This document shows, in pieces, positions 1 to 64,000 of a DNA stretch of 64,000 nucleotides (the stretch's first letter is position 1; every line of letters begins with the position of its first letter). The stretch is from positions 8,809-72,808 of the forward strand of contig CAZWZL010000005.1 in assembly GCA_964638515.1 (NCBI GenBank), in the 5' to 3' direction. Below the pieces are notes generated by a model. The model was not told the DNA's origin. It ran no database searches and saw nothing but the letters and a program-made list of their open reading frames with translations. The stretch is from an uncultured Phycisphaeraceae bacterium. GTDB taxonomy: Bacteria; Planctomycetota; Phycisphaerae; Phycisphaerales; UBA1924. The position numbers and the translations under genes were made by a program.

Positions 1-2028
1 GTAGAGACGCGAGGTGCGGACGAGTTCGGCGCACATGACCCACTTGCCGGGGGACTCGAAGAGGCCTGAGCCGGGGAAGATGAAGAAGCGGAGCTCGCGC
101 GGGCCCTGGTATTCGCGGGTGTCGGTCTTCTTCCCGATGGAGGAGAGGAGGCCGGTGAGGAGGGCACGGTGGATGGCGTCGGGCTTGGCCGGGTTTGGGA
201 GTTCGTGGTAGCCCATCTTGTTCATCATGGAGCGGAGCTGTCGCTGGACGTCTTCCCATTCCCGGAGGCGGATGTAGGAGAGAAAGTGTGACTTGCAGGC
301 TTTGCGCGCGCGCGAGGCGCCTTGCTTCTTTTCGCTCTGCCAGAACTTCCAGAGGTTGAGGATGGCGAGGAAGTCGGAGGTTTCGTCGCGGAACTGCTCG
401 TGCGCGGTGTCGGCGGCGGCCTGCTGGTCGGAGGGGCGGACGCGGGGGTCTTGCACGGCGAGCGCGGAGGCGATGATGAGGACTTCGGCGAGACAGTGTT
501 CGCCCACGGCGGCGATGAGCATGCGCGCGATGCGGGGATCGACGGGGAGACGCGCGAGTTCCTGACCCATCGGGGTGAGGTGGTGTGACTCGTCGATGGC
601 GCCGAGCTCGAGGAGGGTGTCGAGCCCGTCGCGGATGAGTCGGGCGTCGGGGGGATCGATGAAGGGGAAGCCTTCGACGTCGCCCAGGTGGAGCGACTTC
701 ATCTGGAGAATGACGGAGGCGAGATTGGAGCGGAGGATTTCGGGTTCGGTGAAGGCGGGCTGTGCGCGATGGTCTTCTTCGGAGTAGAGGCGGATGCAGA
801 GGCCGGGCGCGACGCGGCCGCAGCGGCCCTTGCGCTGATCGGCGGAGGCCTGGGAGACGCGTTCGACGGGGAGGCCCTGAACCTTGGTGCGGGGTGAGTA
901 GCGCGAGATGCGTGCGAAGCCCGGATCGATGACGGCGGTGACGCCGGGCACGGTGACGGAGGTTTCGGCGATGTTGGTGGCGAGGACGACGCGTCGCTTC
1001 TTGTGTGGCTCGAACACGCGTTGCTGTTCGTCGGAGGTGAGGCGGGCGTAGAGGGGGAGGATGTCGGCGTTCAGACGGGCGTCGGCGAGGGCCTCGGCAG
1101 TCTGGCGGATCTCGCGCTCGCCGGAGAGGAAGACGAGCGCATCGCCGGGGGTATCGCGGAGGGTGGTGCGCACGGCGGCAACGATGGCGTCCTGCAGATT
1201 GGGATCGTCCTCGTCGGGGTCTTCGGCGCTGACGGGGGTGTATCGCGTTTCGATGGGGTAGGTGCGGCCGGAGACTTCGATGACGGGGGCGTTGAAGAAG
1301 TGCGCGCTGAAGCGGGCGGGGTCGATGGTGGCGGAGGTGATGATGAGCTTTAGGTCGGGGCGTCGGGGGAGGATGCGTTTGACGTAGCCCAGTAGGAAGT
1401 CGATGTTGAGGGAGCGCTCGTGGGCCTCGTCGATGATGAGGGTGTCGTATTTCTCGAGGAGGCGATCGGATTGGGTTTCGGCGAGTAGGAGGCCGTCGGT
1501 CATGAGTTTGACGTAGGCCGAGGGCTGGATGGCGTCCTGAAAGCGGATGGCAAAGCCGACATCTCGGCCGAGCGGGGAGTGGAGTTCGTGGGCGATGCGT
1601 GCGGCGACGGATCGTGCGGCGATGCGCCGGGGCTGAGTGTGACCGATGAGGCCCCGGACGCCGCGGGCGAGGGAGAGGCAGATCTTGGGGAGCTGGGTGG
1701 TCTTGCCTGAGCCGGTTTCGCCGCAGAGGACGACGACCTGGTGGGAGGAGATAGCTTGGGCGATCTCAGAGTGGCGGGCGGAAACGGGGAGTTCGGGCGG
1801 GAAGGTGGGCTTTGGGAGACGTTCGGCGCGGTCTGCGCGGCGCGCGGCGGAGGAGCGCGCGTCCTGAAGGATGGCGTCAAGGGAATCGCGCGTGGCGGCG
1901 CGGCGGCGGGTCTGACGGGAAGGGGTGGAGGCGTCCTGGAGCGCGCGGAGGCGGCGGCGCAGGCGGCGCGCGTCGAAGGTCATGCACTGCGGGAGCAGCG
2001 CGTGGATGTGGCTCGGGTCCACGCTCAT
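1..2028 (-). CDS. hrpA: ATP-dependent RNA helicase HrpA (DEAH-box); N-terminal 676 codons, 3' end lies beyond the window start
   Basis: Absent from the ORF track because it runs off the edge. Reverse-strand translation from ATG at 2028 gives MSVDPSHIHALLPQCMTFDARRL..., then GETGSGKTTQLP (Walker A), IIDEAHERSLNIDFLL (DEAH), TSATID, FLSGEREI, TNIAETSVTVPG and QRKGRCGR. The frame stays open to nt 1. Confidence 0.9.
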   Translation of the reverse strand, partial: MSVDPSHIHALLPQCMTFDARRLRRRLRALQDASTPSRQTRRRAATRDSLDAILQDARSSAARRADRAERLPKPTFPPELPVSARHSEIAQAISSHQVVVLCGETGSGKTTQLPKICLSLARGVRGLIGHTQPRRIAARSVAARIAHELHSPLGRDVGFAIRFQDAIQPSAYVKLMTDGLLLAETQSDRLLEKYDTLIIDEAHERSLNIDFLLGYVKRILPRRPDLKLIITSATIDPARFSAHFFNAPVIEVSGRTYPIETRYTPVSAEDPDEDDPNLQDAIVAAVRTTLRDTPGDALVFLSGEREIRQTAEALADARLNADILPLYARLTSDEQQRVFEPHKKRRVVLATNIAETSVTVPGVTAVIDPGFARISRYSPRTKVQGLPVERVSQASADQRKGRCGRVAPGLCIRLYSEEDHRAQPAFTEPEILRSNLASVILQMKSLHLGDVEGFPFIDPPDARLIRDGLDTLLELGAIDESHHLTPMGQELARLPVDPRIARMLIAAVGEHCLAEVLIIASALAVQDPRVRPSDQQAAADTAHEQFRDETSDFLAILNLWKFWQSEKKQGASRARKACKSHFLSYIRLREWEDVQRQLRSMMNKMGYHELPNPAKPDAIHRALLTGLLSSIGKKTDTREYQGPRELRFFIFPGSGLFESPGKWVMCAELVRTSRLY

Positions 2029-2056
2029 TTCGGCGTGGACTGTAGACGAGGCTGGG

Positions 2057-4528
2057 TCAGCAGGTCAGGCCGAAGTTGGAGAGGACGAGGTTGAGGTCGG
2101 CGAAGTTCACGACGCCGTCGCCGGTGACATCGCCGGCGAGCCCGGCGCCGACCTGGCCGAACTGGGAGAGGACGGTGTTGAGGTCGGCGAAGTTGACGAC
2201 GAGGTCGCCGTTGGTGTCGCCGGGGCAGCCGCCGACGTTGATGGTGAAGGGGATGCTGGCGCTGAAGGACTCGCCGTAGGAGTCGGAGTTGATCGCGACG
2301 CTGACGACGAGGGGCCCGGCGACGGGCGGGGCCTGCACTGTCCAGGAGACCGGGGTGGAAGCGCCCGCGGCCAACGAAGGGACGTTCTGGATGGGATTGC
2401 CGACGACCTGCGCGCCGTTCAGGGTGGCGACGATGAAGTGGGCGCGGAGATCGCCGATGTTGTCGAGCAGCAGCGTGAGCGTGAAGTTTGAGCCCGGGGT
2501 GACTGTGCCGGGCGAGGCGAATGATCCGCCGAACGCGGGGCCGGCTTTGGCGACGAAGTTCTCCTGCGTTGCGAGGGCGAACTCTTCGGTGGTGATGTCG
2601 GGGTCGAAGGCGCCGGTGGCTTCGACCTTGAGGACGGTGAACTCGTCGGACAGGAGGCTCAGCTGCTCGACGTTGTCGATGGTGGACTGTGAGGAAGCGA
2701 GCGGGACGTTGTCGGACTCGCGGAAAGCGAAGAGGTCGAGGTTGGAGAGGCCTTCGATCTGAGTCGGGAAGGTTGCGCCGTTGTAGGCGACGTGGCGCTC
2801 CCAGACGAGGGTGGCCTTTTCGTGCGTGAACATCTGGCCTGCGTAGAGCTTGAAGTCGGCGGTTTCGGGGGAGGGCGGCACGGAGTCGATGAAGAAGTCG
2901 AGCCCGTGGATGTAGGCCTGCGCGGGGTTCATGTAGCCCCAGCCGTAGCGGCGATTCCAGAAGGAGCCGTTGACCCAGGTGTCGTCGGCGGTGGAAGAGG
3001 TGCCGTTGTCGTTGATGGCGTCGGTGGTGTTGAGGAGGACGGCTTTGCCGGCCTTGGTGTCATTGGCGCCCATGTCCCAGAGGAGGACGAAGACGCCGCC
3101 GGTGTGTGGCGCGGCTGCGGAAGTTCCGCCAAAGGTGGTGGTGAATCCGCCTGAGGGAGTGCAGGTGGTGGAGTTGGTGCCCGGGGAGGTGATGTCGGGC
3201 TTTTTGCGTCCGCCGGCCGTGGGGCCTCGGGAGGAGGAGGAGGTGATTCGGTGTGAGGCGCGGTTGGTGTTGTTGAAGTCGTCCATGTTGGCGGAGGCGA
3301 GGAGGTTGTAGGCGGGCGCGGGGAAGGTGATGGTTGGGTTGCCGGAGCCGAACCCTCCGTTGCCGGTGGACTTGGAGACCATGAATCCGAAGTTGGAGAT
3401 GGCGCCGTCGAAGAACTGGTCGGTGGTGGAGTAATCGATGGTGGATGCGGTGCCGTTGCCGAAGGAGTAGTTGACGTCTTCGGCTTCGCCTGTCGAGGCG
3501 ATGTAGTTCATGCCGGGCATGGAGGTATTGATGTCGCCAGCGAGGGCGACGACGATCTTGTCGCAGCCGAAGGCCATGCCTCGGAAGGAGGCATGGGTGG
3601 AGGCCATGATGCCGGCGACGCCTGTGCCGTGGGTGCCTGAATCGTTCACGCCCATGTTGGAGAGGAAGGGGTGCGGGGAGAGGTTCGGGTGGCTCTGCTG
3701 GACGCCGGTGTCGAGGACGCCGATGTCGTGGACGCCGCCGGTGATGCCGTTGGCCCAGAAGCCGGTGGTGAGGCCGAGGGAGATCTGGTGGTTGTCGAGT
3801 TCGGGTTGGCCGGGATGGTTGAGATCGATTTGGGCGACGAGCGGGTGACCGGCGAGGACGTTGAGGTCGCGCGCGAGGAGTCGGACGCCCATCGCGCTGA
3901 CGAACTCGGTCTTCATGACGACCTCGGCGCCGAGGCCCTGGACGAACGCGGTGAAGGCCGCGTGATCGGGCGCGACGGCGGCGGCGGCTCGCTGGAAGAT
4001 GTCACGGCGGGCCTGGGCTTCGAGTTCATCGAGCTGGAGGGCGAGCTGTCGGCGGGCGTCGATATCGGCGGGGTCGGCCGGGATGGCGACCCAGGCGCGT
4101 TCTTCTTCGGGTGTCATCGTGGCGTCGGGGAGCGCGCGGCGGGTGAGGTCGCGGATCTGCGCGGAGATGGCGTCTTTCTGCGGCTTGAGCGCGCCGCGGA
4201 TTTCGCGCGCGATGGGGTTGGCGGGCTGGTTGCGGAGCATTACGACGACTTCGATGACGGTGTCGCCGTCGAGGCGGGCGACCGTATCGGCGAGCGCGGC
4301 TGTGATGATCTGCGGCTCTTCCGCGGCGACCTTGGCGCGGAGTTGTTCGATGGTGTAGGTCCCGGTGGCGTCGGTATAGAGCATCTGCTCGCCGGTGGCG
4401 GAACGGGCGACATCGACGCGGTACTGGGCGCCGTTGATCTCGACGAACTGTGCGTTGGCTGCGGCGGCGAAGGCCAGGCCGGCGATCAGGGCGAGTGTAT
4501 GGGTGTGGCGGTTGGAGCGGTGCGTCAT
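2057..4528 (-). CDS. Secreted subtilisin-like serine protease (peptidase S8) with two C-terminal dockerin/EF-hand-like repeats
   Basis: 823-aa ORF. Signal peptide MTHRSNRHTHTLALIAGLAFAAAANAQ. Catalytic motifs VLDTGV (Asp), HGTGVAGIMAS (His), GGTSAAAPHTGG (Ser). C-terminus DTNGDLVVNFADLNTVLSQFG / DVTGDGVVNFADLNLVLSNFG. Confidence 0.9.
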   Translation of the reverse strand: MTHRSNRHTHTLALIAGLAFAAAANAQFVEINGAQYRVDVARSATGEQMLYTDATGTYTIEQLRAKVAAEEPQIITAALADTVARLDGDTVIEVVVMLRNQPANPIAREIRGALKPQKDAISAQIRDLTRRALPDATMTPEEERAWVAIPADPADIDARRQLALQLDELEAQARRDIFQRAAAAVAPDHAAFTAFVQGLGAEVVMKTEFVSAMGVRLLARDLNVLAGHPLVAQIDLNHPGQPELDNHQISLGLTTGFWANGITGGVHDIGVLDTGVQQSHPNLSPHPFLSNMGVNDSGTHGTGVAGIMASTHASFRGMAFGCDKIVVALAGDINTSMPGMNYIASTGEAEDVNYSFGNGTASTIDYSTTDQFFDGAISNFGFMVSKSTGNGGFGSGNPTITFPAPAYNLLASANMDDFNNTNRASHRITSSSSRGPTAGGRKKPDITSPGTNSTTCTPSGGFTTTFGGTSAAAPHTGGVFVLLWDMGANDTKAGKAVLLNTTDAINDNGTSSTADDTWVNGSFWNRRYGWGYMNPAQAYIHGLDFFIDSVPPSPETADFKLYAGQMFTHEKATLVWERHVAYNGATFPTQIEGLSNLDLFAFRESDNVPLASSQSTIDNVEQLSLLSDEFTVLKVEATGAFDPDITTEEFALATQENFVAKAGPAFGGSFASPGTVTPGSNFTLTLLLDNIGDLRAHFIVATLNGAQVVGNPIQNVPSLAAGASTPVSWTVQAPPVAGPLVVSVAINSDSYGESFSASIPFTINVGGCPGDTNGDLVVNFADLNTVLSQFGQVGAGLAGDVTGDGVVNFADLNLVLSNFGLTC
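2075..2221 (-). repeat. Two ~60-nt direct repeat units (period ~87 nt) encoding the paired dockerin-like segments of the S8 protease
   Basis: gagaggacgaggttgaggtcggcgaagttcacgacg (from ~2080) recurs as gagaggacggtgttgaggtcggcgaagttgacgacg (from ~2166). Confidence 0.7.
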
Positions 4529-4677
4529 CTCGCGGCATCTCCTGCGGGGGTCGGATCGGATCCAGAGGGGGCGCGCGCACCGCGCCCCTTTCGTGTGGAT
4601 TCAACGTACCACCGGGGTCGGTGAGGAGGAACCGGAAAGCCGGGTTTTCGGACAAATTCGAGGGGGAGGGGCGTGGG

Positions 4678-5907
4678 ATGGCCGGGCGCGGTAGTGTCGG
4701 CGGGATGGGCCGAGATTCGTGGGTGTCGGCGCGGTTTGCGCCTTTCGGGACGACGATATTTGCGGAGATGACGCGCCTGGCGCAGGAGCACGGGGCGGTG
4801 AATCTGTCGCAGGGTTTCCCGGACTTTGACGGCCCGGCGTTCGTGCGTGACGCGGCGGCACGGGCGACGACGTCCGGGCCTGGTGGAGGGGGGGCGAATC
4901 AGTACGCCCGGATGCAGGGGCTTCCCGCGCTGAACGAGGCGATCGCGGGCGCGTGGACGGCGCGGACGGGGCTGGCGTGCGAAGGGACGAGTGAGGTGAC
5001 GGTGACGGCGGGCTGCACGGAGGGATTGGCGGCCGCGTTTCTCGGGTTGCTGAACGCCGGGGATGAGGTGGTGATGTTCGAGCCGTTCTACGACTCGTAC
5101 CGGGCGTGCGCGGCGATGGCCGGGGCCGAGATTCGATTTGTGCCGCTGCGCGCCGGCGCGGCGCCCGGGGCCGGGTTTACGTTCGACGAATCGGAGCTTC
5201 GTGCGGCGTTTTCGGGGAAAACCCGGGCGATCCTTGTGAACACGCCGCACAACCCGACGGGGAAGGTGTTCACGCGCGCGGAGTTGGAGACGATCGCCCG
5301 GTTGTGCGTGGAGCGCGACGTGATTGCGATCACGGATGAGGTGTACGAGCGGCTGGTGTTTGAGACTGACCGGCCGCACGTCTCGCTGGCGACGCTGCCG
5401 GGGATGGCGGAGCGGACGGTGACGCTGTCGAGCCTGGGGAAAACGTTCAGCCTGACGGGGTGGAAGATCGGGTGGGCGATCGCGCCGGCGGGGTTGAGTG
5501 CGGGCGTTCGTGCCGCGCATCAGTTTCTGACGTTTGCGGTGGCGACGCCGCTGCAGCACGCGGCTGTGGAGGCGTTGACGAACGGGGAGGAGTATGTTCG
5601 CGGGCTCGTTGAGGAGTATCGTGGATCGCGGGACTTTCTCGCGGGCGTGCTGGAGCGCGCGGGGCTGCGCGTGTTCCCGACGGAGGGGACGTATTTCATC
5701 ATGGCGGACCACTCGGCGCTCGGGTTCGAGGACGACGTGGCGTTTTGTCGGCATCTCACGAGCGAGGTGGGCGTGGCGGCGATCCCGCCCAGCGCGTTCT
5801 ATTCGCACAAGGAGCTTGGAAAGCACCTCGTGCGGTTCGCGTTCTGCAAGAAGCGCGAGACGCTGGAAGAGGCGGCGAGGCGTTTGGGCGCGCTGCGGAA
5901 AGGGTGA
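4678..5907 (+). CDS. Class-I/II PLP aminotransferase (YbdL / kynurenine-glutamine transaminase-like)
   Basis: Track ORF 4450..5907 trimmed to ATG 4678, preceded by GGGGAGGGG; alternative ATG at 4705. Motifs LSQGFPDFDGP, NQYARMQG, NTPHNPTGKVF, SLGKTFSLTGWKIGW (PLP-lysine region). Confidence 0.85.
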   Translation: MAGRGSVGGMGRDSWVSARFAPFGTTIFAEMTRLAQEHGAVNLSQGFPDFDGPAFVRDAAARATTSGPGGGGANQYARMQGLPALNEAIAGAWTARTGLACEGTSEVTVTAGCTEGLAAAFLGLLNAGDEVVMFEPFYDSYRACAAMAGAEIRFVPLRAGAAPGAGFTFDESELRAAFSGKTRAILVNTPHNPTGKVFTRAELETIARLCVERDVIAITDEVYERLVFETDRPHVSLATLPGMAERTVTLSSLGKTFSLTGWKIGWAIAPAGLSAGVRAAHQFLTFAVATPLQHAAVEALTNGEEYVRGLVEEYRGSRDFLAGVLERAGLRVFPTEGTYFIMADHSALGFEDDVAFCRHLTSEVGVAAIPPSAFYSHKELGKHLVRFAFCKKRETLEEAARRLGALRKG

Positions 5908-5910
5908 GGC

Positions 5911-6905
5911 TCAGCGGCGTGGCTCGAGCGGCGTTGGCTCTGGTTCTTCGTGCGGCGCCCCGACCTGGCCTTGGATGGCCGCGACTCGCTCCGATACTTC
6001 GCGTTCGGCGGATCGGCGTTTGTGGGCGCGGCGGGCGAGATCGACGCTATACACGGCGAGCCCGGCCCAGATGAAGGCGAAGGTGATGGCGCGGCTCAGG
6101 GTGAGCGTTTCGCCGTAGACGAGCACCGCGAGCAGGAACTGGCCGGAGGGTGCGATGTACTGGAGGAAGCCGAGTGTGGTGAAGCGGATGCGTCGCGCCC
6201 CTTCCGTGAACCACCAGAGCGGGACGATGGTGACGACTCCGGCGAGCGGAAGGAGGATGTTGTCGGCGGGCGATCCGGGGAAGCGGCCGGCGCCGGAGAT
6301 CGCGGCCCACACGGCGTAGGCGATGGCGAGCGGGAGGAGTTGCCAGGTTTCGACGGCGAGGCCGGTGAGGGCGTCGACGGGCGCGCGTTTGCGGAGCAGG
6401 CCGTAGAACCCGAAGGAGATGGCGAGACCGAGCGAGAGCCAGGGGAGGGAGCCGAAGCCGATGACGAACCACGCGACGCCGAGCGAGGCGAGGGCGAGTC
6501 CGATGATTTGTGCGCGGTTCAGGCGCTCTTTCAGGAGCACCACGGCGAGCGCGACGTTGACGAGGGGGTTGAGGTAGTAGCCGAGTGAGGCCTCGAGCAT
6601 GCGGCTGCTCGCGACCGCGTAGATGAACAGCAGCCAGTTGAAAGCGATGAGGCAGGTGGAGACGGCGAGGACTCGGCGGGCCTTGGGATCGCGGATGGCG
6701 CGCCACGGCTCGCGGGTGCGTCGTTTGAGTGCGAGCAGGCCGCCCAAGAGCAGTGCGCCCCAGATGACACGGTGCGCGAGGACTTCGACGGCGGCGACGT
6801 GGGCGACGGCTTTGAAGTAGATCGGAGCGAGCGCCCATGCGAGATAGGCGGCGACGGCCCAGGCGATTCCGGCGCCGGGGTCGGCGTTCGTTGCTTTGTG
6901 CGCGC

Positions 6906-6909
<4 letters not shown>
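5911..6909 (-). CDS. rarD: EamA/RarD-family (DMT superfamily) membrane transporter
   Basis: C-terminal 332 aa of track ORF 5911..7773, starting MSAHKATNADPGAGIAWAVAAYLAWALAPIYFK. About ten hydrophobic helices. The ATG at 6909 overlaps the lysK stop (ATGA). Confidence 0.85.
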
Positions 6910-8062
<1,153 letters not shown>

Positions 8063-8066
<4 letters not shown>

Positions 8067-8878
8067 TCGAACACCGTGCCTTGTCCTGCCAGGGCGTTGC
8101 GGATGGGGGTGGCGATTCGACCGTCGGCGAAGATGATGCGGCGCACGCCGGCGTTCATGGCCTCCTCGGCGCCCAGGACCTTCTTCTTCATGCGGCCCTG
8201 CGCGGATTCGGCTGCCCTGGGGATGTCCGCGCGGGGGATCCGGGGGATGAGCGTGGATTCGTCGGGGAAGTTTCGGAGCAGTCCCGGGGCGCTGGTGAGG
8301 TAGAGGATGGTGGATGCGCGGAGCGCGGCGGCGGTCATGGCGGCGGCGCGGTCTGCATCGACATTGATGGCTTCGCCTTCCATGGACACTGCCGGGGGCG
8401 TGAGCACGGGGGTGATGCCGGTGGCCAGGAGATGGTCGAGCAGTTCGACGTTGACGCGATCGACCGTGCCGGTGTAGTCATCGCGGACGACGACGGTTCG
8501 GCCCTCGATGACGGCGCGGATGGCGGCTTTTCGCGTGCCCTGCCAGAGTCGCGCGTCGAGCCCGCTCAGGCCTGCGGCGTTGATGCCGAGGCGTTGGAGC
8601 CGCTCGACGACGCCCTTGTTGACGCTTCCGCAATAGACCATCTCGAAGAGTTCGAGGGTCTTGCGGTCGGTGCGTCTTGAGACGTGACCGGAGGGGGAGG
8701 TGAGGAAGTTGGGCGGGTGACCGAGCGCTGCGGAGACTTCGTTGAGACGGGCCGAGCCGCCGTGCACGAGCACGACGCGCCACGCGCCCTCCTTGATGAG
8801 TTCGGCGACGTCGGCGCAGATGGCGTCGAGGTTGATGCCTTCGCCGCCGCCGGCTTTGATGACAAGCGTTTCGCGCAT
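8063..8878 (-). CDS. lysZ: Amino-acid kinase family, [LysW]-aminoadipate/glutamate kinase (LysZ)
   Basis: Real part of track ORF 8063..9280, starting at ATG 8878: [12 protein letters not shown]...VLVHGGS...[10 protein letters not shown] (acetylglutamate-kinase fold). 271 aa, shorter than the ArgB encoded at 21195. Confidence 0.85.
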
Positions 8879-8892
8879 GTTGCTCCGGGGAA

Positions 8893-9921
8893 TCAGATGG
8901 GGTGCAGTCCCGGGAAGGCGAGCCCGGCATTCTCCTCGAAGCCGAGCATGAGGTTGAGGCACTGGATCGCGCTTCCGGCGGCGCCTTTCACGAGGTTGTC
9001 GATGGCGCTGAGCGCCACGACTCGTCGGCCGCCGTCCTCCACTTCCCAGCCGACGTCGCAGAAGTTCGAGCCGGCGAGGATCTTGGGGTCGGGCAGTCGG
9101 TGCAGGCCTGTCTTCTCGCGCACGATGCGGACGAAGGGCTCGTTGCCGTAGGCAGCGCGGTAGAGCGACCACATTCGCTTGTCGTCGACGGGCTCGCGAG
9201 TGAAGACGTGCGCGGTGCAGAGGACGCCTCGCACGGCTTCGACCGCTGTTGCGGTGAAGTGGGCGTCGAAATCGCCGCATTCCTGCGCGACCTCGGCGAG
9301 GTGACGATGGGTCGTGGGGGCGAAGGTGCGCATGGCGCCGGAGCGTTCGGGGTGGTGTGAGCCGGGGCCGTGCTCTGCGCCGCCTTCAGAGGAGCCGACC
9401 TTGAGATCGAAGACGACGCGCTCGATGAGCCCTGCGCGGGCGAGTGGGAGGATGGCGAGATTGGCGGCGGTGGCGTTGCAGCCGACGCCGGAGGCATAGC
9501 GGGCCTTGCGGAGCGATTCGCGCCTGGTTTCCGGCAGGCCGTAGACGAATCGGTCGAGCCAGCCCGGGGAAGGGTGCGGTTCGCCGTACCAGCGGGCGTA
9601 GGCGTCGGGGTCCTTGAGGCGGAAGTCGGCGGAGAGGTCGACGATGCGGTCGGCGAGTCCGGCCCATCGCTCGATCTCCTTGGCGCCGACGGTGTGGGGC
9701 TGGGCGAGCAGGAGCGCGTCGCACCTTTCGATCTGATCCGGTGTGGTGAACTGCAGACGGGTCTGGCCGCGGAGATTGGGATGCACGGCGTGGGCGAATT
9801 TGCCGGCGTTGGCGCGGCTGGTGATCTGCGCGACGCGCAGATGGGGATGCTGGAGGAGCAGGCGGAGCGCTTCGCCGCCGCCGTAACCGGATGCGCCGAC
9901 GATGGAGACGGTGGCGGTCAC
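8893..9921 (-). CDS. lysY: [LysW]-aminoadipate/glutamate 6-phosphate reductase (LysY, ArgC paralogue)
   Basis: Real part of track ORF 8893..10659. GTG start at 9921 overlaps the lysX stop (GTGA). [22 protein letters not shown] (NAD-binding), catalytic Cys motif GVGCNATA, C-terminus [20 protein letters not shown]. Confidence 0.85.
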
Positions 9922-10823
9922 GCGCGGGCTCCCGCCACTGGCCTGGGCTCCACGAGCGTGCTCACGGGCGCCCGGCCTCGCCGGCCGACGCTGAGGACGT
10001 AGTCGGCGATCTTGCCCGGGATGTTGACGCCGGTGGGGTCGATGGAGTTCTTGTATTCCATGGTGTAGTTGACTTCGTTGACGAGCAGCCCGCGCGTGGG
10101 GTCTTCGAGCAGGTCGATGGCGACGACGCCCCCGCCGACGGCGGCGGCGGCGGCGCGGGAGATGCGGTCGAGGTCGTCGGACACCGTGACCGCGCCGGTC
10201 TTGCCGCCGCGCGCGGTGTTGGTGATCCAGTGCTCGCTGCGGCGTTCGATGGCGCAGATGGTTTCGTCGCCGACGACGAAGGTGCGGATGTCCCGGCCGG
10301 CCTTCTCGATGTATTCCTGGATATAGAAGACGGAATGGTGGTATGAGCCGAGCGTGGCCTTGTGCTCGAGGAGCGCCTCCGCGGCGTCGCGGTCGTTCAC
10401 CTTGGCCAGGAGTCTGCCCCAAGAGCCGACGGCGGGCTTGAGCACGACGGGGTAGCCCATTTCTTCGATGGCTTCGAGCGCGGCTTCGGGCGTGACGGCC
10501 ACGCGCATGCGCGGGGTGGGCACATGGTGGCGGACAAGTTCGAGGGAGGTGTTGAGCTTGCTCCCGCAGACGTCGGCCACGCGCAGCGGGTTGACGCAGG
10601 GCAGGCCCCAGGATTCGAGCACGCGGATCGCGGCGTCGGCCTGGGAGTGCGAGATGCACCGTTCGACGACGACATCGGCGTCGGCCCAGCGGCCCGGGTG
10701 ATGGGGATCGAACCGGAGCTCGCGGACGTCGACCATTTCGAGGTTGACGTTGCGGGCGGCGAGTTCATCAGCGAGGAGCTTTTCCTCGACACGGATTCGT
10801 GAGTACAGCATGGCCACGCGCAA
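9918..10823 (-). CDS. lysX: ATP-grasp ligase LysX/ArgX (RimK family); attaches the substrate to the LysW C-terminal Glu
   Basis: 301 aa. [45 protein letters not shown] and [15 protein letters not shown] closely match the Thermus LysX pattern as I recall it. Confidence 0.9.
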
Positions 10824-10868
10824 TGGGGATTCTCCGTTGGAGGTGGTGCGTGATCGGATGCGCGTGGA

Positions 10869-11054
10869 TTACTCGCCCCAGTCTTCCTTGACGGGGGGCG
10901 CGAGTTCGATGCGGAGGGGGACCAGCGAGACGACTTCGAGCTCGGCGCCGCACTCGGGGCACGGGATGACTTCGCCGGCGAGCGTGCGCGGCTTGATCTC
11001 GAGTTCGCCCGCGCACTCCACGCAGAGGACGGATTGGCTTGCGGTCTGTTCCAT
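10869..11054 (-). CDS. lysW: Amino-group carrier protein LysW (zinc-ribbon, acidic C-terminal EDWGE tail)
   Basis: 61 aa from ATG 11054, with SD AAGGAG upstream: MEQTASQSVLCVECAGELEIKPRTLAGEVIPCPECGAELEVVSLVPLRIELAPPVKEDWGE. CxxC...CxxC plus terminal EDWGE is the LysW signature. The track extends it artificially to 11174. Confidence 0.9.
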   Translation of the reverse strand: MEQTASQSVLCVECAGELEIKPRTLAGEVIPCPECGAELEVVSLVPLRIELAPPVKEDWGE

Positions 11055-11089
11055 GAGGCCGGCTCCTTGAATGAGTCTCTGAGAGATCC

Positions 11090-11125
11090 AAAAACCACAA
11101 CCCGCCGGTCGAGTGCCGGCGGGTT
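11090..11125 (-). terminator. Hairpin plus T-run about 40 nt upstream of the lysW start; candidate attenuator terminator
   Basis: Minus strand reads AACCCGCCGG-CACTCGA-CCGGCGGGTT (perfect 10-bp stem, 7-nt loop), then GTGG and TTTTT. It lies between a small upstream ORF and the lysW SD. The T-run is offset 4 nt from the stem, so it is weaker than a canonical terminator. Confidence 0.4.
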
Positions 11126-11160
11126 CCTGAATGCTCGTTCCCTGGTGCTTGGTCAGGGGG

Positions 11161-11298
11161 CTACGGGCAGACAAGACCGACCGGCGTCGAGGCGCCTTTC
11201 AGTTCTTTGCCTGCTTTTTTGACCTGAGCCGCGGCCGGCGCAGCGATCCCGCCGACCATGGCGGTCCGGGCGGGGTCGTGCTGGCGGCTCGTGCTCAT
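11161..11298 (-). CDS. 45-aa small ORF in the lysW leader (possible Lys-sensing leader peptide or small protein)
   Basis: Below the track's size cut-off. ATG 11298 to TAG 11161: MSTSRQHDPARTAMVGGIAAPAAAQVKKAGKELKGASTPVGLVCP. G/C-ending codons dominate the first 26 codons. All four Lys are encoded by AAA within an 8-codon stretch. Confidence 0.35.
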   Translation of the reverse strand: MSTSRQHDPARTAMVGGIAAPAAAQVKKAGKELKGASTPVGLVCP

Positions 11299-11307
11299 GT
11301 GGCGGGG

Positions 11308-11335
11308 ATTCTCCCTGCCCATCTTCGGTTGTCAA
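11308..11335 (-). promoter_or_regulatory. Sigma70-like promoter candidate for the lysW leader/operon
   Basis: Minus strand TTGACA (11335-11330), 16-nt spacer, GAGAAT (11313-11308). The predicted transcription start lies within a few nt of the small-ORF ATG, giving a near-leaderless transcript. Confidence 0.35.
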
Positions 11336-11460
11336 GCGGCTCCTCTCCAGCGTGCGGAACCCTGCTAGGGTGATCCCGAACAAATGCGGCTCGCGGACCG
11401 TCCGCGGGACGCGGGGCGCCGGGGCGCGATGCCGGAGCCCGCCAGGAAGGAGGCTTGCGG

Positions 11461-12021
11461 ATGTCCATATTCGTTTTCGCCGGCGTTGTGCTCGTGCTCG
11501 CGGTGTTCGTGATCGGCATCTACAACCGGCTGGTGCGTTTTCGCATCCATTGCGACAACGGCTGGGCCCAGGTCGACGTTCAGCTGAAGCGTCGGTACGA
11601 CCTCATTCCGAACCTCGTGGAGACGGTGAAGGGCTACGCCGGTCACGAGCGGGAGACGCTGGAGGGCGTGATCGCGGCCCGGAATCGCGCTGTGGACGCG
11701 TCTGGCGTCAAGCAGCAGGCTGAGGCTGAGAACATGCTGACGCAGGCGCTCGGGCGGCTCTTCGCGCTGTCGGAGGCCTATCCGGACCTGAAGGCGAATC
11801 AGAACTTCGCGGGGCTGCAGGAGGAATTGTCCTCCACGGAGAACAAGATCGGGTTCTCGCGCCAGCATTACAACGACTGCGTTGCGCAGTACGACGGCGC
11901 ACGCCAGCAGTTTCCGTCGAACCTGGTCGCCGGGATGTTCGGGTTCGAGGCCCGGGAGTATTTCGAGCTTGAGTCTGCCGGTGAACGGGCGGCGCCCAAG
12001 GTCTCGTTCTCCCGCTCGTGA
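11461..12021 (+). CDS. lemA: LemA family membrane protein
   Basis: MSIFVFAGVVLVLAVFVIGIYNRLV...WAQVDVQLKRRYDLIPNLVETVKGYAGHERETL...YPDLKANQNF. ATG 11461 is preceded by GGAAGGAGG. The track start at 11455 is a TTG. Confidence 0.9.
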   Translation: MSIFVFAGVVLVLAVFVIGIYNRLVRFRIHCDNGWAQVDVQLKRRYDLIPNLVETVKGYAGHERETLEGVIAARNRAVDASGVKQQAEAENMLTQALGRLFALSEAYPDLKANQNFAGLQEELSSTENKIGFSRQHYNDCVAQYDGARQQFPSNLVAGMFGFEAREYFELESAGERAAPKVSFSRS

Positions 12022-13073
12022 GCGCGGCCCCATCCATGGCGAGCGCGGTGCACGCGGAGCGGGAGGCGCTCCGCGCGTACCCCCCCACCGTCACGTACCG
12101 CGACCTGATCGCCTCCAACAAGCGCCGCAGTGCGCTGCTGATGGTGTTGTTGGTGGCGATTCTCGTGACGCTGGGAGGGCTGATCGCGGCCGCTGTCGGC
12201 CCCGCGGTCGCTTCCGTCGAGTCATCGGGCGGAGCGGCTTTCGCGGTGCGCGACCTGGCTCCCTCGGCGCTGCTCGGGGGCGGGGTGGCGCTGCTGCTGG
12301 GCACGCTCGCGTGCGCGTGGTCGTGGTTCGGGGGCGCGAGGGCGATTCTCGGCATGGCCGGGGCCGTGCGCATCGAGAAGCAGGACGACCCGCAGCTCTT
12401 GAACGTGGTGGATGAGCTTCGGCTGGCGGCGGGGCTGCCGATGCCGGCGGTGTATCTGATCCCGTCGAGGGCCATGAACGCGTTTGCGACAGGGCGCGAT
12501 CCGAAGAACGCCGCCGTTGCGATCACCACCACGCTTCGTGAGCAGCTCGATCGTGATGAGCTTTCGGGCGTGATCGCGCACGAGCTGGCGCATGTTCGCC
12601 ACTATGACGTGCGGTTCATGATGCTGATGGCCACGCTGGTGGGCCTGATCGTGTTTCTGTGCGACGTGTTCCTGCGTTCGCTGCGGCACGCGCGATTCCG
12701 AGGGTCGGGCAAGAGCAAGGGCGCGGGGCCGCTGATTCTCGTGGCGCTGGCGCTGGCGATCGTGTTCGCGATCGTCGCGCCGGTCCTGACCGCGTTTATT
12801 CAGTTCGCGATCTCGCGCGAGCGGGAGTATCTCGCGGACGCGGGCGCCGTGGAGCTGACCCGATACCCGGAGGGGCTCGCTTCCGCGTTGCGCAAGCTCG
12901 CGGACGCTTCAACGCCCATCGATCCGGACAAGGCCAACCGCGCCATCGCGCACCTGTACATCGTCAGCCCGCTCCGTCGGGCGATCCGCACGCACGGGGC
13001 CCTTGACAGCGTGTTCTCCACGCATCCGCCCGTGGAGAAACGCATTGCGCGGCTGATGGCGCTCACCCGCTGA
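12018..13073 (+). CDS. htpX: M48-family Zn-metallopeptidase (HtpX-like), coupled to lemA
   Basis: 351 aa. HELAHVRHYD (HExxH), several TM helices, C-terminal STHPPVEKRI. GTGA overlap with the lemA stop. An alternative ATG lies at 12036. Confidence 0.85.
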   Translation: MSAAPSMASAVHAEREALRAYPPTVTYRDLIASNKRRSALLMVLLVAILVTLGGLIAAAVGPAVASVESSGGAAFAVRDLAPSALLGGGVALLLGTLACAWSWFGGARAILGMAGAVRIEKQDDPQLLNVVDELRLAAGLPMPAVYLIPSRAMNAFATGRDPKNAAVAITTTLREQLDRDELSGVIAHELAHVRHYDVRFMMLMATLVGLIVFLCDVFLRSLRHARFRGSGKSKGAGPLILVALALAIVFAIVAPVLTAFIQFAISREREYLADAGAVELTRYPEGLASALRKLADASTPIDPDKANRAIAHLYIVSPLRRAIRTHGALDSVFSTHPPVEKRIARLMALTR

Positions 13074-13075
13074 GG

Positions 13076-13237
13076 CTATTCGCGTTCGTGGTCGGTGCGC
13101 TTGATGGTCAGCGCGACGCGAGTTCCGGCGCGCTTTCGACGCGGCCAGAGGCCTCGGAGGATCCACAGCGCCGCCCCGAGCGCCGCGAGCGTTGCGACCC
13201 AGAACTGCCAGTCGTTCCAAGGGATGGCGGCCGCCAT
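13076..13237 (-). CDS. Small single-pass membrane protein located immediately after feoB
   Basis: MAAAIPWNDWQFWVATLAALGAALWILRGLWPRRKRAGTRVALTIKRTDHERE. The ATG at 13237 lies one nt after the feoB TGA. One TM helix plus a basic tail, with no Cys motif. Confidence 0.45.
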   Translation of the reverse strand: MAAAIPWNDWQFWVATLAALGAALWILRGLWPRRKRAGTRVALTIKRTDHERE

Positions 13238-13238
13238 G

Positions 13239-15221
13239 TCAGGGCATCCCCGCGAGGCCGAGCCCCTGGTAGGCAATCAGGGCGGCGAGATAGGCCAGAC
13301 CGGACATCCATGCGAGCTGGAGCATCGCCCAGCGCCAGCCTCCGGATTCCTTGGCGGTCACGACGAGTGTCGGGAGACACTGCATGGCAAGCACGTAGTA
13401 GATGAGGAGCGACCAGCAGGTGCGCTGCGTGAAGATGGGGCGGCCGTCGTCACGACGCGCGTTGCCGATGCCTTCGACGAGGCCGGCTTCATTCTCCGGC
13501 TCGGCGCCTTGCGTCACCACGGCCATGGTGGAGACGAACACTTCCCGCGCCGCGAACGAGGCGAGGATGCCGATGGAGAGTTGCCGGTCATACCCCAGCG
13601 GCGCGAGCACCGGTTCGGCGATGGCGCCAAGGCGACCGATGAACGATCGGCGCGCGGCGTGCTGGTGCTGGAGGCGGTCGGCCTCGTTGAGGAGCGATTG
13701 GAACTCCTCGCCTTCGCTTGAGGCCATTGCGGCGGCTTGCTCTCGCAGGCGCATCGCGTCGGGAGGCGGACTGACGCTCGGGTATGCGCTAAGCCACCAG
13801 AGCAGCACGGAGATGGCCAGGATGTTCGTGCCGGCCTTCTTGAGAAACACGAGACCGCGGTCGTACATGGTGACGAAAGCGGTGCGGACGCTGGGGGTCT
13901 TGTACGAGGGAAGTTCGAGCGCCATCGGCGTAGCTTGCCCTCGCGCCACGGTTCGACGGGCGACGAATGCGCTGAGGACGCCGGCCGCGGCGCCGAGGAC
14001 GTAGCACGAGGCGAAGGCGAGCGCCTGCTTAGCTGGGCTGTCGCGGAACAACAGCGTGCAGAGGAGCACGTAGACGGGGATGCGGGCCGAGCAACTCATG
14101 AAGGGGGCAACGAGGATGGCGGCGAGTCGCTCGCGTCGATCGGGGATGCCTCGGCACGACATGATTCCCGGCAGCGCGCAGGCGTGAGAACTCAGCAGCG
14201 GAACGAAAGCATGACCAGAGAGCCCGAAGGGGCGGAGCCATCGATCGGTGACGAATGCCGCGCGGGCGAGGTAGCCGGTTCCTTCAAGGATGGAGATCAG
14301 GAAGAAGAGCAGGCAGATCTGGGGCAGAAACACTGCCGTGGCGCCGACTCCGGGGATGACGCCGCCGGAGATAAGTTCGGCCAGAACGCCGGGCGGCATG
14401 GCGCGTTCGGCGAGCGAGGCGAGGCTCGCGAATCCGACATCGATCCAGTCCATCGGCCAGGCCGCGAGCCTGAACACGCCGTAGAAGAGGGCGGTCATGG
14501 TGATCGCAAATGCCATGAGCCCGAGCGCCGGGTGGGTAAGGACGCGGTCGACGCGATCGGTCCATGCGTCCTCTCTTCGAGCCGCTTCGAGCGAGCGGAC
14601 ACGCACGCATTCTCGAGCGACGTCTTCGGCCCACGCCGCGAGCGCGGCCTCGCCCTGGGGAGGGCGCTCGGCCGGGGGTTTTGCGCGCTCGACGTGCTCG
14701 AGCAGTGAAGAGAGCCCCGAGCCTGTTCGAGCGCAGACGAGCGCCACGTCGCAGGAGAGTCGGCGGGCGAGGGCGTCGGCGTCGATGTGCACGCCGCGGC
14801 GATCGGCGAGATCGATCATGTTGACCGCCAGCACCGTGGGAACCCCTCGGCGCAGCACCTCGCCGGCGAGCGTCAGGTTGCGCGCGAGATTGGTCGCATC
14901 GGCCACGACGATGGCGACATCGGGGGGGCGGCGTTCGTCGCCTTCGGGAGCGGCGGACCCGTCGAGCGCTCTGCGGCAGAGCGCGGCTTCGAACTGATCA
15001 AGATCGATGGAGTAGACGCCGGGAAGGTCGATGAGGTCAGCCCAGCGTCCGGAGTCGCGCACGCGGAGCCGACCGACGCGGGCTTCCTGAGTGGTGCCGG
15101 GGAAGTTACTGGTCTTATGGTTGAGGCCGGTGAGTTGATTGAAGAGTGTCGTTTTGCCGGTGTTGGGGTTGCCCAACAGCGCCACTCGGAGTGTGCCGAG
15201 GGTGACCGGAGCCGCGTGCAT
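13239..15221 (-). CDS. feoB: Ferrous iron transporter FeoB (GTPase plus permease)
   Basis: Real part of track ORF 13239..15407, from ATG 15221: MHAAPVTLGTLRVALLGNPNTGKTTLFNQLTG..NFPGTT..DLPG (G1-G3 motifs), followed by a polytopic membrane domain. 660 aa. Confidence 0.9.
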   Translation of the reverse strand: MHAAPVTLGTLRVALLGNPNTGKTTLFNQLTGLNHKTSNFPGTTQEARVGRLRVRDSGRWADLIDLPGVYSIDLDQFEAALCRRALDGSAAPEGDERRPPDVAIVVADATNLARNLTLAGEVLRRGVPTVLAVNMIDLADRRGVHIDADALARRLSCDVALVCARTGSGLSSLLEHVERAKPPAERPPQGEAALAAWAEDVARECVRVRSLEAARREDAWTDRVDRVLTHPALGLMAFAITMTALFYGVFRLAAWPMDWIDVGFASLASLAERAMPPGVLAELISGGVIPGVGATAVFLPQICLLFFLISILEGTGYLARAAFVTDRWLRPFGLSGHAFVPLLSSHACALPGIMSCRGIPDRRERLAAILVAPFMSCSARIPVYVLLCTLLFRDSPAKQALAFASCYVLGAAAGVLSAFVARRTVARGQATPMALELPSYKTPSVRTAFVTMYDRGLVFLKKAGTNILAISVLLWWLSAYPSVSPPPDAMRLREQAAAMASSEGEEFQSLLNEADRLQHQHAARRSFIGRLGAIAEPVLAPLGYDRQLSIGILASFAAREVFVSTMAVVTQGAEPENEAGLVEGIGNARRDDGRPIFTQRTCWSLLIYYVLAMQCLPTLVVTAKESGGWRWAMLQLAWMSGLAYLAALIAYQGLGLAGMP

Positions 15222-15225
15222 GGAC

Positions 15226-15558
15226 TCAGGCCTCGCCGCCGCCCGGGGCGGAGACGAGCACATTCTCCGCCAGCGAGCGTGCAAGCCCGATGCGGCAGGA
15301 CATGCCGCACGCGCTGCCGATTTCGACAATGCAGGGCTCGCCCGTGCGGCACACTCGAACGCTTGCGCTGGGGCGGAGGCCCATGGCTCGCAGGGTCGCA
15401 GCGCCATCGGCGGTGACCCGGGCTTCGCACACGACGGCCCGCTCGCCCACCCGCAGCTGCGCGAGAGATCGGCCCCGCAAATGAGTCGCCTCAGAAGGCG
15501 AATTGGCCGGGGTCTGAGCGACCGGGGCCAGCGAGATGATTGGTGCGAGCGTGCTCAC
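15226..15558 (-). CDS. feoA: FeoA domain protein (start uncertain)
   Basis: C-terminal end of track ORF 15226..16953: LAQLRVGERAVVCEARVTADGAATLRAMGLRPSASVRVCRTGEPCIVEIGSACGMSCRIGLARSLAENVLV (SH3-like FeoA pattern). Possible starts are GTG 15558 or the internal TTG of HLRGRSL. Confidence 0.65.
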   Translation of the reverse strand: MSTLAPIISLAPVAQTPANSPSEATHLRGRSLAQLRVGERAVVCEARVTADGAATLRAMGLRPSASVRVCRTGEPCIVEIGSACGMSCRIGLARSLAENVLVSAPGGGEA

Positions 15559-15582
15559 TGGGCGTGATCCTACGGTCGTTGA

Positions 15583-15601
15583 GACTGAATCGCAATTCGT
15601 C
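15583..15601. promoter_or_regulatory. Imperfect AT-containing palindrome between argJ and feoA; Fur-box-like candidate
   Basis: gactGAATcGCaATTCgtc, i.e. GAAT-N4-ATTC with 10 of 12 positions symmetric. It sits in the 74-nt argJ-feoA spacer, one of the few A/T-containing stretches locally. Confidence 0.25.
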
Positions 15602-15632
15602 TGAAAACAGGGCGGGACACGCCCCGCGGGCC

Positions 15633-16862
15633 TCAAGTGGAATACGACGAGTTTATCTGAATATAACCCTCGGTGAGGTCGCAGGTGAAGAACTCGTCCT
15701 CCGCCTTTCCGAGGCCCAGATCCGCGCAGATCTCGATCCGGCGTCCGGCGAAAACACGGGCCAGGAGCGGACGGACTCCGTCCACCGGGGCTGCATGCTC
15801 GTACATCACGTTTCGGGATCCGTCGTCCGGACCGACCTCGACACGGAGGCGCGCCATGTCGATCCGGGCATCGGCGCGGCCCACGGCGGCCACGATGCGG
15901 CCCCAGTTGGGATCGCCTCCCGCGATGGCCGTGCGCACGAGCAGGCTCGACGCGACGGTCTGCGCGACGGACGCCGCCATGCCCGCGTCGAGCGCGCGGG
16001 TCGCGCGCACGTGAATGAGCTTGCGAGCGCCTTCGCCGTCGGCGACCACTTGAATGGCCAGCGCGCGGGCCACGGCGGTGACTGCCTGGTCCACCGATCC
16101 GGCGGGGAACTCGCCGGACTCGCCCGAAGCCAGCAGCAGCACGGTGTCGTTCGTTGAGGTGTCGCCATCCACGGTGATGCGATGAAACGAACGATCGCAC
16201 GCGGCTCGCAGGATTTGGTTGAGGCGCGGCGCATCCGCGCGAGCGTCGGTCAGGATCACGGCGAGCATAGTCGCCATGTTCGGGTGGATCATGCCCGAGC
16301 CCTTGGCGATGCCGGCGACGTGCAGCGTGCGCCCTTCGTGCTCGACGCGGATCTCCGCCGTTTTGGTGGATGCGTCGGTGGTGAGGATGCCGCGCGCGGC
16401 GTCCATGAGGCCGCCATCGTGCGCGGCGCGAGCGATCGTTGGAATCGCGGCCTCGATCTTTTCCGAGGGCAGCGTCGATCCGATGAGTCCGGTGGACATG
16501 ACGAGCACCTCGTCGGGGCTGCAGCCCGCGGCGCGGGCCGCGGCGCTCGCTGACTGGCGCGCTCGCGCCATGCCGTCCTCGCCGGTGGCCGCGTTCGCGC
16601 AGCCGGAATTGGTCAGGACGACGCGCGCGCGGCCTCCGGACCGTTTGAGCGCTTCCGCCGTGAGGGTGACCGGCGCGGCGCGGAGGAGATTGGTGGTGAA
16701 CACGCCGGCGGCGGAGGCGCCTTGCGGGCACGCGATCCATGAGAGATCGGGCTTCTTCCCTTCCTTGATGCCGCACCACGTTCCCGTGGCCACGAAGCCA
16801 CGAGGACACGTGGCCGAGCCGGTCGTTGCCTGCAACGTCGGACTCACCAGTCGCACTCCCAT
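15633..16862 (-). CDS. argJ: Glutamate N-acetyltransferase / ornithine acetyltransferase ArgJ
   Basis: Real part of track ORF 15633..17141, from ATG 16862: MGVRLVSPTLQ..CPRGFVATGTWCGIK..GSGMIHPNMATMLAVILTDA (autoprocessing ATML site)..DGDTSTNDT..GDPNWGRI..INSSYST. The start overlaps the argH end by 19 nt. Confidence 0.9.
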   Translation of the reverse strand: MGVRLVSPTLQATTGSATCPRGFVATGTWCGIKEGKKPDLSWIACPQGASAAGVFTTNLLRAAPVTLTAEALKRSGGRARVVLTNSGCANAATGEDGMARARQSASAAARAAGCSPDEVLVMSTGLIGSTLPSEKIEAAIPTIARAAHDGGLMDAARGILTTDASTKTAEIRVEHEGRTLHVAGIAKGSGMIHPNMATMLAVILTDARADAPRLNQILRAACDRSFHRITVDGDTSTNDTVLLLASGESGEFPAGSVDQAVTAVARALAIQVVADGEGARKLIHVRATRALDAGMAASVAQTVASSLLVRTAIAGGDPNWGRIVAAVGRADARIDMARLRVEVGPDDGSRNVMYEHAAPVDGVRPLLARVFAGRRIEICADLGLGKAEDEFFTCDLTEGYIQINSSYST

Positions 16863-18703
16863 GCCATGAACGACCACTTTGCTGCGGACCGATCGCGTCG
16901 CGCCCAGGCGCCCGCGGCCATTTCGCCGAGCGTTGCCGCTTCGACCGGCGCAAAGCCGAGGCGCGCGAAGAACGCCGGCTCGCACGTCAGCACGAAGACG
17001 CGATCCAGCCCGAGCTTTCGACCGTCTTCGCACAGGCGTCGCGCGAGGGCGCTTCCGGCGCCCCGGCCGGTGAACTCGGGATCGACCGCCAAGGACCTGA
17101 TCTCCGCGACGTGATCGGCTCCGACCACGAGCGAGCCGCATCCAACGACGCGCTCCTCACCGGTGGCGCCGCCCCGCACCGCGACCGTGAACTGTCGCAT
17201 GGAGCGCGCCACGTCGGCCTCATCGCGCGCGATGGTCTGCCCGCTGTCCGTCCATGCGTTCACGACGGCCGCGATGCTCTCGGCGTCCCAGGCGCGGGCC
17301 TTTCGGGTGGTGATGGCGTGCGCCTCGGCGAGCGCGGGCGCGAGCCGGGACTCGGCTTCCGCCAGGGCCTTGCGCACGCGGCCTGGGGCCGGCCCGCCGA
17401 CCACGTCGCGTCGAGCGAGCGTTGCCTCGGTCGACAGGCAGTCAATCACATCTCGCTCGATGGCGGGCGCGACGGATCGCAGCTCGTCGAGCGAGAGCCC
17501 TTCGATGGGCGCACCCTGCTGGATCGCCATGCGCACCACGCGCCCCGCGGCGTCGTGGGCGTCTCGGAACGGCATCCCCTTGCGGACGAGGTAATCCGCG
17601 AGTTCGGTGGCGTTGGAATAGCCCCCCGCTGCCGCTTTGGCGCACGCTTCGCTGTCGAAGGACATGCCCTCGGCCACCAAAGCGAGCATTCGCAGGGACA
17701 TCGACGCGGAACGCATCGCGTCGATGACGCCTTCCTTGTCCTCCTGCTGGTCCTTGTTGTAGGCGAGCGGCAGCCCCTTGAGCACCATGAGCAGTCCGAC
17801 GAGCGCGCCGGTGATCCGGCCCGACTTCGCGCGGATCAGCTCCAGCGCGTCCGGGTTCTTCTTCTGCGGCATCAGGGAGGAGCCGGACGACACGGCGTCG
17901 CTGAGACGCACCAGCCCGAATTCGGACGTGGCGTAGAGGATCACATCCTCCGCGAAGCGCGAAAGGTGCACCGCCAAGATCGCGAGCGCGCTGAGTGATT
18001 CGGCGACGAAATCGCGGTCGCTCACCGCATCGAGCGAGTTTGGGGTGGGGCGGTCGAACCCGAGGGCGTCGGCCAGGGCCGCGCGATCGATCGGGTACGC
18101 GGTTCCGGCGAGCGCGCCGGAGCCGAGGGGGCAGACGTTCAGGCGGCGGCGCGCGTCAATGAGTCGTGACGCGTCACGCTCAAGCATTTCGACGTAGGCG
18201 AGCGCCCAATGCGCGACGGACACCGGCTGTCCGCGTTGCAGGTGGGTATATCCGGGCAGGGCCACGGACTCGTGGCGGCGCGCGAGGGCGAGCAGCGCCC
18301 TTTGAGCCGCGTGAATCTCCGCGATCCGGCGCGAGCATTCGGAGCGCGCCCAGAGGCGGAGGTCGGTCGCGACCTGATCGTTGCGTGATCGACCGGTGTG
18401 CAGCTTCTTTCCGAGCGGGCCCACGCGCTCGATAAGCTTCATTTCCACCCACGAGTGCACATCCTCGGCGCCCGACGCGAGCGGCGGCTCCGGCATCTCG
18501 GCGGCTTCGATCGCCAACGATCCGAGCGCGCCGATCAGCCTCGTCGCTTCCTCGCGTGTGAGCACGCCCGCGTCGCGCAGGGCGCCGGCCCATGCGATGG
18601 ATCCGGCGATGTCCTGCGTGACAAGCGTCCAGTCAAACGGCAACGAATCGTTGAACGCGCGGAACAGCGGGTCCGGCGCGCCCTCGAATCGACCTCCCCA
18701 CAT
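16844..18703 (-). CDS. argH: Argininosuccinate lyase fused to a C-terminal GNAT acetyltransferase domain (ArgH(A)-type architecture)
   Basis: Real part of track ORF 16844..19333. Canonical MWGGRFEG start at 18703 (alternative ATG at 18724). TGRSRNDQ, SSLMPQKKNPD. After about aa 462 comes a 150-aa domain with IRSLAVDPEFTGRGAGSALARRL, an acetyl-CoA site of R/QxxGxG/A type. 619 aa in total. Confidence 0.9.
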   Translation of the reverse strand: MWGGRFEGAPDPLFRAFNDSLPFDWTLVTQDIAGSIAWAGALRDAGVLTREEATRLIGALGSLAIEAAEMPEPPLASGAEDVHSWVEMKLIERVGPLGKKLHTGRSRNDQVATDLRLWARSECSRRIAEIHAAQRALLALARRHESVALPGYTHLQRGQPVSVAHWALAYVEMLERDASRLIDARRRLNVCPLGSGALAGTAYPIDRAALADALGFDRPTPNSLDAVSDRDFVAESLSALAILAVHLSRFAEDVILYATSEFGLVRLSDAVSSGSSLMPQKKNPDALELIRAKSGRITGALVGLLMVLKGLPLAYNKDQQEDKEGVIDAMRSASMSLRMLALVAEGMSFDSEACAKAAAGGYSNATELADYLVRKGMPFRDAHDAAGRVVRMAIQQGAPIEGLSLDELRSVAPAIERDVIDCLSTEATLARRDVVGGPAPGRVRKALAEAESRLAPALAEAHAITTRKARAWDAESIAAVVNAWTDSGQTIARDEADVARSMRQFTVAVRGGATGEERVVGCGSLVVGADHVAEIRSLAVDPEFTGRGAGSALARRLCEDGRKLGLDRVFVLTCEPAFFARLGFAPVEAATLGEMAAGAWARRDRSAAKWSFMAWECDW

Positions 18704-18729
18704 CGTGGCGCTGGTGGCGCACATGGCCG

Positions 18730-19950
18730 TCAGCGCGCCCCGCCAGACTTCTTGAGCGCTCGGATGCGGCTGGGAAGGCTCGCCAGCCGGATGAAGCCCT
18801 CGGCGTGCGCCTGGTTGTAGACCTCGTCGCGCCCGAACGTGGCAAACGCCTCGGAGTAGAGGGAGTTTGGGCTCTTGCGACGCGTGGCCGTCGCGCGACC
18901 CTTGTAGAGCTGCACTTCCACTTCGCCCGACAGCGGCTTGGCCATCGCCTGCACGCAGGCCGAGAGCGCCTCGCGGAGCGGCGTGAACCACTTCCCGTCG
19001 TACACAAGTTCGGCAAAGGTCAGGGCGAGATGCTCGCGATAATGCAGCGTGTCTCGATCGAACACCACCTCCTCGAGCGCGCGGAGTGCTTCGACCATCA
19101 CGGTCCCGCCGGGGGTTTCGTAGCAGCCGCGAGACTTCATGCCCACGAGCCGGTTCTCGACGATGTCGATGCGTCCGACGCCGTGCGCGCCGGCGAGCTG
19201 ATTCAGCGTCGCGACGACCGACTCGGGCGCGAGCTCCTTTCCGTTCACGGTCCGAGCGCGCCCCTCGACGAATCCGACGCGCACGTTCTCCGGCTTGTCC
19301 GGCGCGACCTGGGGCGATACGGACATGGTCCACATGTCGTCCGCCGGCGCGTTCCAGAGATCTTCGAGCACCTGCCCCTCATGGGAGATGTGCCACAGGT
19401 TGCGGTCGCGCGAATAGATCTTCTCCTTGCTCGCGCTCGACTTGATGTCGCGCGCGGCGAGGTAGTTCAGCAGGTCTTCGCGCGAGCGAAGATCCCACTC
19501 GCGCCACGGCGCGATCACCCGGAGATCCGGCCCCAGGGCCGCGAACGCGCTCTCGAAGCGCACCTGATCGTTGCCCTTGCCGGTGCAGCCGTGGGCCAAT
19601 GCGTCGGCCCCGACCTTCCTCGCAACATCCACCTGAGCCTTGGCCAGCACGGGCCGGGCGATCGACGTGCCGAGCAGATACTTCCCCTCGTACATCGAGC
19701 CCGCCAGGATCGTCGGAAACACGTAGTCCTCGACAAACTCGCGCCGAAGATCCACGACGTGGCATTCGCTCGCCCCCGAGCGCTTGGCCTTCTCCTCGAT
19801 CCCGGCCAACTCCTCCTCACCCTGCCCGACGTCGCCGACGAACGCGACGACCTCGCTCCCGTACGTTTCGACGAGCCAGGGCATGATGGCGGACGTATCC
19901 AGCCCGCCCGAGTAGGCGAGGACGATCTTCTTGGGGACTTCCCGTTTCAT
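18730..19950 (-). CDS. argG: Argininosuccinate synthase
   Basis: 406 aa. [20 protein letters not shown] (ATP PP-loop), [28 protein letters not shown]. Confidence 0.95.
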
Positions 19951-20029
19951 CGGCGATATCTCTCCGCGCTCCGGCGGTGCGAACAGTGAAGACGCTCAGT
20001 ATCTCTCAAACCACGTCGGTCCGCGAGCC

Positions 20030-21046
20030 TCATCCGCGCGCGATCGAGGGGCTTCGCGGGCCGTTCCCGGGCGCCGAGCCCATCAGATGCAGCATCAGCC
20101 CGGCCTGGGCGTGCATGCGATTCTCCGCCTGGTCGTACACGAGGGAGGCGCTCGAATCGATCACCTCGTCGGTGACTTCCTGCCCTCGGTGCGCCGGAAG
20201 GCAATGCATGAACGCCGCATCGGCGCCCGCCCGGGCCATCAGCGCGGCGTTGACCTGATACGGCATGAACGCGGCGTCACGCTGCGCGCTCGTTGACGAG
20301 CCCATGCTGGTCCAGGCGTCGGTGTACACGGAGTGTGCGCCCGCGACGGCAGCGGGATCGCTGGTCAGCTCCACTCCTCCTTGACCGGTGGCCGCCTCCA
20401 TCGCGGCTTCGGTGGCGGCGTGCCCGGGTTGACAGGCCTCGGGCGTGATGACAACGATCTTCACGCCGAGCGTGGCGCCCAGCAGCATGAGCGATGCGCA
20501 CACGTTATTGCCGTCGCCCAAGAACGCCAGGCGCAGCCCATCGAGCTTGCCGAAGCGCTCCTTGAGCGTGAGCAGATCCGCAAGAGCCTGGCAGGGGTGG
20601 GACGTGTCCGAGAGCGCGTTGATCACGGGGATGGACGCTTCCCTGGCCAGAGCCTCCACCGTGGCGTGCGCGTCGGTGCGGGCCACGATGCAGTGGGCCC
20701 AACGCTCCAGATTCTTGCCGTAGTCGCGGATGCTCTCGCGCTGACCGATCTTGGTCTGCTGGTGGTCGAGGTAGATCGCCTGCGCGCCGAGCCGGTACGC
20801 GCCAACCTCGAAACTCACGCGAGTGCGGAGCGATGCCTTCTCGAAGAGCATGATGACGGTCTTGCCGGTCAGGGCGCCGGAATACGGCGCCGGGTTGCTC
20901 TTGAATCGCATTGCCGTGTCGAGCACCTGCTCGAGGTCGGCGCGCGACAGTTCGCCGCCGGTCAGGACGTCGGCGGCGGCGAGAGGGCGCAGGAGCGCGG
21001 CCGATCCGCGGGACGGGAGTTTGAGAGCGTGCGAGGGGTGCGCCAT
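20030..21046 (-). CDS. argF: Ornithine carbamoyltransferase
   Basis: 338 aa. FEKASLRTRVSFE (carbamoyl-phosphate site), SHPCQALADL, DAWTSMG (ornithine site), HCLPAHRGQEV. Confidence 0.9.
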   Translation of the reverse strand: MAHPSHALKLPSRGSAALLRPLAAADVLTGGELSRADLEQVLDTAMRFKSNPAPYSGALTGKTVIMLFEKASLRTRVSFEVGAYRLGAQAIYLDHQQTKIGQRESIRDYGKNLERWAHCIVARTDAHATVEALAREASIPVINALSDTSHPCQALADLLTLKERFGKLDGLRLAFLGDGNNVCASLMLLGATLGVKIVVITPEACQPGHAATEAAMEAATGQGGVELTSDPAAVAGAHSVYTDAWTSMGSSTSAQRDAAFMPYQVNAALMARAGADAAFMHCLPAHRGQEVTDEVIDSSASLVYDQAENRMHAQAGLMLHLMGSAPGNGPRSPSIARG

Positions 21047-21063
21047 GGATCAGGCCTCCGAAA

Positions 21064-21082
21064 GCCGCGCACGGCGCGCGGC
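21064..21082 (-). promoter_or_regulatory. GC hairpin directly upstream of the argF SD, inside the 148-nt argB-argF spacer
   Basis: Minus strand GCCGCGC-GCCGT-GCGCGGC followed by TTTC-GGAGG-CCTGATCC-ATG. The same spacer holds the inverted repeat GATTC-N4-GAATC at 21117-21130. Confidence 0.3.
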
Positions 21083-21194
21083 CGAATCTGACAAGCATGC
21101 CGGTGAAGTTCTGCGGGATTCCAACGAATCGCGCGCGTGCGGCCGACGTCTCAGCGACGTCGTCGCGGCGGCGAGGGGCATCGCGAGCGCCGAA

Positions 21195-22070
21195 TCACGA
21201 TCCCGCTCCGGCGCTGGTCGTTGAGAACGAAAGCGACCCTTCGCCGTCTTCCGGCGGGAGCACGAGCGTGCCGACAGTCTCGCCGTGCGCGAGGCGCACG
21301 AGGCTCTCCGGCTCGTGCCAGGATGCGATCGCGGCCGGCGCCCCCGCCGCCCGAGCCGCGCGGAGCGCGCCACGCACCTTGGGGATCATGCCGTTGGCGA
21401 TCTCGCCGGAGGCGATCCTCGCTTCGATCTCCTCGCCGGTGAGCGTCGGCAGCACGCGCTTGTTGGCGTCGAACACGCCCGGCACGTCCGTGAGGAGGAC
21501 GAGCATGCGCGCCGCGGAGATACCCGCGACCGCGGCCGCGGCGTCGTCGGCGTTGATGTTCAGGGCGCGCCCGTGCGGATCAGCGCCGACCGATGAGAAC
21601 ACGGGCAGGAAGCCGGCCCGCAGCAACGCATCGACAAGCCGCGGAGACCCCCCCACCACCTTGCCCACGCGTCCCGGATCGAACGCGTACTGATCCGCCA
21701 CCTTGCAACGCGCCACGAAGCCGTCGGCGAGCGAAAGCCCGACCGCGGCGCACCCGCGCGAGGACAGTTCTCCAACCACGTGGGTGTTCACGATGCCCGC
21801 CAGCGTGGCGACCACCTCTTCGACATGCTCGGGCGGCGTGATGCGCACGCCGTCGCGCCGCTGAGACTGCAGCCCCGCGGCGGCCATGCGCCGGTCGACC
21901 AGCTTCCCCCCGCCGTGCACGAGAATGACGCCGGCTGACTCGGCGCGATGCAGCGCGGCCAGCGCATCGAACACCGGCGCCGCATCGGGATCGCGATCCA
22001 CGGCGGCGCCGCCGAGCTTTACGACCAGCGGTCGGGGAGATCCAAATTGCACGTCGGGGGTCGTCCGCAT
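21195..22070 (-). CDS. argB: Acetylglutamate kinase
   Basis: Real part of track ORF 21195..22163, from ATG 22070: MRTTPDVQFGSPRPLVVKLGGAAV..VHGGG..NINADDAAAAVA..GMIPKV. 291 aa. Confidence 0.9.
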   Translation of the reverse strand: MRTTPDVQFGSPRPLVVKLGGAAVDRDPDAAPVFDALAALHRAESAGVILVHGGGKLVDRRMAAAGLQSQRRDGVRITPPEHVEEVVATLAGIVNTHVVGELSSRGCAAVGLSLADGFVARCKVADQYAFDPGRVGKVVGGSPRLVDALLRAGFLPVFSSVGADPHGRALNINADDAAAAVAGISAARMLVLLTDVPGVFDANKRVLPTLTGEEIEARIASGEIANGMIPKVRGALRAARAAGAPAAIASWHEPESLVRLAHGETVGTLVLPPEDGEGSLSFSTTSAGAGS

Positions 22071-22114
22071 CTGTGTCTCTACGAAAGGCGAGTCTTCCAG
22101 CGAGTGGAAAGCGA

Positions 22115-23164
22115 TCACGATAGCGATGCTCCTTCGGGAAATCCGAACCGCACGTTCATGCACTGCACGGCCTGCCCGGCCGCGCCCTTCACCAGATTGT
22201 CAATCGCGCTCACCAGGATCAGGTGGCCGTCCTCGTCGGCGGCGAGCCCGATGTCGCAGCGGTTGGTCTGCCGGACGGCGCCGACGCTCGGCCAGCGTCC
22301 CTGGGGCAGCACGTTCACAAACGGCTCGTTCTGATAGGCCTCTTCCAGCAGGCGACGCACGGAGGCGCCGTCCCACGAGCCGATCAGCTCGACGTGGATG
22401 GTGGAGAGGATGCCGCGATCGAACGCTCCGAGGTGCGGCGTGAAATAGACCGGCCCGCTCACCTGCTCGCTGATCTCGGGCTGATGACGGTGCGAGAGCA
22501 CCTTGTAAGGCTGCAGGGACACTTCGCAGAAGTGCACGGTCTGAGAGGGCGTGCGCCCGGCGCCCGAGACTCCCGAGGTCGAATCGATGATCGGGCGACG
22601 CTCCCAGTCGATCGCGCCGGCCTGCGCGAGCGGGCGCAGCGGCAGGATGACCGAGGTGGGGTAGCAGCCTGCGCACGCGATGAGCGAGGCGCTCTTCAGC
22701 ACGGAGCGGTGGATCTCGGGGATTCCGTACACCGCGCGCTCAAGGAGGTCGGGCGAAGCGTGCTCGTGCCCGTAGGCCTTCGCGTACCGCGCGGCGTCGC
22801 GGAAGCGGAACGCCGCGGAGATGTCGATCACGACGACGCCCGCCTCGAGCAGATCTCGGGCGATCTGCTCGGACGCTTCGTGAGGCGTGGCGAGAAACGC
22901 GACGTCGGGCTTGAGCGCCAGCGCACCGGCGAGCTCGTAGGGGCCGACGCGGAGATCGGTGGCACCGTGCAATCGCGGGTGCAGCTCGTCGAGGCGCGCC
23001 GGCGGCTCGTCGGCCACGCCCGCGCGCCGGAGCGAGCCGAACAGCCCCACCAACTCGACGCCGGGATGACGCAGCAACAGCATGGCCGCTTCAGCGCCGC
23101 TGTAGCCGCTTGCGCCAACGACGATCGCCCGGACCGCCGACAGACTCGCTTGGGTGTGGCTCAC
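22115..23164 (-). CDS. argC: N-acetyl-gamma-glutamyl-phosphate reductase
   Basis: 349 aa. VVGASGYSGAE, catalytic [26 protein letters not shown]. The GTG start overlaps the argR stop (GTGA). Confidence 0.95.
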   Translation of the reverse strand: MSHTQASLSAVRAIVVGASGYSGAEAAMLLLRHPGVELVGLFGSLRRAGVADEPPARLDELHPRLHGATDLRVGPYELAGALALKPDVAFLATPHEASEQIARDLLEAGVVVIDISAAFRFRDAARYAKAYGHEHASPDLLERAVYGIPEIHRSVLKSASLIACAGCYPTSVILPLRPLAQAGAIDWERRPIIDSTSGVSGAGRTPSQTVHFCEVSLQPYKVLSHRHQPEISEQVSGPVYFTPHLGAFDRGILSTIHVELIGSWDGASVRRLLEEAYQNEPFVNVLPQGRWPSVGAVRQTNRCDIGLAADEDGHLILVSAIDNLVKGAAGQAVQCMNVRFGFPEGASLS

Positions 23165-23619
23165 GCCAGCCCGGCCCCTTCGAGGAGCGTGCGGGAGAGC
23201 CGTCGAGCCTCACGCTCGGCGCGGGTGGCGATGAAGATCGTGTCGTCCCCGGCGATGGTGCCCAACGCCTCATCCAGCCCGGCGGCATCCATGGCCACCG
23301 CCAGCGACTGGGCGTGCCCCGTGCCGGTCCTGACCACCACGAGTTGTCCCGCCGCTTCTGCGCTCACGAGAAACTCCTGCAAGGCTCGCTCCAGCCCACG
23401 CTGGGCCGCTTCGCCGCTGTCGAACCCGATCTCGCCGGGCAGGGCGTAGCCCTCCGGCGTCTTGATCACGCCCAGCTCGCGCAGGTCCCGGGAGAGGGTG
23501 CCTTGCGTGACCTGGAACCCGTCCCGCTCGAGCAACGACCGCAGGGACTCCTGATTGGGGACGCGCGCCCGCCGGAGCGCGTCCAGAATCCGAGCCTGCC
23601 TGCGGGGTTTATCGAACAT
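23161..23619 (-). CDS. argR: Arginine repressor ArgR
   Basis: Real part of track ORF 23161..23700, from ATG 23619: MFDKPRRQARILDALRRARVPNQESLRSLLERDGFQVTQGTLSRDLRELG (winged helix)...GTIAGDDTIFI (Arg-binding/oligomerisation core). 152 aa. Confidence 0.9.
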   Translation of the reverse strand: MFDKPRRQARILDALRRARVPNQESLRSLLERDGFQVTQGTLSRDLRELGVIKTPEGYALPGEIGFDSGEAAQRGLERALQEFLVSAEAAGQLVVVRTGTGHAQSLAVAMDAAGLDEALGTIAGDDTIFIATRAEREARRLSRTLLEGAGLA

Positions 23620-23625
23620 CGCATA

Positions 23626-23654
23626 ATCATTACTTGAGCGCATATAAATGTCAA
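23626..23654 (-). promoter_or_regulatory. Candidate arg-operon promoter with possible operator (ARG-box-like) repeats
   Basis: The only AT-rich island in this stretch. Minus strand TTGACA-17 nt-AATGAT ends 6 nt before the argR ATG, implying a near-leaderless transcript. TATGCG occurs twice, 19 nt apart, across the -10 region. Confidence 0.3.
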
Positions 23655-23696
23655 TCCGGCGGGCCTCTCCGGAACCGGTTTCCCCGCCCATTTCTC

Positions 23697-25700
23697 TCAA
23701 TCTCCCAGCAGACCCCGAGCCACCGCCGCCGAGACGGCCGCCTCGCCGGGCTCGGGCGTGGCCCCGCTCAGCTGACGGTTAAGCAGGCTGGCGTACCGCC
23801 CGCCCGCCCGGAGCAGCTCGTCGTGCGAGCCGGCCTCGACGATGCGGCCCGCTTCGAGCACCACGATCCGGTCCGCGTGGCGGACGGTCGATAGGCGGTG
23901 CGCGATCACGAAGCACGTCCGCCCGCGCATCAGCGTCGCGAGGCTCTCCTGGATCAACGCCTCGCTTTCCGCGTCGAGATTGCTCGTGGCTTCGTCCAGG
24001 ATGAGAATCCGCGGGTCGGCCAGGATCGCGCGGGCGATCGCGATGCGTTGCTTCTGGCCGCCCGAGAGGCGCACGCCCCTCTCCCCCACCAGCGTGGCAT
24101 ACCGCTTGGGGAGGGCGTCGATGAACTCGCCCGCGTTGGCGGCGAAGGCCGCGTCGCGCACTTCCGCGTCCGTCGCTCCCGGGCGCGCATATCGGATGTT
24201 GTCGGCCACCGTCCCATCGAAGAGGAACACGTCTTGCTCGACGACGCCGAGAAACGCACGGTACGAGCGCGTGTCGACGGTGGTGAGGTCGATCCCGTCG
24301 AGACGGACCGCGCCCCGCGTCGGGTCATAGAACCGCGCGATGAGATTGCACAGCGTCGTCTTGCCGGCGCCGCTCGGCCCAACCAGCGCGATCACCTCGC
24401 CCGCCGATACGTCCAGATCGATGTCCTGCAGCACGAGCTGGCCCGGCTCGCCCTTCGCGTTCTTTGGGTATGCGAACGAGAGCCGTTCGAGCGTGATTCG
24501 ACCGCTGATGTCATGCGCGTCCAGCGCGATGAGCCGCGACCCATCCGGCCGCTCGAATTCACGGGGCTCGTCGAAGAGGTCAAGCACGCGATCGAAGCCG
24601 GCCAGGTTGGTCTGGACGCTCGTTGCCGTGGAGGCGAGCGTTTCCAGAGGGCCGAGCAGCATGAGCAGGTAGGCTGTGAACATCATCACATCGCCGATCG
24701 TGAGCGAGCCGTCGAGCACGCGCAGCCCGCCGTAGACGAGCACGCCCACCGAGGCGAACGGGATCAGGGCCTGCCACGCGATGTCGATGGCTCGCGACCA
24801 CCACCACGCGAGAATCTCCTGGCGCGCCATCAGATGATTGGTCCGGACAAACGACCCGGCCTCGCCCGCCTCGCGCCCGAACGCGCGGACCACGCGCATC
24901 CCGCCGAACACCTCCGTGGTGTGTGCGTCGAGCCCCTGGCGGGTGCCGCGGATGTCCTTGTAGACCGGCCGGATGCGCGCGATCCAGGTTCGATGCGTCA
25001 CCCAGATGGCCGGCAGCAGCAGCAGCGCGCCCGCCAGCAGCAGCCAGTCCACGATCGCCAGCGCGATCATCGTTCCGGTGAGCTGCACGACCGCGCGCCA
25101 CGGGTTGTACACGAGCGAGAACAGCAGTTCTCCCGTGCCTCCGGCGTCCTCGCGCAGCAGGCTTGCGGCGCCACCGCTCTTGAGGGAGTACACGCGATGC
25201 AGCGGCAAACGCACGGCGTGCTCGAACGCCTTGCGCCGCAACGATACCTGCACTCGCTTGGTGAGTCGCGTGGTCTGCCATCGGCCCCACATGCCCACGA
25301 CGATGGACACGCTGGAGAGCGCGACGAGCGCGCCGCCGATCCACCAGAGGAGCGTCTGGCGGCTCGCGTCGCGCGGGACCCACGCCGGGAGCCCGGCAGG
25401 CCCGGGATGGTCGGTCAGCACGTAGTCGATCACCACCTTCGTCGACGCGGGCATCGCCAGCGCGATGATTGTCGCCACCGAGAGCGTCCCCAGTGAAGCG
25501 ATCATCGTTGGTCTATGCTCGCCCAGCAGACGCCAAAACGCGCGGAACAGCGTGAAGAACGATCGCGTTCGTCTCGTCTTCTGATCCTTCTCCTCCGTGG
25601 AAAACCCGTCGAGCACGTTGGCGCCGGCGCGGATGCGGTCTCGGCGCGCCGTGAGATAGTCACGGAATCGTCGGCGGCTGCTGGTCGGAACGGAAGCCAT
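23697..25700 (-). CDS. ABC exporter, fused permease plus ATPase (MsbA/MdlB-like)
   Basis: Six-TM domain followed by GPSGAGKTT (Walker A), LSGGQKQRIAIARA (signature) and ILILDEATS (Walker B). I prefer ATG 25700 (MASVPTSS). The 17 codons upstream, from 25751, use rare GTA/CGA/AGA codons. Confidence 0.9.
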   Translation of the reverse strand: MASVPTSSRRRFRDYLTARRDRIRAGANVLDGFSTEEKDQKTRRTRSFFTLFRAFWRLLGEHRPTMIASLGTLSVATIIALAMPASTKVVIDYVLTDHPGPAGLPAWVPRDASRQTLLWWIGGALVALSSVSIVVGMWGRWQTTRLTKRVQVSLRRKAFEHAVRLPLHRVYSLKSGGAASLLREDAGGTGELLFSLVYNPWRAVVQLTGTMIALAIVDWLLLAGALLLLPAIWVTHRTWIARIRPVYKDIRGTRQGLDAHTTEVFGGMRVVRAFGREAGEAGSFVRTNHLMARQEILAWWWSRAIDIAWQALIPFASVGVLVYGGLRVLDGSLTIGDVMMFTAYLLMLLGPLETLASTATSVQTNLAGFDRVLDLFDEPREFERPDGSRLIALDAHDISGRITLERLSFAYPKNAKGEPGQLVLQDIDLDVSAGEVIALVGPSGAGKTTLCNLIARFYDPTRGAVRLDGIDLTTVDTRSYRAFLGVVEQDVFLFDGTVADNIRYARPGATDAEVRDAAFAANAGEFIDALPKRYATLVGERGVRLSGGQKQRIAIARAILADPRILILDEATSNLDAESEALIQESLATLMRGRTCFVIAHRLSTVRHADRIVVLEAGRIVEAGSHDELLRAGGRYASLLNRQLSGATPEPGEAAVSAAVARGLLGD

Positions 25701-25762
25701 GGCGTGGATCGTAGGGCTCCCGCGCACGGGCCCGCCCGCTCTTCGTACCATCGATCCCAGCC

Positions 25763-27076
25763 GTGAGTTTCAAGCGACCTGGCGAGCATGTGGACGTGGC
25801 CGTGATCGGCGCCGGCGCCGCGGGCCTCATGTGCGCCATCACCGCGGGGCGCGAGGCGCGCCGGCTGGGCGTAACCGATGCGCGCATCGTCGCGATGGAC
25901 GGGGCGCGCACGCTCGGCGCGAAGATCCTCGTTGCGGGCGGCGGACGATGCAACGTGACGCATCATGCGGTGGACGAGTCGGCGTATGCCGGTTCGACGG
26001 GCCCGGCCATTCGCAAGGTGCTGCGCCGGTTCGGCGTCCCGCAGGCCGTGCAGTTCTTCCATGAACTCGGCGTCGAACTCAAGCGCGAAGACACCGGAAA
26101 GCTGTTCCCGGTTTCCGACTCGGCGCGTGATGTGCTGAACGCCTTGCTTCTGGCTGCGCACGACGCCGGCGCGCGCATCGAGCACCCTTGGCGTGTCGAT
26201 TCGGTGGAGCCCGACGGGGATGGCTTTCTTCTGACGCACGAGAGCGAGGAGGCCGAGCCTCGACGGCTCCGGGCGCGCCGCGTCGTGCTGGCCACCGGCG
26301 GTCTGTCGCTGCCGAAATCCGGTTCCGATGGCCGAGGGCTTGAGATCGCTCGCGCTCTGGGCCTAAAGACCACCCCCCGCCTGTTCCCCGCACTCGTGCC
26401 GCTGACGCTCCCGCGCGACCACTTCCTGTGTCAGCTGTCGGGCGTGACCGTTCCCGCGACGATCTCCGTTCGCGCGGGCGCCGGCAAGCGGCTGGTCTCC
26501 TTCACCAACTCGACCCTCCTGACCCACTTCGGTCTATCCGGCCCCAGCGTGCTGGACGCCTCGCGGTATTACCTGGTGGCGCGCGCACACGACCCGGAAG
26601 CATCGCTCGAAATATCTTTCTTCCCCGAAGAGACGACCGAGAGCCTGGACGCCCGATTGACCGCCCTCGGGGGCTCCGGGCCCCTCGCCCTGCTGCGTGA
26701 ACGGCTCCCAGAGCGTCTGGCGCGAGCCCTGTGCCTGCACGCCGGCGTCGACCCGGTTGAACCCGGGGGCTCGATCCGGCGCGACGGGCGTCGCTCGCTC
26801 GCTTCGGCGTGCACGGCGCTCCGCGTTCCGATCACCGGAGACCGGGGCTACACGTACGCCGAAGTCACGGCGGGCGGGGTGCCGCTGTCGGAGGTGCGGC
26901 TCGAGTCGATGGAATCTCGATTGCGCCCCGGGCTTCACCTGATCGGGGAGATCTGCGACGTGGACGGACGGATCGGGGGGTTCAACTTCCAATGGGCGTG
27001 GGCGTCCGGATTTGTGGCGGGCGCGGCGCTCGGTCGGGCGGTGGCGGACGATCGCGCGACGTCGATCGGTTGCTGA
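25763..27076 (+). CDS. NAD(P)/FAD-dependent oxidoreductase, HI0933/BaiN-like flavoprotein
   Basis: DVAVIGAGAAGLMCA (dinucleotide fold), KILVAGGGRCNVTH, C-terminal GEICDVDGRIGGFNFQWAWASG. An alternative GTG start lies at 25790. Confidence 0.85.
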   Translation: MSFKRPGEHVDVAVIGAGAAGLMCAITAGREARRLGVTDARIVAMDGARTLGAKILVAGGGRCNVTHHAVDESAYAGSTGPAIRKVLRRFGVPQAVQFFHELGVELKREDTGKLFPVSDSARDVLNALLLAAHDAGARIEHPWRVDSVEPDGDGFLLTHESEEAEPRRLRARRVVLATGGLSLPKSGSDGRGLEIARALGLKTTPRLFPALVPLTLPRDHFLCQLSGVTVPATISVRAGAGKRLVSFTNSTLLTHFGLSGPSVLDASRYYLVARAHDPEASLEISFFPEETTESLDARLTALGGSGPLALLRERLPERLARALCLHAGVDPVEPGGSIRRDGRRSLASACTALRVPITGDRGYTYAEVTAGGVPLSEVRLESMESRLRPGLHLIGEICDVDGRIGGFNFQWAWASGFVAGAALGRAVADDRATSIGC

Positions 27077-27163
27077 GCGCCGAAAACCCGCCATGATGGC
27101 GGACATCGGCGGGCGCGACACGCCCCCGACGCACAGCGAGCCCTCTCGGAGCCAACGGAACGT

Positions 27164-29008
27164 ATGCCGGAATCCACGCTCATCGCGTTTGCCGCGGTTC
27201 TGGTGTTCGGCGTCGGCGCCCAGTGGCTCTCATGGCGCATTCGTGTGCCATCGATTCTCACGCTGCTGATCGCGGGCTTTCTCGCGGGGCGGGCCGGGCT
27301 GGTGGACCCGGACGCGCTGCTTGGAGATCTGCTCATCCCGATTGTGTCGCTCTCGGTCGCCCTGATTCTCTATGAGGGTGGGCTGACGTTGCGGTTTTCG
27401 GAGCTCACGCGCGGCGCCGCGGCGGTGCGGAATCTGGTCACGATCGGCGCGGGGGTGACGTGGATTCTCGCGGCGATTGCCGCGAAGTTGACGCTGCCGT
27501 TTGGCTGGGAGTTGTCGCTGCTGTTCGGCGCGGTGCTGGTGGTCACGGGGCCCACGGTGATCATCCCGCTGCTGCAGTTCATTCGACCGACGGGAGCGGT
27601 GGGGCCGGTGCTCAAGTGGGAGGGCATCGTGATCGACCCGATCGGCGCGATGCTGGCGGTGCTGGTGTTCGAGGGCGTCACGGCGGGCGTGACGGGGGCG
27701 GGCGGGGCGGTGAGCATTCTGGTCGTCGCGGTGAAGACGATCGCCGTTGGCACGATCGTCGGGTTCCTGGCCGGGCGGTTGCTGGCCTTCGTGCTCTCAC
27801 GCTTTCTTGTTCCGGAGCAGCTCGAGAATCCGCTCTCGCTGATGATCGTCACCGCCGCATTTGCGATCTCCAACGAGATGCAGCACGAGTCGGGGCTCTT
27901 TGCCGCGACGGTGATGGGACTGACGCTTGCCAACCAGAAGCGGGCCGAGATCCGCCACATCGTGGATTTCAAGGAGAATCTGCGCGTTCTCCTGATCGCG
28001 GCTTTGTTCATCCTGCTGGCCGCCAGATTGAGTTGGAGCGACGTACAGTCGCTGCTCAAGCCGGGCGTTTTCGCGTTCCTGACGATCCTGGTGATCGTGG
28101 TGCGGCCCGCGTGCGTGCTGCTGTCCACGATGCGTTCGGCGCTTTCGTGGCGAGAGCGTGTGTTTCTCATGGCCATGGCGCCCAGAGGCATCGTGGCCGC
28201 GTCCATCGCGGCCGTGTTCGGCATTCGGCTGGAGGAAGTGGGCATCGAGAACGCGGCTCTGCTCACGCCGTTCACGTTCGCGGTCATCATCGGCTCGGTT
28301 GCCCTGTACGGGCTCACCTCCCGCCCGATCGCGAAACGACTGGGGCTCGCCGAGCCGAATCCTCAGGGCGTCATCATCGTCGGAGCGCATCGCTGGGCGC
28401 GGGACATCGCGGCCGCGCTGCGGCAGGCGGGCATCCGTACGTTGCTCGTGGACAACAACCGGGCCAATTCGCGCGCCGCCCGGGCCGCGGAGCTGCCGAT
28501 TCATTCCGCGAACATTCTGGACGAGTCGCTGCTCGACGAGATCGATCTCGGCGGCATGGGCCGGCTGGTGGCGCTGACCGCGAACGATCTCGTCAACGTG
28601 ATGGCGTGCCAGCGATTCATCCGCGTGCTCGGTCGCGAGAACGTCTTTCAGCTCGCGGGCCAGGCAGAGCCCAACGAGGCCAAGGGACACGGCTCGCAGC
28701 CGCACGGGCGAAGGCTCTTCTCGCCGGAATCGTCGTATCGGGAGATCGATCGCGCGCTCCTCGCGGGCGGGGAGGTGCGGTCCATTCCGTCTCCCACCTC
28801 GGAACGCCTGGAAGGTCTTCTTGCGGAGCAGGGCCCGAGGATCACCCCGATGTTCCTCATCAATTCGAAGAAGCGTGTGCGGGTGCTCACCGGGAGCGAA
28901 GAGATCGATCCGCTCGCCACCGACACGTTGATCGCGCTCACGCCCCGCGAGCTTTTGGCGCGCGTTGATTCGCTGCCGGAGCCGGCATCCGACTCGCCCG
29001 TCACGTGA
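27164..29008 (+). CDS. CPA1-type Na+(K+)/H+ antiporter with a C-terminal TrkA-N/RCK-like domain
   Basis: 614 aa. 11-12 TM helices (AQWLSWRIRVPSILTLLIAGFLAG, MAPRGIVAASIA), then VIIVGAHRWARDIAAALRQAGIRTLLVDNN (Rossmann-like). Confidence 0.85.
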   Translation: MPESTLIAFAAVLVFGVGAQWLSWRIRVPSILTLLIAGFLAGRAGLVDPDALLGDLLIPIVSLSVALILYEGGLTLRFSELTRGAAAVRNLVTIGAGVTWILAAIAAKLTLPFGWELSLLFGAVLVVTGPTVIIPLLQFIRPTGAVGPVLKWEGIVIDPIGAMLAVLVFEGVTAGVTGAGGAVSILVVAVKTIAVGTIVGFLAGRLLAFVLSRFLVPEQLENPLSLMIVTAAFAISNEMQHESGLFAATVMGLTLANQKRAEIRHIVDFKENLRVLLIAALFILLAARLSWSDVQSLLKPGVFAFLTILVIVVRPACVLLSTMRSALSWRERVFLMAMAPRGIVAASIAAVFGIRLEEVGIENAALLTPFTFAVIIGSVALYGLTSRPIAKRLGLAEPNPQGVIIVGAHRWARDIAAALRQAGIRTLLVDNNRANSRAARAAELPIHSANILDESLLDEIDLGGMGRLVALTANDLVNVMACQRFIRVLGRENVFQLAGQAEPNEAKGHGSQPHGRRLFSPESSYREIDRALLAGGEVRSIPSPTSERLEGLLAEQGPRITPMFLINSKKRVRVLTGSEEIDPLATDTLIALTPRELLARVDSLPEPASDSPVT

Positions 29009-30620
29009 CGCGCACGACGACCAGCGTCGTGTCGTCGGTCCGTCGGTTCAGGCCCACAAACCGCCGATTCTCCCAGACGATGTGATCGGCCACGCGCTCG
29101 GCGCTGGGATCGGCCTCCAGACGCAACGATTCCTCGAGGGCTCGCCGGACCCGAGCTTTGCCGTACTTCTCACCGTCGAAGTTCATGCTGTCGCTCAGCC
29201 CGTCGGTGTACGCGAGCAGCGTGTCGCCGGGGCGCAGGTCGACGATGCCCCGGTCGTACGTCTGGCTCGCGTCCACGCCGACCACCATCCCGCCGACGCT
29301 GAGCTCGGAAACGTCCCACTGCCCCGAGCGCCCCGGGCGCGCCAGGAGCGGTGACTCGTGCCCCGCGTTGCAGTAGGTCAGGCGAAGCGTGTCCGGGTTG
29401 ACGACACCGTAAAACAACGTGGCGAACTCATTGTCCAACGTGTCGCGCACGAGCGCCTGATTCACGCGGGCCACGGCCTCGTTGAGGTCGTACACGTCCT
29501 GCGCGTAGGCCCGGAGAAACGCCCGCACGGCAGACATGAGCAGCGCCGCGGCGACGCCCTTGCCGACGACGTCTCCCACCACGAGCCCGACGTGACCTCC
29601 GAGCTCGATGAAGTCGTAAAAATCGCCCGAGAGATCGAATGAAGGGATGGCGCGCGCCGCGATCTGGAGTCTCCCGGCGCGCGGCGCGGAACGAGGGAGC
29701 ATCCGGCGCTGCACCTCGGCCGCCAGTCGAACCTGCCGTTGCACCACAAGGTGCTCGCGCTCCGTTTCGAGAAGGCGCGAGCTTGCGAGCGCGGCCGCGC
29801 TCTGCTCGGCAATGGCCTTGAAAAGCCCGCGCTCGCCCGCCGTGTACTTGCGGGGCCTGTGCGTGAACAGCCGCATGACTCCCAGCGGCTTTCCGCCGAA
29901 GACCATCCCGGCGCTGATCATGCTGGCGAGTCCCTCGCGGATTCGAAGGTCTGTTTGCGGCGCGTCACGATCGCGCAGCAGATCCTCAACCACGACCACC
30001 TCGCCGCGCAACGCCGATACGTCGGGAACGTCTCCCACGCCCACGGTGGATGCTTGGGAGACGTAATCGCGGCTCAGCCCACACCAGGCTCGAAGGGTGA
30101 GTCGCTGACCGCTGTCATCAAGCACGCGGAGCGCGCCGGCGTCCGCGCCGAGCATCTCGGCCGCGGAGCGGATCGCCACATCGAGAAGCGCATTGGTGTC
30201 TGAGGCGCCGACCAGCAGGCCCGAGAGCCGGCGCAGCACTTCGAGTTCCTCGACGCGATGCCGCAGTTGCAGCTCGCGCTCGCACACCTCGCTCACGATC
30301 GACGCGAGAAGCGTGAGGAATCGCTCCACGCCCGCTCGATCGGGCGCCGGCGAAGCCTCACCCGGAATGGCGAGCGTGCCCAGGAGCCCGGTTGAAAGAG
30401 CCAGCGGCACGGCGAACGCATCACCTTCGTCCAGCACCGCGACGCCGCCGTCGCCTTCCAGCGCCCACGGCTCACCCTGGGCCGAGCGACTGACGATCAC
30501 CCGTCCGCTCGGATCACGCAGTCGCACGGGTGTGCCCGTGACGCCGCTGACGGAATCGCAGAGCGCGGCCAGCGAGCCGTCGGTAAGAAAATCGGTGATT
30601 GACAGTCGCGTTTCGCTCAT
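29001..30620 (-). CDS. GAF-domain-containing PP2C/SpoIIE-family serine phosphatase
   Basis: 539 aa. The N-terminal half looks like two GAF-like modules. The C-terminus has SGDFYDF, VVGDVVGKGVAAALLMS, TLFYGVVNP, YCNAGHESPLL and LLAYTDGLSD. Confidence 0.85.
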   Translation of the reverse strand: MSETRLSITDFLTDGSLAALCDSVSGVTGTPVRLRDPSGRVIVSRSAQGEPWALEGDGGVAVLDEGDAFAVPLALSTGLLGTLAIPGEASPAPDRAGVERFLTLLASIVSEVCERELQLRHRVEELEVLRRLSGLLVGASDTNALLDVAIRSAAEMLGADAGALRVLDDSGQRLTLRAWCGLSRDYVSQASTVGVGDVPDVSALRGEVVVVEDLLRDRDAPQTDLRIREGLASMISAGMVFGGKPLGVMRLFTHRPRKYTAGERGLFKAIAEQSAAALASSRLLETEREHLVVQRQVRLAAEVQRRMLPRSAPRAGRLQIAARAIPSFDLSGDFYDFIELGGHVGLVVGDVVGKGVAAALLMSAVRAFLRAYAQDVYDLNEAVARVNQALVRDTLDNEFATLFYGVVNPDTLRLTYCNAGHESPLLARPGRSGQWDVSELSVGGMVVGVDASQTYDRGIVDLRPGDTLLAYTDGLSDSMNFDGEKYGKARVRRALEESLRLEADPSAERVADHIVWENRRFVGLNRRTDDTTLVVVRVT

Positions 30621-30663
30621 CCCGGCCGGTCCGCATCAACGAGGACGAGCGCCCACAGGCCCA

Positions 30664-32316
30664 TCACTCGGTCCACACCGCCTCCAGCATGTCATGCAGC
30701 GGGTCGCGCTCGAGATCGAGGTAGCCCTCCACGCGCCTGATCGCATCGAATCCCGCGTTGACATCCTCCGGCGTTGACGACTGCCAGCCGAGGTACGCGA
30801 GCAGCAACGCGCAGTCTCGACCAAACGCGTCATTGCGTTCGACGGCGTTGGCTCGCAGCGTCGCCTTCACAGTTTCCAGGCGATCGGCCCGCGGCAGGAG
30901 GTCGGCCTCGAATCGCGCCACCGCGAGTTCCGGGTGCCCGCGCAGGGTGTCGCGAAGGTTGACGGCGGCCGAGAGGAACATCCCGGCGCCGATCTGAGCG
31001 TGTGCGCGTCCGATCTGCGCGATCGGGTCGCCGGGGCGATATCGCAGGGAGCCCGTGAACGATTCCTCGGCGTCAAACCACCGGGCCTCTTCGAGGGCCT
31101 TCTCGCCGGCGGCGAGATTGCGTTCGTAGCCCGTTGGATCGGCCTCGGGATCGAGGAACGTCGGCACCACGGGGCGCCGATCGCCGAACACTTCCTTGGT
31201 GAACGCTCGGATGTTCCCGGCTTCGAGCGTTGCCGCGCGTTCCGATCGCTTGTCGTCAGCTTCCTGTGCCTCCGTCTTGCGCTCGGCTTTCGCCCACGCT
31301 TCGTTCGTCGTGGGCATGAGCCGGTCGCGCAGCAGGCTGAGCTTGTCGTTGAACGGGTCCGCCGAAGGCTTGTCACGCTTGTCCAGCTGCTCGCTGTCGC
31401 CGGCGGGCGTTCCGTCGGCGGGCTTTTCGCTGGTTGGCTTGGCGACGCCCTCGGGCGCATCGGCGAGCGATTGCATCAGCTGCTTGTACGCGTCGTTCGG
31501 CTCCATTCGAGTCTGCAACGGCGCGGGTTCGAACGGCTCGGAAATCCGACCGCTCACCGGGTCGGCGGAGAGCCGATTGTTCTGACGACCTGAGGATGCG
31601 CCCGATTCGCTCGCCGTCTCCTGGAACCGATCGCGCAGCGCGGGCTCTTCGAAGACGCCACGCAGCGCCGACGCGCCCGCGCTCACCTGCTCTCCAGATC
31701 GTTTGGTGATATCGAACCGTTGTGCCTCGGACGCTTCGCTCGTGACGAAACCGCTGGTTGATCGCAGCGAGCCCGTGCGGGAAAGCACGCCGTGCGGTGT
31801 TTGTCTGAAGGGATCCACCGACATCCGAGAGACGTCTCCCGCGGCCATCCCGGCGAGCTGCCCCGCGGAGACACCGGAGCCGGCTCGCGACAACACCGAG
31901 GAGCTCCCGCCGACTGTGCCGCCCATTTGTTGCTGCAGCGCGCCGACCCCGCGGTACGGCGAGCCGGCGTACGGGCTGCCGATCGACGTTCCGCCGGAGC
32001 CTCTGAAGGCATCCGCAACGAAGTGGTACGTCGAATTCGAGCCGAGCGCCCCTCGGAAGTCGTTGGCCGCGGTGTATCCCACGGAGCCGCGGAATCCCTT
32101 TCCGCTGCCGGTGTCGCCGGTGACGATGGCCTGCCTCAGGCGGAACTCCTCCTGGTAGTTCCGCACGGGCGCGTTGATGCCCCGCCCGCCACGCTCGAGA
32201 TTGCGGTCGAGCGAGTTGCCCGAGCCGAGAGCGTTCTGCGCCTGCGCCGGCGCCCCCCAAGCCATCACTCCCGCCGCGATTCCAACCCACGTCGTGATCC
32301 GTCGAGCGCTGCGCAT
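30664..32316 (-). CDS. Secreted hypothetical protein: Gly/Ser-rich N-terminal half, helical TPR-like C-terminal part
   Basis: 550 aa. Signal peptide MRSARRITTWVGIAAGVMAWGAPAQAQ. No recognisable catalytic motif. Ends 43 nt upstream of the phosphatase gene. Confidence 0.6.
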   Translation of the reverse strand: MRSARRITTWVGIAAGVMAWGAPAQAQNALGSGNSLDRNLERGGRGINAPVRNYQEEFRLRQAIVTGDTGSGKGFRGSVGYTAANDFRGALGSNSTYHFVADAFRGSGGTSIGSPYAGSPYRGVGALQQQMGGTVGGSSSVLSRAGSGVSAGQLAGMAAGDVSRMSVDPFRQTPHGVLSRTGSLRSTSGFVTSEASEAQRFDITKRSGEQVSAGASALRGVFEEPALRDRFQETASESGASSGRQNNRLSADPVSGRISEPFEPAPLQTRMEPNDAYKQLMQSLADAPEGVAKPTSEKPADGTPAGDSEQLDKRDKPSADPFNDKLSLLRDRLMPTTNEAWAKAERKTEAQEADDKRSERAATLEAGNIRAFTKEVFGDRRPVVPTFLDPEADPTGYERNLAAGEKALEEARWFDAEESFTGSLRYRPGDPIAQIGRAHAQIGAGMFLSAAVNLRDTLRGHPELAVARFEADLLPRADRLETVKATLRANAVERNDAFGRDCALLLAYLGWQSSTPEDVNAGFDAIRRVEGYLDLERDPLHDMLEAVWTE

Positions 32317-32388
32317 TTGAAGTCCTCCTAGCCGAGTCCGGGGCGTTCGGGCCGATTCTAGACACCGTCCTTCCGGAATCCTCCCGTG

Positions 32389-33627
32389 TCAGGGCGCCTT
32401 CGATCGCGTCATCGACCGGATCGGAGCCTCGAGCCACACGGTCGTGCCCTCTTTCCACACCGATGTTAGTCCGACCGCGCCCCCCATCGCGCGCATGGCG
32501 TGCCGGACGATCGCCAGCCCGAGCCCCGTTCCGCGGGCTCGCCCTCCGCTCCTCGCAGGATCGACCTGATAGAACCGCTCGAAGACCCTCGGTTGGTGCG
32601 CAAGCGGGATCCCCGCGCCTCGATCGCGGATTTCGAACCGCCATCGAAGCTCGTCGGCGGAGCCGGAGACCACGATCTCCGTGCCCTCGTACGCGAATCG
32701 GACGGCGTTCTCGATCAGGTTGCGAAGCGCCAGCGTCAACAGGCGCGGATCGATCATCACGCCGTTCAGACTCTCGCTCCAGTCGAATCGCAGCGTGAGA
32801 CCTCGAGCCTTGCAGGGCGGCTCAAACTCCGATCGCAGCGCCTGTTCCAGCATCGCGGCGCGGAGCGGTTCGGGGCGCACGGTCATCTCCGGGCTCTCGA
32901 CGCTCGCCAGATCGAGAAGGTCGTGCACGAGAGCCTCCAGCCGCTCCACCTGGCCCAGCAGCATCCGATGCAGCCGGGAGGCGGTCGCTTTATCCGGCGC
33001 GGCGCCTTGCTCGAGTGTTTCAAGCCCCGCGCGCAGCGCGGCGATGGGGGTTCGCAGCTCGTGCGACGCGTTGGCGACGAACTCCGTGCGGACGCGCGAT
33101 GTCTCTGCGGATTCCGTGACATCGCGCAGGGTCAGCAACGCGAACTCATCGACAGTCCCCACCGAAGCTTCGATCCATCGCTCCTCGCTTCCCAGCCGCA
33201 TGCGAGCGGTCCACCGACGAGGCGTACAGGTCTTGTGCGCGCTCGCCAGATCGGTGCGGGTGAATACCTCATCAGCCCGTCGCCCCGCCAGCGGCCCGAC
33301 GCCGATGAAACTTGTGGCAGACGCATTGGCAATCGCGACGCGTCCGTCCCGCTGCAGAAGCAACGCCGGGTCCGGGAGCGCTTCCAGCATGAGCTGATAC
33401 CCCGACAAGGCATCCGTCGCCAACGGCGATTCGGGAGAGGCCGAGCGTGCGGGGTTTCCGGGACGATCTCGGTGTCTTCGCGTCAGGCCAAACCAGATTC
33501 CCAGCCCGAGCGACAAAGCGCTGGCCAACGCACCGACAGTCCTCCCCGAGCCGCCGGCCGCGGCTCCGATGGACCCCACGACGACGAAGGCTGCGACCCA
33601 CATGGCGCGTTTCGCTGCGAGGGTCAT
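32389..33627 (-). CDS. Sensor histidine kinase (PhoR-like: TM-PAS-HisKA-HATPase)
   Basis: Real part of track ORF 32389..33888, from ATG 33627, which overlaps the regulator stop (ATGA). [16 protein letters not shown] (H-box), NLIENAVRF (N-box), [16 protein letters not shown] (G-boxes). Confidence 0.9.
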
Positions 33628-34337
33628 GCGCCCTCCGCGCCGACCTCTGGGTCGGAGGTGGCGCGATACCCCACGCCCCTTACGGTGCGGATGAGCCCGG
33701 CGCTCGCGCCGAGTTTCCGGCGCAACGCGGCCATATGCACGTCGATGGCGCGATCTGTGACCGCAACACCCGGCCCCATGCCCTTCCGGACGAGTTCTTC
33801 GCGATGAAGCACACGTCCCGATGCTTCGATCAGGGCGACCAGCAATCGAAACTCCGTCGGCGTAAGGGCGAGCCGCTCGTCGCCGCACAGCACCTCATGC
33901 GAGTCGAGGCGCACTTCGATGTCGGCCAGCCGCAGAACGGATTGAGCGGGCGAACGCACGGGCGCGCGCCGTAGCGCGGCCTCCACTCGAGCGAGCAGCA
34001 CACGCACGGAGAACGGCTTGGTGATGTAGTCGTCCGCGCCCGCGGCCAAGCCCGAAACCTGATCGGACTCCCCCACGCGCGCCGTGAGGAGCAACACCGG
34101 GATTCTGGAACAAGCCGGGTCGGCCCGTATCCGACGGGCCACCTCAACACCGGACAGAAGAGGCATCATCACATCGAGGATCACCAGATCCGGCAATGAC
34201 GCTCGAACTGCCCCCAAAGCCTCCACCCCATCACGGGCGCAAATGACCCCGTATCCCGCTGATTCCAAGTTGATCGCCACCAGATCGAGGAGGTCTGGTT
34301 CGTCATCCGCAATCAGGATTCGTGCCTGTTGATTCAA
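33624..34337 (-). CDS. OmpR/PhoB-family response regulator (start uncertain)
   Basis: [15 protein letters not shown]...[10 protein letters not shown]...ADDYITKPF, plus the winged-helix LTPTEFRLL...VRGVGYR. The track extends to 34457, but those ~40 codons have poor G/C third-position bias. TTG 34337 gives a typical 237-aa protein. Confidence 0.85.
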
Positions 34338-34514
34338 GTTGTTGCCCGATCGGTGTTTATGACGCTCACACGCGCTGCGCCTGTCGGGAGAATAGTCGGA
34401 TTGAGCGGCCCCGACGGCCAAAATTGTTACGGTTGTGTTAGGATTCATCATGCACATTATCGGTGGATTCTGTCGTCGGAACCCCCCCTGAAGCCGACAA
34501 GGGATGATGTGAGT

Positions 34515-34542
34515 TTGCGTTTGCTATCCTCCTGTGTATAGT
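34515..34542 (+). promoter_or_regulatory. Sigma70-like promoter candidate for the porin gene
   Basis: TTGCGT (34515-20), 16-nt spacer, TATAGT (34537-42) in the lower-GC divergent intergenic region. It would give a ~180-nt GC-rich leader. Confidence 0.3.
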
Positions 34543-34728
34543 CCGCACTTGCATGAAGGGCCGGAGGCCCCGCTGGATCGGAGTCCGCAACGGGCGGCCC
34601 CCCAGCGCATCGTTGGAGCATAAACGCCGTCCGAGAGTGTGGCCGCGTCGGCCCATTCTGCGGAAAGACAAGGACGGTTGATCCCACTTACGGGCGTCGG
34701 TGGTGCGAGGTAGACGCCCAACTAGGAG

Positions 34729-36108
34729 ATGTCGCAGATGAGTCAGAAGAAGAGCATCGTGATGCTCGCTGGCGCTGCGCTCAGCCTTGGCGGCGTTGCG
34801 GTCGCCGAGCAGAGCGCCGCGTGGACTTCCCAGAACGCGGACGAGGTTCGCGCGATCGTCGCTGAGATGCTGGCGGACGCCAACACACGCTCCTCGCTGC
34901 TGCAGAGCGGCGGGACGGCTGGGCACGACGGAAAGCACTTCTTCCTCGCGTCTCAGGACGGGAATTTCCGTCTGAACGTGTCGGGGATGGTGCAGTTCCG
35001 TTACTACGCGAACTTCCGTGACGACCCCAACATGGGCGCCGTCGTTCCTCCCCCGGGAGGGTTCGTGGACGACTTCGACCCCGGGTTTGAGACCCGTCGC
35101 ACGAAGCTCGCGTTCTCCGGCCACATCTTCGAGCCGAACCTGTTCTACAAGGTTCAGGGCGCGTTCGATCGCGCGGGCGGCCCCCGCGGCGGCGGCACGT
35201 TCGGGCTCGAGGCCGCGTACGTCGGCTACAAGTGGGACAACGGCTTCTCGGCGAAGTGGGGTCAGTTCAAGCTCCCCTTCCTGAAGGAAGAGAGCATCTC
35301 CTCGGCCAAGCAGCTCACGGTTGACCGCTCGTTGACCAACGAAGTGTACAACCAGGACTGGAGCCAGGGCATCGAGCTGTCCTACACGGACGAGGCCTTC
35401 CGCGCGTTCTTCGCGTTCTCCGACGGCTTCGGCTCTCGGAACACGAGCTTCGGCGCCGACCCGGCCGACTACGCGTTGACGGCCCGTGCCGAGTTCATGT
35501 GGACCGGCGACTGGAAGCAGTACGAGGAGTTCACCTCGCAGCGCGGCTCTCCGTACTTCGGAGCGATCGGCGCCGCCGTGCACTTCGAAGACTCCCCCGA
35601 CGTCAAGGGCGCCGTGGCCGGCAACACCGAGTCGCTGCTCTACACGGTCGACCTCATGACCAAGGGCGACGGCTGGAACCTCTACGGCGCGTTCATCGGC
35701 TCGACCGCAAACGTGGCGGCAGCTGGTGCGCCCTCGTTCGACGATTTCGGTTTCGTCGTGCAGGGCGGCGTGTACCTCGCGGATGATTTCGAAATCTTCC
35801 TCCGCTGGGACGCCCTGCTCCCCGACGGTGATCGCACCAACGGCACGGGCGTCGCCCGCTCCGGCAACGACATGTTCAACACGGCCACGGGTGGTTTCAA
35901 CTACTACCTGCACGGCCACGCCGCGAAGTTCACGCTGGACATGCAGTGGAACCTCGACAACCCGAACGACACCGCGTTCACCTCCGGCTTCTCCGGCGGC
36001 ATTCCCGGTGGCGTGTTCGGAGTTCCGGGCGGAGGCATCGGCTTCCAGAACACCGGCGCCGAGGACAACCAGTTCGTGGTTCGCGCTCAGTTCCAGCTCC
36101 TGTTCTAA
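34729..36108 (+). CDS. Outer-membrane porin, phosphate-selective OprO/OprP-like family
   Basis: 459 aa. Signal peptide ...LGGVAVAEQ. Alternating beta-strand pattern (FRLNVSGMVQFRYY, KLAFSGHIF, GLEAAYVGYKW) and C-terminal VVRAQFQLLF ending in Phe. Divergent from the PhoR/PhoB-like pair. AGGAG placement favours ATG 34738. Confidence 0.75.
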   Translation: MSQMSQKKSIVMLAGAALSLGGVAVAEQSAAWTSQNADEVRAIVAEMLADANTRSSLLQSGGTAGHDGKHFFLASQDGNFRLNVSGMVQFRYYANFRDDPNMGAVVPPPGGFVDDFDPGFETRRTKLAFSGHIFEPNLFYKVQGAFDRAGGPRGGGTFGLEAAYVGYKWDNGFSAKWGQFKLPFLKEESISSAKQLTVDRSLTNEVYNQDWSQGIELSYTDEAFRAFFAFSDGFGSRNTSFGADPADYALTARAEFMWTGDWKQYEEFTSQRGSPYFGAIGAAVHFEDSPDVKGAVAGNTESLLYTVDLMTKGDGWNLYGAFIGSTANVAAAGAPSFDDFGFVVQGGVYLADDFEIFLRWDALLPDGDRTNGTGVARSGNDMFNTATGGFNYYLHGHAAKFTLDMQWNLDNPNDTAFTSGFSGGIPGGVFGVPGGGIGFQNTGAEDNQFVVRAQFQLLF

Positions 36109-36139
36109 GCTGGCCTGATCGATCCTGCGACAACTTCTG

Positions 36140-36175
36140 CCGGCCGGCCCCCACGGGTCGGCCGGTTTTCTTTTT
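36140..36175 (+). terminator. Rho-independent terminator of the porin gene
   Basis: CCGGCCGGCCC-CCAC-GGGTCGGCCGG (11-bp stem with one G-U pair, 4-nt loop), followed by TTTTCTTTTT. Confidence 0.85.
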
Positions 36176-36194
36176 GAGCCGATAGACTGACCGC

Positions 36195-36755
36195 GTGAAC
36201 AATTCCGATCCCGCCAATGCGCCCGCCCCGACCGAGCCCGCGTCGCCACCTACCGCCCCTCGCCTGCTTCACCCTTCGTCTGCGGCGCCGCAGATCGAGC
36301 CTCTTCAAAGGCTCGCCGAGTCTCGCACGCTGTTCTGGCAGAATGTCGTCCGCGAAATCCTGCTCACCTTTCCCTTGTTGGCGAACGAGCGCCCTGAAGT
36401 GGCTGACGGTCGCATCGCGATCCTCACGCACGCCGGTGAACGCATCCCGCTGGCCGCGGTCGAGCCCCTGTTCCCGTGCTCCATCGCCTCCCCCCACGCC
36501 ATGCAGCTCTGCCTGGCCGTCCAGGCCACCGTGTACAACGTTCGGACCCCGACGGGCGAGGTCTTCACCATCCCACTGCACGAGATTCGCGCCATCCACT
36601 CGCTCACCGACGAACTCATGAGGGAGCTGGAGGATGAGGCCCGCCGGCTCAACACCGGCGCCGACGGCGCCGAGCCCTTCGGATTCGCCGCCTACACCTC
36701 ACTGGCCCGCCAGCAATCCGCCGAATCCCGCGGCCCCGATTCGAACAACTCCTAG
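36195..36755 (+). CDS. Hypothetical protein (Pro/Ala-rich N-terminus)
   Basis: 186-aa ORF with a GTG start and reasonable G/C third-position bias. No motif recognised. Confidence 0.45.
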   Translation: MNNSDPANAPAPTEPASPPTAPRLLHPSSAAPQIEPLQRLAESRTLFWQNVVREILLTFPLLANERPEVADGRIAILTHAGERIPLAAVEPLFPCSIASPHAMQLCLAVQATVYNVRTPTGEVFTIPLHEIRAIHSLTDELMRELEDEARRLNTGADGAEPFGFAAYTSLARQQSAESRGPDSNNS

Positions 36756-37459
36756 CCCCGTCGCCTGCCCACCAACAATCCCTCACGGATCGGGATCATC
36801 GCTGTCTCAAAGCGGGCATCCCCGGCCATGATCCGGCAGAGCCTGTCCGCCGCGCGACGAGAAGATTCCGCCTCTTCGCGCCGAGGCCCGGACAAGTCAC
36901 CGTCGACCGCGTCCACCCACCAGTTTCCAGAGCCGAGCGTGTTGTCCGCAACGATCAGCCCGCCCGGACGGACCGACTCTGCCACGGCCTCGAAGTATTC
37001 GGGATACTCCGTCTTCACAGCGTCCAAGAACACAAAGTCCACCCCATCGACGCAGGATTCCCGCAGCACACGAGGCAGCTCGTCGAGCGCCAGCCCCCGT
37101 CGTACCTCCACTCGCTCCCCAACGCCGGCTTCAACGAACATCCGTTGCGCGAACGCGGCGTGCCTCGGATCCAACTCGATCGTGATGAGTCTCCCGCCAG
37201 CGTCCAGCGCACGAGCGATCCAAATCCCGGAGTAACCGCCCAGCGTTCCCACCTCGATCGCCGTCCTCGCGCCCCGCCCTCCGTTGGTCATGGCGCACAG
37301 CAACGACAGCACCCGCCCCGTGCCCGCGTCCACGGCGATCGCCGGCAGGCCTTCGCCGACGGCGCGCTTCATGAGGCCGGCAAGCGCCTCGTCTTCGTGG
37401 CCGAACACTCCGTTGATGTACGCGCTCGTCGCTTCCCACCGCCGAGGAGTCATCTCCAA
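36752..37459 (-). CDS. Class-I SAM-dependent O-methyltransferase (caffeoyl-CoA OMT-like)
   Basis: 235 aa. IEVGTLGGYSGIWIARAL (SAM motif I), ITIELDPRHA, VDFVFLDAVKTEYPEYF, GGLIVADNTL. Starts 3 nt after the acs stop. Confidence 0.85.
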   Translation of the reverse strand: MEMTPRRWEATSAYINGVFGHEDEALAGLMKRAVGEGLPAIAVDAGTGRVLSLLCAMTNGGRGARTAIEVGTLGGYSGIWIARALDAGGRLITIELDPRHAAFAQRMFVEAGVGERVEVRRGLALDELPRVLRESCVDGVDFVFLDAVKTEYPEYFEAVAESVRPGGLIVADNTLGSGNWWVDAVDGDLSGPRREEAESSRRAADRLCRIMAGDARFETAMIPIREGLLVGRRRG

Positions 37460-37462
37460 ACC

Positions 37463-39493
37463 TCAGCCCTCCTCGCTCTCGCGAAGCTTCGCCAGCACGC
37501 CGTAATCCTCCAGCGTCGTCGTGTCTCCCACCTGCTCCTTTCCCTCGGCGATGGCTCGCAGCAGCCGGCGCATGATCTTCCCGCTGCGCGTCTTGGGCAA
37601 TGCCGCTGAGAACCGCACCATGTCGGGCCTGGCGATCGCTCCGATCTCGTTCGCGACGTGCGCCCGAAGAGCCTCGCGCAGCGCCTCATCGGCCCCGCCC
37701 TGGTGGGCCTCCTTGAGTGTGACAAACGCTGCGATTCCCGTGCCCTTGATGTCGTGCGCGATCCCCACGACCGCGGCCTCCGCCACAGCGGGGTGGCTCA
37801 CCAGCGCGCTCTCCACCTCCATCGTGCCGAGCCGATGGCCGGCCACATTGATCACGTCGTCCACACGACCCATGACCCAGAAATACCCATCGGCGTCGCG
37901 CCGAGCCCCGTCTCCGGCGAAGTAGAACGGCTCGCCCTTCGCGTTCTTCACGCGCGACCAATACGTGTCGAGATACCGCTGGCGATCGTTCAGAATCCCG
38001 CGCAGCATTCCAGGCCAAGGCTTGCGCACGACGAGCAGACCCCCCTCGTTTGCGCCGGTCTCGATGCCCTGTTCGTTGACCACCGCGGCATCCACGCCCG
38101 GGAACGGAAGCGTGCAGCTTCCGGGCTTCGTGGGCGTGGCTCCGGGCAGCGGCGTGATCATGTGGCCGCCCGTTTCGGTCTGCCACCAAGTGTCAACGAT
38201 CGGACACCGGCCGCCCCCGATCGCCTGCTGATACCACATCCAAGCCTCGGGATTGATGGGCTCACCTACCGTTCCGAGCACTCGCAAGGACTGCATGTCG
38301 TGCTTGCGGGGATGCTCGTCCCCCCACTTCATGAACGCTCGGATCGCGGTCGGCGCGGTGTAGAACTGCGTCACCTTGTGGCGCGCGATGATCTCCCAGA
38401 AGCGATCACGTGCGGGCCAATCCGGAGCGCCCTCGTACATCACGCTCGGCACACGATTGGGCAGCACGCCGTACACCACGTACGAATGCCCCGTGACCCA
38501 TCCACAATCCGCGGTGCACCAGAACACTTCCCGGTCAGAGCCGTGCAGATCGAAGACCCATTTCGAAGTGAGGTACGCCCAAACCATGTAGCCCCCGGTC
38601 GCGTGCATGATTCCCTTGGGCTTGCCGGTCGTGCCCGACGTGTAGAGCACGAACAGCAGGTCATCGCTGCTCAACGGCTCGCACGCGCATTCATCGGATG
38701 CGCTCCCCACGACATCATGCCACCAATGGTCGCGCTTGCCGCCATGGTCGCTCGACGGCTCGCCGTGCCAGGACGTTTCGTTGCCGCACCTCCTGAGCAC
38801 GACGACGTGCTCCACGCCCGCCGACTGCGCACACGCCGCATCGACGTTGTCCTTGAGGGGAACGACCTTGCCTCGCCGCCATCCGCCGTCGGCCGTGAGA
38901 ATCACTCGGCTCGTGCTGTCATGCACACGATCCGCGATCGCGGAGGCCGAAAACCCTCCGAAGATCACCGAGTGCGCCGCCCCGATCCGAGCGCAGGCGA
39001 GCATGGCGATCGCCAGCTCCGGGACCATCGGCATGTAGATCGTGACGATCTCGCCCTTCTTCACACCGAGCGCGCGAAGCGCGTTCGCCACACGCGACGT
39101 CTCGCGCTTGAGGTCGAGGTAGGTCAGCCGTCGGATCTCCGGGCCGCGCTCCCCGTTCGGCTCTCCTTCCCAGATGATCGCCGTGCGATCCCCATGCCCC
39201 GCCTCCACCTGCCGATCCACACAGTTGAAGCACAGGTTGGTCGTTCCGCCCACGAACCAGCGCGCGTCGTACGGCGCGGCTGGGTTCATTTCCAGCGTGT
39301 TCGACCACGGCGTGAACCAATGCAGCTCTCGCGCGATCTCGCCGAAGAATTCTCCCGGCCGGCTCAGCGATCGCTCGTGAAGCCGGCGGTAGTCACCCAA
39401 CGAGCCGACATGGGCCCGCTTGGAGAACCCGCCCTCGGGCGCAAAGCGACGGTCTTCCCGCAACAGCGACTCGATGGCTCCATGCTCGCTCAT
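37463..39493 (-). CDS. acs: Acetyl-CoA synthetase (AMP-forming)
   Basis: Real part of track ORF 37463..39829, from ATG 39493 (SD GGAGG): [17 protein letters not shown]..., [29 protein letters not shown]. 676 aa. Confidence 0.95.
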
Positions 39494-39542
39494 GCCGGCG
39501 CCTCCTTCCGCACCCCTGACGCCAGCATACCCTCGACCCCCA

Positions 39543-40367
39543 TCAGAACCGCTTGTGCGCCTCCCGCTCCATCGGCCCTCGCAGACCCATGATGCTGCGC
39601 GCAAGAGAGATGTCCGCGGGCTTCGTGATCTTGATGTTCCTCGGATCGCCCTCCACCACCACGACAGGCTCGCCGAGCCGCTCCACCAACTGCGCATCGT
39701 CCGTGCTTCGGACGTCCTCCTGTCCGTACGCGCGTTCGAAGAGTTCGCGCTCGAACACCTGAGGCGTTTGCGCCATCGAAAGCCCCTCACGCGACACCGT
39801 TTCCTGAACGGCCCGAGCCCACCCGCCACCAGACACGCCCCCGGACGCGCCCCCGGACGCGCCGAGAATCGCGGCCAGGGGATCCGCGCTCATCTCCGAA
39901 ATCTCCGCCCCGACGCGTTTCAGCGTGTCGGGAACATCAATCGCCGGAACAACGGCGGGGAATCGCGCCGCGGCCGCGAACACACGCCCGATCAACTCCG
40001 CGCTCGCCGCCGGGCGCGCCGCGTCGTGCACCGCCACATGGGAGCACGCGCTCCACGCGGCGCCGTGGTCCCTTCTCGCAAACTCCAGCGCGTTCTTCAC
40101 CGACTCAAAGCGGTGCGCCTTTCCACCCATGCACACCGACGCCCCGATCAACGCCAGCCGGTCGCCGTGTCGGAGCCGAAACTCCTCGAAGCCATCACAA
40201 GGCCCCGCCACGATCACCAGCCCCGTGTCGTCCCGCCCCGTGAACAACTCCACCGTGCGCTGCAGCACGGGCCTGCCTCCCAGATCCTCGTCGATCTTCG
40301 ACTTGCCGCCAAAGCGGAGAGACGCGCCCGCCGCCGGGATGATCACCGCGATTCGCATCTCACCCAT
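39543..40367 (-). CDS. ispD: 2-C-methyl-D-erythritol 4-phosphate cytidylyltransferase
   Basis: [42 protein letters not shown]. Contains a Gly/Ser-rich insert. An alternative ATG lies at 40358. Confidence 0.85.
39836..39859. repeat. Perfect 12-nt tandem duplication (gcccccggacgc x2, with a degenerate third copy) inside ispD
   Basis: Encodes [14 protein letters not shown] on the minus strand. It is in frame, so slippage would change the loop length without a frameshift. Confidence 0.8.
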
Positions 40368-40508
40368 CCTACCGAACCGCGTTCCGGCCCTTTCCTATCG
40401 GACCCATCCCGCCGTTACCCCAGCCCGTTTAAGTCATGCCCGCCATTGGCCGACCGCTATGCGGAATGCGAATGCAGGGCGGGGATCCATCTCGCCCCGG
40501 CGTCGATC

Positions 40509-41144
40509 ATGGGAGCCCGGATGCTGGCACCAGGCATCAACACGTATGTCCGCCTCGCCGGGGAATCACCCGGCGATAAGCCGCTGCGCACCGCGCTGGT
40601 GCTCGATCGCCGTGAGAACCTCTGCACGGTGGAGATTGAGAACGCGGAGAATCCGCCCGCCCCCGGGGACACGATCTGCTTCTTCTTCGACGTGGAGTCC
40701 CGCTTTTCCCAGCAGAAGGCCCGCGTTGGTCGCTGCCTGGTCCGCGGCTCCAAGTGCATAATGTCGGTGGCGCTGCTCGATCAGCCCGTCCCCGCGGACA
40801 ACCGACAGTCGTTCCGCGTCAGCTCCGCCACCGCCGACTTGTGCGCCCGCCTCAACTGCGCACAGAACTGCCCCGTGATCGATGTCTCGTTCACCGGATT
40901 CGCCATCGTCACCGACGCGTTCTTCGAGATCGGCGACTCTGTCACCGTGGCCATCAGCTTCGAGGGCCGAATCTACAACGGCGAGGCCACGATCAAAAGC
41001 GCGAACCCCGTCGACGGCGCGCTGACTCGATATGGGCTCCACGTGCCCCCCCATCGAGTCTCCACGACGCTCCAAAAGGGCCTGCAAGCCGTCTCCAGCT
41101 CGATCCAGCGCGTGCAGCTCCGTCGGCTCTCCCGAGGCTCCTGA
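40509..41144 (+). CDS. PilZ-domain (c-di-GMP-binding) protein
   Basis: Real part of track ORF 39420..41144, from ATG 40509. DNRQSFRV (RxxxR-like) ... VIDVSFTGFAI (D/NxSxxG) motifs. 211 aa. Confidence 0.65.
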   Translation: MGARMLAPGINTYVRLAGESPGDKPLRTALVLDRRENLCTVEIENAENPPAPGDTICFFFDVESRFSQQKARVGRCLVRGSKCIMSVALLDQPVPADNRQSFRVSSATADLCARLNCAQNCPVIDVSFTGFAIVTDAFFEIGDSVTVAISFEGRIYNGEATIKSANPVDGALTRYGLHVPPHRVSTTLQKGLQAVSSSIQRVQLRRLSRGS

Positions 41145-41204
41145 ACCCCTCCTAGAATCCGCTCCTCGCCGCGGCTCGCCCGCCGGCGATCGTCTTTGGC
41201 AACT

Positions 41205-41558
41205 GGGGCCGAATTGGTTTCGACCGGATAAGCGCTTTGCATCGTGGCGCGTCGCGGCGCACGCATGCCCGCGTCATCAAGCGTGCACACACATAACTGC
41301 CAACACGCAGTTTGCTCTCGCTGCCTGATATTTCAGGCGGCTCGGCGGGGTCCCACGCCCGATAGGACCCCTGCCGAACGACCATCGGGCTGGCGTCCGT
41401 CCTGAGGCTCGGGGGACGGAAGCGAGAACACGCCGCGCCTGGGACCGACGGGACGCTGCCGATGGCGGCCCGGCGGGCTGAGATCAAACCACCGGATACA
41501 CGCGTAGAGGCGGTGCGAAGACTGTCACGGGACGGGGGTTCGATACCCCCCGGCTCCA
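41205..41558 (+). ncRNA. ssrA: tmRNA (SsrA), tag reading frame ANTQFALAA
   Basis: 5' GGGGCCGAATTGGTTTCGACCGG. 3' GGACGGGGGTTCGATACCCCCCGGCTCCA. Acceptor stem GGGGCCG/CGGCTCC includes a G3-U pair, discriminator A, and CCA is not encoded. Internal ORF GCC AAC ACG CAG TTT GCT CTC GCT GCC TGA at 41299-41328. Confidence 0.9.
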
Positions 41559-41701
41559 TTCTCACAACGTCGCGCGGACAGTGCGGTCCGGCGCGGATAC
41601 AGTTATTTGGACGGTCGCTCGGCGGAGCCGCGCGAGATTCGCTCAATCCACACCGCGAGGTTTGGAGACTCGCGGCCAGCTTCGCCGATGGAACTGCCAC
41701 T

Positions 41702-42502
41702 GTGGACCGCCGCATCCTCATTGCTCCTCTGACCGACCCCCATCTGCTCGACGAGCCGCTTGAAGCCGTCGCGCGCGACGCCACGCTGTCGCGTCGAGGT
41801 CTCTTGCGCACCGTCGCCGGCCTGCTCGCCGCGGGAGGCGCGGTCGCCGCCCTCACCGGCTGCGCTGGTGGGAGCGCGAGCGCCTCCCTGCCCGGACCAA
41901 AGTGGCCCGAGCCCGAGCCGTACAGGCCTCAACCCCGACCATCGGTTCCACCGCGCGCCACGCCGCCCAGCACCGGTCCCGGCGGCGTGATCCCGCGCTC
42001 CGCCTGGGCCAAGAGCAACCCGATCACGTCGCGCATGGATCGCATGCTGCCCGTGCGCAAGATCACGATTCACCACACGGCCATCCCGGCCTCCGGCATG
42101 CACAACCGGCGGGATGTCGCGGCACAGATCGAATCGATCCGCCAAGCCCACGTCCATCGCAAGGGCGAGCCGTTCGGCGACATCGGCTACCACTACATCG
42201 TCGACCCCATGGGCAACGTGTGGGAAGGGCGAACGCTCGCGTATCAGGGCGCCCACGTGTCCAAGCAGAACGAGAACAATCTCGGCATTGTCTGCCTCGG
42301 GAACTTTGAGATGGAGCGCCCCAACGACGCTCAGGTGCGCGCCTTGCACGCGTTCACCGCGTCGCAGATGCGCCGGTTCAACGTCTCCCTTCGAGACGTC
42401 CGTACGCACCGCGAAATGGCGCAGACGGCCTGCCCAGGCCGCAATCTGCAGCCGGTCATGAACATGGCGCGCGCCCGCGGCGGCGTGCTCGCCATGGGCT
42501 GA
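41702..42502 (+). CDS. N-acetylmuramoyl-L-alanine amidase (Amidase_2/PGRP fold), Tat-signal lipoprotein
   Basis: SRRGLLRTVAGLLAAGGAVAALTGC (twin-Arg plus lipobox). ITIHHTA, GDIGYHYIVDPMGNVWEGR, AHVSKQNENNLGIVCLGNF, CPGRNL. The start is uncertain (GTG 41702); the track start at 41462 lies inside the tmRNA. Confidence 0.8.
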   Translation: MDRRILIAPLTDPHLLDEPLEAVARDATLSRRGLLRTVAGLLAAGGAVAALTGCAGGSASASLPGPKWPEPEPYRPQPRPSVPPRATPPSTGPGGVIPRSAWAKSNPITSRMDRMLPVRKITIHHTAIPASGMHNRRDVAAQIESIRQAHVHRKGEPFGDIGYHYIVDPMGNVWEGRTLAYQGAHVSKQNENNLGIVCLGNFEMERPNDAQVRALHAFTASQMRRFNVSLRDVRTHREMAQTACPGRNLQPVMNMARARGGVLAMG

Positions 42503-42577
42503 GCCTTTCGTCTCGATTCATGCATGCATCGGCCCGCGGCACACGTCCGCAGGCTCTTTCGTTCCCGAACCCGTCAA

Positions 42578-43450
42578 TCACAGCAGCTCCGTCTCGATCG
42601 CGTGCGCCACCGCGTTCTCGTCATTGGATCGCGTCAGGACAAGGTCCGCGGCGTCCCTCGCATCGTCCCACGCGTTGGCCACCGCAAGCCCGCGCCCCGC
42701 CCATCGAAGCATCTCCGCATCGTTCGGCGCGTCCCCGATCGCCAGCACCCGCTCTCTCGGCACGCCCAGCCGATGCGCCACCTGCCGCAACGCCAATGAC
42801 TTGTCGGCCCGGGCGTGACAGATGGAAAACAGGTGCGCATCTGACACCTTGCACGAGAGCAGGCCTTCCCGTGCGAACCTGGCTTCGAGAGTTGCACGCA
42901 CCGGAACCAGCCGCGACGGGGGCGCGAGAAACATGACCTTGGTGGCGGGCACACGCAGGAACGCGTCCAGGTGGCCGACGCCGTCCGGTGAAAAACTCTT
43001 GGACGTCTCGGTCCCAATGATCGTCCCCTCCGTCTCATGGAGGTGTTTGGGCCCGAAATCAGGCTCGGCGTTGTCCGTGTACCACTTGTCCAGGATCTCG
43101 ATCCACACCAGCACTTTCGGATCCGCCTTGCGGGCCGCCTGCACCGCGTTCTGCGTCAGCGCCGGATCGAGCGGCAGATGCTCCACGTGCACCCCGCGCG
43201 CCGCGGCTTCATGACGCCACACGAGCGCGCCGTTGTAATTGATCGAGATCGCGGATTGACCAAGCAGCCCGAGCGCCTCGAGGATCGGACGAGTCGACCG
43301 GGGCGGCCTCGCCGTGGCGAGCACCACGTGGACCCCCGCGTCCGCCGCGGCCTGCACCGCGCGCACGTCACGCGTCGCCAAACGCTTGTCGGAGGAGAGC
43401 AGCGTGCCGTCAATGTCGAGCGCCAGAATGTCGAATCGCGGCGCGGTCAT
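42578..43450 (-). CDS. Cof-type HAD-IIB family hydrolase
   Basis: From ATG 43450: MTAPRFDILALDIDGTLL (motif I), VLATARP, AIGDAPNDAEML (motif III). ATGA overlap with the upstream GNAT stop. Confidence 0.85.
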   Translation of the reverse strand: MTAPRFDILALDIDGTLLSSDKRLATRDVRAVQAAADAGVHVVLATARPPRSTRPILEALGLLGQSAISINYNGALVWRHEAAARGVHVEHLPLDPALTQNAVQAARKADPKVLVWIEILDKWYTDNAEPDFGPKHLHETEGTIIGTETSKSFSPDGVGHLDAFLRVPATKVMFLAPPSRLVPVRATLEARFAREGLLSCKVSDAHLFSICHARADKSLALRQVAHRLGVPRERVLAIGDAPNDAEMLRWAGRGLAVANAWDDARDAADLVLTRSNDENAVAHAIETELL

Positions 43451-43935
43451 GCGAGTCGTCGCGCCATCTTGCGGTGCGGAATGAGATCCCACTTCGTCGG
43501 CCCCACACCGATGTCCTCATACCCCAGACGCGTGTAGAACGGCACGGCCTCCGCGCGGGCGTCCATCCAGATCGACGGCCGACCCCGCGCCCTCGATTCC
43601 TCCTCGAGCGAGCCCAGCAGAATCCGCCCGACACCCGAGCCCCGCCGATCCGCATCGACCGCGAAGTACCGCATCTGGGCGATCGGGCGCGCGCAGCACG
43701 CCGGAACCTCCGTCGGATCGAGATCGAGCCGAGCAACCCCGATCACCTCCAGGCCGTCAAGCACGAGCCGATGCAGCACGTCCGGACGCGCACGGGGCGA
43801 ATCCAGCTCGGATAACGCGCACGACGCCGGCAGGCCGTACGGGTCGTAGAGGTTGCGCACGCGGCACGCCACGTACGCCCGCCAAAGCGCATCCGAGTCG
43901 GGAGCGGCAATGACGAGTTCGGACTTCACATCCAT
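43447..43935 (-). CDS. GNAT family N-acetyltransferase
   Basis: From ATG 43935: MDVKSELVIAAP...MRYFAVDADRRGSGVGRILL (acetyl-CoA motif)...FYTRLGY. 162 aa. Confidence 0.8.
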   Translation of the reverse strand: MDVKSELVIAAPDSDALWRAYVACRVRNLYDPYGLPASCALSELDSPRARPDVLHRLVLDGLEVIGVARLDLDPTEVPACCARPIAQMRYFAVDADRRGSGVGRILLGSLEEESRARGRPSIWMDARAEAVPFYTRLGYEDIGVGPTKWDLIPHRKMARRLA

Positions 43936-44171
43936 GTCCGAATTCCAAGCGCGCGCAGCACGCACCAACCCTTCGCGGCCTCGAAAATCGCAAACCCGCC
44001 GATGGCGACCAGCGCCGCCGTCATCGTCAGGCCAACCCATCTGGGGCTCTCGACCACGATTCCAACGGCGATCCCGCTGGAGACCAGCGCCGCTCCGATC
44101 ATCCCCCGCGCGCACCGGCCACGTCGATCAAGATTGCACTTCAAACCCGCGTTTGCCGCTCGCTGGCTCAT
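43926..44171 (-). CDS. DUF2892 (YgaP C-terminal-like) small membrane protein
   Basis: 81 aa. KCNLDRRGRCARGMIGAALVSSGIAV....LVAIGGFAIFEAAKGWCVLRALGIRT matches the N..ER..R...G / two-TM / C-x-L-Y-x-L-G pattern of this family, as I recall it. Confidence 0.6.
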   Translation of the reverse strand: MSQRAANAGLKCNLDRRGRCARGMIGAALVSSGIAVGIVVESPRWVGLTMTAALVAIGGFAIFEAAKGWCVLRALGIRTWM

Positions 44172-44956
44172 GGAATGGCACGCCTGGCCTCATCCCCGAA
44201 CGAAGCCGGCGGGGCCTGCCCGTTGAAGAGAAGAAGCTCGATCGTATATACCCGCCACGCTCCGTCCTGATCACGTCGCCAGTCCAGCTGCCACCACGTC
44301 AGCGACGGCCCCAGGCGTCCGCCCGTTCGGACCCGCAGTCGGGTCCGTGCCGAGGTTTCGGACCCAGCCGACGCGTGCCCCGACGGCACGGCCACGCCCT
44401 CCAGACTCACCCGTTCCGGGAACAGACGCGCCGCCCGAAGCACCACCGATCGGTCATCCCCGCCCGACGCCCCGCCGGTCGAGCCCAGCTTCAGGTACAG
44501 CGTCGGAGCCAGCGCGTCTCCGGCGGAGCCCGCGTCTCCCCGACCCACCGCTCGAGCCAATTCGAGCGACCGGGCGATCACGGCCTCCCTGGGCGTCTCG
44601 ACAGCGATGGCCAAGCCCACCAGGCCGACCGCAGCCATCGGCCCGAGGATGCCCGTCCAAGTGGACGCCCGCTCCCGCCCGGCTCGGTAGAGCCGCCACG
44701 CCGCCAGCAGCGAAAGCACAATCAACGCGGCCGCAGGCGCCACGGGCTCCTCGAGCCCGAAGTGCGTCAACATCCCGGACGCCGGGAGTCGAGGGGGCTC
44801 CGACCAAGGCGCCTGGACGGACTGAGCCGAGGCGGCTTCGGAACCGGCCAGAAACACCCCGGCGACGGTGTGGACAAGGAGCCTCCAAGGACCGATATCC
44901 ACTAGGGGCTTGATGTGGGCTGTGAGTCCGTTGGGGTGACGGGCTGGCGGGCACAT
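44168..44956 (-). CDS. Hypothetical membrane protein (about 3 TM helices plus a soluble C-terminal domain)
   Basis: From ATG 44956 (SD AGGAA): MCPPARHPNGLTAHIKPLVDIGPWRLLVHTVAGVFLAG... The C-terminus (WWQLDWRRDQDGAWRVYTIELLL) resembles an NTF2-like strand. The longer track ORF would run into the divergent gene. Confidence 0.55.
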   Translation of the reverse strand: MCPPARHPNGLTAHIKPLVDIGPWRLLVHTVAGVFLAGSEAASAQSVQAPWSEPPRLPASGMLTHFGLEEPVAPAAALIVLSLLAAWRLYRAGRERASTWTGILGPMAAVGLVGLAIAVETPREAVIARSLELARAVGRGDAGSAGDALAPTLYLKLGSTGGASGGDDRSVVLRAARLFPERVSLEGVAVPSGHASAGSETSARTRLRVRTGGRLGPSLTWWQLDWRRDQDGAWRVYTIELLLFNGQAPPASFGDEARRAIP

Positions 44957-45018
44957 GGATTGTTCCTGCGCGCAGGCGCGATGCGGTGTTCCGGTTCTAT
45001 AGGCGAGGACGAGGGCGA

Positions 45019-48000
45019 ATGACGGCAACAAGTCCACAACAGACCAACAACGCGACGACCTTGGCGCCCGAGACGCCGGGCCTCCTCGAGCGAAACCTGG
45101 CGGCCCTCTCCCGCCTGTCGCCCGAATCAGCCTTGGAAATCGGGCGGGTCTCGCCATCAGGCGAGTATCGCTTCCTCCGCAGCGGAGACGGGGGCCTGAC
45201 GGCCGAGATCCAAGGACGCCCCGTCGCGAGCCGCCGAAACGCGATCGCCGAGGGCGAACGGCTGGCGGCCGGCGTGGACATCAAGACCGCGGCCGTCGTG
45301 GTCGTGATCGGCTTCGGGGTCGGCCACCACGTCCGCGCCATCGCGGAAAAGCTGCAACGGACCGGCTTGGTGGTGGTGTTCGAGCCCGACGCGGCGCTCC
45401 TCAAGGGCACGCTCGAACGCGAAGACTGCGCGTCCTGGATGACCGCATCGAATCTCATCATCGTCACCGATGAATCGGACGCCGCCGTGCTGGGCACGGC
45501 TCTCCGGCGCCACGAGGCCATGCTCGGGCTCGGGGTAACGATCGTGGAGCACCCGGGCTCGACGACCCGCATCGGGGACCGAAGCCGCGCGTTCCTGGAG
45601 ACGTTCGCGCAGGTCGCCGCAACGGCGCGCACAGCGCTCGTGACCACCATGGTGCAGACCGAATCGACGGTCCGCAACGTGCTGATGAACCTGGACTACT
45701 ACGCCGGCGCGCCGGGCATTGCCGAGCTGCGGGAGTGCGCGATCAACCGGCCCGCCGTGGTCGTATCCGCCGGGCCCAGCCTCGAGCGCAACATGCGTTT
45801 GCTCGCACGAGATGGCGTTCGAGATCGATGCGTGATCATCGCCGTGCAGACCGCGCTCAAACCGCTGCTGCGCGCCGGTATCCGGCCGCACTACGTCGTC
45901 GCGCTCGATCACCATGAGATCTCCCGACGCTTCTACGAGGGCTTGCGATCCGAAGACGTGGCCGGTGTCACGTTGGTCGTGGAGCCCAAAGCCAACCCGG
46001 CGATCCTGCAGACGTTTCCCGGGCCGATCCGCTGCGCGCGCGAGGAATACCTCGACCTCGTCCTCGGCGAGCGGCTCTTTCGAGATCACGGCTCCGTCCC
46101 GCCGGGATCGACGGTGGCGCACCTGGCCTACTACCTCGCCCGGTTCATGGGCTGCGATCCGGTCGCGCTCATCGGACAGGACCTCGGATTCACCGACGGA
46201 CAGTACTACGCGAGCGGCGCGGCGATCCACGAGGTGTGGGCGGGCGAGCTGAACCCGTTCAACACGCTCGAATCGCTGGAGTGGCAGCGCATCGTCCGCG
46301 GACGCGCGAGCCTGCACCGCGTGACCGACCACCTCGGGCGCTCGATCTACACCGACGAACAGATGCGCACCTACCTCGCGCAGTTCGAGCGGGATTTCCG
46401 CAGCGACGAGTCGAAGGGCCTGACGATCATCGATGCCACCGAGGGCGGCGTGCGCAAGGCCCACACCACGCGCCGAACGCTCGCCGAGTTCCTCGAAGAG
46501 CACGCCCCGGAGGATGCGCCCTCCCTGCGGCTGCCGCCACCGCCGACCGCCGAGCTCAATCGTGACGCGGTCCGCAGCGCCGCCGCACGGGTTCGAGAAG
46601 TTCGCCGAGGGGTCTGGCGCATCGGCGATCTGTCCCGCAAGGCCTCCGCGCTGCTCGCGCAGATGCTCGAGCATCACGAGGATCAGCCCCGCGTGAACCG
46701 CCTCATCGGCAAGGTGCACGCGCTCCGCGACGAAGCCGTGTCCGAAGCCACGGCCTATCACCTGGTCCACCGATTCAACCAAACCGGCACCTTCCGGCGC
46801 GCACGAGCCGATCGAGCCATCATCATGAGCGAGGATGAGCCGGAATCGGCGCAGCAGCTCAAGAACATCGAGCGCGATCTGCAGAACGTCCGCTGGCTGG
46901 GCGAAGCCGCCGACGCGCTGGGCGAACTGCTCGATGTCACCGCAAGAGCGATGGAGGGCGGACCCAAGCGCACACGCGACCTGATGACCGAGAGCCAGAG
47001 CGATCCGGACAACACCGACGCGACCGTCATGAAAGAGCGTCCGCGAGTAGCCGCGCTGGTCTCCGCCCGATTCGACCACGGCGCGCTGGGAGGCACTCGG
47101 ACGCTCGGGCCGCGCCCTTGGACCCATGGGCGCGCGGCCCTCGCCCTGACCGTTGAACGCATCGCGCGAACGCCCGGGTTGGACCGTGTGATCGTGCTCA
47201 CGGACGACCCCGTCGCCGCATCCAAGTGTCTCGACCAGACGTCCACGCGAGTCCCCGTGGAGATCGAGCCCGTGGCGCTCGCCGCATGGGAAAAGCGAGA
47301 GGACGCCATCCGAGCCGGACGCGTGTTCGCGGGATGGTGCTGGCGTGGCGGCCCCGGGCATCTCTCGGCGTACGACGAGGCCATCCTGCCCCGCGCCATG
47401 AGCGACGTGATGGAGTCGCGCGCACTCTCCGCCGCACTGGTGCTGGGAGGCGATTGGTGCGCCGCGGACCCCGCGATCGCGGGCGCGTTGATCGAACGGC
47501 ACGCCGAGATGCCCGAGAGATTCAGGGTCGCGTTCACGCAGGCTGCGCCCGGGCTCGCGCCGGCGCTGATCGACCGTCATGTCATGACCGATCTGGCAAG
47601 GGTGACGGAACTCGATGACGCTGGCGCATTCGCGAGCTTCGGCGGACTGATCGGCTACGTGCCCATCCGACCCAAGGTTGACCCCATCGCGCAGCCCGTG
47701 TGCCTGGTCATCGACCCCGCGGTCCGCGACGCGATGGCCCGCTGGATCGCGGACGGAAGCGAGGGAGAGTCCCTGCTCGCCCACGCCAGCGAACGGCTCG
47801 GGACGCGTTTCTCCGAAGCCTCCGCCCTGGAACTCGTCCAGGCGGCCGCCGATGCGCTGCCGGAGGCGCCCGGGCACGTCATCTTCGAACTCACCACGGC
47901 ACGACTCACGAGCGGCCGGCGCGCCGCATGGGCGCGCGGTCGGGCGATCGCGGCTGACCCCGGCGAGCCGATTCCCACGCGCCAAGCCGACATTTCCAGG

Positions 48001-48693
48001 ATCGAGCACGTGATACGAGCCCTGAGCGAGGTGCGCGATGACCTGGTCGTGACCTTCGGCGGGAGCGGTGACCCGACCCTGCATCCATCATTTGGCGAGG
48101 CGGTGGAAGCAGCGAAGCGAGCCGGAGCCCGGGCCGTGCATGTGCGGACCGACCTGCTCGCCGAGGATGCTGATATCGCCGCGCTTCTGCGCACGGACGT
48201 GGTCAGTGTGGACCTTCTGGCGGACTCTAAGGAGACCTACGAGGCACTGACCGGAGTGGACGGGTTTGACCGTGTCACGGGCAACATGGAGCGTTTGATC
48301 AACGCCCGGCGCCAAGATCCGGACGTGTGGCTGGGCGCACCGTGGGTCATGCCTCGGATGACCCGCTGCGACGCGGTGTACGAGGAACTGGAGTCGTTCT
48401 ACGACCGGTGGCTGCTGTGGCTCGGCTGCGCGACGCTCGACCCGTTGCCCGATGACTCCGCCCCCGACCGAATCGCGAGACTGCCGCTCCCTCGAGCCGC
48501 GGCGACCCGTTTTGCGCGAGACCGCATGCTCGTGCTCGCGGACGGTCGGGTGGTTGCGGATGAGCGCGACGCGGAGGACGCGAGCTCCGTCGGCAACGCG
48601 TTCGATGAGCCTCCGCTGGACGTGTGGCGCCGACTGGTGGCCGCGCGCGAAGCCGGCGGCGAGCCCGCCCGCGCGTGGACGATGTACGCGTGA
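45019..48693 (+). CDS. 1224-aa fusion: Maf-type DUF115 glycosyltransferase, cytidylyltransferase-like domain and a Cys-less radical-SAM/SPASM-like domain
   Basis: Residue numbers follow the track ORF. aa 250-400: NRPAVVVSAGPSLERNMRLL..IIAVQTALKPLLRAGIRPHYVVALDHHE..ALIGQDLGF (DUF115/Maf core). aa ~685-900: AALVSARFDHGALGGTR..LDRVIVLTDDP (NTP-transferase-like). aa ~960-1235: VIFELTTARLTSGRR..VVTFGGSGDPTLHP..VHVRTDLL..VVSVDLLADSKETYEALTG..MLVLADGRVVADERDAEDASSVGNAFDEPPLDVW. I prefer ATG 45019 to GTG 44986. Confidence 0.8.
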   Translation: MTATSPQQTNNATTLAPETPGLLERNLAALSRLSPESALEIGRVSPSGEYRFLRSGDGGLTAEIQGRPVASRRNAIAEGERLAAGVDIKTAAVVVVIGFGVGHHVRAIAEKLQRTGLVVVFEPDAALLKGTLEREDCASWMTASNLIIVTDESDAAVLGTALRRHEAMLGLGVTIVEHPGSTTRIGDRSRAFLETFAQVAATARTALVTTMVQTESTVRNVLMNLDYYAGAPGIAELRECAINRPAVVVSAGPSLERNMRLLARDGVRDRCVIIAVQTALKPLLRAGIRPHYVVALDHHEISRRFYEGLRSEDVAGVTLVVEPKANPAILQTFPGPIRCAREEYLDLVLGERLFRDHGSVPPGSTVAHLAYYLARFMGCDPVALIGQDLGFTDGQYYASGAAIHEVWAGELNPFNTLESLEWQRIVRGRASLHRVTDHLGRSIYTDEQMRTYLAQFERDFRSDESKGLTIIDATEGGVRKAHTTRRTLAEFLEEHAPEDAPSLRLPPPPTAELNRDAVRSAAARVREVRRGVWRIGDLSRKASALLAQMLEHHEDQPRVNRLIGKVHALRDEAVSEATAYHLVHRFNQTGTFRRARADRAIIMSEDEPESAQQLKNIERDLQNVRWLGEAADALGELLDVTARAMEGGPKRTRDLMTESQSDPDNTDATVMKERPRVAALVSARFDHGALGGTRTLGPRPWTHGRAALALTVERIARTPGLDRVIVLTDDPVAASKCLDQTSTRVPVEIEPVALAAWEKREDAIRAGRVFAGWCWRGGPGHLSAYDEAILPRAMSDVMESRALSAALVLGGDWCAADPAIAGALIERHAEMPERFRVAFTQAAPGLAPALIDRHVMTDLARVTELDDAGAFASFGGLIGYVPIRPKVDPIAQPVCLVIDPAVRDAMARWIADGSEGESLLAHASERLGTRFSEASALELVQAAADALPEAPGHVIFELTTARLTSGRRAAWARGRAIAADPGEPIPTRQADISRIEHVIRALSEVRDDLVVTFGGSGDPTLHPSFGEAVEAAKRAGARAVHVRTDLLAEDADIAALLRTDVVSVDLLADSKETYEALTGVDGFDRVTGNMERLINARRQDPDVWLGAPWVMPRMTRCDAVYEELESFYDRWLLWLGCATLDPLPDDSAPDRIARLPLPRAAATRFARDRMLVLADGRVVADERDAEDASSVGNAFDEPPLDVWRRLVAAREAGGEPARAWTMYA

Positions 48694-49460
48694 ACGCGCC
48701 CGCCATCATCTTGGCCCGAGGGGGCAGCAAGGGCGTTCCGGGCAAGAACGTGGCCCCGGTGGCCGGGCGGCCCTGCATCGCGTGGACCATCGCTGACGCC
48801 TTGGCTTCACGCGGCGTTGCGCGAATCGTGGTTTCGACGGACGACGACGCGATCGCCCGCGCGGCCTGGAACGAGGGAGTGGAGGTGGCATGGCGGCCCG
48901 GCGATCTCGCCACCGACACCGCTCGCGTCGATGACGCGGCAAGACACGCCGTGCAATGCCTGGAAGCGGGCGAAACCGTGCGCCAGCCGGACGACCGCGG
49001 CGCGGGCGGTCTGCGGCTGAGCCCGGGTGACGCCATCGTGCTGCTCTACGGCAACGTGCCCGTGCGCCCGCCAGGGCTCATCGATCGTGCGCTGGAGATG
49101 CTCGAACGAACCGGCGCAGACTCGACGCAGTCCTACGCCCGGGTGGGCAAGCACCATCCGTGGTGGCAGGCTCGCGTGAACGAATCGACCGGAGAGGTTC
49201 GCGCATGGGAAGGTGAGACGCTCAATCACGGCGTGTTTCGCCGGCAGGACCTCCCCCCCGCGTTCGTGCCGGACGGCGGAGTGCTGGTGGTGCGCCGACG
49301 CGCACTGTTCCTGGAGATCGAGGGCGTCGAACGCGGCCCGCACGCGTTCTTCGGGAAAGACCGGCGAGGAGTCCTCACCGGCGAAGGCGAGGTCGTGGAC
49401 GTGGATTCGCCCATCGATCTGGTCGTGGCCGACGCAACGTTGCGGGAGAAGCGCCGATGA
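48690..49460 (+). CDS. neuA: Acylneuraminate (nonulosonate) cytidylyltransferase
   Basis: GTG 48690 overlaps the upstream stop (GTGA). VNAPAIILARGGSKGVPGKNVAPVAGRPCIAWTI..VVSTDD. 256 aa. Confidence 0.85.
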   Translation: MNAPAIILARGGSKGVPGKNVAPVAGRPCIAWTIADALASRGVARIVVSTDDDAIARAAWNEGVEVAWRPGDLATDTARVDDAARHAVQCLEAGETVRQPDDRGAGGLRLSPGDAIVLLYGNVPVRPPGLIDRALEMLERTGADSTQSYARVGKHHPWWQARVNESTGEVRAWEGETLNHGVFRRQDLPPAFVPDGGVLVVRRRALFLEIEGVERGPHAFFGKDRRGVLTGEGEVVDVDSPIDLVVADATLREKRR

Positions 49461-50518
49461 ACATCGGAACGCGCCGGATCGGAGCGCCGGGCTCGGTGTA
49501 CGTGATCGCGGAGCTGGGCGTGAATCACGACGGCTCCGCTGAGCGCGCACTGGAACTGGTGGACGCCGCGGCCGATGCCGGCGCCGACGCCGTGAAGACG
49601 CAGTGGTTCGAAGCCGAGCGACTGATGTCGTCCGCGTCAACGCTTGCCGCGTACCAGCGCGACGCCGGCGAGCAAAGCCCCGTGGCCATGCTGCGCCGGC
49701 TGCAGCTGTCCCGGGAAGGCATGGCGAGCGTGGCGGAGCGCGCCAGGCGTCGGGGCCTGCACGCGATCATCACGGTGTTCTCGCACGAACTGGTCCGCGA
49801 TGCGGGGTCGATCGGCTGGGACGCCTACAAGACGGCCTCGCCCGACATCGTGCATCGCCCGTTGCTCGAAGCGATCCTGGCGACCGGAAGACCGCTCATC
49901 CTCTCCACCGGGGCCGCCACGATGGAAGAGGTCGGCCGGGCGGTGCGGTGGGTGGCGACGGCTCGCGATCGGCTGGCGCTGCTGCAGTGCGTCTCGTCAT
50001 ACCCAACACCCCGCGAAGACGCCGCGCTCGGGGGCATCGGCGCGCTGGCGGACGCCTTCGGGCTGCCGACGGGCTACTCGGATCACACACGCGAGTTGGA
50101 CACCGGCGCGTTGGCGGTGGCATGCGGCGCACGTCTGCTGGAGAAGCATCTCACCTATGACCGCGCCGCCAGAGGGCCCGATCACGCGGCATCGCTCGAC
50201 GCCGATGGGTTCGCCCGATATGTGAGAGGCGCTCGCGCCGCGTGCAAGGATCCTCCGATCGCAACCATCGACGACGTTCGCGTGGGCGCCAGAGAAAAGC
50301 GCGTGCGACCCTGCGAGCAGGACGTGCGCACGGTCTCGCGCCAATCGCTCGTCACGCGACGGCCTCTGAATCGCGGCGATGTGCTGCGACTCGAAGATCT
50401 CACCGTCAAACGCCCGGGCGCCGGGCTTGGCCCGTGGCGGCTGCACGAGATTGTTGGCTCGCGTGTGGCGCGGCCTGTCGCGGCTGATGCGCCGCTGACA
50501 CCGGAGGACCTGGAATGA
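49457..50518 (+). CDS. neuB: N-acetylneuraminate (nonulosonate) synthase with a C-terminal SAF domain
   Basis: 353 aa. VIAELGVNHDGS, DAVKTQ, YKTASPDI, LILSTGAATMEE, LLQCVSSYPTP, GYSDHT. The SAF-like tail is SLVTRRPLNRGDVLRLEDLTVKRPG. Confidence 0.9.
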   Translation: MNIGTRRIGAPGSVYVIAELGVNHDGSAERALELVDAAADAGADAVKTQWFEAERLMSSASTLAAYQRDAGEQSPVAMLRRLQLSREGMASVAERARRRGLHAIITVFSHELVRDAGSIGWDAYKTASPDIVHRPLLEAILATGRPLILSTGAATMEEVGRAVRWVATARDRLALLQCVSSYPTPREDAALGGIGALADAFGLPTGYSDHTRELDTGALAVACGARLLEKHLTYDRAARGPDHAASLDADGFARYVRGARAACKDPPIATIDDVRVGAREKRVRPCEQDVRTVSRQSLVTRRPLNRGDVLRLEDLTVKRPGAGLGPWRLHEIVGSRVARPVAADAPLTPEDLE

Positions 50519-51669
50519 CCGGACGTCGTGCCCGCATCGCCGTCGCCACGGGCTCGCGCGCCGAGTTCGGCCTGCTCGCGCCCGTGATGCGCGCGATCCG
50601 GGCGCACCCGCGGCTGGAGTTGCTCACAATCGTGTCGGGCTCGCACCTGGTGGGCGGCGCTGAGACCTGGCGCGAAGTCGAAGAGGCGTTCGGGATCGAC
50701 GCCCGCGTCGAGATGCAGCGCGAACGGCTCACCGGACGCCTTGAAGACGCGCGCGCGCTCGGCCGGGGAATCGAGGGCATGGCCGGCGCCATCGAATCCC
50801 TTGCTCCCGATTGGATGGTCGTGCTGGGTGACCGCATCGAAGCGCTCGCCGGCGCCGTGGCCGCGAGTGTGGCGGGGCTCCCCGTGGCCCACCTTCACGG
50901 CGGAGACCGCGCCGAAGGCGTCGCGGACGAAGCCATGCGTCACGCCATCACCAAGCTGTCTCACTTGCATCTCGCGGCCACGCCCGCATCCGCCGAGCGG
51001 ATCATTCGAATGGGCGAGCTTCCCTCGCAGGTGCACGTCATCGGCTCGCCCGCGATGGACGGCCTGCACGACATCGCGGCGATGGACGACGAGGCCTTCT
51101 CGCGCTTGGGAAGCCCGCGGGTCGTGTTCCTGATGCACCCGATCGGGCGCGCCCCGAGCGAGGAGCGCATCGCCGCCACCACGGCGCTGCACGCCGCGCG
51201 GCGCCGAACGGTCATCGCGATGGCGCCGAATCTCGACCCCGGTCGAGAGGGCATCATGGAGGCCCTGCACGACCTCGGCGCCCCCACGCTCAGCCACCTT
51301 CGACGCGACCAGTGGATCAGCCTCCTCAAGCGCGTGGCTCAGGAAGGAGGCGTGCTGATGGGCAATTCCTCTTCCGGGCTCATCGAGGCCTCGGCGCTTC
51401 GCCCGCTGCCTTTAGCCGCGCTGGATATCGGACCTCGTCAGAACGGCCGGGAGGCGCCCGACAGCGTGGTGCACGTAGACGAGACTTCCGAGGCCATCCG
51501 GGCCGGCCTGGATCGGACGGAAGGCCTCTCAGCCGCTTGGCGGGCGGGCCAGGAGCCCCCCGAGCACCCCTATGGGGATGGGAGGGCGGGCGAGAAAGCC
51601 GCGGAAGCGATTGCAGCCATTCCGCTGGAGGCTGCTCGAACGCTCGTCCGAAAGCGAAACGCCTATTAG
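50515..51669 (+). CDS. neuC: UDP-N-acetylglucosamine 2-epimerase, hydrolysing type
   Basis: 384 aa. IAVATGSRAEFGLLAPVM, VVLGDRIEALAGAVAA, VAHLHGGDRAEG..DEAMRHAITKLSHLH. ATGA overlap with neuB. Confidence 0.85.
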   Translation: MTGRRARIAVATGSRAEFGLLAPVMRAIRAHPRLELLTIVSGSHLVGGAETWREVEEAFGIDARVEMQRERLTGRLEDARALGRGIEGMAGAIESLAPDWMVVLGDRIEALAGAVAASVAGLPVAHLHGGDRAEGVADEAMRHAITKLSHLHLAATPASAERIIRMGELPSQVHVIGSPAMDGLHDIAAMDDEAFSRLGSPRVVFLMHPIGRAPSEERIAATTALHAARRRTVIAMAPNLDPGREGIMEALHDLGAPTLSHLRRDQWISLLKRVAQEGGVLMGNSSSGLIEASALRPLPLAALDIGPRQNGREAPDSVVHVDETSEAIRAGLDRTEGLSAAWRAGQEPPEHPYGDGRAGEKAAEAIAAIPLEAARTLVRKRNAY

Positions 51670-51807
51670 GGGCGAGAAGGACGGGGAATCGAGCCCGGGG
51701 CCCGACGCGCACCAAAGTCACGGGCGTGAACCGTCGATCTCCAATGGGGACGGACGACGTGCGATCGCGCGCGGTCCGAACCCCCGAACTCGGAGGAAGT
51801 GACCCCC

Positions 51808-52692
51808 ATGGGCGTTGCATCAACAGACACGAACACGGTGGTTGCCACGGCGGTGCAGGAAATCAATCACATCGCCACCCTGCCCGAGATCACCCTCCGC
51901 ATCATCGAACTTGTCGAATCGCCGTCCTCCACGGCTCAGGACCTGCAGACGGTCATTCGAAGCGACCCCGCCCTCTGCAGCCGCGTGCTCAAGGTGGTGA
52001 ATTCCGCGTTCTATGGGCTGCCCGGGCAGATCGCCTCCATCGAGCGCGCGATCGTGCTGCTCGGCCTCAATGCCGTCAAGAACATCGCGGTAGCCGCGTC
52101 CCTCGTGAAGCTCTTCCGCGGGGGTGAACTCTCCCCCCACTTCTCCGCCCGCGAGCTTTGGACACATTCCATCGCCACGGCCACGGCCGCGAAGACTCTC
52201 GCCGACGACCTCAAGATCGGCATGGCCGACGAAGCATTTCTCGGCGGACTGATTCACGATCTCGGCGTGATGGTCGAGCTCCAGTACGATCGGCAGAAGC
52301 TGATCAAGGTGCTGGACATGCTCAACATCGACTCCCAGCACATCCCCCATGCCAACATGCGAGCGATCGAAACAGAGATCTTCGGCGCCACGCACGAGCA
52401 GTTCGGCGCCGGCCTGAGCCAGCGGTGGAAGTTCCCGCCCGCGCTCGTCAACGTCACCGGTCATCACCACGAGCCCCTGCGCCTCCCCGAGGAGTCCCGC
52501 ACGCTTGCGTGCCTGATCTACGTAGCCGATCGAATCTCGGCCATGGCGGGACAAGGCTTCCGGCTCGACCTCGACAACCTCACCGCCGACTCAAACGTGC
52601 TGTCCCACCTCGGCATCGAGACGTCCAAGCTCGATGAGATGGCGGCCAACCTGCCCGAGCAGATGCAGGAAGTGAAGCGCCTGCTGTCTTGA
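51808..52692 (+). CDS. HDOD-domain signalling protein
   Basis: LPEITLRIIELVESPSSTAQDLQTVIRSDPALCSRVLKVVNSAFYGL, LWTHSIATA, GLIHDLG. ATG 51808 follows GGAGGAAG. Confidence 0.85.
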   Translation: MGVASTDTNTVVATAVQEINHIATLPEITLRIIELVESPSSTAQDLQTVIRSDPALCSRVLKVVNSAFYGLPGQIASIERAIVLLGLNAVKNIAVAASLVKLFRGGELSPHFSARELWTHSIATATAAKTLADDLKIGMADEAFLGGLIHDLGVMVELQYDRQKLIKVLDMLNIDSQHIPHANMRAIETEIFGATHEQFGAGLSQRWKFPPALVNVTGHHHEPLRLPEESRTLACLIYVADRISAMAGQGFRLDLDNLTADSNVLSHLGIETSKLDEMAANLPEQMQEVKRLLS

Positions 52693-52767
52693 ACAACGCC
52701 CGATTCGCGCGATCGCACGGAGGCGGCGCCCAATCGAGGGAATGCGTAAGCGGCGAAGGGCGCAGGG

Positions 52768-53343
52768 ATGCGGAACCCGACGCCGCTTTGCTCTGCGCCG
52801 ACCCATCCGGGCCCGCAACCTAGGATACGGGCGCATGCCCAACACTTGCACGAGCCACAACCCGTGATCCTCTTCGTGATCTACGCCGGCGCCGTTTGGA
52901 TGCTCTGCTTTGCGCAACGCCGACGCCCGCTGGGCGTCTTGGCGGGTCTGGTTGCCGCGGCTCCGATCGCCATGGCCGGCCTTTGGCTCAATCGGGGCCA
53001 CGACACGCTGACCGTCTGGTCCATCGGCGTGTTCGCCTTCGCCGGGCTCGTTGGGCTGATCGCTCTGTTCCTGGCGGCGCAACCCCGACGTCCCTCCTCG
53101 GCCTGCGACGCCTGCGGTTACGACCTGCACGGGATCGCGTCGCATTATTGCCCGGAGTGCGGGGACGGCGCCGCGCCAAGCCAAGCCCTTCCGGCCGCGC
53201 CCGTCGCGCTCGGCGCGCTTCAGATCGAGGCCCTGCGCGCTCGGCGCGCTCGCGCCAGATGGTCCGCGACCGACAGCCCAAGCACGAGCGCCGCGCCCAC
53301 GCCCGCGGCCAGCGCGGCCGATGTCCACGCCCGAGCCTCGTGA
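52768..53343 (+). CDS. Small membrane protein with a C-terminal zinc-ribbon-like CxxCGYDL...CPECG motif
   Basis: Three hydrophobic helices, then SACDACGYDLHGIASHYCPECG. The start is uncertain. The 3' 124 nt overlap the convergent DUF368 gene, so the true end or frame is uncertain. Confidence 0.5.
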   Translation: MRNPTPLCSAPTHPGPQPRIRAHAQHLHEPQPVILFVIYAGAVWMLCFAQRRRPLGVLAGLVAAAPIAMAGLWLNRGHDTLTVWSIGVFAFAGLVGLIALFLAAQPRRPSSACDACGYDLHGIASHYCPECGDGAAPSQALPAAPVALGALQIEALRARRARARWSATDSPSTSAAPTPAASAADVHARAS

Positions 53344-54515
53344 TCCATGACCGACGCCGCGCTCCACACCTCCCCACCCGGCTGACGCAACGCGCCGATC
53401 ATGAACCCCGCCAATCCCGCCATCGTCGCGTCGTGTGCGCGCCGGAACAACCACCACACGACTCGGCTGAACGTCGCCATCCCCACGACGACCCCACAGC
53501 CGAACGCCCCGAGGAACACAACATCCGCCCACCACACCCGACCGACGCTCAGCGGTGCGCCCCCCCGCCCCACGAACGACGCGAACGTGTCGAGCACGCC
53601 GCTGATCGCCCCGAGCACCGCCTGATACTGCCCGAGAAACAGCAGCAGGAACGAGCCGCTGATCCCCGGCAGCATCATGGCCGAGATCGCGATCATCCCG
53701 CAACAGAAGATCCAAAGAAGCGAGGCTCGTTCGCGATCGATCAGCACGGCGCCCTCGTGGGCCGCAAGCCACGCACGAGCCTCATCCGCAGACGCCAGGA
53801 CGGTCACCCGCTCGGGATTCCCGATCCTTCCCGATAACACCCCGTGTGTGTCGATCACCGCCAGCTCGCTCGATGGCGGAGCCGCGCGAGCCGCGGCCGA
53901 CAACTCATCAGCGGCTCGAATCTCCGACACCAGCAACGCGGCGTTCGTCGAATGACCCGCGCTGATCACCCGCATCCGCGCATCCCCCGACTGAAGCCCG
54001 ACCACCCAGAACGCGAGCACGCCCGTCACGACAGCGGGAACGACGTGTGACAGCCGGCGCGACTTCATCGCGGCAAACGGCGCCCAGCACGAGGCGAGAA
54101 TCAGCCCGAAAAAGAACGCATACGTCTCACCGGGCCGAGTCTCCATCAGCCGCGTGATCGTCCGAGCCATCAACGCCACGGCCAGCAGGATCCCGACGAG
54201 CATGGGAACAAGCGTCGACCAGTGCATTCGGAGCGCCGCGCTGACACTCTGCCGCACGCGCCCGCGAAGCAACAGAAAAGCGAACGCCGGCGAGAGCGAC
54301 CGGAGCGCCGCGATGAACCGCTCGTACACCCCGGTGATGAACGCGATCGTGCCCCCCGACACGCCCGGCACCACGTCCGCGCACCCCATGGCGAACCCGC
54401 GCGCCACGAGCCCGGCAGACTCACCCGCCCTCCACGGAGGAGGCGGCGAGGGCGCATCACGTGTCGGCGTCGGTTCCATAAGGGGCGGAGGATACCCAGC
54501 GCGGCCGGGGCGCAC
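53220..54515 (-). CDS. DUF368-family membrane protein (undecaprenyl-phosphate translocase PopT-like) with an inserted soluble segment
   Basis: Two repeat signatures, VVPGVSGGTIAFITGVY and MLPGISGSFLLLFLGQY. About 89 non-hydrophobic residues (aa ~176-264) lie between the halves. An alternative ATG is at 54479. Confidence 0.8.
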   Translation of the reverse strand: MRPGRAGYPPPLMEPTPTRDAPSPPPPWRAGESAGLVARGFAMGCADVVPGVSGGTIAFITGVYERFIAALRSLSPAFAFLLLRGRVRQSVSAALRMHWSTLVPMLVGILLAVALMARTITRLMETRPGETYAFFFGLILASCWAPFAAMKSRRLSHVVPAVVTGVLAFWVVGLQSGDARMRVISAGHSTNAALLVSEIRAADELSAAARAAPPSSELAVIDTHGVLSGRIGNPERVTVLASADEARAWLAAHEGAVLIDRERASLLWIFCCGMIAISAMMLPGISGSFLLLFLGQYQAVLGAISGVLDTFASFVGRGGAPLSVGRVWWADVVFLGAFGCGVVVGMATFSRVVWWLFRRAHDATMAGLAGFMIGALRQPGGEVWSAASVMDHEARAWTSAALAAGVGAALVLGLSVADHLARARRARRASI

Positions 54516-54538
54516 CGTTCGGATACGCTGGCACGCCC

Positions 54539-55591
54539 ATGAACGTGCTCGTCACCGGAGGCGCCGGGTATATCGGCTCGCACGCCACGAAGCGTTTGCT
54601 GAGAGAGGGACACCGCGTCGTCATCCTCGATGATCTGCTCCCCGGGAGAGGGCAACTCGGAGCCGTTCGCGAGCTCCAGACAATGCCTGGGGTGGGTGAC
54701 CGCCTGGCGTTCGTGCGAGGGGATATCGGTGATTCCGCCACGGTGCGCCGGGCGCTGCGGGACGGCGCGTGCGAGGGCGTGCTTCACTTCGCCGCGTTCG
54801 CCTACGTCCGTGAGTCCGTCGACCAGCCGCTCGCCTACTACACCAACAACACCGCCAAGACGTTGCTGCTGCTCGACGCGTGCGCTCAGGAGAACGTCAC
54901 GCGATTCGTGTTCTCATCCACCTGTGCCACGTACGGGCAACCCCCGGAAGACCGCATTCCCGTGCGCGAGAACTGCCCCCAGGCCCCCATCACTCCCTAC
55001 GGGTGGTCCAAACTCTTCGTCGAACAGGCTCTGTTTGACGCCACCAGCGCCTTCGCGCGAACCGGTCGACCGTTTTCCGCTTGCGCGCTGCGGTATTTCA
55101 ACGTGGCGGGGGCCGACCGCGATGGCCTGCTCGGCGAAGACCATCGCCCCGAGACGCACATCATCCCCACGTTGCTCAGGGCCGCGATGCTGTCGTCGGG
55201 CCCGGTTCGAATCCACACATCTCCTGAAGGCTCCACACCTGACGGCACGTGCGTCCGTGATTACATCCATGTGGATGACCTCGTCGATGCGCACCTCCGT
55301 GCGCTCATGGCGCTCCACCCCGAGCGTCACGACGCCTGGGCCTACAACCTCGGCACGAGCGCTCCGGCCAGCACGTTCGAGATTCTCCGAGCCTGCGAAC
55401 GCGTCACCGGCCGCGCCATCCCCATCGAGCTCGTCCCCGCGCATCCCGGAGACGCCGCCCGCCTGTTTGCCGACGCCGGCGCCATCCAACGTGACCTCGG
55501 CTGGCGCCCGAACGTCACATCCATCGACGACATGATCGCCTCGGCCTGGGCGTGGATGCAGCGCCACCCCCACGGCTATCCCGACGCCTGA
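54539..55591 (+). CDS. galE: UDP-glucose 4-epimerase
   Basis: 350 aa. MNVLVTGGAGYIGSH, FSSTCATYG, YGWSKL (YxxxK), RYFNVAGA. Confidence 0.9.
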   Translation: MNVLVTGGAGYIGSHATKRLLREGHRVVILDDLLPGRGQLGAVRELQTMPGVGDRLAFVRGDIGDSATVRRALRDGACEGVLHFAAFAYVRESVDQPLAYYTNNTAKTLLLLDACAQENVTRFVFSSTCATYGQPPEDRIPVRENCPQAPITPYGWSKLFVEQALFDATSAFARTGRPFSACALRYFNVAGADRDGLLGEDHRPETHIIPTLLRAAMLSSGPVRIHTSPEGSTPDGTCVRDYIHVDDLVDAHLRALMALHPERHDAWAYNLGTSAPASTFEILRACERVTGRAIPIELVPAHPGDAARLFADAGAIQRDLGWRPNVTSIDDMIASAWAWMQRHPHGYPDA

Positions 55592-55604
55592 CCATTGGAG
55601 CCGG

Positions 55605-56270
55605 TCAGAACGGGAATTGCACACCCGCGTACACGAAGGCGCCGTCCCGGCCCGGATTGCGCATCTCGCCCTCGATGCGCGCGTTGGAGATGTGATGCCA
55701 GCGGAAACCGACGATCAGACGATTGTCGGAGTCTCCCAGACGGTGAGTAAACCCGACGCCGGCCTTCGGCGTGAAATTGAATCCAGTGCCGCCCGGAGGG
55801 ACGTTCTCCGTCGTGCCGAGCAACCCCGCCCCCGCTTCGCCGAAGATGGTCCAGTCATCTCGCTCGCCGAACGTCAGAAAGTGCCAGCGGAACAACAGGC
55901 TGGCGTTAGCGCCCGCCGCGTCCTGGCCGTCCTGATTGAAGTACCAGCCGCCCAACTCGATCAGCAGTTCGAATCGCGTCGCCACGAACGTCGAGAACGT
56001 GAAGGCGACGTTGGCATCATTCGAGTCACCGGGCCCGGAAATTGAACGGGCATAGCCGGCCGTGACGCTGCCCCACCACGGACCAGGCTGGCCCCACACC
56101 AGCGTTTCCGTCTCGCTTGTTGGCTCCCCCGCTTCGTCCACCTGGGCTTTCGGCGCCTTCACCGAGGCGACCTGCGTCTTGCCCGCGATCGAGTCAAAGT
56201 GCAGTTCGCCGGCGAACGATGTCGCGCACGCCAAGGCCAGTCCCAACGAAGAAAGCCGAGCGGTCATCAT
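55605..56270 (-). CDS. Outer-membrane acyloxyacyl hydrolase / lipid A 3-O-deacylase (PagL-like) beta-barrel
   Basis: 221 aa. Signal peptide MMTARLSSLGLALACATSFA, alternating beta-strands, RWHHISNARI (H-x-S-N catalytic motif) and C-terminal YAGVQFPF. Confidence 0.6.
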   Translation of the reverse strand: MMTARLSSLGLALACATSFAGELHFDSIAGKTQVASVKAPKAQVDEAGEPTSETETLVWGQPGPWWGSVTAGYARSISGPGDSNDANVAFTFSTFVATRFELLIELGGWYFNQDGQDAAGANASLLFRWHFLTFGERDDWTIFGEAGAGLLGTTENVPPGGTGFNFTPKAGVGFTHRLGDSDNRLIVGFRWHHISNARIEGEMRNPGRDGAFVYAGVQFPF

Positions 56271-56335
56271 GGGCGGGGAGGGTATCGGGAGCCGGGTGGT
56301 TCGTCACCCGCCCCCCACCCTGCTACGGTGGCATT

Positions 56336-56575
56336 GTGGATGAGTGGCGTACGCGGCTGGAGCGCATCGAGGAAGTCGTTTCGCACATCGACCGCGCCGT
56401 CGAGGAGCTGAGCGGACAGGTCCGCGCCGCGCACCGGCAAACCGCATCGCTCGCCGACCGGCTCGCGCGTCTCGAGCGCCGGCTGGGCGTCGTCGAAGCC
56501 GAGTGGGACCGAAAAAACGCCCCGCCCCGCGACGTGGAAAGCGACGAGGACATTGATCCCGACATCCAGCCCTAG
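56336..56575 (+). CDS. SlyX-like coiled-coil protein
   Basis: GTG 56336: VDEWRTRLERIEEVVSHIDRAVEELSGQVRAAHRQTASLADRLARLERRL, followed by an acidic tail. It resembles the SlyX pattern RL..LE......IEELN..V. The rest of track ORF 56117.. is antisense to the PagL-like gene. Confidence 0.45.
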   Translation: MDEWRTRLERIEEVVSHIDRAVEELSGQVRAAHRQTASLADRLARLERRLGVVEAEWDRKNAPPRDVESDEDIDPDIQP

Positions 56576-57495
56576 CTCGCCCGGATGCGCGGGTCTACCA
56601 CGCGATACAGCACATCCACCAGCAGGTTCATCACGAGCAGGATGGTCGCATAGACCAGCACCACGCCCATGATGAGGAACAGGTCCTTGTTCAGCACCGC
56701 GCTGACGAAATGTTGGCCGATCCCCGGCACATTGAAGATCCGCTCCACCACGAACGATCCCGTCATGGCCGCCGCTGCCGCGGGCCCGAGATACGAGAGC
56801 ACCGGCAGGAACGCGTTGGGCAAAGCGTGGCGCACGAGAACCCCGCGCTCCGACACGCCCTTCGCGCGAGCCGTACGCACAAAGTCAGACCGCATGGCTT
56901 CGATCATGCCCGAGCGCGTGAGCCGCGCGATGTACGCCGCGAACGGCAGACTCAGCGTGAACGCGGGCAGCAGCAAGTCCCCGACACCCCCCCACCCGCC
57001 CACGCGCCCCACACCCAGCCACACGGGAAAGAGCAGCAGCAACGCCGCGCCGGCCACAAAGGTCGGCAGCGAGATCCCCACCAGCGCCAACGCCAATGTC
57101 ATGACGTCAAGCGCGCTCCCCGGACGAGCCGCGCCGAGCACTCCCGCGCCCACGCCCACGATCAATGCCAAGCCGACCGCCGCCAGGCCGAGCGCGATCG
57201 ACACCGGCAGCGCCCCGCCGATGATCTCGCCCACCGACCAGTCCGGATACCGAAGCGACGGTCCGAAGTCGCCCTTGGTCACCAGCCGCGCGAGATAGCC
57301 GCCGTAGAAGGCCCACCGGTTGTCGAGGTCGTACCGGGCCTCCATCGCCGCGATCACTTCCGGCGGCGGCGCACGCTGCTCGTCCTGCAGAACGGCGCTT
57401 CCCGGCAACGCCCAAGCGAGCGCGAACGTGACCGAGTAAATCACCAGCAGCACGAGCGGAAGCAGCGCCAACCGTCTCAGGACCAGACGCATCAT
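56572..57495 (-). CDS. ABC transporter permease, OppB/DppB type
   Basis: 307 aa. N-terminal LRRLALLPLVLLVIYSVTFAL. EAA-loop region SDFVRTARAKGVSERGVLVRHALPNA. C-terminal VDPRIR. Confidence 0.9.
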   Translation of the reverse strand: MMRLVLRRLALLPLVLLVIYSVTFALAWALPGSAVLQDEQRAPPPEVIAAMEARYDLDNRWAFYGGYLARLVTKGDFGPSLRYPDWSVGEIIGGALPVSIALGLAAVGLALIVGVGAGVLGAARPGSALDVMTLALALVGISLPTFVAGAALLLLFPVWLGVGRVGGWGGVGDLLLPAFTLSLPFAAYIARLTRSGMIEAMRSDFVRTARAKGVSERGVLVRHALPNAFLPVLSYLGPAAAAAMTGSFVVERIFNVPGIGQHFVSAVLNKDLFLIMGVVLVYATILLVMNLLVDVLYRVVDPRIRAS

Positions 57496-59279
57496 GGGCC
57501 ATCCCCTCTCGGCTCGATCAAATGCAGAAACTGCACCATCCGAGGGTGAGACGTCACGCCTCCCACGCGCGCCGGGTCATACTGATAGAACTGCCGGTAC
57601 ACCCAGATCGGAATGATCGGAGCCTCATCCAGCGACAACTGCTCGGCCTGTTCGAGCAGCGCCAACCGATGTTGCGGGTCCGACTCAACGCTCGCCCGCT
57701 CCAGCAACGCGTCGAATCTCGCATCGGAAAAACCGCGATCGTTGTTGCCGTCCCCCGTAAAATGCACGTTCAGAAAGCTCGTCGGATCGGCGTAATCGCC
57801 GAACCACCCGCCCCGCGCCACCATGTAGTCCCGACGCTTCAAATCATCCCGATACGTCTTGGTCTCCTTTACCACGATGCTCGTGCGCACGCCCAGCGTT
57901 TTTTCCCACATCGCCGCCATCGCTTGCGCAATCAGCACGTGATACGAGCCCGTCGACGCCAGCAACGTCACCACAGGGAAAGACTCGCCCCGCTCGTTTC
58001 GCAGGCCCCCACTCGATTCCCGCCCAGACCACCCGGCGCGCGACAACTCCGCCTTGGCCGCGACCGGATCAAAGCCAAGCCCCGTGACCGAATAATCCTC
58101 GTCGTACCCTCGGATTGAGCCCCGAGGCACAAACGTCTCCGCCTCGCGCTCACCCACACGACGCAGGTCCGACACGATTGCCCGCTTATCCACGGCCAGG
58201 GCAAACGCCCGCCGCACCCGCGCATCCGCGAACGGATTCATCCGCCCCCCCGACAGCGTCGGCGTGCAGTTGAACGACCAGAAATACGTGCCGAACCGAT
58301 CAAACCCGTGAATCGTCGATCGATCCAAACCAGCGCCCTCGGCCAGCAGGTCGGGCAGGTACTCCGCGTGCACATCCGTGATCCAGTCCGCCGCGCCGGT
58401 CCGAAACGCGAGCGCTCGTGTGTTCGGGTCCTCGATGACCCGCGCCTCCACAGACGCCGCCCGCACGCTCTCGGCGTTCCAATACAGTGAGTTTCGCTCG
58501 AACCGCATGTCCCGCTTGAATCGCCACGACACCAGTCGATAAGGACCGTTGGAAACGAGCAACGGCGGTTTCGTCCACGAGTGATCCTGCTCCAGACGCC
58601 CCGTGCCGGCGTCCAGCCTCGACCACCGGTCGACCGTCGGCGGATGCGCCGGGAACGTCGGCACAAACGCGAGCAGGTCGAGCAGGTACGGCAGAGGCCG
58701 CTCGAGCTCGATCACCAGCGTGAGATCATCCGGCGCACGAACCCCCACCTGCTCGTTGAACCGCGCCGTCGTCTCTGCCCACAACGCTCGCGCGCGATCC
58801 TCGGTTCGCTCCGATGCCGCACGGGCCGCATACGCGCGCAGCGCGCCCAAGCGCCAGTCAAAGAACGACTTCGCTCCACGCACCGCAAACAGGATCTTCG
58901 CGTAATCCCCCGCCGTGTCCGGCAAGAGCCCTCGCCGCCACGAGTGCACGAAGTCCCCGGCCACGACGCGGTCCCCATTTGACCAGCGCGCCGCGTCCCG
59001 CAAATGGAACGTGTACGTCAGCCCCCGATCGTCCACCTCCCATCGCTCGGCCACTCCCGGCAATACGTCAAACGTCTCGGGGTCCCAACGCACCAATCCC
59101 TCGAACAGCGCGTTCCCGAAACGAATGTCCTGCTCGTACGCGATCCGCTGCGGATCCAACGTGAACGCCGGCGACGCATCCACGTAGGTGAGGTCCGCCG
59201 GTGGCATCGCGCGGTCCGATCGCACGGCCACGACCACCAGCAGCGCCACAACGACCGCGGGCAAGCCCAATCGGAGCAT
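57492..59279 (-). CDS. ABC transporter substrate-binding protein, family 5 (peptide/nickel OppA/DppA-like)
   Basis: 595 aa. N-terminal anchor MLRLGLPAVVVALLVVVAV. LVRWDPETFDVLPGVAERWEV..D..TYTFHLR is typical of SBP_bac_5. ATGA overlap with the permease. Confidence 0.85.
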   Translation of the reverse strand: MLRLGLPAVVVALLVVVAVRSDRAMPPADLTYVDASPAFTLDPQRIAYEQDIRFGNALFEGLVRWDPETFDVLPGVAERWEVDDRGLTYTFHLRDAARWSNGDRVVAGDFVHSWRRGLLPDTAGDYAKILFAVRGAKSFFDWRLGALRAYAARAASERTEDRARALWAETTARFNEQVGVRAPDDLTLVIELERPLPYLLDLLAFVPTFPAHPPTVDRWSRLDAGTGRLEQDHSWTKPPLLVSNGPYRLVSWRFKRDMRFERNSLYWNAESVRAASVEARVIEDPNTRALAFRTGAADWITDVHAEYLPDLLAEGAGLDRSTIHGFDRFGTYFWSFNCTPTLSGGRMNPFADARVRRAFALAVDKRAIVSDLRRVGEREAETFVPRGSIRGYDEDYSVTGLGFDPVAAKAELSRAGWSGRESSGGLRNERGESFPVVTLLASTGSYHVLIAQAMAAMWEKTLGVRTSIVVKETKTYRDDLKRRDYMVARGGWFGDYADPTSFLNVHFTGDGNNDRGFSDARFDALLERASVESDPQHRLALLEQAEQLSLDEAPIIPIWVYRQFYQYDPARVGGVTSHPRMVQFLHLIEPRGDGP

Positions 59280-59320
59280 GCGGAGAGACTACCCCCCTTC
59301 CCCTCCCACCGTCGCCGTGT

Positions 59321-60415
59321 TCAGTTCGACGCCTCAAACCGGCTCGCCGGGATCGAATACGGCGGCTTTGTGAGCCGCCCCGACGCCCCCGTCCAACGGT
59401 CGATCTCGCCGCCGATCCGCGCGACATCCCGACGCTCCCACGCCGATTTGATCGTCTGCTCACCCTGCTGCTGCCCCGTCAACGCCAGGTGTGTGAAGAT
59501 CAGGGCGCCCTCGGCATCCGCGGCCAGCGCCCCGAGCGCCGTCCACTCCGCCTCCGAGCCCGCGCTCACCGCCCCGCCCAAACGCCGCTTGGCATGCGCG
59601 AGCAAAGAACCACACATCTCTGCCGATGACTTCGCAAACGCCTCATCGGGCTTGCCCGTGCGCATCTGCTCGAGCAACGAACTCTGGATCGTCTTGACCG
59701 CCCGCTGAAACGCCCCGGCCCAAGCGCTCGCTTCGCCCGATCGACCGGCGCGCCCAAACGTCCGGGCCTGCTCGCTTACCGACAACGCCATGGCGCCCAA
59801 CGCCGCCAACCGCCCCCCCGCCGGCGTCGCATCCAGCGCCGCGATCAGCCCCTCCACGACCGGCGCCTCGGGCTCCGTCGACAGCGTTGTGGCCAACACG
59901 CCGACAAGGTCCTTGATCTGCGTGTCCGTCAACGCCGCATTCCGCTGCCCGGCCTGCGTAAAGGCCTCGCGCGCCGCAAACGCGCTCCCATATCGCACCG
60001 ATGCCCGGGCATCCCCCAACCCCGCTCGAACCGCATCCAGCGTTGCGGGCGAAGCCAACGCCCCGGCCACCCGAATCGCATTGAATGCCACCCGATCGTC
60101 CGCATGCCGATACAACGCCGTCAACGCCGGCGAAAGCGCCTCCGAATACGCAAGCCGGAACGCCACCGAGGCTTTGCCTGCCGCCGGCTCCAGAAGCCGC
60201 TCCCGCGCTTGCTGCGCGACCCGTACGTCATCCGACGTCAGCCCACCCACGTGCTCCCCGACATACGCCTGAATCGCCGACGTATCCGCGCTCGTCATCT
60301 GCGGACGAGATCGAATCTCGCCCGGCAGTTCGGCCGCCGAGGCGCCGACGCACACCAATGCCGCCACCAGCAGCATCAACCCCCGGCACGCCGGACGAAT
60401 GGAAATCTGGCTCAT
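59321..60415 (-). CDS. Secreted Ala-rich helical-repeat (HEAT/ARM-like?) hypothetical protein
   Basis: From ATG 60415: MSQISIRPACRGLMLLVAALVCVGASAAE (signal peptide), then 340 aa of predicted helices. The upstream 196 codons of the track ORF are Arg/Pro-rich junk overlapping plus-strand genes. Confidence 0.55.
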   Translation of the reverse strand: MSQISIRPACRGLMLLVAALVCVGASAAELPGEIRSRPQMTSADTSAIQAYVGEHVGGLTSDDVRVAQQARERLLEPAAGKASVAFRLAYSEALSPALTALYRHADDRVAFNAIRVAGALASPATLDAVRAGLGDARASVRYGSAFAAREAFTQAGQRNAALTDTQIKDLVGVLATTLSTEPEAPVVEGLIAALDATPAGGRLAALGAMALSVSEQARTFGRAGRSGEASAWAGAFQRAVKTIQSSLLEQMRTGKPDEAFAKSSAEMCGSLLAHAKRRLGGAVSAGSEAEWTALGALAADAEGALIFTHLALTGQQQGEQTIKSAWERRDVARIGGEIDRWTGASGRLTKPPYSIPASRFEASN

Positions 60416-60614
60416 GAGGCGTTCACCCGTGTGCGCATGGTTGGATTGGACCCGAGATTCGGGCCGGTTCGGACGGTAGCAGTGCCCCACCACAGCGTCA
60501 ATGATTCGCGCTGGGCGCATCTCTCGTCCCCGAGTATTCTCCTCGTGGCCTCGGTCGCGGCTCCCCAACGGACCCGACACCCGAGCGCCCACCCGCACGG
60601 AGGCGTCAAACCGG

Positions 60615-60929
60615 ATGGTGCATCGGGCAAATCTGGCCGCGCTGCTGCTCATGGGAACGCTCTGGGCCGGCCTCCTTGTCATCTCCGGATCCATGATCGG
60701 GCTCTCCGCCAGCACCGTCCTCCCCGGAGCCCGGGGGCCGGCAAGTTTGTTCGGTATCACGATCGTGGCGGCAGGTGAGTACGTATTCCTCGTGGTGGTG
60801 GCTTCAAGGATCTTCCCCAAAGCCTCCAGCCGGCTGCTCGCGGGAACCGAGTTGTTCCTGGCCAGCGTGATGTTCGTGTTCTTGGTGGCCGCGGCAGCCG
60901 TCGCGATCGTGGCCGGAGCAAACGCGTGA
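60615..60929 (+). CDS. Small integral membrane protein (3-4 TM helices)
   Basis: From ATG 60615: MVHRANLAALLLMGTLWAGLLVISGSMIGL... Its stop overlaps the GTG start of the next gene (GTGA). Confidence 0.5.
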   Translation: MVHRANLAALLLMGTLWAGLLVISGSMIGLSASTVLPGARGPASLFGITIVAAGEYVFLVVVASRIFPKASSRLLAGTELFLASVMFVFLVAAAAVAIVAGANA

Positions 60930-63400
60930 AAAACGTCCCCAGCGTTCTCATCCTCGCTCTTACCCTCGTGCTGACCGCGATCACTCAGCCCGCGCGAGCG
61001 CAATCAGCCACGCCCGACCGATTCTCCGCCGAGCGGGCCCGCGTCCGCCAGCTCGCCTCCGAGCAGCTCGCGCGAGCCGCCATGCTCCGACTGCGCCATA
61101 CCGCCGACCCGCAGGACCGCGACTTTGCCATAGTCGCGCTCGCCTGCGAACTGGCTCAGAACATCAACCCCGGAGTCGGCGAGTTCATCCGCCGACGCAT
61201 CGACGCCTGGCACGAGGCCGGCAACAACGAGGAGATCCTCCGCGCCACCCAGGAACTCCTGGCGATCGACCCCGCGGACACCGTCGCCCTCCTGCGCCTC
61301 ACCTCCGCCCGCATCTCGCGCGTCCAGCGCGCCGAAGACCGACTCGTGATGTACGACCGGCTGATCGGCAAGGAGGGCGAGTCCATTCCCGCCTCCGTCC
61401 GAAGCCGGCTCGCGCTCGACGCCGCCCTCCTCGCCCGCGAACGAGGCGACGAGGAAGGCTTCTCGCGACGCCTCGCACGCGCCACCAGCCTCGACCCCGC
61501 CAACAAGGACGCCGCCGTCCTCGCCTCCGAAACCGTTCTCGCCGTTTCTCAAGACCCGATCGCCCGCGCCGAGGTCCTGCTCAACGTCGTCATGGCCGAC
61601 CCGCTCGACCCCGCGGCGCACTACCGCTTTGCGCGCGAACTCCGCGAGCAGGGCGCCTTCACCGCCGCGTTCCGATTCCAATCCATCGCCGAACGCCTCT
61701 ACTCGCAGTCCGGAGCCTCGGCCTCCCTCGATAACTCCATCGAGTCGATCATCGGGCAGTGGCAACTCCGAGGCGCCGATGCCATCCTCGAACTGATCCA
61801 GGCCATCGAGGGAAGCGCTCGCGAAACAAGGCGCCAGCAGATCGCCTACGCCCAGTCGATGAACGTCGATCCGGGCCCGCCCCTCGAGCAGTTTCGCCTC
61901 GAGCCCCGATTGGAAATCGTCCGCCTGGGAGCCAACCTCGCGCTGGCGCGCCGGGAGAGCGCCGAAGCCTCGCTCCGAGCCATCGTGGCCGAACTCGAAG
62001 CACAGATCAACCGCCTCGAAAACCCGCCCGAGGGCTTCGAGAAAACCGATGACGAAGTCATCGCCCAGCGACGTCGGGAGAACCGCGCCACGGGAGTCAT
62101 CGCTCGACTCTGGTGCGGCGCCGACACGGAAGCGGCCCAGTCCGAAATCACCGCGCTCAAGGAAGAACAAGCGCTCACCGGCGCCGCGCTGCAGCGCTTC
62201 GAAGGCCTGCTCGCGATGCGCACCGGAAACCTCTCCGGAGCCCTCGAGCTTCTTGAGCCTCTCGCCCCCACCGACGTGCAGGCCGCGGTCGGGCTCGCCG
62301 AGGCCTATCTTCTGGGCGGCGATCGCTCCAAGGCCATCAGCACGTTTGCCCGCATCGCGCTCGAACACCGAGGCTCGCTGCCCGGCGCCTACGCCCGGAC
62401 ACGCATCGAAACGCTCCTCAACGAGAAACTACAACCCACTTCCGAAGCGCGACAACTCGAGGAGTACTGCGCGCGACTTCCCGCATGGCTCGACGAGATG
62501 GCCTCATCAGCACGCTCGTTCGTCTTCGTCACCGCAAGCCACAACACCGATCGCTCCACGGCCGTCGACTCCCAATGGCTCAGGGTCAGCCTCAAGAACC
62601 TTGGACGCCTCCCGCTCGCGCTCGGGCCCGGACGAGCGATCTCTTCACGACTGCTCCTGACACCGGCTCTCACCGTGCAGGGCATCGCGCCCCCCACCAC
62701 CGGCGTCAAGCCCGAAATCGTCGAGCTCGACCGCAGGCTCACGCTCAAACCCGGCGAAAGCGTCGACGCAGACGTGTGGGTCGGCCACGGACAGGTCGGC
62801 GCGTTCCTGGACAACCTCGCGCCCTCCTACACACTCCGCTGGCAGGTCACGCAGAACTTCATCGTCAATCGCGAAGGCGGCTTCACGGCAGGGCCCCTCA
62901 GCGTCACGACCGACAGCGGCATCCGAACCCGATCCGCCATCGGTCTCTCCGGCGACTCCGTGGACGCCGTGGCCTCAGCCCTCCCGAGCATCCAGGGCGA
63001 CCCGCTCCTGGAAACGATGTTCTTCGCGCGCTCCCTGGCCATCACCGCCGACTCCCTCGATCCGCCCGACGCGGCAGCCCGTGCGGAAGCCGCGAGCCTC
63101 GCCGCGGCGCTGGCAAACCGATTCTCCTCGTACACGGAAGGCGAGCGAATGCTCGCCGTGCTCATCCTCGCCCCGGCCTTCCAGAATTGGGAGTTCCCGC
63201 TCGACGAAGCGGCATCGAAAGACCCCTCCGCGTACGTGCGCCTCGCCTGGCTCCTTGCAAGAGCGCCCGAGCCGACCCACGCTGCCTACGCCGCGACAAT
63301 CGAAAATCCTGATCCCGCGCAGCCGAGAACGGCCGAGATCGCCCGCCTGCTCCGCGACGCGCGCGCCTCACGCGCCGCCGACGCAACGCCGACCAAATAA
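60926..63400 (+). CDS. Large secreted hypothetical protein (TPR-like N-terminal helices, beta-rich middle, helical C-terminus)
   Basis: 824 aa. Signal peptide MKNVPSVLILALTLVLTAITQPARAQ. Consistent G/C third-position bias throughout. No catalytic motif recognised. Confidence 0.65.
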   Translation: MKNVPSVLILALTLVLTAITQPARAQSATPDRFSAERARVRQLASEQLARAAMLRLRHTADPQDRDFAIVALACELAQNINPGVGEFIRRRIDAWHEAGNNEEILRATQELLAIDPADTVALLRLTSARISRVQRAEDRLVMYDRLIGKEGESIPASVRSRLALDAALLARERGDEEGFSRRLARATSLDPANKDAAVLASETVLAVSQDPIARAEVLLNVVMADPLDPAAHYRFARELREQGAFTAAFRFQSIAERLYSQSGASASLDNSIESIIGQWQLRGADAILELIQAIEGSARETRRQQIAYAQSMNVDPGPPLEQFRLEPRLEIVRLGANLALARRESAEASLRAIVAELEAQINRLENPPEGFEKTDDEVIAQRRRENRATGVIARLWCGADTEAAQSEITALKEEQALTGAALQRFEGLLAMRTGNLSGALELLEPLAPTDVQAAVGLAEAYLLGGDRSKAISTFARIALEHRGSLPGAYARTRIETLLNEKLQPTSEARQLEEYCARLPAWLDEMASSARSFVFVTASHNTDRSTAVDSQWLRVSLKNLGRLPLALGPGRAISSRLLLTPALTVQGIAPPTTGVKPEIVELDRRLTLKPGESVDADVWVGHGQVGAFLDNLAPSYTLRWQVTQNFIVNREGGFTAGPLSVTTDSGIRTRSAIGLSGDSVDAVASALPSIQGDPLLETMFFARSLAITADSLDPPDAAARAEAASLAAALANRFSSYTEGERMLAVLILAPAFQNWEFPLDEAASKDPSAYVRLAWLLARAPEPTHAAYAATIENPDPAQPRTAEIARLLRDARASRAADATPTK

Positions 63401-63558
63401 CCCTAACTCCGCTCGCCCATAACGCGATTCCGTTCATCCTCCTCGCGCCGGTTGTGCGGCCGCGAGATTCCTGCGCTCGTCACGCCTCGCTGGCAATCCT
63501 CGCCGCCGTTTCGAATGCTTCCTTTGTGGGATTCATCGTGAGTCCCCGAGGAGGCCCA

Positions 63559-63909
63559 ATGAGCCCGCTTTCGAGCGCCACAGCAGCAAGCAGCAGTTCG
63601 CACGAACCCGCACGCGCGCCCCCGATCCGCTCCGAGGAACTCTTCGCGCCGCCCAAACCGCTCGGAGAAGCCCCGTCCTCCTCCGAGGTGCTCGCTGAGG
63701 TGGCCCAACGGTCCCAGTCCTTTCCCCCGTCGAGCGACTCGCTCACCCTCAGCGCCGCGGCCGCGCGATACTCCCTCACCAGCCTCGAGTCCGCCAAGGA
63801 AATCGCCAAGGAAATCCGCGACACCGTCCAATCCTCGGAAGCGGATGACGCCGTAGCCGTGGCGTCAGGAGCACGCCACATCGAAATCGCCGACACCTTG
63901 CTCGGATAA
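63559..63909 (+). CDS. Small Ser/Ala-rich protein, possibly anti-sigma-28 FlgM-like
   Basis: ATG 63559 follows GAGGAGG. MSPLSSATAASSSS...SSDSLTLSAAAARY...AKEIAKEIRDTV...IEIADTLLG loosely resembles the FlgM layout: disordered N-terminus, DSV-LS element, then a helical I..I..G.Y....IAD.LL tail. Confidence 0.35.
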   Translation: MSPLSSATAASSSSHEPARAPPIRSEELFAPPKPLGEAPSSSEVLAEVAQRSQSFPPSSDSLTLSAAAARYSLTSLESAKEIAKEIRDTVQSSEADDAVAVASGARHIEIADTLLG

Positions 63910-64000
63910 GGGAGGGCGGAGCCCCCCCGACGGCTGCGCCGGGCCGTCAAGCCCGTGGACCAGCGCCCGCGAACGGCGCGCGGGCTCGGCTCGCGCAGCC

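Follow-up and report, generated by a model that had tools for sequence, protein, structure and literature searches.

What kind of protein does the long gene at the head of this nonulosonic acid cluster encode, and what would a radical-SAM-like module devoid of cluster-binding cysteines do when joined to a Maf glycosyltransferase? A single open reading frame runs without interruption from 44986 to 48693 on the plus strand of the window (the whole 64-kb stretch of DNA analysed here), and comprises 1235 codons counted from a GTG. NCBI has a 100% identical protein, P0001, whose 1224 aa begin at ATG 45019, which is likely the start and length of the gene; residue numbers below are counted from 44986 (GTG, longest ORF). 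The motifs named in the original prediction were all recovered in the translation (AGPSL, ALDHHE, IGQDLGF, AALVSARF, VIVLTDDP, FGGSGDPTLHP, VRTDLL, VSVDLLADSKETYEALTG, LADGRVV and VGNAFDEPPLDVW). An antisense ORF of 975 aa also lies within the gene (45157-48084, minus strand) and is most likely a shadow ORF, because the G+C content of this region is ~68-70%.

Table 1. Features of the fusion gene and of the genes that follow it.
Feature	Residues	Coordinates	Strand	Basis
Fusion gene (Maf / CT-like / Cys-less rSAM-twitch)		45019..48693	+	ORF, P0001, homologues, AF2
Maf unit	~12-675	45019..47010	+	PF01973, Foldseek/phmmer to 5mu5
MptE-like/DUF115 catalytic core of Maf	231-404	45676..46197	+	PF01973
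Linker between Maf and module	676-680	47011..47025	+	pLDDT <50 (model residues 641-645)
CT-like domain (GT-A/NTP-transferase fold)	~690-919	47053..47742	+	Foldseek 6oew, 1gqc, IspD
Radical-SAM-like partial (beta/alpha)6 barrel	~959-1154	47860..48447	+	PF04055, Foldseek, DSSP
Degenerate CxxxCxxC site	R973-L-T-S-G977-R-R-A980	47902..47925	+	alignment A2 with true rSAM
Retained GGE-type motif GGSGDPTLHP, after beta2		48061..48084	+	conservation, PDB rSAM alignment
Twitch/SPASM-like tail (beta-hairpin + helix)	~1155-1235	48448..48690	+	DSSP, TIGR04321, alignment A2
neuA, CMP-nonulosonate synthetase		48690..49460	+	PF02348, E 9.8e-19
neuB, nonulosonate synthase (NeuB + SAF domains)		49457..50518	+	profile matches, ATGA overlap at start
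neuC, hydrolysing UDP-GlcNAc 2-epimerase type		50515..51669	+	TIGR03568, 274 bits (cut-off 235.9)

Architecture of the fusion protein

The gene is tripartite: a complete Maf is followed by a cytidylyltransferase-like (CT-like) domain and then by a radical-SAM-like barrel with a twitch-like tail (Table 1). On this architecture, which had been proposed from the sequence, Pfam and NCBIfam matches, AF2 models and Foldseek agree, the models retrieving Maf 5mu5, cytidylyltransferases and rSAM/SPASM/twitch enzymes. The Maf unit is made of an N-terminal domain, a central MptE-like/DUF115 Rossmann domain and a C-terminal helical domain. PF01973 matched the central domain strongly (E = 7.5e-36, 123.9 bits, cut-off 34.6) and PF20157 matched the Maf unit weakly; the NCBIfam PseD model gave the fusion protein 56 bits and did not reach its cut-off of 670. 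That the Maf unit is complete is borne out by Foldseek against 5mu5 (E = 2.4e-17 across 715 columns; phmmer E = 4.4e-4) and by the length of the separate Maf genes of a sister lineage (643-659 aa). Over its first 675 residues the protein shares the DUF115/MptE-like core and the overall fold of the Maf flagellin nonulosonic-acid glycosyltransferases of Magnetospirillum magneticum (5mu5) and Shewanella (Maf-1 and Maf-2).

The segment following the linker had been described as NTP-transferase-like, and its fold supports this: Foldseek matched the Leptospira cytidylyltransferase 6oew (TM 0.65-0.67, normalised to target) as well as KdsB and IspD. The fold is thus that of CMP-sugar synthetases (KdsB, NeuA, 6oew), but their canonical N-terminal CTP-binding signature is not conserved in the CT-like domains of the family, where the consensus xVDxxxxxLGxxRxL stands at the place of ARGGSKGVPGKN in the co-encoded NeuA. 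A Pfam scan of the segment alone gave no match, CTP_transf_3 included, and hhalign against the window's own NeuA, a true synthetase encoded separately and directly downstream, was weak (63 columns, probability 11%). Nucleotide binding by this domain is thus a conjecture, since no significant sequence match links it to real CMP-sugar synthetases. Among others, R725, W786, R787, D797, W824, G856, Y891, D899 and R914 are invariant.

AF2 modelled both the C-terminal module (pLDDT 91.3, pTM 0.91) and the nearly full-length chain (residues 36-1235; pLDDT 92.4, pTM 0.88) with confidence. The linker of five residues is the sole segment with pLDDT below 50 in the 1200-residue model which, together with the pTM over that length, argues for a predicted fixed assembly in which the module packs rigidly against the Maf rather than being flexibly tethered, as far as pTM can indicate.

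Loss of the iron-sulphur ligands

The barrel shows alternating strands and helices by DSSP and no cluster-binding motif. PF04055 (Radical_SAM) matched residues 997-1108 with 25-28 bits, just below its threshold of 29.5, over profile positions 24-140 of 166, starting past the Cys motif of the profile. The fold search with the modelled barrel and tail bore out the proposed radical-SAM barrel with SPASM/twitch-like tail by matching SkfB, SuiB, DesII, BlsE, viperin-like proteins, BtrN and anSME (E 2e-8 to 1e-4). Such true enzymes have in common with the fusion the barrel fold, the beta-hairpin-plus-helix tail, the spacing of blocks and the GGE-type motif, whose GGSGDPTLHP aligns with GGEPLL of rSAM enzymes in the PDB and whose G1026, G1028 and D1029 are invariant in the fused family and in a stand-alone family described below.

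In contrast to these enzymes, which carry a [4Fe-4S] CxxxCxxC motif and auxiliary-cluster cysteines, the fusion has neither. Where true rSAM proteins have ELTNYCNLSCKFC in alignment A2, the three Cys columns correspond to R973, G977 and A980. The original prediction, which read AxxxSxxR here, was therefore right about the absence of Cys and one residue off in register. Both the fused and the stand-alone family conserve R973 (92-100%). The four auxiliary-cluster positions, also predicted to be replaced, read T1174 and D1192 and, in place of the CxxC pair, a shortened C-terminus. Close homologues likewise lack the motif: neither CxxxCxxC nor CxxC...C occurs in any of 202 family members, and CxxxCxxC in none of 120 stand-alone ones. 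All Fe-S cysteines are accordingly lost across the family and, because both CxxxCxxC and the auxiliary-cluster cysteines are missing, the fusion cannot by definition be a radical SAM enzyme.

Distribution, neighbourhood and a split sister form

The family comprises 583 clusters at 50% identity (E <= 1e-30) and is present in 172 genomes, nearly all labelled Phycisphaerales/Planctomycetota. Maf and module lie in one frame without a stop in 77 of 78 assessable related loci, the exception being a single in-frame stop between the two parts at locus L066. That locus, and the sister lineage in which Maf and module are unfused, might be taken to mean that distinct genes were merged into this ORF by an assembly error or a frameshift, or that the missing cysteines are sequencing errors. 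We give this next to no credence: uninterrupted fusions in 77 independent assemblies, more than 120 full-length homologues across NCBI, JGI, ENA and Logan, the family-wide absence of the Cys motif (0/202) and the confident model of the whole chain stand against it, and the comparative data refute it. The family-level conclusion would stand even if this assembly had a frameshift. Far from being a one-off oddity, the fusion is the standard arrangement of a large clade of Phycisphaerales.

Overlaps of 4 nt join all three junctions from the fusion through neuC. At the first, GTGA, the stop TGA (48691-48693) of the fusion overlaps GTG 48690, the start of a canonical NeuA N-terminus, so the overlap on which translational coupling to neuA had been proposed is real; the neuA/neuB and neuB/neuC junctions are ATGA overlaps. 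The order Maf, module, NeuA, NeuB, NeuC is kept in nearly all family loci. Linkage to CMP-nonulosonate biosynthesis genes is a trait shared with known Mafs; unlike the known Mafs compared, the fusion gene belongs to Planctomycetota and has no adjacent flagellar genes.

Purifying selection acts on all three domains, with dN/dS in 12 independent pairs of 0.07-0.34 (Maf), 0.09-0.32 (CT-like) and 0.14-0.38 (rSAM-like). Across 26 diverse modules 32 columns are invariant, and at 48 positions, R973 included, fused and stand-alone forms share one residue with a conservation of 90% or more (57 alignment columns minus 9 shared gaps). Identity to the query across loci is ~38% for the module and ~50% for the Maf.

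A survey of relatives for separate genes, as the original prediction had suggested, uncovered a stand-alone sister form, new here, in which Maf and module are neighbouring genes. In all five stand-alone loci the Maf gene lies directly upstream of a module gene of ~550 aa, and in four of them NeuA and NeuC then follow. The stand-alone module keeps four invariant tail cysteines, which the fusion lacks, and has no CxxxCxxC. Judging from these sequences, CxxxCxxC was lost before the fusion, because the unfused form also lacks it, and the four tail cysteines in the fused lineage.

The spirochaetal cytidylyltransferase-like plus radical-SAM/SPASM architecture mentioned in the original prediction corresponds to NCBIfam TIGR04321, 'spiro-SPASM protein', a curated family that takes its name from spirochaetes and is functionally uncharacterised. 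Of the 26 aligned members scanned, 25 have a module whose best NCBIfam match is this family, and by profile score both forms are its sub-threshold homologues (query 56-61 bits, stand-alone 105-137 bits, cut-off 250). The profile aligns with the stand-alone form over positions 86-506 of 510, with the same layout of CT-like domain, rSAM region and SPASM tail, and its alignment with the query tail reaches position 483. When probed, it expected four tail cysteines (-24 bits if removed) and scored CxxxCxxC higher (+10 to +17 bits) in a single register only; of its seven cysteines the query has none, TIGR04321 being compared through its profile. The fusion and its split sister tie this family to Maf glycosylation. 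Weak, partial matches of 6 of the 26 modules were to TIGR04347, a rSAM/SPASM-like 'pseudo-SAM/SPASM protein' family, pseudo by the name NCBI curators gave it, for which we know of no link to Maf or glycosylation.

Possible roles of the module

Beyond the architecture, cysteine loss, selection, gene linkage and gene-fusion history, which are established, we lean towards regarding the protein as the fused form of a two-component, Phycisphaerae-specific protein glycosylation module whose C-terminal part is a non-radical donor- or acceptor-binding adaptor. The Maf-type, GT-A-like DUF115 part would transfer a CMP-activated nonulosonic acid to Ser/Thr of a protein acceptor. The sugar would be of Neu5Ac or legionaminic type, supplied by the coupled NeuC, NeuB and NeuA; transfer of Neu5Ac and Kdo by Maf is reported (bioRxiv 10.1101/2020.06.03.131540). 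The acceptor may be flagellin, by analogy with every characterised Maf; it is assumed from family membership, because flagellin genes lie within 10 kb of the fusion in just 1 of 87 fetched loci and none was found in the 64-kb window. The C-terminal 546 residues would derive from a spiro-SPASM-type protein with CT-like domain, radical-SAM barrel and SPASM/twitch tail and, without radical-SAM chemistry yet held by purifying selection, would act as a cofactor-less specificity unit of the Maf: the CT-like domain would bind the donor, a CMP-sugar, and the barrel, which formerly bound substrate, would help together with the twitch tail to place donor or acceptor. Known Mafs gain specificity through an appended domain or a partner protein, and the proposed role would parallel that of the TPR domain of Maf-1 and the GlfM partner of Maf-2, which are accessory acceptor-specificity modules (bioRxiv 10.1101/2023.12.03.569772). 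The appendage itself differs, being a CT-like domain plus Cys-less rSAM/twitch unit instead of TPR repeats or a four-helix GlfM. The binding, scaffold or regulatory role originally suggested is plausible.

It is improbable that the module is an evolutionary relic that stabilises the Maf structurally and binds no ligand of its own. The stepwise loss of all Fe-S ligands and the lower conservation of the module would suit a relic, but dN/dS is 0.1-0.4 in both module domains, comparable to Maf, invariant surface-type polar residues are common to both lineages, and the sister lineage keeps the module as a separate gene, although an appendage that served folding alone should hardly survive as a protein in its own right.

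Given the purifying selection and the number of invariant polar residues, the module could also have gained a new enzymatic activity of a non-radical kind, with the barrel and/or CT-like domain modifying the nonulosonic acid, or its CMP derivative, before transfer (candidate reactions are epimerisation, dehydration, acyl or amidino transfer, and hydrolysis). We consider such a repurposed enzyme rather unlikely. The cluster encodes no more than the minimal NeuC/NeuB/NeuA pathway, in which nothing suggests that further tailoring is required, fusion to the Maf and predicted rigid packing fit a role in the transfer step itself, and to our knowledge a catalytically active rSAM barrel without a cluster has no precedent. 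Several observations nevertheless favour catalysis. Selection on the module equals that on the Maf, and the GGE-type motif, through which rSAM enzymes contact SAM, remains invariant. The closest true rSAM relatives lie in sugar-modification clusters with DegT aminotransferases, acetyltransferases and methyltransferases (Lawsonia intracellularis LI_RS06695 is a true rSAM protein of this ~300-aa type), and many top structural matches act on sugars or nucleotides (DesII, BlsE, BtrN, SpeY, viperin). Invariant Arg, Asp, Glu and His are unusually dense in the module, with an Arg fixed at a former cluster-Cys position. The charged residues that are invariant within the barrel and near it (E968, R973, D1029, H1052, R1054, D1076, R1124, R1127, D1129, D1152 and R1162) suit an active site and a binding site equally well.

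Domain architecture of the fusion protein

The fusion protein is encoded by a single, unbroken open reading frame, in which every sequence block quoted in the original prediction was found (coordinates are collected in the table below; residues are numbered from the first codon of this frame). An identical protein in NCBI (P0001) has its start at an ATG at 45019 and a length of 1224 aa. The Maf core (PF01973, MptE-like/DUF115) was recovered well above threshold at residues 231-404 (123.9 bits, cut-off 34.6, E = 7.5e-36, Pfam), and the Maf N-domain (PF20157), with a cut-off of 23.5 bits, scored only 13.6-18.7. The overall multi-domain Maf fold is present (Foldseek match to 5mu5, E = 2.4e-17, 715 aligned columns), as is the linkage to CMP-nonulosonate biosynthesis, with neuA, neuB and neuC directly 3' and kept there across loci. 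A long antisense ORF overlaps the fusion gene; because the G+C content around the gene is ~68-70%, this is most likely a shadow ORF, as expected at such a composition, rather than a gene.

The C-terminal module (residues 690-1235) comprises a cytidylyltransferase-like (CT-like) domain followed by a radical-SAM (rSAM)/twitch-like part. Its best NCBIfam match is TIGR04321, 'spiro-SPASM protein' (56.4-60.9 bits, profile positions 261-483 of 510, cut-off 250), a profile matched by all 26 diverse family members scanned (best E = 5e-20), many of which also gave weak matches to genuine rSAM/SPASM families. This is the spirochaete architecture mentioned in the original prediction. The Radical_SAM profile (PF04055) matched residues 997-1108 just below its cut-off (25.1-28.0 bits vs 29.5; profile positions 24-140 of 166), beginning downstream of the profile's Cys motif, and some homologues pass this threshold (e.g. 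P0225, at 33.8 bits). The CT-like segment alone (residues 695-965) had no Pfam match at E <= 10, and a search of PDB sequence profiles with the module gave only marginal matches, to rSAM proteins and IspD (E = 0.03-0.3).

An AlphaFold2 model of the module, built on a 26-sequence alignment (pLDDT 91.3, pTM 0.91), matched many rSAM structures in the PDB with Foldseek (E = 2e-8 to 1e-4), SkfB being the best at 2e-8, followed by further rSAM, SPASM and twitch enzymes (SuiB, DesII, BlsE, viperin-like enzymes, EpeE, BtrN, anSME and SpeY). The CT-like domain adopts the fold of a Leptospira cytidylyltransferase (6oew, TM 0.65-0.67 normalised to the target), with KdsB and IspD also matched. The module contains a partial (beta/alpha)6 TIM barrel with a GGE-type motif, in which GGSGDP is invariant, and a tail C-terminal to the barrel made of a beta-hairpin and a helix (strands 491-494, 499-501 and 512-515, helix 521-535 in model numbering, DSSP), whose SPASM/twitch topology is also backed by the Foldseek matches to twitch/SPASM enzymes. 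In a near-full-length model (residues 36-1235; pLDDT 92.4, pTM 0.88) confidence is low only in a 5-residue linker, and the best PDB match is Maf 5mu5, with rSAM enzymes and cytidylyltransferases next. With its high pTM over 1200 residues, this model suggests that the module would pack against Maf in a defined manner. Profiles, models and fold searches together bear out the predicted three-part architecture.

Alignment of the CT-like domain with the window's own NeuA gave a probability of 11% (hhalign), and the ARxGSKG..K nucleotide-binding signature of CTP_transf_3 (PF02348) is absent from the CT-like family consensus, which reads xVDxxxxxLGxxRxL vs ARGGSKGVPGKN at the same site of NeuA. As the nucleotide-binding signature of the co-encoded NeuA is absent, the CT-like domain is probably not an active CMP-sugar synthetase, and with a canonical NeuA next door we rejected it as the synthetase of the pathway.

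Loss of iron-sulphur ligands in two lineages

In an alignment with true rSAM proteins, the site after beta1 reads ELTNYCNLSCKFC in the true enzymes, ELTPRRLVTGPVT in the stand-alone Planctomycete form of the module and ELTTARLTSGRRA in the fusion protein, where the three cluster cysteines correspond to R973, G977 and A980. The cysteines of the degenerate CxxxCxxC site are thus missing as predicted, in a register that differs by one residue from the one proposed. True rSAM relatives also carry four tail cysteines in a C...C...CxxC pattern; the fusion protein has T1174 and D1192, then a shorter C-terminus lacking the CxxC pair, and no match to SPASM (PF13186). The loss of Fe-S ligands is family-wide, as neither CxxxCxxC nor any CxxC...C motif occurs in fused members (0/202), where frequent Cys columns of the C-terminal part are scattered. 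Together with the absence of CxxxCxxC from stand-alone proteins (0/120), this rules out a sequencing error behind the missing cysteines. The module is unable to bind a radical-SAM cluster.

The stand-alone form represents an unfused sister lineage. P0208, a protein of 552 aa, is a genuine stand-alone module that matches TIGR04321 at 117.6 bits (profile positions 88-506) and exceeds the SPASM threshold (24.3 vs 21.5 bits). A search with it returned, among the matches listed, 119 further stand-alone proteins of ~505-640 aa from Phycisphaeraceae or Planctomycetota, some labelled 'spiro-SPASM protein' by JGI. A Maf gene of 643-659 aa directly precedes the stand-alone module gene in each of the five loci examined, and NeuA and NeuC homologues lie downstream in four, so that the gene order of the split loci is the domain order of the fusion. 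Of the 120 stand-alone proteins, 119-120 carry each of the four tail cysteines. Since this form lacks CxxxCxxC and retains the tail cysteines, the rSAM site was lost before the fusion, and the remaining four-Cys site was then lost in the fused lineage. In one locus of the unfused lineage (L089), NeuA and NeuB are themselves a single protein with CTP_transf_3, NeuB and SAF domains, the second gene fusion seen in this kind of operon.

The closest cluster-bearing relatives of the module found in this analysis came from a tblastn search of plasmids with a stand-alone relative: true rSAM proteins from Lawsonia intracellularis and a deltaproteobacterium, which align to TIGR04321 positions 227-508. 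Their genes lie in sugar-modification clusters alongside an acetyltransferase, a DegT aminotransferase, methyltransferases and AsnB.

Stand-alone relatives score 105-137 bits against TIGR04321, below its cut-off like the fusion protein, and span positions 86-506, that is, the CT-like domain, rSAM region and SPASM tail of a ~510-aa unit; for the fusion protein, the layout beyond its matched positions is supplied by the fold. Homology lists were filled with Planctomycete sequences, and a species-representative genome scan gave Planctomycete-type MAGs only; in place of spirochaete members of TIGR04321, engineered variants of the stand-alone protein P0358 were used to probe the expectations of the profile indirectly. 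Unmodified P0358 scores 137.0 bits. Changing its four tail cysteines to Ala lowered the score to 112.9 (-24.1); grafting three cysteines in the true-enzyme register raised it to 147.4 (+10.4), and the full CNLRCIYC motif in the same register to 153.8 (+16.8), and grafts in three other registers gave 134.6-136.6 (-0.4 to -2.4). A control true-rSAM profile, TIGR04317, rose from 31.5 bits to 50.1 and 58.8. To judge from these scores, the TIGR04321 family would expect the tail cysteines and, less strongly, the rSAM motif; the fusion protein lacks all seven cysteines that the profile rewards. Both Planctomycete lineages are degenerate relatives of TIGR04321, not members.

Selection and possible role of the module

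We estimated dN/dS (Nei-Gojobori) on 12 independent locus pairs and obtained 0.07-0.34 for Maf, 0.09-0.32 for the CT-like domain and 0.14-0.38 for the rSAM/twitch-like part. Purifying selection acts on all three domains, which rules out a decaying pseudodomain; the module is kept by selection. Among 26 diverse modules, 32 columns do not vary. Fused and stand-alone forms share the residue at 48 positions, each conserved to 90% or more in both (57 alignment columns when nine shared gaps are counted). These include W786, R787, G788, D797, E798, D823, W824, R914 and R919 in the CT-like part and linker, and E968, R973, G1026, G1028, D1029, T1055, Y1085, W1120 and E1136 in the barrel, where R973 is the former C1 position and G1026, G1028 and D1029 belong to the GGE-type motif.

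Maf-type glycosyltransferases are the main bacterial route for transferring sialic-acid-like sugars onto flagellin, and recent work indicates that their specificity depends on an added domain or a partner. By analogy with the family, flagellin is assumed to be the acceptor here. The Maf half is a predicted nonulosonate transferase, and Neu5Ac and Kdo can be transferred by Maf enzymes according to one preprint (bioRxiv 10.1101/2020.06.03.131540). For flagellin binding in Shewanella, Maf-1 requires a C-terminal TPR domain and Maf-2 a partner, GlfM (bioRxiv 10.1101/2023.12.03.569772). With this precedent, we propose that the module may serve the transfer step as an adaptor or by conferring specificity, working without radicals: the CT-like fold is a plausible candidate for a CMP-sugar binding site, and the former substrate-binding barrel and the tail could help position the donor or acceptor. 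The main alternative is that the module has become an enzyme again, acting on the sugar by non-radical catalysis. This is favoured by its dense set of invariant charged residues, by the sugar clusters housing its closest true rSAM relatives, and by structural matches that include enzymes acting on sugars and nucleotides. As an adaptor, the module would be a third kind of Maf partner, unrelated to the TPR domain or GlfM of Shewanella, made of CT-like and rSAM-like parts with the Fe-S clusters discarded; one Planctomycete lineage has it fused to Maf, another as the product of a neighbouring gene.

The kinds of component are already known (Maf, the rSAM/SPASM fold, the curated spiro-SPASM family), and the proteins are in databases under uninformative names; the labels 'DUF115 domain-containing', 'radical SAM protein' and 'SpsF' can now be corrected. 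Our literature search turned up no account of the fusion or of the stand-alone form next to Maf, and none of stepwise Fe-S ligand loss or a functional link between spiro-SPASM and Maf; nor did it find a published function for the spiro-SPASM-type architecture, for which a curated family model exists. Literature on rSAM pseudoenzymes, on SPASM with cytidylyltransferase in spirochetes and on nonulosonic acids with rSAM in Leptospira likewise held nothing on the Maf-module architecture. The spiro-SPASM-type architecture thereby gains a testable functional context, Maf and nonulosonic-acid glycosylation, and the lineages form a clean natural series of an rSAM scaffold repurposed after cluster loss. 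The finding is solid and yields hypotheses, the level at which its impact lies, in organisms that are mostly uncultured. Tentatively, the fusion might be taken as a 'Rosetta stone' assigning TIGR04321 to Maf-type nonulosonic-acid glycosylation, a sugar-acting rSAM enzyme having been converted stepwise into a cofactor-free glycosyltransferase partner, adaptor or newly catalytic. Under this somewhat doubtful scenario, an rSAM protein with CxxxCxxC and four auxiliary cysteines would have given rise to the stand-alone form without CxxxCxxC, and this to the fused form with no cysteines.

Distribution and genomic context

A search with the whole protein gave over 120 homologues 1140-1270 aa long (43-69% identity), the named ones from Phycisphaerales or Planctomycetota, and an exhaustive profile search (E <= 1e-30) yielded 583 clusters at 50% identity. 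In a species-representative scan the module is encoded in 172 genomes, nearly all labelled Phycisphaerales, Phycisphaerae or Planctomycetota; the exceptions are a few labelled only 'uncultured bacterium' and one cyanobacterial contig. The latter (RHKP01000023.1, 'Cyanobacteria bacterium CYA') carries a typical Phycisphaerales fusion operon and is probably mis-binned.

The Maf part and the module share one frame without a stop in 77 of 78 assessable loci, which rules out the assembly merger or frameshift that the original prediction had flagged for checking. L066 is the sole related locus with an in-frame stop between them, which might reflect a sequencing error, a pseudogene or a later splitting of the fusion. 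A Maf glycosyltransferase and a spiro-SPASM-type module form one polypeptide here, and in the sister lineage their genes are adjacent; the fusion gene is transcribed together with genes for a minimal NeuC/NeuB/NeuA pathway, and the predicted GTGA overlap with neuA is real. Nearly every locus keeps the order Maf-module, NeuA, NeuB, NeuC, and in many an HDOD protein comes next.

Coordinates of the fusion gene, its neighbours and features of related loci
Feature	Position	Strand	Remark
PilZ-domain protein	39420-41144	+	upstream of fusion
Putative N-acetylmuramoyl-L-alanine amidase	41462-42502	+	upstream of fusion; TAT-signal match weak, sub-threshold
ORF	43853-44905	+	350 aa; just 5' of fusion
Fusion gene	44986-48693	+	1235 codons counted from GTG
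Antisense ORF	45157-48084	-	975 aa; overlaps fusion gene
Fusion/neuA junction	48690-48693	+	4-nt overlap GTGA
neuA/neuB junction	49457-49460	+	4-nt overlap ATGA
neuB/neuC junction	50515-50518	+	4-nt overlap ATGA
HDOD/HD-domain protein	51799-52692	+	directly 3' of neuC
Envelope/glycan genes	53220-56270		VCA0040-like undecaprenyl-phosphate translocase-like (-), NAD-dependent epimerase/dehydratase (+), PagL-like lipid A deacylase (-)
Related locus with in-frame stop	L066:7844-11248		between Maf part and module
True rSAM protein, Lawsonia intracellularis plasmid 2	L086:7986-8885		~300 aa; CxxxCxxC and same four tail Cys
True rSAM protein, deltaproteobacterium	L087:7977-8927		~300 aa; CxxxCxxC and same four tail Cys
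NeuA-NeuB protein, unfused lineage	L089:7783-9546		587 aa

NeuC scores above its NCBIfam equivalog cut-off and NeuB below; no diNAcBac-type genes were found in the operon, and the transferred sugar could be of the Neu5Ac or legionaminic type. Neither a motif search nor tblastn detected flagellin in the window, and flagellin-like genes occur within 10 kb in only one of 87 fetched loci (L041).

Where flanks are long enough, most related loci have the HDOD/HD protein at the same position (50-62% identity; 71% for a copy cut by a contig end). This conserved position suggests a functional link between a signalling-type protein and the glycosylation operon. The 350-aa ORF just 5' of the fusion had no Pfam or NCBIfam match and no tblastn relative in 82 related loci. 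Genes upstream of it encode a PilZ-domain protein and a putative amidase, the latter recurring 5' of the fusion in three related loci (L010, L072 and L074), and a group of envelope/glycan genes is found nearby.
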